From Mobula hypostoma (taxonomy: Eukaryota), in NCBI RefSeq assembly GCF_963921235.1, contig NC_086114.1:1860001-1924000 (forward strand): a DNA stretch of 64,000 nucleotides, given 5' to 3'. Below the pieces are notes generated by a model, which saw only the letters and a list, made by a program, of their open reading frames with translations, did not search any database and was not told where the DNA came from. This document shows, in pieces, positions 1 through 64,000 of the stretch (the first letter of the stretch is position 1; each line of letters starts with the position of its first letter). Position numbers and translations under genes: made by a program.

Positions 1-122
1 TTACTTATATGTATTATTGATGTGTGTAATTCAACATTATTATCTCATTACACAATGAATATGATCATCTCAGTTCAAGGTGATGTGGATCTGCGGGAAA
101 AACGGGGTGCGTTTATTCAACA

Positions 123-370
123 ACACACATCAAAGTTGCTGGTGAACGCAGCAGGCCAGGCAGCATCTATAGGAAGAGGTACAGTCGACGTCTCAGGCCG
201 AGACCCTTCGTCAGGACTAACTGAAAGAAGAGATAGTAAGAGATTTGAAAGGTCTCGGCCTGAAACGTCGACTGCACCTCTTCCTAGAGATGCTGCCTGG
301 CCTGCTGCGTTCACCAGCAACTTTGATGTGTGTTGCTTGAATTTCCAGCATCTGCAGAATTCCTGTTGTT
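123..370. mobile_element. Short Penelope-like (PLE) 3'-tail insertion in foldback arrangement (antisense arm + sense arm) with 15-bp TSD
   Basis: About 123-207 is the reverse complement of about 250-335. The sequence matches the 3' tail of the GIY-YIG element at 26160-26305. Direct repeat TGCGTTTATTCAACA at 108-122 and 371-385. Confidence 0.85.
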
Positions 371-855
371 TGCGTTTATTCAACAGTTTGCCTCTCGACT
401 CCAATATCGAGTTTATTTCTGCCCTCAGCGCGGTCCCAAGGGCCAATCCCACCCTCCAACACTGGCTCCCTGCCTCAGCGTCCCTCTCCCCACTGATCCC
501 CGGACCCGGACCCGGACCCGGACCCAGCCCCAGCCCCAGCCCATCAGCCACCCAGCTGCCAGGCCCCATCGTGGGCTGTGCCCAACCATTCAAACCCCGG
601 CCCCGGCGTACGCTCGGTACCCAACAGCCCGGCTTGCGGCTGCACGCCATCCGTGGCCGGACAGGGGAGACAGGTTTCAGGGCATCAGTGATGTGCACCG
701 CATCACCCGGACCCTTTACCCCCGGGCGCCCACACTCCCGAGGCGGCATCGGATTCAAGTGGGCGCCACCACCCCGGACGGGGCCTTCCTCCACCTGCCG
801 TCCCGCCCCTCATTCCATTTACCGGGCGCTGGCGGAAGGCTCGGATCCTTCTCAC

Positions 856-1000
856 CGCTACTCCTCTCCCGCCCGCTAACGCCCTCTTCCCGTCGAGGCC
901 AAAACAAAGCGTGCGCCGCCCTGCAGCGGCTCCGGGAGACCCGCGACGCCGTCACTCGGTTCCGCCTCTCCCTCTCAAACAAAGGGACGGGGCGCAGTAA
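856..1000 (-). other. Candidate non-coding first exon of a divergent gene (tubgcp2 expected from synteny); 5' end approximate
   Basis: Minus-strand donor CG|GTGAG (GT at 855-854) inside the CpG island. TUBGCP2 is head-to-head with ZNF511 in mammals. No tubgcp2 coding sequence is visible in this window. Confidence 0.3.
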
Positions 1001-1168
1001 CACGGCAGGCGCTAGGACCGCGGCGGCGACAGCACGAACGACAGGGGAATCGTCCGCACGTGTGCCAATGGCGCCTGCCGATTGGTCGGCCGGCTAGGGG
1101 TTTCCTGAGCGTGCGCCCTACCTGCCCGCCGATTGGTTAGTGGCCGTCTGTTGGGCGGCTGGCTGTGG

Positions 1169-1252
1169 ATGTTGAGTGTGGGTGATGGCGGTTCTCCGTT
1201 TTCCTTTGCCTCCGGCACCGTCTTCCTGCCCCGCGATGACCAGTTTTTCGAG
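1169..1252 (+). CDS. znf511: Zinc finger protein 511, exon 1 (MLSVGDGGSPFSFASGTVFLPRDDQFFE)
   Basis: ATG at 1169. PF.F....F.PR..QFFE resembles the ZNF511 N-terminus. Donor GAG|GTGGGT, phase 0. Confidence 0.85.
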
Positions 1253-1489
1253 GTGGGTCTTCTCTGCTCTGGCCCAAAGAGCTTGGTGTACAACCCTGGG
1301 CTGGCTGCTGGCGGACAGGCATCACCCGATCAAGGCCTGGGGTCTGCGCGGGGAGACAGGTGGAGAAGGAGAGAGGTAGGGAGGGAGGAGACAGGTGAAG
1401 AGAGGGGGAGATAGTTGGAGGGAGGGAGGGAGGGGGAAGAAGGAGAGACGGAGGGTGAAGGACAGGACAGGGGAAGGAGAGAATGTCTG

Positions 1490-2125
1490 AGTGAATGGAG
1501 CTGCAGTTCATTGACATAACCACGAATAAGGCAAAGAAAAAAAACCCACGGAAAACTGATGTAACGGCATCGCAGGTAGAAACTGCACAGAAAACATAAA
1601 TAATACAGAAATAGTACCAGTGGGGTAGAGAATGATGGTGCGAAACTAAGCATTATACCGCTGAAGAAAGCATAAACAGATGAGCCCATCTTGGTGCAAG
1701 AGGTGTTGCGCAGTGCCTTTGCTGAGGTAGGTTGTGTAGATGAGTTCAAAAACCTGATGGACGTAGGAAGGTAGCTGCTCGTGAACCTGGTGGTGTTGGA
1801 CAAAAGCTCACGAAGAGATGAGGACAGATGAGATGGTGAATGTGAGTACTGAAGTCTGAAGGCATGCACTCAGTGATTCAGGAACAGCTTCTTCCCCTCT
1901 GCCATCCGATTCCTAAATGGACTTTGAACCCATCAACACTACCTCACTTTTTTAATATATATTATTTCTGTTTTTGCACAATTAAAAATCTATTCGCTAG
2001 ACATATACTGTAATGGATTTACTTAATTATTTTCTTTTTTTTTCTGTATTATTTATTGCATTGAACTGCTGTTGCTAAGTTAACAAATTTCACAACACAT
2101 GCCATTGATAATAAATCTGATTCTG
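1490..2125. mobile_element. Two Rex1/Babar-like LINE 3' tails in opposite orientation (approximate bounds)
   Basis: RFxNSFFPxAIR-type RT tail followed by an AT-rich 3'UTR ending AATAAATCTGATTCTGA on +; a similar tail on -. Confidence 0.55.
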
Positions 2126-3099
2126 ACCATTAGAAGAACATAGACTAATAAATCATAGGAATAGGCTCTTTGACCCTTGATGTTGTGCTGAATTAATTAA
2201 GTTAATGACTGCTAATTAAATTACACCCTTCTACCTGTATGGTTTCTATATACCTCCACCCTCTTCTATACTTGCATGCAAGAGTAAGAGTTTTAAATGG
2301 CTGTGTTGTATAGTCTCCATCACCCTTGATGGTGCATTCCAGGTAACCACCACTGGGTTGTAAGGTCAGTTCTAATGTCTAATAGGTTATTGATATTTTG
2401 ATTTTCAGACCAATTAACATCAGAAATAACTGAAATTTTAAATTATCTTTTAGCAAAAGGTGGACAATAAATATCAATATTACCTGCAGCATCCAAGTCA
2501 AGGATTCTGAAAGGGTTATTGACTTGAAACGTTGACTGTTTTCTCTTGCTACAGATACGCTTGACTAGCTGAGCTCTTCCTACTTTTCATATCTCCTGGA
2601 TAGTTCACTGTGGATACAAGTTTAGAGGAGCAGAGTCCAAATGCAGGCAGATGGGGCTGGCTCAGTTAGGTAACTGGGTTGGCAAAGACAGGTTGGGCCG
2701 AAGGGCCTGTTTCTGAGCTGTATGGCTCTGCCTCTAAAGACAATTAGATAAATGTTGTGACATTGAGAAACACTATCAGCAGACAGGCCTGCTGGCAGCC
2801 AGTTTATGAGAGTCTTATTGGAAACACTTCAGTAAAGCAATCCGTTTTGATGGAGACTGCAGATGCATCAAACACGATGTATCCTAGTCTTATGATAAAG
2901 TAGACAGTTTTGTTCTCTAATAGCTTCTTGAGCCCAGTATTGACTTGTTATTTACAATTACTGGCAATATAGACAACTCTGGCCATTGGACACTGTCTCA
3001 TCAATGAAAGATAAAGTTTTTTGGGGAACCAATCGAATTGATTTTTTTTAAATGTGCAATTGGCAAACCAAAGTTTCCTGTTTTCTTATTTTGCTTTAG

Positions 3100-3170
3100 G
3101 ATGGTGATATTCACCGACATTTGTATCTGCAAGATGCCACATCGAGTGTGGGAGAAATGGAAAGACCCAA
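3100..3170 (+). CDS. znf511: ZNF511 exon 2 (DGDIHRHLYLQDATSSVGEMERP)
   Basis: Polypyrimidine tract plus TTTAG acceptor. DGDxxRHLYLQD motif of ZNF511. Donor AA|GTGAG, phase 2. Confidence 0.92.
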
Positions 3171-3267
3171 GTGAGAATGAAAGCTTTTTCTATACTGGAT
3201 GAAAAGTGTTTGAAATTTCCCTCTCTTAATATTTCCCAAAACACTGACTTGTGTTTGTTCAATTTAG

Positions 3268-3469
3268 GGTCTCTGAATTTTGCTGCCACATAACAGGGTG
3301 TAGTCAACTGTTTGATACTCTGGAAAGCTATGAACACCATTATGACACCCTGCACCGCAATGTCTGCAGCTCCTGCAAACGCTCTTTCCCATCCAGCCAC
3401 CTGCTTGATGTTCATATCTTGGAGTGGCATGATTCACTCTTCCAAATTTTAGCAACAAAACACAACATG
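3268..3469 (+). CDS. znf511: ZNF511 exon 3, two C2H2 fingers (FCCHITGCSQLFDTLESYEHHY...CSSCKRSFPSSHLLDVHILEWHDSLFQIL)
   Basis: TTTAG acceptor and ATG|GTAAGT donor. HILEWHDSLFQIL is characteristic of ZNF511. Confidence 0.95.
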
Positions 3470-4415
3470 GTAAGTTGGGGTGGGGTGTGCAAGCGGCGAG
3501 TTGGGTTTGGGTATGTGAGTGGCTCTGTTACTGTACTCACATCCTGGGGTATGTGTTCAAATCTCACCGTAACAACTAGGCAATTTAAGTTCAAGTAATT
3601 AATGAATCAGAAATGAAAGAAGCTGGTCCCTTTAGGGGTGCCCCAAAGTCACTGGATTGCCATCAGAAACCCATCTTCGTCATCATTATCCTTTAGCTGA
3701 AGGACATATGCCAAGCTTGTCTGCTCTGATCTTTATAACATCAAAAGATGTAGTAGCAGAATCGGGCCACTCAGCCCATCGAGTCTGCTCCACCATTCCA
3801 TCATGGCTAATTAACTATCCTTCCCAATGCCATTCTCTTGCCTTATCTCTGTAACAATTGATGCCCTGACTAAACAGAAACTATCTACCTCCATTTTAAA
3901 TATATCCAATGACTTGGCCTTCACAGTCATCTATGGCAATGAATTCCACAGATTCACCACCCTCTGGCTGAGGAAATTCCTCCTCATCTCTGCTCTAAAT
4001 CCCCCCCATGACTATCATAACATTGCCCTTATTACAAGTCGTTTCTATTTCCCATTGAAATTTATATCTCGTATCTTGGCCACTGTTTTAAGGCTGTATA
4101 TAAATTCCATTGGATCTTTTTATCCTTGCCTTCAGATGCCCCTGCCCCTACTGTAATCGAGTTTTACCTCATATTTGGGGAGTTGTAGATAGACAATAAA
4201 TGTCAGCAATGGCTCCATCCACTGAACAAATGTATTAGAGACAGTGCCTGTGAAGTTCCTTAGTTTCTCTCTGCTTATGATGGATTGGTGTATGTTTGTG
4301 TGATTTGGGGAAGATTGCTAGCTCATTTCCATGCAGCCCTGACACCATACAACGATTTGGAGTAAATTAAGGCAAATGTGTGTTCTAAATCATGCTCTAA
4401 ATGTGTTATAACCTA

Positions 4416-6460
4416 GATGGTGTCACGTTCAGATGCAGCAACCACTGTCTCCAGGTGGTGGAATAGTTTGTCCATGTCCTGTACATCTTTGTTATGATCG
4501 GAAAAAGCTGCTGCCTATTAAATATACTGTGCATAGCAGTTCCACCTCGCTAATGAACTGTTGGACTGCAGAGGAGCTTCGCTGCTTGGGCTTACTGTGC
4601 ATGCTACGGATCTCTGAGCGATGCCGTAGGAAGAGGTATGCAAGGAAACAGAAAAGGGGGAAATGCACTGGAATCTAGGAATGACTTGGTTCAAAGTCCT
4701 TCAGGCCAGCTCTCGCCTTGTTCTTACTGGCAAACATGCGTTCACTTGAAAATAAACTGGACTGCCTGCACCTGAGACTGAACCAGCGAAGGAAAAACAT
4801 CTGCACACTCATTCTCACAGGCAGCCATACAGCTGGCGGGTGTCAGCGTGTTTCAGGCTGGCAGGAATCCAGCGATCTCGGGCAAGACCTGCGGCGGTGG
4901 TACCTAGTTACATTAATGAGAACTGGTGTATACATACTTTAGCAGTGACATCCCACTGTTCACCAATGATTGAGTTCGTTTTTGTGAAATGCAGACCATC
5001 TATACCAACAGAGTTCATTACAGTTGTATTGGTAGCTGTATATGTCGCCCCTCACTGCTAATGCCAATGAGGCACTGTGTGCGCTCTACAGCTAGCAGAG
5101 GTGAAAATACACCAGATCTGGTTTATACTAACACACCAGTGCACATCATGCATTCCCTTGACCCACACTGGATTCTTGGATCACTTATCTGTAATGTTAA
5201 TTCCAGCATACAAACCACTGATCGAATAGGGGAAACCAGTTCTAAAAGTTGTGAAAACCTGGGCTGAAGGTACAATCTCTGCACTGCAGGGCTGGTTTGA
5301 TAACACAAAATGGAGAACGTTCAGGGAGGCTGCTGCATGAGGAGTATGTGATTGTGTGACCAGCTACGTAGAGAAATGTACTGAAGATGTTACAGACATG
5401 AAACACATTCGGGTGAGGGCAAATCAGTAGCCTAGGCTTACCACTGTGACATATTCAACATCTTTCTGGACAGTTCATTGTCACCTCGGTTTCCAAGGTG
5501 GCACCTATCACTGGCACTCCCCAAAGCTGTGTGCTCAGCCCGCTGCTGTTCACACTGCTGATGTATGACTGTGTTGCAGGATTCAGCTCAAACTGTGTCA
5601 CCGAGTTTGTGGATGACACAGTAGTAGTTGGCCTCGTCAAGAAGATGACGAGACAGACTATAGAGAGGAAGTGGAGTTGGTGGATTGGTGCGAGCAACCC
5701 AAGTCTGAACATGGAAAAGGCCAAGGAAATCATTAATGACTTCAGGAAGGTGCAGATGAACTATTCCCCTCTGCGAATACATGGCTCCTCCATAGATAGA
5801 ATTTAGTGCACTAAGTTCCTGGCAGTTCACATCATAGATGACCTCACCTGGTCCCTTAATATCACCTCCCTGAACAAGAAGGCACACCTGTGCCTCCATT
5901 TCCCAAGATGATTAAGGCAGGCAAGGCTCCCACCCCTACATCTTAACTATGTTTTACAGGAGCACCATTGAGAGCATCCTGACAATCTGCACCTCCATCT
6001 GGTATGGGAGCAGCCGAGCATCAGACCTGAAGTCCCTACAACGGACTGTGAGAACCCCTGAGAGGATCATAGGGGTCTCCTTGCCATCCATTGGGAATGT
6101 TTATCAGGAGCACTGTGTACACAGGGCCCTCGGTATTATTAAGGATTACTCCCATCTATCCAGCATCCTCTGTGACTTTCTACCATCAGGCAGTAGACTC
6201 CGATACATAATAAGAACGGTCAGGATGGGAAACAGTTTCTTCCCCCAGGCCATTAGGCTTCTGAACGCCCTGCTGCATTGTATTTGAAGTTAATCTTTTC
6301 TGTATCTTGCAATATTTAATATTAATGCTCTTTAGTTTGTTATTTATGTGTGATTTGTATATAGATTTTACCCTTGCCGTCATTAGTTATCGTGTGTTAT
6401 GTATACTGTTGTGCATTACACTGGTTCGGAGCAGCGTCTGGTTTCTGTATACATTATATG
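4416..6460 (+). mobile_element. Degraded Rex1/Babar-like non-LTR retrotransposon (APE endonuclease and RT remnants)
   Basis: Fragments LLANMRSLENKLD, YINENWC, GTPQSCVLSPLLFTL...FVDDT, FYRSTIESIL...NSFFPQAIRLLN; many stops and frameshifts. Confidence 0.8.
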
Positions 6461-6519
6461 GTTAGGTACAGTGGTAGAAAGTTTGTGAACCCTTTAGAAT
6501 TTTCTCTATTTCTGCATGA

Positions 6520-7590
6520 CTGACAGGCCTCTGTTGGTCAGAGTTGACCGTGGATGTTGCATCCTAGCTGTCTAAGTACACAAGCCTGGGCAGTACAAAT
6601 TTGAGGAAGGACATTCTAGCTATTGGGGGAGTGCAGCGCAGATTCACGAGGTTAATTCCAGGGATGGTACGACTGTCATATGTTGAAAGATTGGAGCGAC
6701 TGGCGTTGTATACACTGGAATTTAGAAGGATGAGAGGGGATCTGATTGAAACATATAAGATTATTAAGGGATTGGACACGCTAGAGGCAGGAAACATGTT
6801 CCCAATGTTGGGGGAGTCCAGAAAGAGAGGTCACAGTTTAAGAATAAGGGGTAGACAATTTAGAACGGAGTTGAGGAAAAACTTTTTCACACACAGTTTT
6901 GGTTCTGTGGAATGCTGTGCCTCAGAAGGTAGTGGAGGCCAATGCTCTGGATTCTTTCAAGAAAGAGTTAGATAGAGCTCTTAAAGATAGCGGAGTGAAG
7001 GGATATGGGGAGAAGGCAGGAAAAGGGTACTGATTGTGGATGATCAGCCATGATCACAGTGAATGGTGGTGCTGGCTCGAAGGGCCGAATGGCCATTCTG
7101 CATCTATTGTCTATTGTCTATAATATGGAGAGTGAGCTGTTGCTCATATAGTAAGCTACCCTCTCCATGCATCTGATGAACCCAAAGGGACGGCAGAGAC
7201 CAATACAGTTTGGTGCCAATCAGCATTGAACTCAATGTAGGACTACCTTAGGGACTCCAGCGCCAACTTCTTCCCTCTGATTTTACTTCCGAAGCCTTCC
7301 CCAAGACTGAGTTTAGCCGTCAGAGTTTTACTTCTAGATGAGCTGCCAGCCGCAGCTGATGAGCCCTATCTGCCGGAAGCAACTGGATTTAAGGCACCAG
7401 TAACCTGCCTTTGTCCCGTCTCCTGTCAGTAGAAACAGTTCGGCTGGGCTTAGTACCCAAGCCACACATGAAGATCAGGAGCTGGACTTGGTTGTCAGAG
7501 GCTATTTGAGGCATGTCATTGGGAGCATTAATAAGTAGTGGGATCTTGTCCCCATTACCACCCCCCAGCTATAAAAACCTTGGGAAACCA
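6520..7590. mobile_element. Insertion splitting the left Tc1 TIR: probable RTE-type fragment, itself interrupted by a CR1 3' end (about 6598-7120, +)
   Basis: CR1 C-terminus VQRRFTRLIPGM...RGDLIETYKI...RGHSLRI...RKNFFT with (CTATTGT)n tail. The family of the flanking sequence is a tentative call. Confidence 0.65.
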
Positions 7591-8796
7591 TAGATATGAC
7601 TCAAATGTGATCAGATTTTCACGTAAGTATTCATACTAGATAAAGAGAACCTAATTAAACAGATTACACAAAAAAAGACTTTTCATTTATTTATTGAGAA
7701 AAATGATCCAATATTACATGAATTTGTTGGGAAAAGTATGTGAACCTTTGCTTTCAGTAACTGGTGTGACCTTGTAGATTAATAACTTCATTTAAACATT
7801 TCTGCTAATCGTTGATCAGTTCTGCTCATCAACTTGGAGGAACTTTAGGCCGTTCCTCCTTACTAAACTGCTTCATCTCTGATGTTTGCGGGCTTCCTTG
7901 CATGAACTGCTTTCTTCAGTTCCTTCCACAGCATTTCTGTGGGATTAAGGTCAGGACCTGGACTCAGCCCTTACAAAGTGTAAAATTTCTTCTGCTTTAA
8001 CCGTTTTTTTGGTGTACTGACTTGTGTGTTCAGGGGCATTGTTTTGCTGCATGACCCACTTTCTCATGAGCATCAGTTCACAGACGGATGCCCTGACATT
8101 TTCCTGTAGAATTTGCTGGTACAATTCAGAATTTATAGTTCCATCAATAATGGCAAGCCGTCCTGGTCCTGAGGCAGCAAAACAGGCCTAAGGCATGACA
8201 CTGCCACCCCCATGTTTCACAGATGGGATGAGATTCAGTGTTTGCTTTTCACCAAACAATGCTTCTCGTTTAAGCCAAAAAGTTTGATTTTTGGACTCGT
8301 CTGTCCACAGAATATTCTTCCAATAGTCTTCTGGCTTATCCACGTGGTCTTTAGCAAACGGGCCGCAGTGTTCTTCTTGGAGACTAGTGGCTTTCTGCTT
8401 GCAGTCCTGCCATACATACCTTGTTATAGACTCATGAACATTGGTGTTAGCCAATACAAGAGAGGCCTGTAGCTCCTTAAATGTTAGGTGTTCTTTATAA
8501 CCTCCTGGAGTGATTTTTGTTGGTCGACCGCTCATGGGGAGAGTAACATTCCTGTTGAATTTCCTTCATCTGTACACCATCTGCCTGACTGTAGATTGGT
8601 GGAGCCCAAACTCTTCCGAAATGGTTTTCTATCCTTTTATCAAGGCATGACACACTTCCAAAAACCTGTATGGTGAAGGTCAGACTTTGATAGTGAATAC
8701 CCAGGTTTATGTTCTTTAAATAGGGCAGGGCCTCCCACACTCACACCTGATTGTCATCCCATTGATTGAAATGCCTGACTCTAATTTTCCCTTTAA

Positions 8797-8986
8797 ATCA
8801 CCCCCATCATTGCAAAGTGCTTTGAGAGACTGGTTCTATCGTATCTGAAATCCTGTCTGCCCACTACCCTGGACCCCCATCAATTTGCCTATCGCACCAA
8901 CAGGTCTACAGAGGACGCCATCTCCACGGCACTTCACTCTGCCCTGACCCACCTGGACAGCCCCAACTCTTATGTCAGAATGCTTG

Positions 8987-9017
<31 letters not shown>

Positions 9018-10940
9018 TTTAAATATTTTTTTATTAATTTTCCAAAATTATAAACAGGATAACAATATTGATACAGAGAGATTGGAATTAGCTTATTGTT
9101 GATAAACATGTACATAAAAGACTTCAAATAATACAGGTGTAATAGACTTCCAAACTCTTAATATAGTTAATTATAAAGAAAAAAGAAATAAAAAGAAAAA
9201 ACTAATGCAAAGAAAACCCCTCCAAAAAAACAAAAAAATAAAACTAAATACTAAACCCAAAAAGAAAGCAAATGGAACAAAACAAAGCTGGATCAATATC
9301 TTAAATCGAATACATTCAATAATGTCGTCAACTCCCCTCCTCTATTCATATATTTTAAGTTAATAAGAAGGTTTCGGAAAAGGTCAAGTTACAACATATG
9401 AAAATGTTAAATAAATGGCTTCCAAGTCTCTTCAAATTTAACCGAAAGAACAAAAATTTCACTTCTAATTTTTTCTAAATTTAAACATGATATAGTTCGG
9501 GAAAACCATTGAAATGTGGTAGGAGGATTGGTCTCCTTCCAATTCAATAAAATGGATCTTGTGGCCATTAAAGTGACAAATGTGATCATCCAACAGGCTG
9601 ACGAGGATAAAGATCTATGTTCCGTCATTGGCAAACCAAAAATTGCCGTAATAGGATGGGGTTGTAAGTCAAAACGCAAAACTGTTGAAATAATATCCAA
9701 AATATCTTTACAGAATTTTTCCAAGAGAGGGCAGGACCAGAACATATGAGTCAAGGAAGCCACCTCAGAGTGATATCTGTCACAAATAGGGTGGTCAGAA
9801 TGCTGTTCATTGACTTTAGTTCGGCATTCAATTTTGTGATCCCCTCCAAGCTGATCGCCATACTTCGCCAGCTTGGTACCAGCTCATCCCTCTGCAATTG
9901 GACCTTGGACTTTCTGACTAACAGACCCTAATCTGTTAAGTCAGACAACCTCTCCTCCTCCATTCTCACCCTGAATACCGGCGTGCCACAAGGCTGTGTG
10001 CTGAGCCCTCTTCTGTACTCCCTTTTTCACCTATGACTGCATTCCTGTACATGATTCTAACTCCATAATCAAGTTCACAGATGACACCATGGTGGTTGGC
10101 CTGATCAGAGGGGATGATGAGACGGCTTACAGGGACGAGGTCCAGCACCTGGCTACATGGTGTGCCGATAGCAACCTGGCCCTTAACACCCAGAAGACCA
10201 AGGAAATTATTGTAGACTTCAGGCATGCTAGAACCCACACTCATCCCCATCTACATCAATGGAGCTGTAATGGAGTGTGTATCAAGCTTCAAATTCCTTG
10301 GTGTCCACATTTCCGAGGATCTCACCTGGTCTCTGAGCTCCTCCATCCTGATCAGAAAGGCGCAACAGCGCCTTTATTTCCTGCAGAGCATCAAGAAAGC
10401 TCACTTCTGTCCCAGAATACTGATGGACTTTTACCGCTGTACCATTGAGAGCATACTCACCAACTGCGTATCAGTGTGGTATAGCAATTGTCCCGTATCG
10501 GACTGCAAAGCACTGCAGGTGGTGAAAACTGCCCAGTGGATTATCGGCACCTAATTGCCCACCATTGAGAACATCTACCATAAACGCTGCCTGGGCAGGG
10601 CAAAAAGCATTATCAAGGATGCATCTCACCCTAACCATGGACTTTTTACTCTCCTCCCATCCGGTAGGCGCTACAGGAGCCTCCGCTCCTGCACCAACAG
10701 GCTCAGGAAGAGCTTCTTCCCTGAGGTTGTGACCCTGCTGAATCTCACATCACAGCGCTAAGCAGTATTGAATCTATATTGTACTGTCTCAGTACTTTTA
10801 TATTTGTGTGCTGTAGCACTTACTTTTTATTCGCAGTTATTTTGTAAATAATACTATTCTTTTGCACTTCTGGTCAGATGCTAATTGCATTTCATTGGCT
10901 TTGTATCTATACTCGGCACAATGAACACGTTGAATCTAAT
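8797..10940 (+). mobile_element. Rex1/Babar-like LINE RT fragment inside the Tc1 element
   Basis: KCFERLV...LDPHQFAYR...VRMLFIDFSSAFN...GVPQGCVLSP...FTDDT...KAQQRLYFL...SFFPEVV. Confidence 0.85.
8985..9793 (-). mobile_element. L1/Tx1-type 3' fragment with (GAAA)n/poly-A tail and 11-bp TSD
   Basis: HMFWSCP...ILLNWK...LEKIR...WKPFI, an L1-clade ORF2 C-terminus. TSD GTCAGAATGCT at 8974-8984 and 9794-9804. Confidence 0.8.
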
Positions 10941-11304
10941 GTAAATGAGTTGATAACCCTAGAAATTCGCATACTTTTTCTAACAAATACATGTAATAAC
11001 GGATCATTTTTGTCAATAAACAAGTATAATGTTTGGTGTTTATTTTATTAGGTTCTCTCTATCTTGTTTTAGGACTTGCGTGAAGACGCTATTTAGGTCA
11101 TTTATGCAGGAATAGAGAAAATTCTAAAGGGTTCACAAACTTTCTAGCACCACTTTGTTATATCCATGATTTGGCAGCGGGTGGGAACCAGAGTGAAGGT
11201 AATCTGGTTAGGATGGATGGTAAAAAAGCGAAGGTAGTGTGCGGTTAGACTGTCAGGAAGGGCAGGCAGATGATAGGACAAAATTGCAGCCAACAGGGTG
11301 AGTA

Positions 11305-11749
11305 CAGGTGTGCGCCACTTAACATTCATTCGGACAACGTCTGATCACATATATGTCTATAGTCCCGATCGGAGAACGTGACATAGCGGAAGTAACCAAT
11401 CTCATGTATCGCGAGTCTCTTGAGTGTAGTAGCGTTATCTCTCTGTTTAATTTTCTTTCGAAAATATTGCCGTAAAGTGCATCATGGGTTCCAAATGCAG
11501 GTTATTGGACCTGAAACTCTTCCAGTGGAACACTGAGGAAGTTGAGTACAGTGGTGTGGATGATCCTGATCATCTTTGATAAATTGTGTGTGATATAGGT
11601 TAAGAAAGTGTGTACATAAAAGTTTAAGAAGTGAAAAAAATACAGGTACACTACAGTACTCTGTATCGGTTTGCTAAGTACATAATTTGGTGTTAGCATA
11701 ACGTCCGATTTCACAGAACGTATGGTGGACATTAAGCGACGCATACCTG
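11305..11749. mobile_element. Tigger/pogo-like MITE with TA TSD, inserted in a CR1 fragment
   Basis: TA-CAGGTGTGCGCCACTTAA ... TTAAGCGACGCATACCTG-TA. Removing it restores the host GGGTGAG-TA-TCAGTGC. Confidence 0.75.
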
Positions 11750-11751
11750 TA

Positions 11752-12620
11752 TCAGTGCATTAGGTATGCAGGATCAGAAGGGGTAGCAGATTCAGTAGTC
11801 AAAGTGTTGTATCGCAATCACGGAGTATAAGAAATAAGGTGGATGATCTTATTGCACCATTACAGATTGTCAGGTATGATGTTGGAACGGCTAAGGAGGG
11901 ATTGTATTGGAGGGATACGAAGGTAGGCAGAGGGGGTGACATAGCTTTGCTGGTAAATAGTGGCATCAAATCAGTAGAAAAATGTGACATAGGATTGGAA
12001 GATATTGAATCCTTGTAGGTTGAGTTAAGAAACTAAAGGTAAAAGGGGCCTGATGGCAGTTATACAGGCCTCTCAACAGTAGCTGGAATGTGGACCACAG
12101 ATTACAACAGGAAATAGAAAAGGCGTATCAATTACGCAATGTTATGATAGTCATGGGAGATTTTAACATGCACATTGATTGGGAGAAAAGTCGGATTGGT
12201 AATGGATCTCAAGAATGAGTTTATTGAACGCCCAAGACAGCTTTTTAGAGCAGTTTGTTGTTGAGCCTATTAGGTGATCAGCTAAACTGGATGTGTTACA
12301 TAATAAACTGGAGATGATTAAGGAGCTTAAGATAAAAGAACCCTTAGGAGACAGTGATCACAATATGATTGTGTTCAACTTGAAATTTGACAGGGAGAAA
12401 GTAAAGTCTGACATAGCAGTATTTCAGTGGAGTGAAAGAAATTACAGTGGTATGAGAGAGGAGTTGGCCAAAGTAAATTGGAAGGAGCTGCTGGCAAGGA
12501 TGACAGCAGAGCAGCAATGGTGTGAGTTTCTGGAAAGAATGAAGAAGGTGCGGGATAGATGTATTTCAAAAATGAAGAAATGATCAAATGGCAAAATAGT
12601 ACAGCTGTGGCTAACAAGTG
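11752..12620 (+). mobile_element. CR1 LINE endonuclease region remnant
   Basis: MGDFN and EPLGDSDHNMI motifs; YSGMREELAKVNW. Confidence 0.75.
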
Positions 12621-13473
12621 GAGCAAATTCAATGGGCCAAATGGCCTAATTCTGCTCTTCTATCTTATGGTCTTGTATAGATAAATGACAATAAACTTGA
12701 CTTGAGTAAATGCATGTTAATGCTTATGAGATAATGCTTATGGTCATGCAGACATTGGGGAATCAAGCACCCACAGCTGTGTATCTTTCCCACCCTTAGA
12801 GATTGTATTTGTAGTCGCCTATAGAACAGAAGGCCGTGTGTTGATTCTGTGTCTTGTGAGAGTGAAAATTGATTCATGCACTGTAGCCAGGAGCAGAGAT
12901 TGAGCAGCTCCTTCAATATCTTGGAACTTTTTTTTTTGGAGTTATTTCGGAACAATCAGTCAATATGGAAGGAAGGAACTAACTTACAATCTATAGAGGA
13001 TGCTCAGTGACTTTGCCTGTTGGGATGTGTGGAACGTGTCTGTGTTTGGCTATAGCCTATAGTTAACTGGCAAACCACCTGAAACTTTGACATAGGCCAG
13101 TTTTCCAATGTGATTATCACACATTGGTTGGGACAGATGCCCTCAAGCCTTTAAAATTTATCATCAGCACCTATTCTTGTACTAACCCAGTACAATCCAA
13201 ATAGCTCATGTTCATAAAGATCATTGAAAACATTGATGTTTTTCATAAAGATCATCCTCCCTGCAAGATCTTTTCATGGCTTTGTAAGGTTATATGGAAA
13301 AGTCTCTGGGAGCCCTGTGAAGGTGAATAAGTACTTCCCAGTTGTCCTGAGATGGTATTTACACCACACTGCCTGCTTTGTTTCAAGAGTATTTCTGTCT
13401 AGTCTCATTATGCCAGTATCCAAAATTTTACAACCTGTATATTTGTAACCCAAACACTTTTTTTGTCTTTTAG

Positions 13474-13598
13474 TATCAGTGTTTGATAGAGAGCTGTGCA
13501 GAGAAATTCAAGACCTCCAGTGACCGCAAAAACCATTTGATCAAGGTTCATGGTTATCCATCTGACTTTAGATTTGACAAACCAAAGAAGCTTAAACG
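13474..13598 (+). CDS. znf511: ZNF511 exon 4, third C2H2 finger (YQCLIESCAEKFKTSSDRKNHLIKVHGYPSDFRFDKPKK)
   Basis: TTTTAG acceptor and CG|GTGAG donor. YQCL..C.EKFKTS.DRK.H....H.YP.DFRFDKPKK matches ZNF511. Not in the ORF track; read directly from the sequence. Confidence 0.95.
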
Positions 13599-14059
13599 GT
13601 GAGGAAACTTCCTGCTACGCTTTGTATGAGACTCTCGAGATGAGATAATATAACCTCTCGGGTCACGCTCCTCAATGGTCACCTTGCATTGTATTACCTT
13701 GGAATACCCATCACTTCCTGATAACCTTGTGGTATGACTCTTCATACTGGAGTAATTGGGTGCTTGGGAATTTGAAACAGTACACAGGTACTTAACTAAG
13801 TACGTTAGATTGATACAGTACAAAGGATGTTTTTGAACCATTGGGCCTGTCAGAGATGTGTGGTGGAACTGTACAATTGATCCCATTGTTATAAAGTCAT
13901 AAGGCACTATTGCACAGAATCAGGCCCTTTGGGCCATCTAGTCTGTGCCAGCCTGGTCTTATTTCCTACTCCCATCTACCTGCACCTGGACCATAGCCCT
14001 CCCTACCCCTCCCATCCAAGTACCTATCCAAACTTCTGCAATCTAAACCACGTCCAACG

Positions 14060-15305
14060 AATCCAAATCAGGTTTAATAACACCAGTGTATATCATGAAA
14101 TTTGTTGTTTTGCAGCAGCAGTACATCGCAATACTTGGTATAAGTATGTATTTTTTTAAAAATTAAGCAAGTAGGTCAAAAAGAAAGGGAAATGAATATT
14201 GGGGAAGTGTTCATGGGTTTAATGTCCATTCAGAAATCCATTGGTGGAGGGGAAGAGGCTGTTCCTGAAACGTTGAGTGTGTCTTCAGACTCCTGCACCA
14301 CCACCTTGATGGTAGCAATGAGAAGAGAGCATATCCTGGCTAATAGGGGTTCTTAATGATGGATGCTGCCTTTTTGAGGCATCACCTTTTGAAGGTGTCT
14401 TGTTTGCTGGGAAGGTGCCCATGATGGAGCTGGCTGAGTTTCCAACTTTCTGCAACTTTTTCTGATCCTGTGCAGTGGCCTCTCCAATTCAGATGTTGAT
14501 GCTGTCCATTCTACATCCATAGAAATTTACGAGTGTCATCGTCAAATTTATAGATGGCGTTTGAGCTGTGCCTACCCACACAGTCGATGGTGTTGAGAGA
14601 GTAGCACAGTGGGTTAAACACGCATCCTTGAGGTGCGTCAGTGTTTGTCAGCAAAGAGGAGATGTTATTTCTGATCTGCACAGACTGGTCACTTGGTGAG
14701 CAGCCAAGAGTCCATTTACAGAGGGAGGTGCAGAGGCCCAGGACTTGGAGCTTTTTGATTAGATCAAATAGTATGATTGTGTTGAATGTTGAACCATAGT
14801 CAATAAAAAGCAGCCTGATGTAAGTATTACTGTTGTCCATGTGATCCAACGCTGATTGGATCTGCTGGTAGCTTGCTCCACACTCTTGCCACTTTTTGAG
14901 TGAAGAAGTTCTCCTCAGATTCCCCTTAAGTATTTCACCCTTCACTCTTAACCTCTGACCTAGTTCTAGTCTTGCCCTACCTGAAGGGAAAGAGCCTGCA
15001 TGCATTTACCCTATTTATACCCCTTGTAAATTTTGTGTACCTCTCAAATCTCCCTTCATTCTGCTGTTCCAGGAATAAAGTCCTAATCTTGTCAAACTTT
15101 CCCTTTAACTCGGGTCCTCAAATCCAGGCAATGTCCTTGCAAATTACCTATATTCTTTCAATCTTATTGATATCTCTCCTGTAGGTAGGTGACGTGAACT
15201 GTACACAATAGTACAAATTCGAATTCAACATCTTGTACAACTTGAATGTTGCATCCCAACTCCTGTACTCGGTGTCCTGAGTTCTGAAGGTCAATGTGTG
15301 AAAAG
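14060..15305 (-). mobile_element. Rex1-like fragment (about 14060-14850) abutting a CR1 3' fragment (about 14858-15305)
   Basis: RLLFIDYGSTFNTI...PQGCVFNPL...KFDDDT; YCVQF.SP.YR.DINKIER. Confidence 0.7.
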
Positions 15306-15757
15306 CTGTTCTTTCTCCCAGGAATGGAAGAAGCTTTAATTTAGAAAAAGTGTGATCCTTGATATGAATCATTTCGTGGCCTCATGTTTCCCCTGAAGAA
15401 AAGAGCTGAGGCCATTAAATAAGAGTCCTGATAATGTCTCTGCCTGAAATGTTGACTGTTTATTCATTTCCATAGATATTGCCTGACCTGCTGAGTTCCT
15501 CCAGCATTTTGTGTGCTGCTTTAGCTCTCTCTCATAACCATCTCCAGCCCTACAACCTTTTGAGATATTTCTGCTTCAGTTCTGACCTTCTGACCATTCC
15601 AGAACACAATTACTTCAGGGATGGCAGATGCCAAGGCCTCAACCTCTGAACCCCTTCCATAGCCTTTTCACTCCTCCCTCTTTGAAGATGCTGCTTAAAT
15701 GATTTGCCCTGACATCTCCTTATCTGGATTGACATAAATTTTTAGTTTATTACCGTT

Positions 15758-16024
15758 ACGACCTGGCTGGTGGCGTAGTGGCATCCGCGCTGGACTTCGG
15801 GACGAAAGGTCCCAAGTTTGAATCCAGCCAGCCGGCTCCCCGCACACTTTCCATCCATGCTGGGTTACGAGCTGGTGATCTTTTTGGAAACTCACCCGGC
15901 AGAAGGCAATAGCAAACCACTGCTGTAACTTGCCTCGTACGCAGTTCCCCACTACGTCAGAGAGGTGTGGAGGGAATCGTCCGCTAACCGGAGAAACTCT
16001 GGATGCGACGTACCTTTCCTTTCC
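15758..16024 (+). mobile_element. tRNA-derived SINE
   Basis: A-box TGGCGTAGTGG, B-box GTTTGAATCC, central GAAGGCAATAGCAAACCACT block, ACCTTTCCTTT tail. Near-TSD TATTACC(G/A)TT at 15748 and 16025. Confidence 0.75.
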
Positions 16025-16201
16025 TATTACCATTCCAGTGATATGCCGTGGAGTGAAATTTTTTTTTGCTGCTTTATTTGTGAGTTAGTTTTGCTTACTC
16101 AAGCCTGATAACATTACTAGAATTGAAAGAATTTTAATCCTAAAATTTAGAACATTTAAATATAACTGTCATCTAATGTTCTGTTCTTCCTCCCTACACA
16201 G

Positions 16202-16405
16202 CAATCCAAAGAATCAGGAAAGGAATCCTCATGATATGGAAGTGGAAGCAACTGTATGCCAGAAAGAAGCAGATGATACATTTTGCAAAGCAACTGTAGA
16301 GTCCATGGAGCAGGAGCCAGGAGAAACAATGGAGGCTGAGAGTCCACCTAGACCGGAGAAACCTGGTACTGCCTCGCTGCACCAACGACCTCCCATCTCT
16401 CGCAG
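16202..16405 (+). CDS. znf511: ZNF511 exon 5, acidic low-complexity linker (NPKNQERNPHDMEVEAT...QRPPISR)
   Basis: CCCTACACAG acceptor and AG|GTAC donor. Phase 2/2 fits exons 4 and 6. Frame is open. Confidence 0.82.
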
Positions 16406-16803
16406 GTACACTTGGTGCCAAAGAGCGACAGCAGCATTGTGAGCACTCACTGTATGCTTCATCATCTTATCTCTTTGCAGGGAAACTTGACAAATGTTGC
16501 TTGTAATTATAATGTTCACTTACAGACATTCTACGTTAGATGAGTCTTATTTGTTGCATGTACATGGAAGCATACAGTGAAATGTGTTACTTGCATCATT
16601 ATCAAAGATCTGATGATACTAATCAATACAGGTGGGTGGGGACAGGTAGAAGTTGCCAGGATACAGAACTAAAAAAAAATGTAAATTTACAATGTGAAAT
16701 AAAATAGAATGCTAAATCTTATCAGGTTTCAAGTATTCTGTTTTTGAATCAAAGGTTCCCTGGTTGCCTGTATTTTTTTAATATAAGTTTTATAAATGCC
16801 CTG

Positions 16804-18328
16804 TGTCATGTACCCCGTGACGGGTTAAAGAACCAGCAGAAATGGAAAACACTTTCGGAGTCTGGTATTGGTATTAACATGAGCTATTTTTATTAGTAAC
16901 TACATAATACAGTCATATATAACCGGATAAATCAAACAAGTTAGCAGTGTTACATGTATATATGTGTGCAAATATAGCTCCAGAACTATTGAGCTTGGGA
17001 GAAACAAGGCTTAGAGTCTTGAGATGGTAAAGTATGAAAGTTCAGTTCATCCACAGAATAGGTGATGAGAGAGATATTTGTAATCCAGGGTAAACATCGA
17101 TATTCCACAGATTCCATGACAGCAATACAAAATAACAATAGTAATATGTTTTATCTTCGAAGTTGTTCCACTCCACACACGAAATATCACTGACAGTGAT
17201 CTTCAACGAATATCCTTTCAACACAAGTGGTACCACACCTGAATTCAGCTTCGGGTCATCCCAAAGTGGTGGCCACAGGATACTCAAACAGAATCCACAT
17301 ATGGATTATCACCAACAGTAGCTTATCACTAAGGGGACCCTCTTCAAGGGAACCAACCCCAAACACACAACATGATAGCTACTTATCCAGTTCCATGACA
17401 TACGAAATAACTCCAACAGTGATTTGCCACGGGGGTGCCTTTCTTCAGTGAACTACCATACCCAAACAAGGGTAAGCACACAAGTGATATTCACAAAGGT
17501 ACTCCCCTCACCAGAGAACCCGCTCTTGTGGATTAACTATGTGACAGTCACACCTTCGTATTCAAATGGAACTGAAACTCACCCTTACAGGCTACTTAGA
17601 GAGAGAGTCCAAACAGTGACCTCTTTGTCACTAGGTTTCTTCTGTTTCAAACCTTCCTCTCCCCTCTTCTCTTCCTATAAAGTCACTGAATGTGACCACA
17701 AAAAAGAAGACCGTCTTCTGTGCTGGAGTTATCAACCCAGGCGAGGGTTGGACACACAAATAACTCCCCACCGGTCACACCTTTTCCACACTGCGAGAGC
17801 CACTGATCGATCCTTCAAAAATCCACCTTACTATGGGCACAACAAAGCTCATCCAGTGTCCAAAATCATGTGTCCCTGTGTCTATCAGCTGACCTTCTAT
17901 TTAACTCACTGTGCTGAACACCAGCTGTCCATCAAACTGCTCCTCCCTTCTCTCTCTGTAAGAACACAGAAGCTGGCAGTGTCCTTGCAAAAGTGTAAAC
18001 ATGCTGCAGAGAAACCATAACACCATCTCAAAGCAGTCTTTGCCCCCCCCCAACAAGGTGTTTGNNNNNNNNNNNNNNNNNNNNNNNNNNNNNNNNNNNN
18101 NNNNNNNNNNNNNNNNNNNNNNNNNNNNNNNNNNNNNNNNNNNNNNNNNNNNNNNNNNNNNNNNNNNNNNNNNNNNNNNNNNNNNNNNNNNNNNNNNNNN
18201 NNNNNNNNNNNNNNNNNNNNNNNNNNNNNNNNNNNNNNNNNNNNNNNNNNNNNNNNNNNNNNNNNNNNNNNNNNNNNNNNNNNNNNNNNNNNNNNNNNNN
18301 NNNNNNNNACCCTTAGGGGTACATAACA
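16804..18328. mobile_element. LTR-retroelement (Gypsy-like) solo LTR or collapsed element spanning the assembly gap
   Basis: Ends TGTCATGTACCCC ... GGGGTACATAACA (TG..CA inverted termini). 4-bp TSD CCTG on both sides. Confidence 0.7.
18065..18308. other. Assembly gap (244 N)
   Basis: Run of N. Confidence 1.
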
Positions 18329-19214
18329 CCTGCGATCTAAGGTCCCTTCATTTCTGGACCCTTTATAAAATTATCCCATTTATTTCACTTGCTCATTTTT
18401 TCATAATTAAATATACCATTTCATCATGTTTTTTAAAAAATTTAATAATGAAAAATCTAACAATGCTAACATACTGTATTAGTGGGTGGAAACAGGTGGA
18501 AGTTGTCATGAAACAGAACTCTGTAAAATGCCAATCTGAATGGGTAAACATTAACAGGTGTTTGGATGTTTCTCCGTGCATGTGATAATAAGTTACCGTT
18601 TTGAGTAATTTTCTTCCATTTAGGACTGGTAGCATAACGCAGTATCCTTCGGTAATTCCCCTAGTATAATGGCAGATACTAACACTAAAAATAATTCGAG
18701 GATTCATCTTCCATTTGCTTCTGAAATTTCATCTGTTTCTAATTGTAAGCCAGGCACTTTCATTGCAAGTGGAACTGCTTGTGTGACTTTGAGATACTGT
18801 AAGTTCTCCTGTTCTCAGGTGAAGAATTAGATTACTGTGCATTACATTTCATGTAAGGAAAATTCAAAATGCTGTAACACTGACTATTTTTATTTTATTT
18901 TAATTCCTATACAATACAACCAATTGTTCCACCTTTGAGCTGCATGGAAATTTTTAAAAAAACACTGCGTAGCTGGCTTCTTGATTAGGACTTTGGAACC
19001 ACTGCTGTGGTTTTTGACACTAGGTCATCCTGTAGTATATGAAACATAACCAATTTGCAGGTAATAACAACCTACCAACAGTGAAGAGATAGTGAACAGC
19101 CTTGCTTAGTGATGTTAATTATCGATAATATTTCCCACATTGCTGGAGATAACATCCCTATTCAGCTTTAGAACTGTGTGTCCGCTAAAGAGGGTAGGGA
19201 TGTTTGAATATAAC

Positions 19215-19724
19215 CGCTTCCACTTCCACCATCATATCTCTGTGAAGCAGGATTTTCTGCAATGAAAACTAAATTGCGGAATAGACTGGACATAAGGAAC
19301 CCCCTTCGAGTATCGCTGTCTCCCATCATTCCTCAATGGGACCGTGTTGTTGCAGGGAAACAAGCCCAGGGCTCCCACTGATTCAGCGATATTGGTGTTG
19401 CAATGATTTTATATGTTCATACGAGGAAAATATGCGCTGTGTGTTTAATATCCAAACGTTACTTAAAATGTTATGATGCTATTGACTTATAACAGTCTTA
19501 TAATTGACTTATCGCTATATTCATGGGAGGAAAATATGTGCTGTGTTTAATAGTAAATTCGTTAGATAAGCCCTTTTAGAAACTAAATTGAGTGTATTAT
19601 TAACCACTTATAATTTCACCTATATTCTGGACGTGATTAACACCCCCCACCCCTGTTGGCCGCTCCACAAGAATATTGTCAATATTAAACAGGTCCGTGG
19701 TGCAAAAAAGGTTGGGGACCCCTG
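19215..19724 (+). mobile_element. hAT (Charlie/Buster-like) transposon 3' end
   Basis: Translates to YLCEAGFSAM..KTKLRNRLDIRNPLRVSLSPIIPQWDRVVAGKQAQGSH* (hAT dimerisation domain). Terminal AAAAAGGTTGGGGACCCCTG. Confidence 0.8.
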
Positions 19725-19732
19725 GTCTAAAG

Positions 19733-19812
19733 CAGGGGTTCCCAACCATTGTCATGCCATGGACCAATACCATTAAGCAGAGGGTCCACAGACCCTGGGT
19801 TGGGAAGCCCTA
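19733..19812. mobile_element. 80-bp hAT MITE with 8-bp TSD
   Basis: CAGGGGTTCCCAACC ... GGTTGGGAAGCCCTA; TSD GTCTAAAG at 19725-19732 and 19813-19820. Confidence 0.8.
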
Positions 19813-19975
19813 GTCTAAAGTGTTCGTTCCTTTTTCCTGACACTGGCTCCATGTTTTACACAAGGCTACTCATCACCACCACTGCTTTGATTGTGATTGC
19901 CAGCCCAGCAAAGACTTTAGGTGAAGCTTGGTATGTCTCATCTCTGCGTCATTACTTTTCTGCATTTTCTTACAG

Positions 19976-20045
19976 GGTGCCCGCTACAATTTGTTTTGGA
20001 CATGGATCAATCCGCGGCTTTAAGAACCCAAGGAAAAAGAAGTAA
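19976..20045 (+). CDS. znf511: ZNF511 exon 6 (VPATICFGHGSIRGFKNPRKKK*)
   Basis: TTCTTACAG acceptor. P.TICFG.G..RGFK is the ZNF511 C-terminal motif. TAA at 20043-20045; AATAAA at 20094 and 20267. Confidence 0.93.
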
Positions 20046-20504
20046 TACGTGTTGTGAATCGAATAATCACAAAACTGCAGAACTCAGTTCTGTAATAAAG
20101 ACATCAAGACATGAATTTGGAATGATCCCTGTTAGTCAAATGGTATCGTTTTGGTCTCCATGAAACTTTGTGTTTTCAGAAATTATCAGCCAATGAATCC
20201 CATCACTCTTTTTTAGGAAGAAACCTATACTGTTCAGAAAACAAACAATTTAAAATGTCATTGGTAAATAAATCCATTGTATTTTGGTATACTTCCGTTA
20301 GAGGGCCTTTCATTTCCAAGGACACTTCACTGAATTATGGATATGATGGTATGTACAGGTATTTACACTGTCAGTGTTTGTGGAAACTAATTTTAGCTCA
20401 TTCAGTATTAATAAGATGGAATTTATTCAAGCCAGTAATTTTAGGATGGTTGCCCATTCGCCTTCTCCCTTACCTCCATTCAGCACCCTCAACACTTCAC
20501 TTGT

Positions 20505-20972
20505 AAATCTTTTGGGGTCATTTATTACATCCAGTGCTTCCTGATGGGGCCTCTTCTACATGGGTCAGACCTGGCACAAATTGAGTGACAGCTTTGTCGA
20601 ATACCTCTGCTCCATCTGCATAAAGGGGAATTTCCTGGTGGCCAAGTGTTTTATTTCAATTCCCATGGCAGTTCATGGCCTCCTCGTGTGCCATGGTGAG
20701 GCTACTCTCAGGGTGGAGGAGCAACACTTCATATTCCATCTGGGTAGCTTCCAACCTGATGGCATGAACATTGATAATTCCCCCCCCCCCCCGCCCTGCA
20801 CCTTTTTATTCTGGAGTTTTTTCCCCCTTCCTTTCCAGTCCTGAAGAAGGATCTCATCCTGAAATGTTGACTGTTCACTCTTTTTCATGGATGCTGTCTG
20901 ACCTGCTAAGTTCCTCCAGCATTTTGTATGTGTTGCCTTGGATTTCCAGCATCTGCAGAATTTCTTGTTTTT
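20505..20972 (+). mobile_element. Old Penelope-like 3' fragment (GIY-YIG remnant plus hammerhead tail)
   Basis: HGLL.CHGEATLRVEEQHFIFHLGSFQPDGMNID, followed by CAGTC-CTGAAGA-AGGATCTCATCCT-GAAATGTT-GACTG at 20836-20873. Confidence 0.8.
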
Positions 20973-21729
20973 AGTTGAAGTGCACAAGTTTAGAGTATAA
21001 TACACAATGGAAAAATTTGATGCCATTTTCAACGGGATGATGACATTTTGCTTCTGATTGTGCAGAAGCACAAAGATTTGCTGACTGCCAGAGGTTTTTG
21101 TTGTTGAACGTTTGAAATGTAGCACTTCATCTTCATGGTATTTTACTATAATTATGCAAGTCTGGAGATAATTTTAACATTATCTTTTGCACCCAACTGC
21201 TCCAGGTGCTTATTCAATGTGTAGTACAAGATCAGTTAGTTTATACTTTGCTCTGACTCCAAATCCTCCCTCATCCTGGACAGAAATGTAGTACCTTTGG
21301 GGAAAGCTGACGGGCTAACAAGCTACCACAGCTATTCTTCAACAACTTTATATTTAAGTGATTACATTATAAAACAAACTTTTATCTACACTAGTGCCAA
21401 AGTGGAAATAACCTCAAAAGAATTTTCTCATGGAAAAATTAGCCACATAAAACAAGAAACTCTTTCCAAGATCAGAGTAAAACTTAAAAGTCATTCCATG
21501 AAACGTAATTATTTTTATACTCTGTATTTCCTCCAATTCTTGCAAGTGTTTTTTTTTTAACTCTGCCCACTATCCTTTTACAATGACCCTGACACAAAAT
21601 ACATTGAAGAGAATGGCTTTGTGACAGAATATGCACCCAAGAAGGTGGTCCAGTCAGTTGTTTAAAGAATTTTTACTGTGATCAGCCTTCCTGAACATTT
21701 GTGGTCCTTTCTCTAAGCCTCAACCCCTG

Positions 21730-23800
21730 GTAATCAGAGGACAAAGTGACCAGCCCTCAATAAGTATACCACTTTAGACACTGCTGAGGGTTTTAACTTA
21801 CCAGGAGGAGCCACAGTGACTGGGATTCTTTCACTGAGTCTGGTGCTGTGGCTCAGAAGAGCAGAAAGCTGAGGTGGTCAACAGTGTTGATAGGAGATTC
21901 AATAATCTGAGACATGGGGACATGGGTGTGATTTCAAGATCAGGATGGAATGTTGCTAGGGTCAGGGATGTTGCTGATCGGGTCCATGGCAATCTAAAGT
22001 GGGAGGGTCTTGGTACACATTGGCACCAAGGACATGGGTAGAAAAAGTAAGGAGGTTCTAAAAAGAGACTTTTAGAGAACTAGGTAGAAAGCTGAAAAAC
22101 AGGATCTCCAGAGTAGTTGTGATTGCTGGGTTACTGCCCATGCCACGTGCCAGTAAGGGTAAGAATAGGTAAGAATTTTATGTATATATTCTTTGTCATG
22201 CTGCAAAACATTGAGCTGCTAAACTGTGTTTCATTGCTCCACAACAATGACAATAAAGATCATCTTCTTCTTCTTCAGGATGATTTGGCAGGAGAATATA
22301 TCCTGAGGTGTAGGGGGCAGGGGTTCAGATTTGTACATTATTGAGAACTGTTCTGGGGAAGATATGACCTGTACCAAAGGGACAGGTTACACCTAAACCA
22401 GAGGGGAACCAATATCCTTGGGAACAGGAGTGATAGTGCTGAGGATGAGGTAGTTGGTTCACAAACAGAGCAGTGTGTAGCAAGACTCCTAGCAAAGAGA
22501 GGCTGATGATACTACAAAATTGCAGTCAACAGGCTGAGTTGCAACATAAAAGGCAGACAAAATCAAAAAGAGTGAATACAGGACTGAAGGTGTTGAATTT
22601 GAATGCACGCAGTACACACAATGAGGTAGATGAACATGAAGGACAGTTACAGATTGGCATGTTTGGTGATGTGGGCATCACTAATCCATGGCTGAAAGAA
22701 GATTGTAGCTGGGAGCTTAACATCCAAGGATATACATTGTATCAAAAGAACTGATAGGTAGGTAGAAGGAGTGGTGTGGATCTGCTTTTTTTTTAAATTA
22801 TATCAAATCATTAAAGAAGTGAAAAAATGATATCAAATCATTAGAAAGAGGTGACACAGGGTTGAAAGGTGTTGATTCGTGGATAGAGCTGAAGAGCTGC
22901 AAGGGTAAAAAGGCCCTGATGGGAGTTGTACAAACCCCCAAACAGCAGTAGGGATGTGGTCTACAAATTAGAATGTGAGATAGAAACTGCATAGGGAAAA
23001 AGCAATGATACAATTGTCATGGGGGATTTCAATATGCACGTAAATTGGGAAAATCAGGTTAGTGCTGGATCCCTGGAGGAGATGTCTATGAGATGGCTTT
23101 TTAGTGCAGCTTGCAGTTGAGCCCACTAGGAGATCAGCTATTCTGAATTTAGTGTTGTGCAATAAACTGGAATTGATTAGAGAGCTTAAGGTAAAAGAAC
23201 TCTTGTGGGAGCGGGGGGGGGCGGTGGGGGGGGGAGTGATCATAATATGATCGAATTCACTCGGAATATTGAGAAGCTAAAGTATTATGGAGAATTCAAA
23301 GCCAACTTGAAAGCCAAAGAGAAGGCCTATAATAGAGCAAACTTTAGTGGGATTAGAGGATTCAGAAACTTTAAAAAAAAACAATAGAAGGAACTAATAA
23401 AAAGTCATTAAGAAAAGATGGAATATGAAAGTAAGCTAGCCACAAAGTGTAAAAGAGAGACGAGAATTGATATCAATGAGAAATGCTAGAGAGGTAGTAA
23501 TGGGGAACAAGGAAATGGCAGAAGAACTGAATAAGTATTTTGCACCAGTCTTCACTGTGGAAGACACTAGCAGTAAGCTGAAAGTTCAAGAGTGTCAGGG
23601 GTCATACGTGTGTGAAGTTGCCGTTACTAGGGAGAAAGTTCTTGGGGAAACTGGAAGGTTTGAAGATGGACAAGTTACCTGGACCAGATGGTGCATACCC
23701 CAAAGCTCTGAAGGAGGTGGCTAAAGAGATTGTAGAGGCATTATTAATAATCTTTCAAGAATCATAAGGTTCCAGAAGACTGGAAAATTGCAAATGTCCC
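21730..23800 (+). mobile_element. Degraded CR1 LINE (ORF1 esterase-like and ORF2 endonuclease regions)
   Basis: VIGDS and VHIGT.D remnants; LNARS, MGDFN, SDHNMIEF, MAEELNKYF. Confidence 0.75.
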
Positions 23801-24109
23801 TGTACTCCACTATTACACTAATACATCTGACTTTAGCTTCTCCTCAAATTTCACAGTGAATTTGATCATGTTATGATCACTTGCCCCTAAGGGTTCTTTG
23901 ACCATAAGGTTGCTTATCAATTTTAGTTCATTGCACAACACCAATCGAGAATAGCTGCCATGATTCAGTGATGCCTACAACATCATACTTACCAATTTGT
24001 GTGCTGCAAGTTTGTCTACAGTACCTTATTCCGTAGACTGTGTGCATTCAAATACAACACCTTCGTATGTGTATTCAGCAGGCCAAGCAGCATCTATAGG
24101 AAGAGGTAC

Positions 24110-24145
24110 AGTCGACGTTTCAGGCCGAGACCCTTCGTCAGGACT
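24110..24145 (-). ncRNA. Minimal hammerhead ribozyme motif (mirror copy in the left palindrome arm)
   Basis: Reverse complement reads AGTCCTGACGAAGGGTCTCGGCCTGAAACGTCGACT, identical to 26173-26208. Confidence 0.78.
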
Positions 24146-25139
24146 AACTGAAGGAAGAGTGAGTAAGGGATTTGAAAGCTGGAGGGGGAGGGGGAGATGC
24201 AAAATGATAGGAGAAGACAGGAGGGGGAGGGATGGAGCCGAGAGCTGGACAGGTGATAGGCAGAAGGGGATACGAGAGGATCATGGGACAGGAGGTCCGG
24301 GAAGAAAGACGGGGGGGGGGTGACCCAGAGGATGGGCAAGAGGTATATTCAGAGGGACAGAGGGAGAAAAAGGAGAGCGAGAGAAAGAATGTGTGCATTA
24401 AAAAGAGTAACAGATGGGGTACGAGGGGGAGGTGGGGCCTAGCGGAAGTTAGAGAAGTCAATGTTCATGCCATCAGGTTGGAGGCTACCCAGACGGAATA
24501 TAAGGTGTTGTTCCTCCAACCTGAGTGTGGCTTCATCTTTACAGTAGAGGAGGCCGTGGATAGACATGTCAGAATGGGAATGGGATGTGGAATTAAAATG
24601 TGTGGCCACTGGGAGATCCTGCTTTCTCTGGCGGACAGAGTGTAGATGTTCAGCAAAGCGGTCTCCCAGTCTGCGTCGGGTCTCACCAATATATAAAAGG
24701 CCACATCGGGAGCACCGGACGCAGTATATCACCCCAGTCGACTCACAGGTGAAGTGATGCCTCACCTGGAAGGACTGTTTGGGGCCCTGAATGGTGGTAA
24801 GGGAGGAAGTGTAAGGGCATGTGTAGCACTTGTTCCGCTTACACGGATAAGTGCCAGCAGGGAGATCAGTGGGGAGGGATGGGGGGGACGAATGGACAAG
24901 GGAGTTGTGTAGGGAGCGATCCCTGCGGAATGCAGAGAGAGGCGGGGAGGGAAAGATATGCTTAGTGGTGGGATCCCGTTGGAGGTGGCGGAAGTTACGG
25001 AGAATAATATGTTGGACCCGGAGGCTGGTGGGGTGGTAGGTGAGGACCAGGGGAACCCTATTCCTAGTGGGGTGGTGGGAGGATGGAGTGAGAGCAGATG
25101 TACGTGAAATGGGGGAGATGCGTTTAAGAGCAGAGTTTT

Positions 25140-25877
25140 TCATTTTTTAAAGAAAGGGGCTTCCCTTCCTCCACTATCAACTCTGCTCTTAAACGCATCT
25201 CCCCCATTTCACGTACATCTGCTCTCACTCCATCCTCCCACCACCCCACTAGGAATAGGGTTCCCCTGGTCCTCACCTACCACCCCACCAGCCTCCGGGT
25301 CCAACATATTATTCTCCGTAACTTCCGCCACCTCCAACGGGATCCCACCACTAAGCATATCTTTCCCTCCCCGCCTCTCTCTGCATTCCGCAGGGATCGC
25401 TCCCTACACAACTCCCTTGTCCATTCGTCCCCCCCATCCCTCCCCACTGATCTCCCTGCTGGCACTTATCCGTGTAAGCGGAACAAGTGCTACACATGCC
25501 CTTACACTTCCTCCCTTACCACCATTCAGGGCCCCAAACAGTCCTTCCAGGTGAGGCATCACTTCACCTGTGAGTCGACTGGGGTGATATACTGCGTCCG
25601 GTGCTCCCGATGTGGCCTTTTATATATTGGTGAGACCCGACGCAGACTGGGAGACCGCTTTGCTGAACATCTACGCTCTGTCCGCCAGAGAAAGCAGGAT
25701 CTCCCAGTGGCCACACATTTTAATTCCACATCCCATTCCCATTCTGACATGTCTATCCACTGCCTCCTCTACTGTAAAGATGAAGCCACACTCAGGTTGG
25801 AGGAACAACACCTTATATTCCGTCTGGGTAGCCTCCAACCTGATGGCATGAACATTGACTTCTCTAACTTCCGCTAG
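25140..25877 (+). pseudogene. 5'-truncated PLE ORF: RT C-terminus, Cys-rich linker, GIY-YIG endonuclease (mirror copy on - at 24439-25137)
   Basis: Open frame SFFKERGFPSSTINSALKR...PLVLTYHP...PCKRNKCYTC...FTCESTGVIYCVRCSRCGLLYIGETRRRLGDRFAEHL...EEQHLIFRLGSLQPDGMNIDF*. Confidence 0.88.
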
Positions 25878-26172
25878 GCCCCACCTCCCCCTCGTACCCC
25901 ATCTGTTACTCTTTTTAATGCACACATTCTTTCTCTCGCTCTCCTTTTTCTCCCTCTGTCCCTCTGGATATACCTCTTGCCCATCCTCTGGGTCACCCCC
26001 CCCCCCCGTCTTTCTTCCCGGACCTCCTGTCCCATGATCCTCTCGTATCCCCTTCTGCCTATCACCTGTCCAGCTCTCGGCTCCATCCCTCCCCCTCCTG
26101 TCTTCTCCTATCATTTTGCATCTCCCCCTCCCCCTCCAGCTTTCAAATCCCTTACTCACTCTTCCTTCAGTT

Positions 26173-26208
26173 AGTCCTGACGAAGGGTCTCGGCCTGAAA
26201 CGTCGACT
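26173..26208 (+). ncRNA. Minimal type-I hammerhead ribozyme motif in the PLE 3' tail; predicted cleavage after C26204
   Basis: Stem I AGTC/GACT flanks the core CTGACGA (26177-26183), stem II AGGGTCTCGGCCT, GAAA (26197-26200), palindromic ACGT stem/loop III and a GUC triplet. Confidence 0.8.
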
Positions 26209-26426
26209 GTACCTCTTCCTATAGATGCTGCTTGGCCTGCTGCGTTCACCAGCAACTTTGATGTATGTTGCTTGAATTTCCAGCATCTGCAGAATTCCTG
26301 TTGTTTTCGTATGTGTATTCGTCCTTTTGGATGTCGTCCACCTTTTCGATTGCAACTCACCCTGTGGACGACAATTTTGCCTTATCAACGTAAGATGTAA
26401 GGGCACATTAGGCCATTCAGCCCATC

Positions 26427-27021
26427 TACGAGGTGTGATTGATAAGTTCGTAGCCGAAGGTAGAAGGTGTCAATTTTAGAAAACCTAGCACATTTATTTT
26501 TCAATGTAGTCCCCTCCATTTACACACTTAGTCCAGCGGTTGCGGAGTGTATGGATCCTGGACCTCCAGAAAGTGTCCACAGCAGGGGTGATTGATAAGC
26601 TCGTGGCGTAAGGTAGAAGGAGATGAGTTATACAGCTCTCATTACATGCACGTGCAGTTCAACTCTCAGTGATTATGCAGAAAGTTTGAAGTTAATAATG
26701 CATCAGGGTGATTGATAAGTTCGTGGCCTAAGGTAGAAGGAGATGAGTTATTAACTTCAAACTTTCTGCATAATCAGTCAGAGTTGAACTGCACGTGCAT
26801 GTAACGAGAGCCATATAACTCACCTCCTTCTACCTCACGCCACGAACTTATCAATCACCCATCTGTGGATATTTTCTGGAGGTCCAAGATCCGTATGGTC
26901 CACGACCGCTGGACTAAGTGTGTAAATGTAGGAGGGGACTATGTTGAAAAATAAATGTGCTAGGTTTTCTAAAATTGACTCCTTCTACCTTAGGCCACGA
27001 ACATATCAATCACCCCTTGTA
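26427..27021. mobile_element. Mariner-type foldback MITE (TA TSD) containing five copies of its TIR core, inserted in a CR1 tail
   Basis: TACGAGGTGTGATTGATAAGTTCGT ... ACGAACATATCAATCACCCCTTGTA. Nearly the whole element is an inverted repeat. Removing it restores the host CCCATC-TA-GTTTGCTC. Confidence 0.85.
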
Positions 27022-29029
27022 GTTTGCTCTGCCATTCCATCATGGCTAATCCCGGATTTCACTCAACCCCATACACCTGCCTTCTTGCCATATCCTTAAA
27101 TGCCCTGACCAATCAGGAAACTCAACTTCTGCCTTAAATATACCCACAGACTTTGCCTCCACCACAGTCTGAGGCAGACCATCGCACAGATCTACTACTG
27201 TCTGGCTAAATAATGTCTCCTTACCTTATTTCTGAAAGGTCGTCCCTCAGTTTTGAGGCTGTGCCCTGGAGTTCTGGATACCTCCACCGCAGGTAACATC
27301 TTCTCGAGATCTACCCTATCTAGTCCTATCAACATTCGGTAGGTTTTAATGAGATTCCACCCCCCCCCCGCATTCTTCTAAATTCCAGTGAGTACAGCCT
27401 CAAGCTGCCAAACGCTCCTCATGATTATTTCTTATATCCTTCACATACATGAGGAGTTAAAATCTTTGTTATGTCTGTCTGAATGTGCAGTTTATAGTAA
27501 TTTGTAATATATAGTATGTACTACAGGACAGTCAATATAGCATAGAAATACAGTTGTATCAGTGTGAATTAATCATTCTGATGGTCTGGTGGAAGAAGCT
27601 GTCCCGGAGCCTGTTAGTCCTGGCTTTAATGCTGCAGTACCGTTTCCTGGATGGTAGCAGCTGGAACAGTTTGTGGTTGGGTGACTCCTAGGTCCCCAAT
27701 GATCCTTCAAGCCCTTTTTACACTAATGTTAACCCCTCATTCCTGGAATCATCTTCGTGAACCTCCTCTGGACTCTTCAATGACACACATCCTTTCTGAG
27801 ATATGGGACCCAAAACTGTTGACTTGTGCAGCCTGACTAGTTTCTTATAAAACTACAGTATTACCTCTTTGCTTTTGTATTCAATTCCCCTTGAAATAAA
27901 TAGCAACATTGTATTTGCCTTCTTTACCACAGAGTCAACCTGTAACAGCCTCTCCTCACAGCTACCTCATCTTCAGCACTATCTGCCTTTCCTAATATAC
28001 TTCTTGCATTTACGTATATCTTATATAAAGGTTGATAGATTCTTGATTGGTCAGGGCATGAAGGGATACAGGGAGAAGGCAGGAGACTGGGGCTGAGAGG
28101 GAAAATAGATGAGCTATGATGAAATGACAGAGCAGACTCGATGGGCCAAATGGCCTAATTCTGCTCCTATAACTTCTGGTCTAACAAAGATGTCAGTAAA
28201 AACAACTCAAGTTTAATAAATGAATCTGAGAGCAAGTACTTCTAATGGGCTGCCAATAGGTAATATATCTTGAGGATTTAACATGGAATGTGGATACTCC
28301 TCTTATTCTGTAACTTTTATTAATATTGCTTTCCTAGATTGCATACCGGGCAAGTTCAGATGGCAAACAAAAATCATTCTGACAATGGCTACAATCTGAA
28401 GTTTGAACTGTGTTTTTCTCTCCACAGATGCTGCCTGCCCAGCTGAAAATTTCAGATTTCAGACATATTACTTTTAAATTTGTGATTTGATTATTAGTTT
28501 GTCATTTGTAAATTTTCCTAACAGATAGATAGATAACATCCTGAAGACAACCAGTGAATTGTGACAATATCTCCGTGCCCCAAATTCAGTTTATTAATTA
28601 TATGTATATTCAAATCTATATTATTAAATAACACATCTCATGCCTCATATTTGCCTGCTAGCAACTGCTTTTAGTGTAAATAGTTGTTTGATTGAAAGAT
28701 GTTTTGAGGAAGATCTCACAGAGATCATTAATATGCTATGATGTAAACTATTTTGCTAATGATTTTAGTCATTACTGTGACAACAGTGAAACAAAATTGC
28801 AGAATGCTAGTGAATTAAATAATTTCCACTAAAGTCAATCTGACCTGAATAATAGTCCGTGCCACTCGGACTTGTGCTAATATTATTTTGTGATTATATG
28901 TCCTGTGTGTGACTATGTCCTGTGTTTTGCACCTTGGCCCCAGAGGACCAATGTTTCATTTAGACATATGCATGTGCATGGTTGAATGACAATAAACTTG
29001 AACTTGAATAAACTTTTTTTAAAAAGTCA

Positions 29030-30380
29030 TGGTCTCTTGGCCCATCCATTCTTCTAAACTCTAGTGAGTACAGGCCCAAAGATGCCAAATGGTCTTCAGC
29101 CGTTAATCCCTTCATTCCCGGAATCATCCTTGTGAACCTCCTCTGGATTCTCTCCAATGACAACACATCCTTTCTGAGATATGGGGCTCAAACCCATTGA
29201 CAATACTCCAAATGTGGCCTGACTAGTGTCTTATAAAGGCTCAGCAATATCTCCTTGCTTTTATATTCTAATCCCCTTGAAATAAATGCCAACATTGCAT
29301 TTGCCTTCTTTACCACAACTCAACCTGTAAATTATCCTTCTGGGAGTCTTGCACAAGGACTCCTAAGTCTTTCTGCACCTCTGATGTTTGAACCTTCTCC
29401 CCATTTAGGTAATAGACGGCACTATTGTTCCTTTTACCAAAATGTTTCACTAGTCACTGACAGCCAACCAGAAAAGGCCCATTTTATTCCCACTCGCGGT
29501 CTCCTGCCTGTCAGCTTTTCCTCTGTCCATGCCAGTATCTTTCTCGTAACGCCACAGGATTTTATTTTGTTAAGCAGCCTTGTGTGGCACCTTGTCAAAT
29601 GCCTTCTGAAAATCCAAGTAAAAGACATCCACTGCCTCTCCTTTGTCCACTCTGCTTGTTACTCCCTCAAAAAACTTAACAGATTCGTCAGACAAGATTT
29701 CCCTTTACAGAAACCATGCAGACTATGGATTTATTTTTATCATTAGACTCCAAGTATCCAAAACCTCATCCTTAATAATAGACTCCAACACTTGCCCAAC
29801 CACTGAGGTTAGGCTAACTGGCCTATAATTTCCTTTCTTTTGCTTTCCTCCCTTAAAGAGTGGAGTGACATTTGCAATCTTCTAGTCCTCCTGGACCATG
29901 ACATAATCAAGTGATTCTTGAAAGATCATGACAAATGCATCTGTTATATCTTCAGCAACCTCTCTCTGGACTCTGAGATGTAGTCCATCTGGTTCAGGTG
30001 ACTTGTCCACCTTAAGACCTTTGAGTTCACCTAGCACTTTTACCTTTGTAATAGCAACTGTACTCACTCCTGCTCCCTGACACTCACGGACTTCTGGCAC
30101 ACTGCTGCCGTCTTCCACAGTGAAGACAGATACAAAGTACCCATTTAGTTAGTTGCTATTTCTTTGTCCCCCATTACTACCTCACCAGCATCATTTTCCA
30201 GAGGCCCAATATCAACTCTCACCTCCCTTTTACTCTTGATATAACTGGAAAAACTTTTGGTACTCTGCTTTATATTATCGGCTAGTTTGCCCTCATATTT
30301 AATCTTTTCCCTTGTAGCTTTTTTAGTTGCCTTTTGTTTGATTTTAAAAGCTTCCCGATCATCCAACTTCCCACTCACTT
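29030..30380 (-). mobile_element. CR1 LINE ORF2 fragments
   Basis: SLERIQRRFTRMIPGM; LKVDKSPEPDGLH; KSFSSYIKSKR. Confidence 0.8.
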
Positions 30381-30574
30381 TCATGAAGGATCCCACCCAC
30401 TCTGTTCACAGACTGTTTATCCCACCCCCATCAGAGAAGAGGCTACAGACCCAAAAACAGTTACTTTCCCCAAGCAGTAAGGCTGATCAACGCCTCCAGC
30501 CACTAACTCCACCACTACTTTATTATTTCCCATGGGTCACTTCATGTACAGCCCAGTGACATACAATCAATGTG

Positions 30575-31702
30575 TGAGTGTGCCAGAGTCTTAGGCACCC
30601 TAGATGTTTTAGATGTTTATGTTTCATCTTCTGCATTAGCATATCAGTAGAAAAGAGCAAATTTTAAATTTCTAAGCATTCATTTCCCAAAAAATTAAAT
30701 GTTACGGAGTTTTAAAAAATTTTGTTAAAGAAAGTAACCTAATAAGTAATAGACCGTTTTTCAAATCAAAACTTGATTTCTTCGTAGGTATAATTAAACG
30801 ACGATAACAAACAAGTGCTAACCATCAATGATATAATGAAGTAAACTGATAAACGGAAACAGAAATGGGTGTAGAAGGAATCAAACTGGGCGAAGGACAA
30901 CCAAACTGAAAGTGAGGGTATGGCAGAGTTGACAGTTTGACCTCCGAAGTGGAAACAAAGCCAAGAGAGTCACCTGTGCACAAAAACACCGGGATGCTGA
31001 ACAATGGCAACGAGTGCTCTGGACTGATGATCAGAATTTGAAATTTTTGGGTCAAATAGGGGGCAGATTGTCCATAGAAGGGCTGGAGAGCTCTGACATG
31101 TATGAGTGTTTGCAGCCATCTGTGAAGCATGGTGGATGTTCCCTGCATGTTTGGGGCTGCATTTCTGAGAATGGAGTTGGTGATCTGGCCAGAATTAATG
31201 GAATCCTCAATGCTGAGAAGTACAACCAGATTGTCATCCATTACATGATACCCCCTGACAGGTCCCAATTTCATTCTGCATCAGGACAATTACCCCAAAC
31301 ACCTTTGGTGAAAGGGAATTCTACAACAGGCGGTGTGGCCTCCACCGATCCCTGATCCCAACATCATTCAGACTGTCTAGGGTTATTTGGAAAGACGAAA
31401 GCAAGCAAGATAGACAGGGTCTGCAGAAGAACTGTGGCAAGTTCTCCAAAAATGTTTGGAACAATCTACCAGCTGACTTTCTTATAAAACTGCACAATGA
31501 TGTACTGAAGAGAATTGATGCAGTTTGAAAGGCAAAGGGTTGTCATACCAAATAACCAAATATTGATTTGATTTAGTTTTTTTTTACTAAAAATCATTAT
31601 AGGACGTTTTAATATTTAGAACTGTTTCACTTCATTGTTTTTGAAAGCATCTTCGCTTTACAGAATTTTTACATTTGCCTAAAAATTTTGCATAGTACCG
31701 TA
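30575..31702 (+). mobile_element. Second Tc1 transposon remnant (approximate ends)
   Basis: LWTDD...PSVKHGGCSLHVWGCISENGVGDLARINGILNAEKY; imperfect TIRs (AGTCTTAGGCA / TGCCTAAAAATTTTGCA). Confidence 0.7.
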
Positions 31703-32339
31703 CAAGATTTTTGTTTATTATGCTTATTATGTGTCATTATTATTATCCTGTTCTTTATCATTTGTGCTTTTTTGTGCTGGATCAGATCCAGAGAAACAAT
31801 TATTTTCTTTTGCTTTACACACGTGTACTAGAAATAACAGTAAACAATCTTGAAATCCCAATAAACACTGTGTGACAACAACAGAAGTAACATTAAACAC
31901 TGAGGTAAATTCTTAACTAATGGTTGTACAAACAAGGTATTATTGAGTCAAAAAACCAGAAACACAGGTCACACCATCTGTTTACTGGGATGTCTAAGGG
32001 CCAGAGGCAGAGGAAATATTTCAGGCTCCCGGGTCCTGTGCTCGGCAACTGGTTGGTGGGAAAATCAGCGCCAGTGCAGACCCTCTCAGACCCGGCACAT
32101 GCGGATAACAGGAGCAGAAAGTGGAACGTAATCTTGATTGAATTACGTACCATACGGGTAACCACAAGAGAGAATCGCAGCTTAATCCATGACATTCAGT
32201 AAAAAGAGAATTAACAAGTTCTCTCCAACATCACAGGGTTACTCCAGACCAGTCCATGAAGACTGCAGTGACAAGAGCAGAGTCGGGGTTGGGTAAGGTA
32301 CTTTGAGGCAAGCAACTCATATCTCGATCTCGTCTCTCC

Positions 32340-34700
32340 TCCAACCATCACTTCCTCCCCCTCCCTCTCCCCAACCCCCAATCTCCTCCTCCCCAACTCC
32401 CTATCTCTTCCCCACTCCCCATCCCCCATCTCCTCCCCACTCCCCGTCCCCATCTCCTCCTCCCCACTCCCCATCCCCATCTCCTCCCCACTCCCCATCC
32501 ACCATCTCCTCCCCACTCCCTATCCCCATCTCCTCCTCTCTCCCCTCCCCATCTCCTCCCCACTCCCCATTCTCCATCTCCTCCCCATTCCCCATCCCCA
32601 TCTCCTCCCCACTCCCCATCCCCCATCTCCTCCCCATCCCCATCCTCATCTCCTCCCCATCCCCATCCCCATCTCCTCCCCACTCCCCATCCCCATCTCC
32701 TACTCACTCCCCATCCACCATCTCCTCCCCATATCCCCATCCCCTATCTCCTCCCCACTCCCCATCTCCTCCTCTCTCCACTCCCCATCTCCTCCCCACT
32801 CCCCATCCTCCATCTCCTCCCCATTCCCCATCCCCATCTCCTCCCCACTCCCCATCCCCCATCTCCTCCCCACTCCCCATCCCCATCTCCTCCTTCCCAC
32901 TCCCCATCCCCCATCTCCTTCCCATCTCCCCATTCCCTATCTCCTCCCCACTCCCCATACCCCATCTCCTCCCCATCCCCACCCCCATCTCCTCCCCACT
33001 CCCCATCCCCATCTCCTCCCCACTCCCCATCCCCCCTCTCCTACCCTCTCCCCATCCCCATCTCTTCCCCACTCCCCATGCCCCATCTCCTCCCCACTCC
33101 CCATCCCACATCTCCTCCTCCCCACTCCCCATCCCCCATCTCCTCCCTACTCCCCATCCCCCTCTCTCCTCCCCACTCTCCATCCATCTCCTCCCCTCTC
33201 CCCATCCCCATCTCCTCCCCACTCCTCATCCATCTCCTCCCCATCCCCCATCTCCTCCCACACCCCATCCCCCCATCTCCTCCCCACTCCCCATCCCCCA
33301 TCTCCTCCTCCCCACTCCCCATCCCCTGTCTCCTCCCCACTCCCCCTCCCCATCTCCTCCCACTCCCCATGCCCCATCTCCTCCCCACTCCCCATCCCCC
33401 ATCTCCTCCTCCCCACTCCCACCCCCGTCTCCTCCCCACTGCCCATCCCCCTATCTCCTCCCCACTCCCATCCCCCATCTCCTCCCCACTCCCCATCCCC
33501 ATCTCCTCCCCATTCCCCATTGCCCATTTCCTCCTCCCCATCCCCCATCTTCTCCCCACTCCCCATCCTCATCTTCTCCCCACTCCCCATCCATCTCCTC
33601 CCCACTCCCCATCCCCATCTCCTCCCCATCCCCATCTCCTCCCATCTCCCCATCCCCTATCTCCTCCCCTCTCCCCATCCCTCATGTACTCCCCACTCCC
33701 CATCTCGTCCCCACGCCCCATCCCCCATCTCCTCCCCACTCCCCATCCCCCATCTCCTCCCTACTCCCCATCCCCCTGTCTCCTCCCCACTCATCCATCT
33801 CCTCCCCTCTCCCCATCCCCATCTTCTCCCCACTCCCCATCCATCTCCTCCCCATCCCCCATCTCCTCCCCTCTCCCCATCCCCATCTCCTCCCCACTCC
33901 CCATCCCCCATCTCCTCCCTACTCCCCAACCCCCCGTCTCCTCCCCACTCCCCATCCCCATTTCCTCCCCACTCCCCATCCCCATCTCCTCCCTACTCCC
34001 CACCCCCCTGTCTCTCCTTCCTACTCCCCATCCCCCTGTCTCCTCCCCACTCCCCATCCATCTCCTCCCCACTCCCCATCCCCCATCTCCTACCCATCCC
34101 CATCTCCTCCCATCTCCCCATCCCCTATCTCCTCCCCCTCCCCATCCCTCATGTCCTCCCCACTCTCCATCCCCATCTCCTCCCCAATCCCCATCCCCAT
34201 CTCCTCCCCACTCCCCATCCCCCATCTCCTCCCTACTCCCCATCGCCCTGTCTCCTCCCCACTCCCCATCCCCATCTCCATCTCCTCCCCACTCCCCATC
34301 TCCACCCCACTCCCCATCCCCCATTTCCTCCCTACTCCCCATCCCCCTGTCTCCTCCCCACTCCCCGTACCCCATCTCCTCCCCACTCCACATCCCCATC
34401 TTCTCCCCACTCCCCATCCCCATTTCGTCCCCACTCCCCATCCTCCATCTCCCCCCCTCCCCATCCCCCATCTCCTCCCCCTCCCCATCCCCCATCTCCT
34501 CCCCACTCCCCATCCCCATCTCCTCCCCTCTCCCCATCCCCCATCTCCTCGCCACTCCCCATCCCCCATCTCCTCCCCACACCCCATCCCCCCATCCCCT
34601 CCCCATCCCCCATCCGCCATCTCCTCCTCCCCACTCCCCATCCCCCATCTCCTCCCTCTCGCCCTCGCCCTCCCCATCTCTCTTCTTCTCCTTCCCTCCA
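32340..34700. repeat. ~2.35 kb pyrimidine-rich minisatellite (unit about CTCCTCCCCACTCCCCATCCCCCAT)
   Basis: Direct tandem repetition; the + strand is almost free of G. Confidence 0.95.
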
Positions 34701-36402
34701 TATCTCCCGGCTGGAAAACACGAGTCGGACTTGCCTTGGCGAGTCTGCTCCACAACCTCCCGAGGATGAAAGCCCGGTCCACATGCTAGTCACTGCAACA
34801 GTCCAGCCTTCACTGCACCCTCCCTCCTCGCCACTCCTGTCTGAGGTACACGGCTGTTGTGGTTTTCAATCTCCTCGAAACACTGGCTTTGCCCAGGCTC
34901 TGACAGCATCTCCCAAAGTCAGGGGCATTTGACGCGTCGGCACACCACGACAAGCTAATTCGCCTTAAATTTACGCCCCAGCCTGACTGGGAAACGAGTC
35001 GTGCCCGGGTGAGGCTCGCCAGTACTTTAACCGGCGGGCCAGAGCATCCACCCACCATCATTGCCGGGGCAAAGATGCGCTGTAAACGCGGGCCTCCCCT
35101 CTGATTCCCGAAACTGAATGGAAAAGAGATTGTTTAGGAACGCAATCCCCTGGCGTGCCTGTAAATTTCCATCATGGGAGATGAGAATATGCCTGATCTC
35201 TGTCGAGAATAATTTTGTCATTAGAGAATGAATTATTTACTATTTCATTGCCAATACCGTGCAGTCTCACGCCCTAAAGGAAATAGAGAAAGCGGCAGCC
35301 AGCAATGTTCTGTTTAAACCATTCCAGATGGAGACTGTGGGAGCAGCACATAGCATTGACGGACATTACTGTATCTGGATCGGTGTTTAATGTCCGGCTC
35401 CTGAGTACTGTACCTGCACTTCTCGACCACCAGAAGCATTTTGTTTTGAAACAGCAGTTTACCGAGCTTTGCAGAAGTTAATGGTCTCCAGCACTGCGAC
35501 CAAACTCGGATTCAGGGTTTGAATCAACCCTCTAGATGCCCAGTGTATCACGCTGGCTTCAACGCGCCTTTCTACGTTTGGACAGGTACCACGTTCCAGG
35601 CTAAGTGACCAAGAAAGTCCCAATGGGACTTGCTGAGTTCATTCCCCTCAGTCTGGCCAGGAGCTTATTTCCAAAACTAGAAGTCAACTAAAACTACCAC
35701 CGCCCCCCCCCCCATGACCCGTAGCCAGAAAGAGTGCACAACCTCACTCACTCGAGGGGTTTGCCCAACACCAGTCAGATGACTTCTGAGCTCCAGCGGT
35801 TCGCCTGCTAACGGCAACAGTCTGAGAAAGGAGACTCGCTGGAGTAAATAATTAACTCAAACGGTTAAGGCAAGAGGAGATGCGTGATCTTTGAAGGAAA
35901 AAGGGCAATTGCATTCTTCAGGGATGGACCTAGCCAAACATGAGATGGGTTCATAATTTCGCTTTTATTCCACTGTGTGGCACCCGTGTGCGTTTTTCCC
36001 GTCGAAAGCAAAACACGATTATTAAACAGCAGCCTAAATATTACAGATGCCAAGGAGCATCAGTTCCCTGCAAAAACTGGCCACCGTCTGCTTCTAGTTC
36101 TGAATTTAACTCTACCCTTATTGACTGAGGGAGAAATCTCATCTGTAGTTAAACCTAGAAGTAGCGTAGCCTTCAGAAAATTAGTCCAAACCCTCTCCGC
36201 GCAACATTGCAAGAGTGGGTGAACATGCGGGAATTATTTTGTGACCCCCGGGATTTCAGGATCAATATTAGCTTTTCACGATGCAATGTACGGTTGGGAA
36301 TGTTGGCCCATTGATATTTTTTAAGGTTACTGGATGTCGGCGCGTGGGGCAGTTGTGGCGGCGGCGGGAGAGAGCAAACAGCTCAGGAGCCGGGCCAAGC
36401 CC

Positions 36403-36435
36403 AGCAATGCTCCGCATCGCCACTAGATGGTGCTG
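36403..36435 (+). promoter_or_regulatory. Candidate CTCF site with upstream motif
   Basis: CCACTAGATGGTGC at 36420-36433 fits the CTCF core CCACYAGRKGGCRS with one mismatch; AGCAATGC lies upstream. Confidence 0.6.
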
Positions 36436-37472
36436 TTGTCCCACGCTTGGGACTGCAACGTTAGTGAGTTTTGCGAAATGGGAACCGCGACCCATATCGG
36501 CTGAACTAACAATTGACCCATTCCATGGATCCAACAGAGTTCCTTTAAATCACTACAATAATCCTTGGGGGTTATATTTCCCTTGGAGACTAAGCCCTCA
36601 CGAGAAACCGTATTTTTTTTCTATAAGAAACACCAAACACAGCAGATCGAAATTAATCTTTCAATTTGTGGTCAATATATAAAGATTTTTTTACAGAATC
36701 TCCCCCGTGTTTGCAGCCTCAGTTTCACTTCTTATCAAACAACTCGCACATTCAAAAAAAACTTTTAAAACTTGTAGGAACTTTTGCCGCAGTAAATTCA
36801 GGGATGTACGGTTTAACTCAGCAGATTAACGGCCGTTTTAACAGGAAATAAAGGCGCATGTTCGGTGTTCCTAACCGTCGGTAATCAAAATCATCGCCGG
36901 CTCCAGGGAATTAAATCCATCCACTACAACGTAAGTTAATTAATAAAATATCAGTTACCAGAGTTTTGTAAACATTTGGCAAATCAATAGTTTGCTCAGT
37001 TCGTTTTTAAATTTTGCCTTTGAGTTATAATTCGATTTTAAACGTATGTAAAACCACAAATTAACGGACGTTTACCATTCGCGTTCGGCTCAGACTTTCT
37101 GCTAACTCACTCACATGTCACACAGCTGAAATTCGATGCAAAGTTCGGGAGATTTAAAAACGTCCAAAGCTTAATTGTTTTTACGTAGCGAACAGATCTG
37201 GTTGAAATTAAGCGCTACCCCAAAATCGCAAAATCATCCAAGGTTGTTCAGTCGGGTGAGCGGGCACTTCACGCCGCCGCTGGGATTCGGCCCGCGTCCT
37301 CGCCATCCCGTTCCCCACCGGCTCGCCTGAACTTGGCGAGGTGAAATCCTCACGCGGGATCCAAACACCGCCGGTTGTCGATCCCACCTGCTGGAATATT
37401 GCACTCGCTTCTAATTATTTTGCGGAATCACGGCAATTTTGTATTATCAAAACGAGTATGAAAAGAGAAGAA

Positions 37473-37478
37473 TTTATT
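37473..37478 (-). terminator. Probable msx3 polyadenylation signal (alternative at 37938-37943)
   Basis: AATAAA on - after an AU-rich 3'UTR segment. Confidence 0.55.
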
Positions 37479-38153
37479 GATGATCGGTGTACAAAACAGT
37501 GGAATTCTCCTGGCCTGTACACAGAAATCTGTACACTAAGAAAATGTAAACAATTTGAACGTATTTAAATGAAATTAAAATATATATTTAAATATCAGTA
37601 AACAAGTGCCAGAGGGTCCAGTCATTTACAAGTGGTTGGCGCCTGGGTTTAATTCTCCGTCCGCCTCGTTCGGACAAGCAACATGTTTAGTTCGAAAGCA
37701 AACGTGGGGAAAGGTTCGGCCGTCTCCCCTGCCCGGCCCAGTCACAGCGCGGGTGTATGGCTGAACCAAGTCCGCTCCTCCAAAATTCCAAGCGCCCGGC
37801 ACTCGGGATTCGGTGCACGGCGACCACCCGGGAGGCCGGGAGATGGAAATTCTCCGCTGCACCGAGCACCGGACTCATCTCCACCGTTACCAGGGCAGAC
37901 TGCAGCTGCATTCGGAGGCTTTTCCGTCCGTGGAAAATTTATTTAATGAATGTAACGGCAGACTTTAGAACAACTCTCGTCTCTAATACGAATTAACACG
38001 AATTGAATCGGATGTAACTGTAGCGAAGAGAGTTGACTAACTAGCGCCGGAACAGTCCGGGCTGTTTGATCGGTCCAAGCGGGGCCTCCACGAGATGGAG
38101 GGGCCGGTGAGTGGGGAGGGTCCCCGGAGTCCCGCGTCCGTGTCCGACAGACT

Positions 38154-38798
<645 letters not shown>

Positions 38799-39704
38799 TT
38801 ACGGCCCAGGAAGAAACGCGACTCCCTCCCTGACAGATCCTAGCGGCACCATGTCAGAGATTCCCCCCGTACTGGCCGTTCACACGGGGGTACAACCGGT
38901 TCCACAGATAAACTGGTCATTCACGGGTCATTCTGGGAATAAGGCGAGTCCCCTCACCCCCCAGGGAAAGCCAATTTACCGGGAACTCCTCCCAAGCACT
39001 AAGTCACGACAGAGTGGGGTACCGTCTTTTCGGGTGGTAACTCCTGCCTGGACCCAAGTTATCGTTCTTCCGAGGCGAGTTACTCGCTTCAGCGCCGGTT
39101 TTGACCCACACCATTCCGCTTTTTAACGCACGCCGCAGTGCTTATTGTTAAACTAATTATACCTTCGAAACTATGTCCTATCCTAGCTTCACGCGAGCAC
39201 GGAAATTTCTCGGTGTTCCGGTGTATTTGACAATAAACTGTTTCACATTAAAATTCCCAAACTCTGTTGTCTTACTCTTCGTGCGTCCGCCCCACCCGCC
39301 CGCTCCGCTCTCGTTCGGCGCCGCATTTAGCCGCGACTAGTTTAAAGTGAGTTGGGGTCGGTTTGGGGGAATGGGGCAACTCTGGGATCACTTTCCGAGC
39401 TGCCGCCGGGGCGGGGGGTGGGTACCGGAGCTGCAGACAATTCGACCCAATCGGCGCTGAACCGAGCGGGCGGAATAATGAGCCCACAAACGAGAGAAAA
39501 TCTGCAGATGCTGGAAATCCGAGCAACACACACAAAATGCTGGAGGAACTCAGCAGGCCAGGCAGCGTCTATGGAAAAAAGTACAGTCGACGTTTCGGGC
39601 CGAAACCCGTCTCCCAGTCATGGGGGTTTCTCCCTCCCACTCCCCACACCGCACCGGAGAGTGCCAGATTCCCCTCAGGCCACCGCCCAGTTCCCAGTAC
39701 TCAC

Positions 39705-40107
39705 TTGCCGGAGGAGAGTAGCCGGCGTTCGGAACCCACGCCGACACGTCCTTCTCGTTCGTACTTTCCGAGTCGAGAGAGCAGGAATTCTCCGACAAGT
39801 TTTGGAGTTCCTCCGCCGAGCAGCTCCTACCAGGATACTCAGTCCGGGAGCACGGCTGCTCCTTGAGGCCGACAGGCGGGACGGGCACCTCGGGGAGAAC
39901 GACTTGAGTCCTGGGGAACCTCCGATCCGATATCAGGGACTCGACGCTGAACGAGAGGCTGGCCATTGTACATCCTTTCGAGTCGCCAGGAACCCCGTCG
40001 CCACAGTCTCGCCCCTTCTCTGGCGTTTCCCAGCTTTTCTCCCGCTCGTCCGTATCCTGGGTCAGAGGTCCCGGCGGAGAATTCATCCCGCGGAAGGATG
40101 GGGCCAT
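39705..40107 (-). CDS. msx3: Msx homeobox protein, exon 1 (MAPSFRGMNSPPG...SFSVESLISD eh1 motif...WVPNAGYSPPA)
   Basis: ATG at 40107. eh1/Groucho motif FSVESLIS. Donor GCAA|GTGAGT, phase 1, joins exon 2 in frame to give 272 aa. Confidence 0.88.
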
Positions 40108-40229
40108 ACACCTCCGGAAAGCGAGCGCGACCCTGCCCTCAGTCCGGCCCCGCTGACATGGGAGCGCCCCGTCACCCAGATCGCAACCTCCTGATGGGAA
40201 ACTCGCTCTGGAACTTTTGCAAACTTGGA

Positions 40230-40600
40230 GCCCAGTTGGTCGCTTTAAACATTTCGGATCCTTCCTGTCATCCGAGTCGCCTCCAATGAGCGGCCCCGCT
40301 CGGGCTTCTGACGGCGGCAGAGCGGCCGCGATTGGCTTCCAGCTCGGAAAAAGAACAATCAACATCTGGGAGGCACTGAAGAGCGGACAGAGATTGCTCG
40401 CTGGGCACGTTTGCTGAAAGCCCCAGGGCTGGAATCTCCGACCAAACCGGCCGCAGTTTCAACGCAATTAAACCGTAAAGGAGCCTTGAGCCAGGACCCG
40501 CTCCCTCTGCGGAAATTTACCGAAAACAGACGCCGCAAAATGAAATCACCTCCGCGAGGAGAATGTGACAGCAAATTTCCGCATTCTACATCCTCAGACA
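40230..40600 (-). promoter_or_regulatory. msx3 proximal promoter
   Basis: TATA-like TTTAAA 40244-40249; opposed CCAAT boxes at 40283-40287 and 40331-40335; GC-rich, with Smad-like GGCGTCTG near 40527-40534. Confidence 0.5.
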
Positions 40601-40619
40601 CAATCCTTTCCGCACTTAC

Positions 40620-41800
40620 ACACTCTCCCACCTCCTCCTCACTCAGTCACCCTCCTCCTCACTCAGTCATCCTCCTCACCCTCTTCCTCACTCCTCCACG
40701 TCCTCACTCATCCTCCTCCTGCTCCACACTCCCCCACCTCCTCCTCACTCAGTCATCCTCCTCACTCAGTCACCCTCCTCCTCACTCAGTCATCCTCCTC
40801 ACTCAGTCATCCTCCTCCTCACTCAGTCACCCTCCTCACTCAGTCATCCTCCTCACTCAGTCATCCTCCTCCTCACTCAGTCATCCTCCTCCTTCTCACT
40901 CAGTCACCCTCCTCCTCACTCAGTCACCCTCCTCCTCACACAGTCACTCTCCTCCTCACTCAGTCACCCTCCTCCTCACTCAGTCACCCTCCTCCTCACA
41001 CAGTCACTTTCCTCCTCACTCAGTCACACTCCTCCTCACTCAGTCATCCTCCTCACCCTCTTCCTCACTCCTCCGCGTCCTCACTCATCCTCCTCCTGCT
41101 CCACACTCCCCCACCTCCTCCTCACTCAGTCATCCTCCTCCTCACTCAGTCTCTCTCCCCTCACTCAGTCATCCTCCTCCTCACCCTCTTCCTCACTCCT
41201 CCACGTCCTCACTCCTCCTCCACACTCTCCCACCTCCTCACTCAGTCACCCTCCTCCTCACTCAGTCACCCTCCTCCTCACACAGTCACTCTCCTCCTCA
41301 CTCAGTCACCCTCCTCCTCACTCAGTCACCCTCCTCCTCACACAGTCACTTTCCTCCTCACTCAGTCACCCTCCTCCTCACTCAGTCATCCTCCTCCTCA
41401 CTCAGTCATCCTCCTCCTCCTCACTCAGTCATCCTCCTCCTCCTCACTCAGTCACCCTCCTCCTCACCCTCTTCCTCACTAACCCACCTCACTCCTCCGC
41501 ATCCTCACTCGCCCTCCTCCTGCTCCACACTCTCCCACCTCCTCCTCACTCACCTTCCTCCTCCTCCTCACTGAGTCACCATCCTCCTCAATCTCCTCCT
41601 CACATGCTTCCTCACTCACCCTCTTCCTCATTAACCCACCTCCTCACTCACTTGCCTTCCTCATTTGCCCTGCTCCTCACTCTTTCTCCTCCCCCTCACA
41701 CTCCACATCCTCACTCTCCTTCTCACTCACCTTCATCACCCCCTTAACCTCACTCTCCTCCTCACTCACCCTCCTCCTCCTCATGCACCCTCCTCCACAG
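40620..41800. repeat. ~1.2 kb minisatellite (unit about CTCCTCCTCACTCAGTCAYC) just upstream of the msx3 promoter
   Basis: Direct tandem repetition of an 18-24 nt unit. Confidence 0.92.
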
Positions 41801-41814
41801 ATCTCAGCTCGCAT

Positions 41815-44800
41815 CAGTAATGATCTTTCAAGAATCGCTAGATTCTGGAATGGTTCTGGAAGTTTGGAACATTGCAAATGTCACTCCACTCTTCAGGAAG
41901 GGAGAGAGGCAGAGGAAAATAAACTATAGAACAGTTAGTCTGATCTCAGTGGTTGGAGTTGATTGCTAAGGATGTGTTTCTGGGGTATTCGGAGGCACGT
42001 GATTTAAAAAGGCTGTAGACAGCATGATTTCCTGAAGGGAAGGTCTTACCTGACAGTTCTGATGGAATTCTTTGAAGAAATAACAAGCAGGATTGACAAA
42101 GTGAACGTTGTGCACTTGGGTTTTCAGAAGGCCTTAACAAGGCGCCACACATGAGGCTGCTTAACAAATTAAGAGCCTATCGTATTTCAGGAAAGATTCT
42201 AGCATGGATAGAGCATTGCTGGTTAGCAGGAGGCAAAGAGCAGGGATAAAGGGGGCCTTTTCTAACTGGCTGCCGGTGACTAGTGGTGTTCCACAGGGGT
42301 CTGTGTTGGAACTGATTCTTTTTACATTATATGTCAATGACTTGGACAGAACTGATGGCTTGAGGCAAAATTTACAGACAATACAAAGATAGGTGGAAGG
42401 GCTGGTAGTTTTGAGGAAGTAGAGAGGCTACAGAAGGAATTAGTTAGATTAAGAGAATGGGCAAAGAAATGGCAGATGGAATACAGAGTCAGGATGTATA
42501 CGGCCATGTACTTTGGTAGAAGAAATGAAAAGGATGACTATTTTCTACATGGAGATGAAAATACAAAAATCTGAGGTGCAAAGGGACTTGGGAGTCCTTG
42601 AACAGGATTCCCTAAAGGTTAATTTGCAGATTGAGTCTGTGTTGAGGAAGGCAAATACAGTGTTAGCGTTCATTTCAAGAGGACTAGAATATAAAAGCAA
42701 GGATGTAATGTTGATACTTTATAAAGCACTGGTGAGGCCTCACTTGGAGTATTGTGAGCAGTTTTGGGTCCCTTAGCTTCGAAACGACGTGCTGAAACTG
42801 GAGAGGGTTCAAAGGAGGTTCACAAAAATGATTCCAGGATGGAAAGGCTTGTCATAGGAAGAGTGATGGCTCTGGGCCTCCGCTCACTGGAGTTCAGAAG
42901 AGGTGGGGTGACCTCATTGAAACGTATCGGATGTTGAAAGGCCTGGTAGGGTGGGTGTGGAGAGGGTGTTTCCCATGGTGGGAGAGAAAGGCCTGGTAGG
43001 GTGGGTGTGGAGAGGGTGTTTCCCATGGTGGGAGAGAAAGGCCTGGTAGGGTGGGTGTGGAGAGGATGTTTCCCATGGTGGGAGAGAAAGGCCTGGTAGG
43101 GTGGGTGTGGAGAGGGTGTTTCCCATGGTGGGGGGGGGGGAGGCCTGGTAGAGTGGGTGTGGAGAGGGTGTTTCCCATGGTGGGGGGGGGAAGGCCTGGT
43201 AGAGTGGGTGTGGAGAGGGTGTTTCCCATGGTGGGGGGGGGAAGGCCTGGTAGAGTGGGTGTGCAGAGGATGTTTCCCATGGTGGGGGGGGGGAAGGCCT
43301 GGTAGAGTGGGTGTGCAGAGGATGTTTCCCATGGTGGGGGGGGGGGGAAGGCCTGGTAGAGTGGGTGTGCAGAGGATGTTTCCCATGGTGGGGAGGGGGG
43401 GAAAGGCCTGGTAGAGTGGATGTGGAGAGGATGTTTCCCATGGTGGGGGGGAGAAGGCCTGGTAGAGTGGGTGTGGAGAGGGTGTTTCCCATGGTGGGGG
43501 GGGGAAGGCCTGGTAGAGTGGGTGTGCAGAGAATGTTTCCCATGGTGGGGGGGGGAGGCCTGGTAGAGTGGGTGTGGAGAGGGTGTTTCCCATGGTGGGG
43601 GGGGGAGGCCTGGTAGAGTGGGTGTGGAGAGGATGTTTCCCATGGTGGGAGAGAAAGGCCTGGTAGGGTGGGTGTGGAGAGGGTGTTTCCCATGGTGGGG
43701 GGGGGGGAAGGCCTGGTAGAGTGGATGTGGAGAGGATGTTTCCCATGGTGGGAGAGAAAGGCCTGGTAGGGTGGGTGTGGAGAGGATGTTTCCCATGGTG
43801 GGGAGGGCGAAAGGCCTGGTAGGGTGGGTGTGGAGAGGGTGTTTCCCATGGTGGGGGGGGGGGGAAAGGCCTGGTAGAGTGGGTGTGGAGAGGATGTTTC
43901 CCATGGTGGGGGGGGGAAGGCCTGGTAGAGTGGGTGTGGAGAAGATGTTTCCCATGGTGGGGAGGGGGAAAGGCCTGGTAGGGTGGGTGTGGAGAGGATG
44001 TTTCCCATGGTGGGGAGGGGGAAAGGCCTGGTAGGGTGGGTGTGGAGAGGATGTTTCCCATGGTGGGGGGGGGGAAGGCCTGGTAGAGTGGGTGTGGAGA
44101 GGATGTTTCCCATGGTGGGGAGGGGGAAAGGCCTGGTAGGGTGGGTGTGGAGAGGATGTTTCCCATGGTGGGGAGGGGGAAAGGCCTGGTAGGGTGGGTG
44201 TGGAGAGGGTGTTTCCCATAGTGGGGGGGGGAGGCCTGGTAGAGTGGGTGTGGAGAGGATGTTTCCCATGGTGGGGGGGGGGAAGGCCTGGTAGAGTGGG
44301 TGTGGAGAGGATGTTTCCCATGGTGGGGGGGGGGTGGGAAGGCCTGGTAGAGTGGGTGTGGAGAGGATGTTTCCCATGGTGGGGTGGGGGTGGGGGGGAA
44401 AGGCCTGGTAGAGTGGGTGTGGAGAGGGTGTTTCCCATGGTGGGGGCGGGGGGGGGGGGGAAGGCCTGGTAGAGTGGATGTGGAGAGGATGTTTCCCATG
44501 GTGGGGGGGGGAAAGGCCTGGTAGGGTGGGTGTGGAGAGGGTGTTTCCCATGGTGGGAGAGAAAGGTCTGGTAGGGTGGGTGTGGAGAGGGTGTTTCCTA
44601 TGGTGAGGGAGTCTAAGACCAGAGGACACAGCCTCAGAATAGAGGGGCATCCTTTCAGAACAGAGAAGAAGAGGGATTTCTTTAGCCAGAGAGTGGTGAA
44701 TCTGTGGATTTTGTTGTCACAGGAGGCCGTGGAGGTCGAGTCATTGGGTATATTTAGGCACAGGTTGAAAGATTCCTGACTGGTCAGGACACGAAGGAAT

Positions 44801-44920
44801 ACGGGCAGAAGACAGGAGACTGGGGCTGAGAGGGAAATGGTTTAGCCATGATGAAATGGCAAAGCAGACTCGAAGGGCGAAATGGTCTAGTGTTGCTTCT
44901 ACATATTATGGTCTTATGGT
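41815..44920 (+). mobile_element. CR1 LINE RT/3' end with an internal tandem expansion
   Basis: WLPVTSGVPQGSVL..LFTLYVNDLD; RDLGV...LYKALVRPHLEYC; RGHSLRI...FFSQRVVNLW; (TTATGG) tail. Confidence 0.88.
42936..44610. repeat. ~32 copies of a 50-58 nt G-rich unit (AAGGCCTGGTAGRGTGGGTGTGGAGAGGRTGTTTCCCATGGTGGGn) derived from the host CR1
   Basis: Tandem array flanked on both sides by collinear CR1 sequence. Confidence 0.93.
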
Positions 44921-47900
44921 TCACACCCAACCTCCTCCGAAGCCAGGGCTTGAGCTAATAGCCAAGGTATTTAATCAATAGACCGATGATATCGTGGAAG
45001 GCGCCGGCCGCGGTCACATCAATCGCCGAAGCGACGTTGGGGTAACAGGCAGAAGTTAACTCCACAACCAACTGTCCTTAAAACGTCCATGTCTACTATA
45101 CGTATTTCCCCGATCACTCTCACCCCGTCACCGGAGACATTCCCTCAACCCATGGGTATAGTTTTAAAACGTTTCCTGTACCGCACACATCATCATTCAT
45201 ATATCAGACATTTTCTGTACCGAGAAACCTTTTCCAGTTTAATTTCCAGCCTGGCTTTCCTTGCGCGCTATGATTAACGATCGGAAGAGATGCCGCTTTG
45301 GTCACGGAAATATCTCCTTCCTTCGGCTCTCTCGCTGTTCTGCTCCGAATTAAATGTCGTGCGTGCTGGAAACGGCCTGAGATTGTGTTCACTGGAATAC
45401 AACTCAGAAATACACCGTAAACCCTCGCGTTACCGTTCCCTGAGCTCCGGCCACCGCTACCGGGCCTGCCGGTGTACATTTACAGTTGCCGGCCGGGCCC
45501 GCACAGCTCTGAAGTGCTTGTCCGTTTCAGGCTCGGGTCTCTCGGGCTTTTTTTTAGGCCCTGAATCTCGAAGGTGTTTCTCCTCATTTCTCGACCTCTG
45601 GATCGACTCTGAATTGTTCAGCGAGATCCCCAGTGACGGCTCATTTGCCAATGGGTATACTTTGGAAGAAACCCTGGCGGCGAGTTCGCCGTGTGAGGGT
45701 TGCTAAAGTATAACGTGAATTTCAATGAACTGATTCCGTTCAATCGGTGCCGGTGTTCCCGTGTGGTTCGGAATTTACTGGACCTTTTGATATTGATGTT
45801 AACTTCACTGTGTCTGCTATTAACTAGACAGTTTTTTAAAATTAATGTTAACTTGACTATCAGTCTAACTGATCGTTATGAACGCGACCGTTTGATATTA
45901 ACATTAACTTGACTATAGGTTTAGTTTAGTGAACTGTGTAAACTAGCCAGTATGATATTAAAGTCTGGGGTAACACGGCATGAGTGAGAGGAGACGGAGT
46001 CGAGACTTTCCGCGACAGAACAAGTCACGGACGAGGGTTCCTCCCCCCCCCCCCCACCGTCCGTGGGGAGAGGAAAGGGTGGAGTTTGCAATCTCTACAG
46101 CGCGCCATGGTGCATATTCTGAAATTTGGGAACGATTTATCGCAGGCCTCACTAATCTGAAGCAGTTCACGGGAGATGTCTCAGTAGCGTTTGAACTTTA
46201 TTTTGCCTTGTTTTCGTTTTACCTTGTTCTTCCTCAATGCACTGCGTAGCCGATCTGTATAAACAGTATGCAAGAGAAGCTTTTCACTAGATCTGGTACA
46301 TATGACAAAAATTTCAAAAAACAACAAATTTCAGACATATATTAAACTTGATTGCGATTTTAATTCTGAACCAATTTAACACCCGTGTTCCATAGATAGG
46401 TGACGACACGGCGACCAGTTGGGCACTGACATCCTGATGAAGGGTCTCGGCCAGGAATGTCGACCGTTTCTCTTTCCCATGTAGACGCTGGCCGGCCCGC
46501 TGGGTTTGTGTGTGTAGCACTGACGTCCCCGGGTCTGACTCAGAAAGCTCGCCAACCGAAGTAAATCTGTAATTTCCAAAATGAAAAGGCGAGAGCTCGC
46601 TAAACTTTGAAGTATTTCCGTTCCATATTTCAAAGGCAAGTTAAGTTTCGATGTCCTCTTCAATTATCACCCTTCATTACAACACATGAACAACCCAAAC
46701 ACTAACATTTAACACGTTATAGATTTCCGCTGGAGTCGGAGCCAATTGTGCTCGTTTCGTTTGACCACACACTGAAATACTTTCTTCGTACGATCGGCAA
46801 ACCCATTGACAAATATCTGCAAAGTTTTAAACCAAATAAGTAAAAAATTGAAACCTCTTGTTTGACGCGCACAATCCTCTCCCCCTCCCCAGATGTGCCT
46901 ACGGTAATACCTGTCCGGGGAACGGTTCTTTCAACTGGATTTTTTTTTGTTCTACCGCTTCTGTTCTTCTTTGGGCAGTAAATGTATGTTTTTGGGTAAC
47001 CTGAGAATGCGGCGAATTTGCAGCAATTTTGCCGGCCGCTCGCTGTTCACATCCCGACATATTGAACTGATTCTCGTCGAAGTAACTCAACTAACCTGAC
47101 ATTTCAGAATCTTCAAAGCGAGTTGGTGCTTATGGGACCTTTTTACTGTGAATAGTCGTAAGTGTCAGGAAGAAAGGCAGTTTGTGGAATAATAAAATGC
47201 CTTCAAATGGAAATAAAGATGTCACAATAAATTAACATGGTAACGTGCAAATGGAATTAAAACGAAACAGAGAAACTCTAGATCTGAACCCTCCTCCTCA
47301 TACCCGCCGCTAAAAGACTCGGCCGTTCTCGGTACTTTGTTCCGGTCAGCTCTCCGCTGCGGACTGTTAAAATCTTCCCTCTTATCTGTCACTCTGAAAT
47401 TGTTCGCCAATGCCCGCGTCCGCGGGGAGAAAAGGCGCCTCAAAAGTTTCATAAGCTGTTGATTTGTTGAAAGAAAATCAGGGAATATGTTTTGTTTTCG
47501 TTCTCCGCTCGTTGGGCTTGTTGAACGCGGAGAGATCCGCAGGTCCGTCCCCAAACAAATCAATGCCAGATATTTTTTTAAAAACGCTTTATTTTTACCG
47601 GTGGATAATCTGATCCTCGGGCCGATGTGTGTTCAACGAATTGGGCACTAAATATTCTTCACTTTACAATAACCGTACTTCCCCTGGTTTGAATCCCGGG
47701 GATTTATACGTGCGGAGATGAGGTCGTGTCGGTAGTGTGGAATTAACACAGGGCGCTCCGCTCAATCCGTCAGACTCGGCAGTGACACGCGGGGATGTAG
47801 GTAAACATGGAGAAGTGATCAGTGCATCAAATTAGGACAAATTACATTGCCAATTAACTTATTCCCGTTGAATCTAAACTGTATTAAACTGGGTGAAATC

Positions 47901-49275
47901 GGCCGTGGTTTCGGAATGTCTGTTCCGGTTACTCACTTACCAGGACATGAAAATATGATCTTATGTTTTGAATCTATTAAATTCGTTTTGCAACTCATCG
48001 AATTAATTAAGTCATCAGACTTAAGGAGCGCCTGATTGTGATTGTGCCCCGGGAGTGCGGCCTCCCGTATGCACAATGCAGTGGACAAGAAAGATTCTCG
48101 CCGACCACTTCATCAACCCCGTTGTAACTGGCTCCGACAAATTTCGGTGAAAGGAAAAATGTGATCAACTCTAAACAAAATATTCTGAGAGGAAGCCGAA
48201 AGACATCACAACACCTTCGGGCAAACGAGCGGAATGGTCTAAAAGAGAAGCAATGTTATTTGTTCAGTAAACGACCGCCTTAAACCGCAAAACTAGCTGG
48301 CACACAGAAACGCCTACTGCAGCTCCGGTTTCACAATATTCTTTAACAAATACAGCTCCGGATCAGAACCAACATTTCTCGATTTCAAGGAAAAATCTAA
48401 AGTTTCAACGAGTATCGAAGAGCTTTCGACATGATCATGCCCTGGCCGACAGCCGACCGTTCAGTCGAAGTCCCGGCCGCCTTGACGATCGCCAAACTGT
48501 TAATTACCACTGTCCGACAACAAGATGTACGAGGAAGATGTTTAAATTGTGCTTGCAGCCGAGTCCCGGAGGAAACGGTTTAATATATGCAATTGCCCGG
48601 GAGTAAGGGAATGTTCCCAAGACCGAAGGGAATTGAAAATGAAAATCGGAAAGCTTCACTTCGAAGCGAGCCAGTAATTTTACTTCACCTTCGCGAGAGC
48701 AGCCCGTAATAATTTTATAGAAATGGTACAAGTATTTAGTATGTTAGATCCGAGTGGAAGGTCGGATGAAGACTCGGAGCCGGCGAGGGGCGTCCCCAGG
48801 TCCTCTTTGTAGTTTGACATATGTTGTCAGTAATTAATTCAGTCCGGCCTAATTTTTAGCCTTTCAGATACTGTACTGTTAATTTTAAGTGGAACCAGGC
48901 AGTGAGTAATGATATTGTTAACATCTGCAGGCGGCAGGGGTGAAGACAAGCGTTCACTCCCGGCGGGAGAGTGGGGCGAACCTGGACTTTGAGAGCCGTT
49001 CTGCTGTGGTTCCGGCGCCTCCCGCTTCAAACCCCGGGGAGGCGGCGACCGGAGTCAGAGCGCACGGTAACTCGTGCCGTTTGGTTCGGCTGACGCTCCC
49101 CGTCCCTTCTCCAGCCGGTGTCGTATGTTAATGCACTCGGCGCCTATCGGCCACTCTAAAACAGAATAATTGGCGCGATTTGCGTGTTAAACTTGAATCG
49201 GCGGTGCCTCTGCTGAACTCAGACATTACTCGAGGACATTCGGTCCGTCCACTCCTTCTAGACACACCGGAAAGA

Positions 49276-49765
49276 TGTATCTCACCAGATTGATTCCTGG
49301 AATGGCAGGACTTTCATATGATGAAAGACTGGATGAACTAGGCTTATACTCGTTGGAATTTAGAAGATTGAGGGGGAATCTTATTGAAACCTATAAAATC
49401 CTAAAGGAATTGGACAAGCTAGATGCAGGAAGATTGTTCCCGATGTTGGGGAAGTCCAGAACGAGGGGTCACAGTTTGAGGATAAAGGGGAAGCCTTTTA
49501 GAACCGAGATTAGGAAAAACTTCTTCACACAGAGAGTGGTGAATCTGTGGAATTCTCTGCCACAGGAAACAGTTGAGGCCAGTTCATTGGCTATATTTAA
49601 GAGGGAGTTAGATATGGCCCTTGTGGCTAAAGGGATCAAGGGGTATGGAGGGAAGGCCGGTACAGGGTTCTGTTGGATGATCAGCCATGATCACACTGAA
49701 TGGCGGTGCAGGCTCGAAGGGCCGAAGGGCCTACTCCTGCACCTATTTTCTATGTTTCTATGTTA
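49276..49765 (+). mobile_element. Young CR1 3' fragment
   Basis: Uninterrupted TRLIPGMAGLSYDERL...RGHSLRI...FFTQRVVNLWNSLP; (TTCTATGT)n tail. Confidence 0.88.
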
Positions 49766-51024
49766 CTATCTCCGCACCCCCCCCCCCCCGCAGCCCGTCG
49801 TTCCCTCGAGAGTGCAGGACACGTTCTCCGGGAAGAAAACTAGCTTCCCAAGGTCCCGGGAGCATTAGTGTGGTCCCCAGATCTCCCATCGACCCCGAAG
49901 GACAATCCTAGACGCCCCCTGATCATGTTAGACGCTGGCCGGAACCTTGGCCGGTGTGTCCCGGTGGGCAGCCGGGGAGAAAGCTGCTGATCGTTTGGTC
50001 CCTGTCCGATTCTCTGCGTGTGCCGGTACTCAGCGGAGGCCTCGGGTTCAGTGCGAACCCTACCTCGGCGGACTGAGCTTTCCGCTATGAGCTGCCGTAG
50101 GGGTCCCTTCGTCCGGGGTGGTTCCCTGGCTGAGGCTCGGTCCTAGAGAGACTGAGGTGAGGAGACATTTTTCTAGACGGTGGTCGGAGCCCTCCGACTC
50201 CGCACGGAAGCTTGGTGAGCACACGGTGACGGTCGGTGGAACTCAGCGGGTCAGGCAGCATCTGTGAAGTTCAAAGTAATTTTATCATCCAAGTACTTCG
50301 CTATGGTATGCTATCCTGAGATTCATTTTCTTGCGAGCAGTTACAGTTGGTGCAAAGAAATGCAATAGAATGAATGAAAGCCTACTCACAGACTGACAAC
50401 CAACGTGCAAATACAAAAACAGCAAACAAACCAATAAACAAATAACACCGAGAGCACGAGTTGTAGGGTTCTTGAAAGTGAGTCCATAGGTTGTGAATCA
50501 GTTCAGCGTTGAGGTGAGTGAAGCTATCCCCACTGGTTCAGGAGCCTGATGGTTGAGGGGTAATACCTGCTCCTGAGCCCGGTGGCGTGAGTCCCGAGGC
50601 TTCCCGATGGTAGTAGCGAGAAGAGAGCATGGTCTGGATGGTGAGGTCCCAGATGCTGGATGTTGCTTTCTTGTGCCAGTGACCCTTCAGTGGTCAGTGG
50701 TGGGAAGGGGTCTTCCCGTGATGGATTGGTCCGTGTTCACCACCTTCCCGTCCTTGGACGTGGATGTTTCCATATCAGGCCAAGATGTAACCAGTCAGCG
50801 TCCTCTCCACCGTGCAGATATAGTAGCTTGTCAAAGAAATGAACAGTCGTCGTTCCAGATTTCCAGCGTCTGCGAGATCTCTCGTGTCTCTAAGTGAAAA
50901 TTCGGCCACTGAGCAGCAACACACAATGTCGGCAGGGGGGACTCAGCGGCGGAGCGGCGTCTGTGGGGGTGGGGGGGAGGAACTGCCGATACTTAATTGA
51001 TAACTTTATCTGGTCCATTTTTAA

Positions 51025-51352
51025 CATAGAACATAGGATAGTACATCACAGTACAGTACAGGCCCTTCGGCCCATAATGTTGTGCCGATCCTCAAACCCT
51101 GCCTCCCATATACCCACCCCCACCTTAAATTCCTCCATATACCTGTCTAGTAGTCTCTTAAACTTTCCTAGTGTATCTGCCTCCACCACTGACTCAGGCA
51201 GTGTATTCCACGCACCAACCACTCTCTGAGTAAAAAACCTTCCTCTAATATCCCTTTTGAACTTCCCACCCCTTACCTTAAAGCCATGTCCTCTTGTATT
51301 GAGCAGTGGTGCCCTGGGGAAGAGGCGCTGGCTATCCACGCTATCTATTCCT
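51025..51352 (-). mobile_element. CR1 3' fragment
   Basis: DSQRLFP...TRGHGFKV...FFTQRVVGAWNTLP...FKRLLDRYM. Confidence 0.85.
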
Positions 51353-51914
51353 TACTTCAGAGATGTTGCGGGTTCTCGACCTCCACAGATTCTGCAGGAT
51401 CCGCGGAGTTTCCGCAACGGCTTAAGCGTCGCATCTGCTCGGATCCTGTGTCTCCATCCAGAGCAGCGATTCAGTCAAATCTGGACATTGGGGGAATCGA
51501 AGGAGGTGGAACGGTGCAGGAGGATCTTGTTGATGACAGGACGGGCTGGAGGGGCCGATCGGCCACACTGAGAGCCTCCCCCACCCCCGGGATTCCATCA
51601 CCACCTCCCACCCCGGGCGGTTGCCGGACCCCAACAACAGTCTCGCGGATAACATCCCGTCTGATCTGCACCGGTGCTCGGTTGAAACATTGGTAACGCA
51701 CGGGGAGCAAACTAGCGGGGAAATCCGGCAAAGACCGGCCGCCCCCATCCCCACCCACGCCTTCTCTCGGCCAGGACAGACCAGCCACTACAGATCCATT
51801 CCCGCAGAGTCGACAGTCCGCTGCCTACACAGACATACCCGGCCCTCGGAGCCCCTCCAGTAGCTTGTTGTCGATGCAAGCTAATTTCTTTATGCGGGGG
51901 GGGGGGGAGGGGGG

Positions 51915-52300
51915 GGCGAGATCTTATTGAAACCTATCGAATGCTGAAATCCTCAATAGAGTAAGATTTGGAGGGGATGTTTCCTGTGGTGGGGGAGTCT
52001 AAGACCAGAGGACACAGCCTCAGAGTAGAGGGGCGCCCTTTTAGAACGGAGATGAGGAGACATTACTTTAGCTAGAGGATGGTGAATCTGTGGAATTCAT
52101 TGCCACAGGCGGCCGTGGAGGTATATTTAAGGCAGAGGTTATTAGATTATTGATTAGTCAGAACACGAAGGAATATGGGGTGTCTGCAGGAGATTGGGGC
52201 TGAGAGGAATAATGGATCAGTCATGCAGAAATGGAGGAGAAGACTCGATGGGCCAGTGGCCTAATTCTGCCCCAATTTTGCTCCTATATCTAATGGTCTC
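51915..52300 (+). mobile_element. CR1 3' fragment (unexpanded version of the unit amplified at 42.9-44.6 kb)
   Basis: GGATGTTTCCTGTGGTGGGGGAGTCTAAGACCAGAGGACACAGCCTCAGA collinear with 44590-44640. Confidence 0.8.
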
Positions 52301-53899
52301 ATTCAGGTGCTCCGGCCCAAGTCGTCAATGTGTGAGATGTTTGGGAGTTTAATGTACTTTGCTCGAGTGCTTTTCTACAAATGGCCACTGAAAGAGCAGC
52401 GTTTTATTAAAATGGGACAAATGTATAAATATGAAGAATAGGAGAGGATTTGGGAGCTGGAAAGGACAATGGACGAGAGTACACTGTTACATTGAAAGGG
52501 TTAGGACTGGAATATATTCAATAAATATTAAATGCTTTATGAAATGACTAACTGAATAAAAGATCAAATCAGAGACAGGCCTGGTCTGTCTGGATAGTTC
52601 AATCATAACTTTATTGGGTGAGCTGCTGGACGAGCCAGTGGGAGACCAGTGGGTGACCAATGGGCAAATAGTGAGTGAGCCAGTGGGAGAACCGGAGAGG
52701 GGACATAATCCACTCTATTTCTCATTGCTGATCCATTTAAACCAGTGACTTTCCCCACACAGGCAGACTTGTGTCTCACCTGAGTCCCTGCTACAGCAGA
52801 GCTGAGGGATTTAGTCTGTACGCCATTTGCTTCGGGAGTCTTTGCAGAAATGTGACATTGAACAACACTCCAGGCTCCGAGTCAGCAAACAGCCCAGGTT
52901 TCACATTTGGTATGTAAGTGGGTGCATCCGGGACCGGACACATGCCGAGCAGATTGCAATGGTTTGGCACACGCGCGCACAGATGGGTTTGGCCAGAGAC
53001 ACATGTGAACTACTTGAGTTTGGGAAACAAATTAACATTAAAACTGAAAGGGAGATATTGTACTTCAACATTAGGATGACAACATTATGAAAAAGACTTT
53101 CTTTCCCAATATGAATCCTAACTTCCCACGCTTTAGTTTGGGAAGTCACTTCCGCTCTTCCTGAGATGCACAGATGATTGCACAGAGCCCTGACACATTG
53201 TTCCGGGCAGGCAGCTGGGTCTTTGACTATGCTGATGGGCCCACATCTGTCAATAGCTTTCTGCTACCTCCACCAATCTTGCTTCCTAATTTCAACATCA
53301 GTCTTACTTTTGGTGGTGCTGTTTGGGTGAACCTCACTCGTGTTTAAGCTGAAGCAATATTTATGTACGCGGGTGGAATTAGACAGCTGCTCCGCAGAAG
53401 ATTCCCCAAGGTTCTCCACTGCAGCTGGTGAACCACCTGCTTTCGGAAAACTGGAGCTCACAGACCTCAGGGCTGGGAGCGTTTCCTCTCGGTATTTAGA
53501 TGAGCACTTGAACCACTGCGTAGGGAAGGCACCCACATCCTCACAATCTCTTTAACCACCATCAAGCAGGAGGTACTGCAGCATTAGGACAACAATTGTT
53601 AGGATAGGAAACAACTTCTTCTTTGAGGCCAATAGACTAGAACTCCCTGCCACCATCCAGCTGTTCATCACACATGAAGAGCCAATAGCGGTATACTTCC
53701 TAATTCTTAGCTTGTGTTGCAAATGTACCTTGTGCTAAATGTCAGTCTTCTGGGATATATTTTATTATTTGCAATTTATTTGTGATAATATTACTTTACG
53801 TGTTGTGTGTGAGCCATGTGCATTTGCTCCGGAGGAACGTTGTTTCATTCGGTGGTGTTTATGTACACAGCTGAATGACGAGAAACTGGGACTTGAACC

Positions 53900-54300
53900 T
53901 GAACAAAATGCTGGAGGAACTCAGAAAGACAGGGAGTAATGTTCGGGTAAAATAAACTTTCAGGTCAAGGCCCTTCATCAGCACTAGAAAGGAAGTGGGG
54001 GGCGGGGGGCGGCAGACGCCAGAATAACAAGGTGGGGGAGGGGCAGGAGGACCAGCTGCTGGTGATGGATTGGACCAGGTGATGGGGGAGGGACAGGAGG
54101 ACCAGCTGCAGGTGAGGGGAGGAGGGGCAGGAGCACCAGCTGCAGGTGATAGATGGGACCAGGTGAGGGGGAAGGTGGAGGAACTCAAGATGGGAGGTGT
54201 TAGGTGGAAGAGTTTAAAAGCCGAGGGAGAAGGAGTTTGATAGTGAAGAAGGAAGGGAACTGGGGCAGCTGGTGGGCCACTGAGGAGAAAAGAAGGGGTT
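53900..54300 (-). mobile_element. Old PLE 3' tail with decayed hammerhead and internal duplications
   Basis: Minus strand CTGATGA-AGGGCCTTGACCT-GAAA at 53958-53981; CTGAGTTCCTCCAGCATTTTG tail. Confidence 0.6.
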
Positions 54301-54554
54301 TGGGACAAGTGTTGACTGTGGTATCAGTGCAGACAGACACAATGGACCAAGGGGCCCATTTCAATCTTGTATGACTCTGTATGAGGGGTGAGTGAATTCC
54401 ACAAAATAAAGTGTTGGGCGTGCAGCACAGGAACTGACCCAAGGTAAGGCAGATTTCTGTGTGAGAATGACTCGGTCAGTAGAAGCAGTCAGCCACAGTT
54501 TTAACTAAAAGGCCATTTTGAAAGCAGAATATTAAATGAAGTAGAGTTCCACTT

Positions 54555-55415
54555 CATGTCACATATATGCTTCTCAGCCTAGACACTGTGACACGGAATG
54601 AATCATGTCACATATATGGTTAGACACTGTGACATGGATCGTGAATCATGTCACATACTTTATACTTTATTGTCGCCAAACAATTGATACTAGAACGTAC
54701 AATCATCACAGCAATATTTGATTCTGCGCTTCCCACTCCCTGGATTACAAATATTAAATATTAAAAATAGTAAAATTAGTAAATATTAAAAATTTAAATT
54801 ATAAATCATAAATAGAAAATAGAAAAATGGAAAGTAAGGTAGTGCAAAAAACAGAGAGGCAGGTCTGGATATTTGGAGGGTATGACCCAGATCCGGGTCA
54901 GGATCCATTCAGCAGTCTTATCACAGTTGGAAAGAAACTGTTCCCAAATCTGGCTGTACGAGTCTTCAAACTCCTGAGCCTTCTCCCGGAGGGAAGAGGG
55001 TCAAAAAGTCTGTTGGCTGGGTGGGTCATGTCCTTGATTATCTTAGCAGCACAGCTCCGACAGCATGCAGTGTAAAGTGAGTCCAAGGATGGAAGATTGG
55101 TTTGTGAACATACATGGTTCTCAGCCTGGACACAGTGACAGGGAATGAATCATGTCACATACATGGTTAGACACAGTGACATGAACTGTGAATCATGTTA
55201 CATGCTTGTTTAGACACAGTGACATGAACTGTGAATCATGTTACATACATGGTTTTCAGCCTAGACACAGTGACACGGAATGAATCATGTCACATACATG
55301 GTTCTCAGCCTAGACATAGTGACACGGAATGAATCATGCCACATACATGGTTAGACACAGTGACATGGACCGTGAATCATGTTACATACATGGTTGTCAG
55401 CCTAGGCACAGTGAG
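54555..55415. repeat. ~40-50 nt minisatellite (GAATCATGTCACATACATGGTT[CTCAGCC]TAGACACAGTGACA) interrupted by a Rex1-like 3' fragment (about 54658-55106, -)
   Basis: Tandem units on both sides. The insert encodes KIIKDMTHPANRLFDPLPSGRRLRSLKTRTARFGNSFFP. Confidence 0.85.
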
Positions 55416-55519
55416 ATGGAGACTGGAACATTAAACTCAAAACAGAAACCTTGTGAATGCTGAACGGGCCAGTCAGTGTCCGCGGAGAGAGAGACGTTCA
55501 ATTTCCAGCCTAGGACCAT

Positions 55520-56370
55520 TTTATAGACCATAGAACAGTACAGCACAATACAGGCCCTTTGGCCCAGGATTTTGTGCCAACATTTTAACCCACTCCAAGA
55601 TCAATTTAACCCTTCCCTCCCACATAACCCTCCATTTTCTATCATCTATGTGACTATCTGAGATTCTTAAGTGGCCTCTAATGTATCTACCTGTACCACC
55701 ACCCCTGGCAGTGGATTCCATGCACCTGCCACTCTGTGTAAAATCCTACCTCTGACATGCTCTCCCCACTATACTTTCTGCCAATCATCTTAAAATTGTA
55801 CCCCAAGGTAAACATTTCTGTCTGTCCACTCTCAATGCCTCTTATCATCTTGCACACCGCTATCAAGGAAACTCTCATCCTCCTTCGCTCTAAAGGGAAA
55901 AGTCCTAGCTCACTCACTCTATCTTCATAAAACCTTTGCTTTAATCCAGACAGTATCCTGGTAAATCTCCTCTACACCCTCTCTAAAGATTTCATATCCT
56001 TCCTATAATAGGGTGACCAGAATTGAACACAATTTTCCAAGCGTAGTCAAAGCAGGGTTTTATAGAACTGCAAAATTCCCTCATTGCTCTTGAACTCAAT
56101 CCCCTGACTAATGAAGGCCAACACAACAAACACCTTCTGAGCCACCCCATCAACTTGCACAGCAACCTTGAAGGACTTTTGAGCTTGGACCCCAAGAACC
56201 CTCTGTTCCTCCATACTGTAATGAATCCCGCTGTTAACGCTTCAAGTTTGAGCTTCCAACGGGAACCACTTCATAGTTTTCTCGACTGAACTCCATCTGC
56301 CACTTCTCAGTTGAGCTTTGTATCTCCTTAATGTCTGGTTGCAATCTGTGACGACCTTCTACTAATTCTG
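55520..56370 (-). mobile_element. CR1 3' fragment
   Basis: ELGLFPLERRRMR..LIAV.KMIRG; CVQFWSPYYRKD remnant. Confidence 0.75.
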
Positions 56371-56640
56371 ACAAAACTTACTGACGCGTTTCTCTGAGTT
56401 GCTGAGGCTCCAACACTGCTGGTTTACTGATCCTTTAGAAATAGAACCAGATTTGACACGGTGACTGAGATACAGTGAAAGTCTTGTCCAGCATGCTGTT
56501 GACATGCACAGTGCATTGAGGTGAAACAAGGTAAAACAATACAGAATAAAGTGTAACAGCTACAGAGAAAGTGGAGTGCAGGTAGACGATAAGATGCAAG
56601 ATCATAACGAGGTAGATTGAGTGGTTAAGAGTACATTTCA

Positions 56641-57465
56641 TGGAGGGCAGAGCTAAGTCGAGGTGGCGCTAAATGGCGACTCCTTTGCTTGTATCTTCGG
56701 AAACAGCTCCATGTCCATCTTTAATACCTTTATTTTTCACTTTCAGGGTTCTTTTGAAGACCCTGACCTGGAGTTACACGCTGACTATGGTTCTTTGTGG
56801 GAATGGGACCTGCTGTCAGGGTGTTTCATGACTGGCCATTATCCGACATGCCAAGGACGCAACCTAAGAGTTCGGCTCACCTTTAGAGGCCGAGGATATC
56901 GGGCTTTGGAGATGGATGGATAGAAGGTCGGTGTCCCGACAGACTGGTGTGTTGTGGGAGATGGAAGATCTTTGACTGAGTGTCCAGAGATCTGAGATCT
57001 TTGGGCACAGGGCTTGGAAAAAGCAACGCAATGGCCTTTCAACATCATAAACCAGTGAGTTGTTTGTTATGTCTCCCCTCTCGCTGTGAAACGGAGACAT
57101 CCCTTTCTCCTTTATTAGGGAGAGAGAGAGAGAGCCTGTGGTATGTCGAATACTGGGTGAACGAGTCTTTGGAGTACTGCAAGTCTGTGTCTTTGCTGTT
57201 GCTTTGCTCACACGAGTGCTCGGTGGGGGGTGCCAATGCTTTTTTTGCTGGTGGAGGAAGTGGGGATTGTTGCTTTGCTGCTGCTTACACGTGGGAGGGA
57301 GAGGGGAGCTGGCGGGGACTTCGGGGTTCTAACGTTTAACTGTTGTTCATTCCCTGGGACACTCCTCTGTTTTCATGGATGGTTGCGAAGAGAAAGCATT
57401 TCAGGATGTATATTGTATACATTTCTCTGACATTAAATGTACCTTTGGAACCTTTGAACCTTTGA
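56641..57465 (+). mobile_element. Probable non-autonomous LINE-dependent element inserted in a Rex1-like tail
   Basis: LINE-like 5' end (GAGCTAAGTCGAGGTGGCGC), no ORF, 3' end ATTAAA + (ACCTTTGA)n. The host tail is collinear on both sides. Confidence 0.5.
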
Positions 57466-57992
57466 TTTTATCTTACTAGGGAACCGTTTAATAGTCTGAT
57501 AACAGCGGGGTAGAATCTGCTCTCTCAACGTCTTTATATCTTTTGCCCAATGGATTTACCAATAATTTCTGTCCATATTTATTGCTGTTTAGATGGTAGA
57601 TTCCTATCCTGTCTGTAGTATTTAAAGCAATTTTAATTAGTACACTGACACCTTTTCTAAATGAACTTGAGTTAAAAGTAAATCATAATCGACTGTGAGA
57701 TGTAGCACATGAAATGCCTTGTGGGGTTGACACACTGGGGTGTGACCTTCTTTCAATGATGCATTTCCATCTGTGGTTTCATTCGGGCTCGCTAGAGCAC
57801 TGATTCAGTTAAATATGGTTTTACTTTCCTCCAAAGACTACAGTCACCTTTGATCAGTCCAAAATCTGAGAAAGCTGTTCTGACTTGATCGAGGTTGTTT
57901 CAGAGTTTTCTGATCATCTCCTGATGCTGAAAATGTTGCACTAGATGAGGCTGGCTGGAACTGGGAGCTAAAGGCAAGTACTGAATATCATT

Positions 57993-58090
57993 TTCGTCCT
58001 GACGAAGGGTCTCGGCCCGAAACGTCAACTGTACCTCTTCCTAAAGATGCTGCCTGGCCTGCTGCGTTCACCAGCATTTTGTGTGTGTTG
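57993..58090 (+). mobile_element. ~98-bp PLE-tail insertion beginning at an intact hammerhead core, with 12-bp TSD
   Basis: CTGACGA (57999-58005) AGGGTCTCGGCCC GAAACGTC (58019-58026). TSD CTGAATATCATT at 57981-57992 and 58091-58102. Confidence 0.82.
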
Positions 58091-58384
58091 CTGAATATCA
58101 TTATTTGCCAGCAATATCACTAATCCAGAATAAAAGGAGTATGAATGCTATTACAAGAATGCACATGTGTGGACTAAAGAAAACAGTAATACTGGGAAGG
58201 GCAATCCACCAGGGGCTCCCCTCTGCCTTTTCCGAGTTCCTCCTATGTAATACTCCCCACCAATTCATTGATGTGATCCTCCCACAGACAAGTCATGTGT
58301 TACAAAGTATCCCCAGTGATGGATTCTGTAGAGAAGCCAGGCATACAGTTATATTTGCTGTTTGTAAGATAGACTAATTATTGT

Positions 58385-58466
58385 TCTGAGAGAGACAGAC
58401 AGAAACAGAAAGAGAGAGAATGAGAAATAGAAATCGAGTAGGATTAGAGAATGAGAGAGAGTTAGA

Positions 58467-58519
<53 letters not shown>

Positions 58520-58550
58520 TAAAGAAAGAGAGGGAGACAGAGAGACAGTT
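58385..58550. repeat. (GA)n microsatellite
   Basis: Direct reading. Confidence 0.9.
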
Positions 58551-59564
58551 AATACCTGACAGATGACAAGTTTATCAGTGGATCTCTTGAGCTGATGCAT
58601 CTATTCTCTGCTCTCTCTCTCTTGTTTCTTTTATTGATTGGAAGAGGCAATCGCAAACCTGTTCTTAATTTCCAGGGTATGCCGTGATGCATTGGCTCCA
58701 TTCTTCCGCCTGAAATGATCCCCCATTACGCTTCAGCATAACTGTGGTGAAACTCTGCAGCCGGGTAACTTGAGAGTTTGTATCAGGTTCACCGAAACAG
58801 CATTCGATTAATTAAATTGCAGAACCTGAGCCTTATACAGATAGCAACATTTCCTTGCAGGATCTGTAAAGTTTTACTAAGTGATTTTAAAAATATTGCA
58901 GAGAAATGGTGGTTTTCAGAGCTGAGCAATTTAACAGCATAAGAAAGACATCTTTGGGCAGAGATTGCACAGATGGGAAATTGACCCAAAACAGTCTAGA
59001 AATGAAGAAGGGCGGCCTTGGTTTCAATGTCTATTTGTTTCCATTCTCTGGATCACAAAGGGAGAAACTGTCCACCAAATTACAATCTGCCCCCTCATTG
59101 TTCTTGTTTAAGTTTACGGTGCTATGTTGGTGCCAGAATTTGTGGTGGCACTTGCTAGGGTGTGCTGGTTGACGCATTTCACTATATGTTTCCATGTACA
59201 CCTGGTTTATAAAACTGAATCTGAATCTGAAACCTGTTGGCAGATTTACTAAAACATCTGCAAAGTGGTCTATCAAACAAAAACAATCCACTTACTCAGA
59301 AAATGACAAAACATGCTGAAAAGTTTCATTTTGCATTGCTGTACAATTCTTTGGTAAATACACTATCCTTGGATTGGGGAACTCTTTAGCTGTACCGACT
59401 AGACCTGTAATGAGTGTTGAGTCGTCCCTCTGCAACAGGGTCACACCCTCCAGGCGTGGCTGATTTTACTGGAGGGCTGGTTAAATCATGAGCTAATGCA
59501 AGAGAGCATCAGAAACATGAAGGAGGGCAACTCCGGGAGAAATGAAAAACTCAACATCTTCAAT

Positions 59565-60720
59565 AATCGCGGGAGTTGAACTTAAGAGCTTTGAGGTAAT
59601 ATTGCGGCTCGATAAAACCCTGGTTAGAGCACACTTGAAGTATTGTGTTCAGTTCTGGTCGCCTCTTTATAGGAAGGATGTGGAAGCTTTGAGAGCATGC
59701 AGAGGAGATTCACCAGGATACTGCCTGGATTAGAGGGTGCAGAGGAGATTCACCAGGATGCTGCCTGGATTAGAGAGGGTGCAGAGGAGATTCACCGGGA
59801 TGCTGCCTGGATTAGAGGGTGCAGAGGAGATTCACCAGGATGCTGCCTGGATTAGAGAGAGGGCAAAGGAGATTTACCAGGATGCTGCTGGATTAGAGAG
59901 GGTGCAGAGGTGAATCACCAGGATGCTGTCTGGATTAGAGAGGGTGCAGAGGAGATTCACCAGGATGCTGCTGGATTAGAGAGGGTGCAGAGGAGATTTA
60001 CCAGGATGCTGTCTGGATTAGAGAGGGTGCAGAGGAGATTCACCGGGATGCTGCCTGGATTAGAGAGGGTGCAGAGGAGATTCACCAGGATGCTGCTGAA
60101 TTAGAGAGGGTGCAGAGGAGATTTACCAGGATGCTGTCTGGATTAGAGAGGGTGCAGAGGAGATTCACTGGGATGCTGCCTGGATTAGAGAGGGTGCAGA
60201 GGAGTTTCACCGGGATGCTGCCTGGATTAGAGAGGGTGCAGAGGAGATTTACCAGGATGCTGTCTGGATTAGAGAGGGTGCAGAGGAGATTCACCAGGAT
60301 GCTGCTGGATTAGAGAGGGTGCAGAGGAGATTTTGGAATGAAGAAGGATGAGAGGGAACTTGATAGATGTGTATAAAATGATAAGAGGTAGAGATAGAGT
60401 GGACAGCCAAAGGCATTTCCCCAGGGCAGAAATGGCCAATATGAAGTGGTATAATCTTTGATTGGAGGGAAGTATAGGGGGGATGTCATAGGTTGTTTTT
60501 TTTTACACAGAGAGTCAGTGTGTAAAACCCTGCCAGGGTGGTGATAGGGACAGATACATTAGGGGCCTGTGAGAAACTCTTAGATAGGCACATGGACGAT
60601 TAAAAAAATGGAGAGCTATGTGGGAGGGAAAGATTAAATTGATCTTAGAGTAAGTTAAAAGGTTGGCACAACATTATGGGCTGAAGGACCTGTACTTTAT
60701 TCAAACGTTCAATGTTCTAT
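59565..60720 (+). mobile_element. CR1 3' fragment with an internal array of ~15 copies of a 40-42 nt unit (59691-60332)
   Basis: LVRAHLKYCVQFWSPLYRKDVEAL followed by (LERVQRRFTRMLPG)n, then the CR1 tail. Confidence 0.88.
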
Positions 60721-60944
60721 ATTCTATCTTCTAAAATCACGGTAACCTGCTTCAAAGAGCATTTACATGCACAGTGAGGAAGTATTTTGAGAAGTTGGTG
60801 ATGATGCAGCCTGGATCTGCTCTAATTTGCCAACCATGACAACAGGTCAACAGCAGATGCCATTTCATAGGCTCTTCATTCATCCTTGGAACATCTGGAG
60901 AATGAAGACGCATAAACCAGGATTCTTTTTGACTGCAGCTCAGC

Positions 60945-62060
60945 ATTTAATACTGTCAGCCCCTCAAAACTAATCAACAAGCTTCTCTTTGTGTAATTTG
61001 ATCCTTGATTTCTTTACTTGCAGACCCCAGTCAGTTTTGATTGGCAACATCTCTTCCACAATCTCCATCAGTACAGGTGGAGTAAAAGGCTGTGTGCTTT
61101 GCCCCCTGCTCTATTCCCTTTATATTTATGACTGTGTGGCTACGCACACAGCCCTAGTGTCATATTCAAGTCTGCTGACAATTCCATCATCGTAGGCTGA
61201 ATCGAAGGTGTTGATGAATCAGCAAATAAACAACCTCTCACTTAACGTCAGCAAGACGAAAGAGCTGATTATTGACTACAGGAGGAGGAAACTGAAGGCC
61301 CATGAACCAGTCTTCATTGGAGGATCTGAGATGGTGAGTATCAGCAACTTTAAATTCCTTGGTGTTATCATTTCAGAGGATATGTCCTGGGTCCAGTATG
61401 TAAGTAACATTAGAAAGAAAGCGCAGCAACGGCTATACTTTCTTAAAAAGTTTGTGAAGATTCAGCATTTCAGCTAAAACTTTGACAGACTTCTAGAGAT
61501 GTGCAGTAGAGATACTGGTTGCATCACTGCCTGGTATGGAAAACAATTGCATTTGAACAGAAAGTTCTCCAAAAAGATACAGCCCAGTCCATCACGGGTA
61601 AAGCCCTCTCCACCGTTGAGCACATCTACACTAAACACTATCGCAGGAAAGCAGTATTAATAATCAGGGATCTCCACCTCTCAGGACATGCTCTCTTCTC
61701 ACTGCTGCCATCAGAAAGGAGGTACAGGAGACTTGGCAGCCACACCATCAGGTTCAGGAACAGTTAGCCCTCAACCATCAGGCTCTCAAACAAAAGGGGA
61801 TAACTTCACTCACCCCAACATTGAACTGTTCCCACAACCTATGGACTCACTTTCAAGGACTCTTCATCTCATGTTCTTAATATATATTGCTTGCTTGCTT
61901 ATTTATTTGTTCATTTATTTATTTATTTATTTAGCCCCCTTTTTGGGTTGTTTCTGTGTATTTACCGTGAATGCCCCATGAAAAAATGAATCTCAGGCAG
62001 GGTTGTATATGGTGACATATATGTACTTTAATAAAACATGTACTTTGAACTGTGAACTTT
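60945..62060 (+). mobile_element. Rex1/Babar-like LINE 3' fragment
   Basis: [15 protein letters not shown]; LNVSKTKELIIDYRR...KKAQQRLYFL; AATAAA + (TTGAAC)n tail. Confidence 0.82.
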
Positions 62061-63509
62061 CTGCACTGTGGGCAGATTACTTTGATGTTAATGGTCCAAA
62101 GCCCAGAAACGCAGCTCCCAGCACTGTTGAGACGATGCTACTGCAGGAAAGAAATCAGAGTGAAATATGGGATTATCGTTACCGATTTGCACGCAGAGAT
62201 GCAAGGAGGGGATCACCATCCTGGCCTGGCCCGTGCGATGAGCCATGAGCCTCTGATTGTAACATTGAATTGAAGGTTGATGGGATCAAGTTACCAAAAA
62301 GCTGTGTATCAGTGGCTTTAAGTGACACTCGTGCTAGTTAATATTGTTATTGTGTGGAATCTACTCTCTACTCCACAATAGAACACAGAACAGTATATCA
62401 CAGGAACAGGCTGCTTGTAGTTGATGATCTCATACACTGCTGCCACTCATGTGGGTTCCTGGTGTGGTTTGTTACTACAATACTGAGGGGCTTCCTGCAG
62501 CAGCCCGGACACTCCCTGTCCTGGCCCTACACTGTGCTCCTTCCCCGTCAAGCCGTTGCCGTGGTGGCGGCGAGCTGAGTGCATCCCTCAGCATGCACTC
62601 CCGCAGCCTGGAATGTGCCAGTCAGCAGCATTCCTCCAGGGAAAATATGGAACATGTCACAAGTTTACATGTTACAGCTTTGAGGTGTCAGATTAAACCG
62701 AAGTGCAAGGGCATCCAGGGATAACATAACTGTGCTTGCAGTCACACCCCATACCAAGCACAATGGCTATGGGCACCTTATCTGAGGACATCACAGTGGG
62801 AATTCCTTATGTAATGGGAATAAGAGAGCTTGTGGTTGAAGAGCCTTGGAAGACTGGTACAGATAACATGACTGAACTCGGAAAGCAGTGTGTCTTCAAT
62901 CTGAATTAAGGCAAGTATTACGGTGGGATTGAAGGGTTGCATCAGATGGACTGGGTAAGTAAGTTGGAAGGCAGGTCGGCAGAGGAAGAGTGGCAGACAG
63001 TCAGCTGGTGAACAGGAGTTTACCTCCATTGCAAACAGGCGTTCCGTGTGAAAATGGCGCAAGCTGTGGTTAACAAAGCGGGTAGAGGTAACGTTAAATT
63101 GAAATCTAGTGTATACAGAGGGGCAAGGGCTGGTGCTGGTCCAGAAGACTCTGAAGCATTTAAGATCCAGAATCAGGATCTGAATCAGGTTTAATATCAC
63201 TGGCATATGTTGTGACATTTGCAGTTATGCAGCAGCAGTACATAATAATAATAACTGCAAATTACAGTGAGAATAAATTAAGTCAGTGGTGCAAAAAGAG
63301 GAAAGTATTGAGATATTGTTCATGGGTTCATTGTCATTCGGAAATGTGATGGTGGTGGGGAAAAAGAACAGCAAAAGTATACAAAGAAGGAGAAGATGAA
63401 TTTTGAGAGAAGCCTGGATGTGGAATAAATTCAGTGAACATTTCTCTGGATGGACAAACAGGAATACAGCAGCTCAGGTAGATGTGGGAATGACGCTGGT
63501 GAATTAATG

Positions 63510-64000
63510 ACAGCAAAGAAAAGGCAGACATGTTGAATACACCTTTTGCTTCTGTTGTCACCATGGAAATCTTTGCTAATGTGTCTAAGATATCATACAA
63601 GATCTTTTCAAATAACATGGCAGAACTTACGAAAATCCCAAACTCCAGAGAGGTAAAGTATTGGAGAATCTCAGGGGGCTAATGTGGACAAACCACCAGG
63701 TTCTGATGGACTGCACACACTAGGGCTCTACAGAAGTTGTGGACTGATCCATTGAAATCTTTAATAACTTGCTGTATTCCTGGAGGGTGCCAGAAGGTGA
63801 ATATAATTAAACCTGATCAACATGGTTTTATGAAATGTAAATCACGGTTGACAAATTTGCTTGAATTCTCTGAGGATGGAAAAGGGAGAGCTGATAAAGG
63901 GAGCCTGTAGATGTGACGTATTTAGATTTCCGAAAGGCATTTAAGACAGCAGTCCATTGCATAGATTACACATGCCCATAGTACTGGAAGAAATGTATTC
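63510..64000 (+). mobile_element. Old CR1 RT fragment
   Basis: DKPPGSDGLH; QHGFMK.KS.LTNL..F; VDVTYLDFRKAF. Confidence 0.65.

Follow-up and report, generated by a model that had tools for sequence, protein, structure and literature searches.

A minimal type-I hammerhead motif at the ends of decaying Penelope-like elements in the ray Mobula hypostoma

The DNA analysed here, referred to as the window, is a stretch of 64,000 nucleotides of Mobula hypostoma (NC_086114.1, positions 1,860,001 to 1,924,000 of the forward strand). At 24077-26305 it carries a near-perfect palindrome with arms of ~1.06 kb that are at least 99% identical and lie 41 nt apart. The left arm (24077-25137, minus strand) is the 3' part of a 5'-truncated Penelope-like element (PLE) that stops 63 nt before the full 3' end, and the right arm (25179-26305, plus strand) reaches the long 3' end. 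Two 15-bp copies of TTCGTATGTGTATTC (direct-repeat family D7), at 24062-24076 and 26306-26320, flank the palindrome as a target-site duplication (TSD). Because the whole palindrome sits inside one such duplication, it represents a single insertion event of two inverted 5'-truncated copies, and the hammerhead cores in its arms, at 24110-24145 and 26173-26208, are therefore not independent. The same design recurs in miniature at 123-370, where a minus arm extends to ~249 and a plus arm begins at ~247, inside stem II of the hammerhead, between 15-bp TSDs at 108-122 and 371-385. Sub-threshold Rfam microRNA matches (MIR2118, MIR8643, MIR1507 and mir-423; E 1e-4 to 7e-6) fall at 25073-25242 and 174-282. 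They were rejected as microRNA precursors, since each of these intervals is the middle of an inverted PLE insertion. Fold-backs of inverted PLEs mimic microRNA precursors in loose RNA-family scans, and they could yield small RNAs.

The PLE origin of the palindrome is legible in its coding sequence. The C-terminal 234 codons of a PLE open reading frame (ORF) occupy 24439-25143 (minus strand), where Pfam and direct reading identify a CX4CX2C linker, read as CKRNKCYTC, and a GIY-YIG endonuclease (Pfam E 1.5e-4; 22.4 bits, the cut-off being 22.6). Its mirror image in the other arm, the frame at 25173-25877 (plus strand), differs from it by two residues. Both features that define PLE membership, a C-terminal GIY-YIG domain with a CCHH motif and a CX2-5CxxC linker, are thus present. 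The hammerhead lies 298 nt 3' of the end of the endonuclease ORF, on the same strand. A search of 5.8 billion proteins returned 121 homologues of this ORF, many with PF26215 or PF01541, and one of them (P0073) carries RVT_1. The nearest relatives are ray proteins, from Hypanus sabinus (84% identity) and from Mobula hypostoma itself (91% over part of the length); among the remoter ones are proteins of a skate, a shark and the coral Oculina patagonica (50%), along with many from unidentified animal contigs. Both arms of the palindrome end before the reverse transcriptase (RT). The sole RT fragment in the window, at 14511-15005, looks LINE-like, and no full-length PLE with a reverse transcriptase was found in the 64 kb.

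Several other features share the window. An Msx-type homeobox gene lies on the minus strand, with exon 2, which encodes the homeodomain (Pfam E 1e-22), at 38154-38696 and a probable exon 1 at ~39700-40365. Three long C/T-rich or G-rich minisatellites with a strong strand bias occupy 32386-34656 (94 units of 25 nt), 40631-41682 (47 units of 20 nt) and 42938-44609 (32 units of 50 nt); these arrays push the GC skew to -0.65 over 32-36 kb and create numerous long ORFs that are spurious. At 59691-60332, a LINE coding part has been expanded into a satellite of 15 tandem 42-nt units, each encoding a C-terminal motif of LINE ORF2 that is intact in the ORF at 49275-49868. Shark-type LINE fragments occur elsewhere in the window and, like the Msx exon, agree with the batoid ray host to which the closest protein relatives point.

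The hammerhead of the right arm (copy A, 26173-26208, plus strand) can be read directly from its letters as AGTC, CTGACGA, A, GGGT-CTCG-GCCT, GAAA, CGTC and GACT. AGTC and GACT form stem I, an extra A follows CUGACGA, GGGU-CUCG-GCCU makes up stem II, the palindrome ACGU follows GAA, and C17 is position 26204, after which a cut in this copy would be expected to fall. A search pattern comprising the two core boxes and the CGTC site, CTGANGA-N(8-20)-GAAACGTC, found three exact minimal type-I cores in the 64-kb window, at 24114-24141 (minus), 26177-26204 (plus) and 57999-58026 (plus), compared with no match in 100 dinucleotide-preserving shuffles. A looser descriptor added only two matches outside the family in the 128 kb of both strands. 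These cores belong to copy A, which also scores 54.7 bits with a covariance model; to copy B in the mirror arm (24110-24145, minus), which has the same sequence and is likewise matched by the model; and to copy H (57995-58030, plus; 56.1 bits). In all three, CUGANGA and GAAA in type-I order and H17 after U16.1 are exact, and both boxes are also kept in the older copy E. ACGU directly follows GAA in every intact copy, as it does in every foreign locus discussed below.

These results bear out the sequence-only reading in its claim that every conserved hammerhead nucleotide is present in type-I order. Its count of three intact cores stands as a count of exact matches, although only two are independent, 24110-24145 and 26173-26208 being arms of one insertion. 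The cores also differ in detail. Copies A and B have a G.U at 10.1-11.1, where G10.1-C11.1 is canonical, as in the 57999 copy and in five of five foreign loci; the G.U is consistent with CpG decay. Copy H retains the canonical pair, has A in place of G1.1 and has the 5' strand of its stem I cut by the end of the insert, so that its stem I is without the 1.1-2.1 pair. Comparison with the Rfam 15 hammerhead entries, which the earlier reading had also proposed, matched no family at gathering score or at E<=10, either over the whole window or with a 141-nt excerpt; variants with a loop-less helix III appear to fall outside the coverage of the curated models. The identity of the motif as the minimal type-I hammerhead of PLE ends is confirmed.

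Many more copies surround the intact ones. A nhmmer profile built from the repeat copies brought up 15 family members within the window, all with E below 2e-4, and together with covariance model R1 of the ribozyme part it recovered all nine of the decayed or partial copies that had been listed from the letters alone, giving ~11-13 insertion events within 64 kb. The minus arm of the small inverted pair holds a hammerhead at 183-218 (scan match 175-224; 48.6 bits) in which GAAA has become GAGA, and its plus arm holds a partial motif at 246-269, found with both the profile and the model. On the plus strand, both methods also detected the strongly decayed copy K (2512-2583; scan match 2497-2546), copy I (15424-15522; scan match 15418-15465), which has lost G8 and has the short 3' end, and copy G (46426-46517; scan match 46424-46473), with GAAA changed to GGAA and the same short end. 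Copy E (20678-20972, plus; scan match 20831-20879) is older, belongs to a second subfamily and includes an ORF-derived piece at 20678-20774; its core is formally complete, with helix III as AUGU and a GUU cleavage site after CpG decay. Copy L (53903-53987, minus; scan match 53943-53991) keeps CUGAUGA and GAAA, has lost the CGUC part and runs on upstream into UTR sequence of subfamily 2. Both E and L were found by profile and model alike.

Two PLE tails lie in the Msx intron, neither with a working hammerhead core. Copy J (38648-38758, plus; profile and model) is antisense to the gene and starts within stem II, with an inverted tail piece in front of it, and copy F (39487-39621, minus; scan match 39577-39622; profile and model) is in the sense orientation with its CUGANGA box destroyed. 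Three further fragments, consisting of tail without a ribozyme part, lie at 55422-55520 (minus), 28396-28446 (plus) and 50234-50266 (minus). An extra match of covariance model R1 at 22253-22288 was rejected as a GAA-rich low-complexity stretch, and the model found no second hammerhead family in the window. Directly 5' of helix I lies a polypyrimidine tract ending in CAG/YAG, at 26155-26172, 228-221 (minus arm), 20822-20836 and 53999-53988 (minus). The tract is seen in every copy that extends upstream, copy A has the initiator-like string TCAGTT at this place, and the TSD-defined solo insert starts at the next nucleotide.

The window copies are relics in decay, with most of the wear at CpG sites. 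The 36-nt motif contains five CpGs, and variation relative to the majority reaches 24% in CpG columns, compared with 12.1% in the other motif columns (9.1% in the core) and 19.2% in the tail. Because the CpG columns are the most variable, single copies are taken to be decaying, chiefly by CpG transitions, as exemplified by the changes from GAAACGTC to GAAATGTT and from CCCGAAA to CCTGAAA.

The 3' ends of the copies fall into two classes 35 bp apart, with five copies in each among the ten that are informative. Copies D, G, H, I and L stop near the equivalents of 26262-26272 in the 26173 copy, and copies A, C, E, F and J at those of 26292-26305, so that the optional tail extension of 35 bp (26271-26305, plus strand) is absent from the former and present in the latter. 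Both inverted pairs (24077-26305 and 123-370) have the long end on the plus arm only. The short class includes copy H, a solo insertion of 98 bp (57993-58090) that consists of the hammerhead and the tail to the short 3' end, within a 12-bp TSD (57981-57992 and 58091-58102). A one-sided optional extension, inverted partners with truncated 5' ends and hammerheads in terminal repeats are hallmarks of PLEs (PMC8557442), and two internal start sites of reverse transcription have been shown biochemically for an Anolis PLE (PMC11167929). The two 3' ends of the ray copies correspond to these two start sites and match the published PLE "tail" signature. On this reading, reverse transcription had two possible internal start points, the equivalents of 26270 and 26305, which yields the optional 35-bp tail. 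Many copies were 5'-truncated or placed as back-to-back inverted pairs within one target duplication of 12-15 bp, and since insertion they have been decaying neutrally, most rapidly at the motif's five CpGs. Within the tail, a hairpin at 26238-26255 (UGCUG ... CAGCA) has a stem in both subfamilies and a loop that reads CGUUCAC or AGUUCCUC; its stem letters are invariant and therefore provide no evidence of covariation. A second candidate, an 8-bp complement between 26223-26230 and 26281-26288, was dropped as a tail stem, being unused in the predicted fold and broken in copy F.

Distant relatives place the motif in a wider context. The DNA around seven distant relatives of the ORF was compared, namely one coral locus and six contigs of unidentified animals. 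At seven of eight endonuclease ORF ends, the same boxes recur in a motif 85-314 nt further downstream on the same strand; the exception is the most distant locus (L007, 35% identity), with no motif within ~1.2 kb downstream. In three of these loci the element carries a hammerhead in each of two repeats: the arms are inverted in L005 (1318-1369, minus, and 3748-3799, plus) and in L006 (1754-1803, minus, and 3873-3922, plus), and L003 has direct terminal repeats (523-572 and 3713-3762, both plus). The adjacent protein is only 41-50% identical in these loci, yet none of them departs from CUGA, GA, the extra A, G10.1, GAA or ACGU. Helix I, in contrast, is fully replaced between loci (AGUC/GACU, UUACA/UGUAA, UCCA/UGGA, UCU/AGA and AUACCA/UGGUAU), and helix II is partly replaced. 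In an alignment of seven sequences that were chosen by a descriptor demanding some pairing (A3), 82.9% of cells are paired, compared with 66% after shuffling and 21-43% after sliding. Both sides have changed in seven of ten pairs of that alignment, and its covariation score of 0.619, against 0.275, was reached by none of 500 shuffles. The constant place of the motif beside the ORF is independent of the pairing descriptor. A search of metagenome and viral contigs with the exact pattern gave no further copies.

Invariant cores together with covarying stems I and II, across ray, coral and other animal PLEs, indicate from comparative evidence that the RNA structure is under selection in the source elements. 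The opposite view, that the motif is a chance resemblance inside a repeat with no ribozyme ancestry, could draw on the failure of the Rfam hammerhead families to match and on the ease with which short motifs may arise by chance. It is refuted by the shuffles, which gave no match in 100 against the three observed, by the recurrence of the motif at the equivalent place in remote PLEs and by the compensatory changes there, and the looser descriptor with its two off-family matches leaves it hardly conceivable. A different question is whether the fold is kept for catalysis at all. It might instead serve as a structured site on which the PLE protein binds or is positioned near the RT entry, the core being retained for its shape or as a passenger. 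In the Anolis PLE, the hammerhead is cut only with the element protein, catalytic mutants left insertion in vitro unchanged, and RNA-seq reads neither start nor end at the cleavage site (PMC11167929); Naiad and Chlamys PLEs thrive without hammerheads, and ribozymes have been suggested to parasitise PLEs (PMC8557442). The predicted energies given below, which disfavour the active fold, point the same way. However, the helices differ in sequence between ray and coral and exactly the catalytic nucleotides (CUGA, GA, GAAA and U-H at the site) do not, which is the pattern to be expected of a working ribozyme, and monomers of PLE hammerheads from fungi and plants cleave well (PMC4209133). A purely structural role is thus possible but unlikely.

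The architecture of the motif constrains how it might act. Helix III consists of the self-complementary ACGU without a loop, and a single copy could therefore not close the three-way junction. An active site would form only between two copies that pair through ACGU and the strands of helix I, whether these sit on one tandem or read-through transcript or on two separate RNAs, and help from the PLE's own protein would probably be needed too. The cut would then come after C17 (C26204) and could serve in the processing of multimeric transcripts. We infer dimer formation, protein help, the cleavage position and multimer processing from published work on other PLEs. As the sequence-only reading maintained, minimal palindromic hammerheads that cleave as dimers are established for PLEs, and the published design matches the one found here (PMC4209133). 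The minimal hammerhead of metazoan PLEs cleaves weakly and only as dimers or multimers (PMC4209133; PMC6765202), with dimer cleavage attributed in the latter source to Lunse et al. (2016). Nearest-neighbour folding gives the monomer a minimum free energy of -11.6 kcal/mol, with the core GACG paired to CGUC, against -7.6 kcal/mol for the hammerhead fold. The double hammerhead is predicted at -12.7 kcal/mol, whereas two separate monomers reach -23.2 and an extended duplex -31.5. A dimer fold with an intermolecular 4-bp helix III is thus possible, yet disfavoured by predicted energy. Such a disfavoured active fold would agree with the low activity published for this class and would not count against ribozyme ancestry. 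At the window loci themselves, ribozyme activity appears unlikely, given that the near-perfect 1.06-kb palindrome sets A and B on opposing strands, that stem I of the 57999 copy is broken and that nothing is tandem.

The density of copies had led the sequence-only reading to speak of ribozyme-derived SINE-like elements, a description that proves unnecessary. No tRNA-like sequence or pol III head was found with ARAGORN, the copies consisting of PLE tail sequence only, and no head-to-tail array of the hammerhead unit occurs in the window, every copy there being solo or inverted. Upstream, A/B, D, E and L run on into PLE UTR or ORF sequence, so that most copies are plain truncated or inverted PLE ends. 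A narrower proposal is that the short copies form a separate non-autonomous family, SINE-like or a mini-retrozyme, of ~98-135 bp, moved in trans by PLE proteins. Its 5' end would be fixed at the first helix I nucleotide (26169-26173 equivalent), the ribozyme edge being a transcription start or an intron end. In copies F, G, H and I, four of ~11 events, upstream similarity to both subfamilies does end within a few nucleotides of the 26171-26177 equivalent; the 5' end of copy H is set by its TSD at 57993; and TCAGTT with a polypyrimidine tract ending in CAG lies exactly at this boundary. In the Penelope of Drosophila virilis, the 5' edge of helix I coincides with the end of an intron (PMC4209133), and animal retrozymes have been traced to PLE terminal repeats in a 2026 preprint (bioRxiv 10.64898/2026.07.22.740005). 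Nevertheless, the short unit is the PLE tail itself with no added head, no tRNA-like part and no tandem array; A/B, D, E and L reach further upstream, as ordinary 5' truncation predicts; and the copies are few and the boundary was spotted post hoc. A discrete unit with this fixed edge is improbable; if it were real, a self-contained retroposon of ribozyme plus RT-entry site would exist beside randomly truncated copies.

The preferred reading is that the carrier is a Neptune-like family of endonuclease-bearing PLEs, with the motif as the minimal, dimer-dependent type-I hammerhead of their terminal repeat and its fold selected in the source elements; this is very probably correct. The original attribution to a Penelope tail is upheld by the GIY-YIG ORF end upstream, the inverted 5'-truncated arms, the TSD, the optional tail and the same motif in PLE relatives. 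The family is also abundant in RNA libraries. Contigs from libraries of the same species (runs X5 and X10-X12) place 3,589-8,904 pieces per run on a 2.6-kb stretch, with summed word depth on the tail four orders of magnitude above that of unique flanks, and many different flanks follow 26303-26308 and 26265-26273. Such depth shows a very abundant repeat in RNA libraries, which is not proof of autonomous transcription. Two other organisms, sequenced in a related study (X21 and X22), had no tail reads at 80% likeness among 1.3-1.5 billion letters of raw DNA, which suggests either that the family is lineage-restricted or that those species are unrelated.

The finding matters mainly for annotation, in that a very abundant ray repeat is the end of a hammerhead-bearing PLE that curated Rfam models miss. 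It also extends the conservation of the loop-less, obligate-dimer hammerhead design from ray to coral, and it offers a clean natural example of the two-start-site tail signature known biochemically from the Anolis PLE. The understanding of how PLE ribozymes work is unchanged.

Among known systems, the minimal hammerhead of metazoan PLEs (min-HHR; Cervera and De la Pena, 2014, PMC4209133) is alike in its type-I order, short helix I and 4-bp helix II, the extra nucleotide between A9 and G10.1, the palindromic 15.x-16.x (ACGU) and the missing loop of helix III. It likewise occupies a terminal repeat downstream of the RT-EN ORF and occurs mostly as solo dispersed copies of truncated elements, with some close pairs on opposite strands. 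The published consensus has G10.1-C11.1 and thousands of solo copies per genome (PMC4209133), whereas the ray family differs in the G.U at 10.1-11.1 of its youngest copy, its five CpGs, its fast decay and its batoid host. Poseidon PAc of Anolis carolinensis (PMC11167929) is also a GIY-YIG PLE with a hammerhead, and its tail of ~30-40 bp from two RT start sites parallels the ray tail of 35 bp (26270 versus 26305 equivalents). The PAc ORF starts inside the hammerhead; the ray motif lies ~300 nt past the stop codon of a truncated copy whose 5' end is outside the window. The CX4CX2C linker of the ray ORF is typical of the Neptune and Nematis clades, unlike Poseidon.

Animal non-LTR retrozymes are similar in being short non-coding units with type-I hammerheads that are related to PLEs and co-occur with them (PMC7229834; bioRxiv 10.64898/2026.07.22.740005). 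They form head-to-tail arrays of 170-400 bp, with canonical hammerheads held by loop-loop contacts and with circular RNA (PMC7229834; bioRxiv 10.64898/2026.07.22.740005); in contrast, the ray copies are solo or inverted, TSD-flanked and minimal, with no array in the window. Among the joints listed from assembled RNA-library contigs, none was a unit-length back-joint. PLE-related retrozymes have been reported in one cartilaginous fish (bioRxiv 10.64898/2026.07.22.740005). The Schistosoma Sm-alpha and Sj-alpha elements, as summarised in PMC6765202, are short dispersed retroposons with a hammerhead too; according to that summary their hammerhead is canonical and a promoter head of their own precedes it, whereas the ray copies are without such a head. 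The literature searched contained no paper describing the family in rays. Overall, the ray element is a lineage-specific member of a well-described kind.
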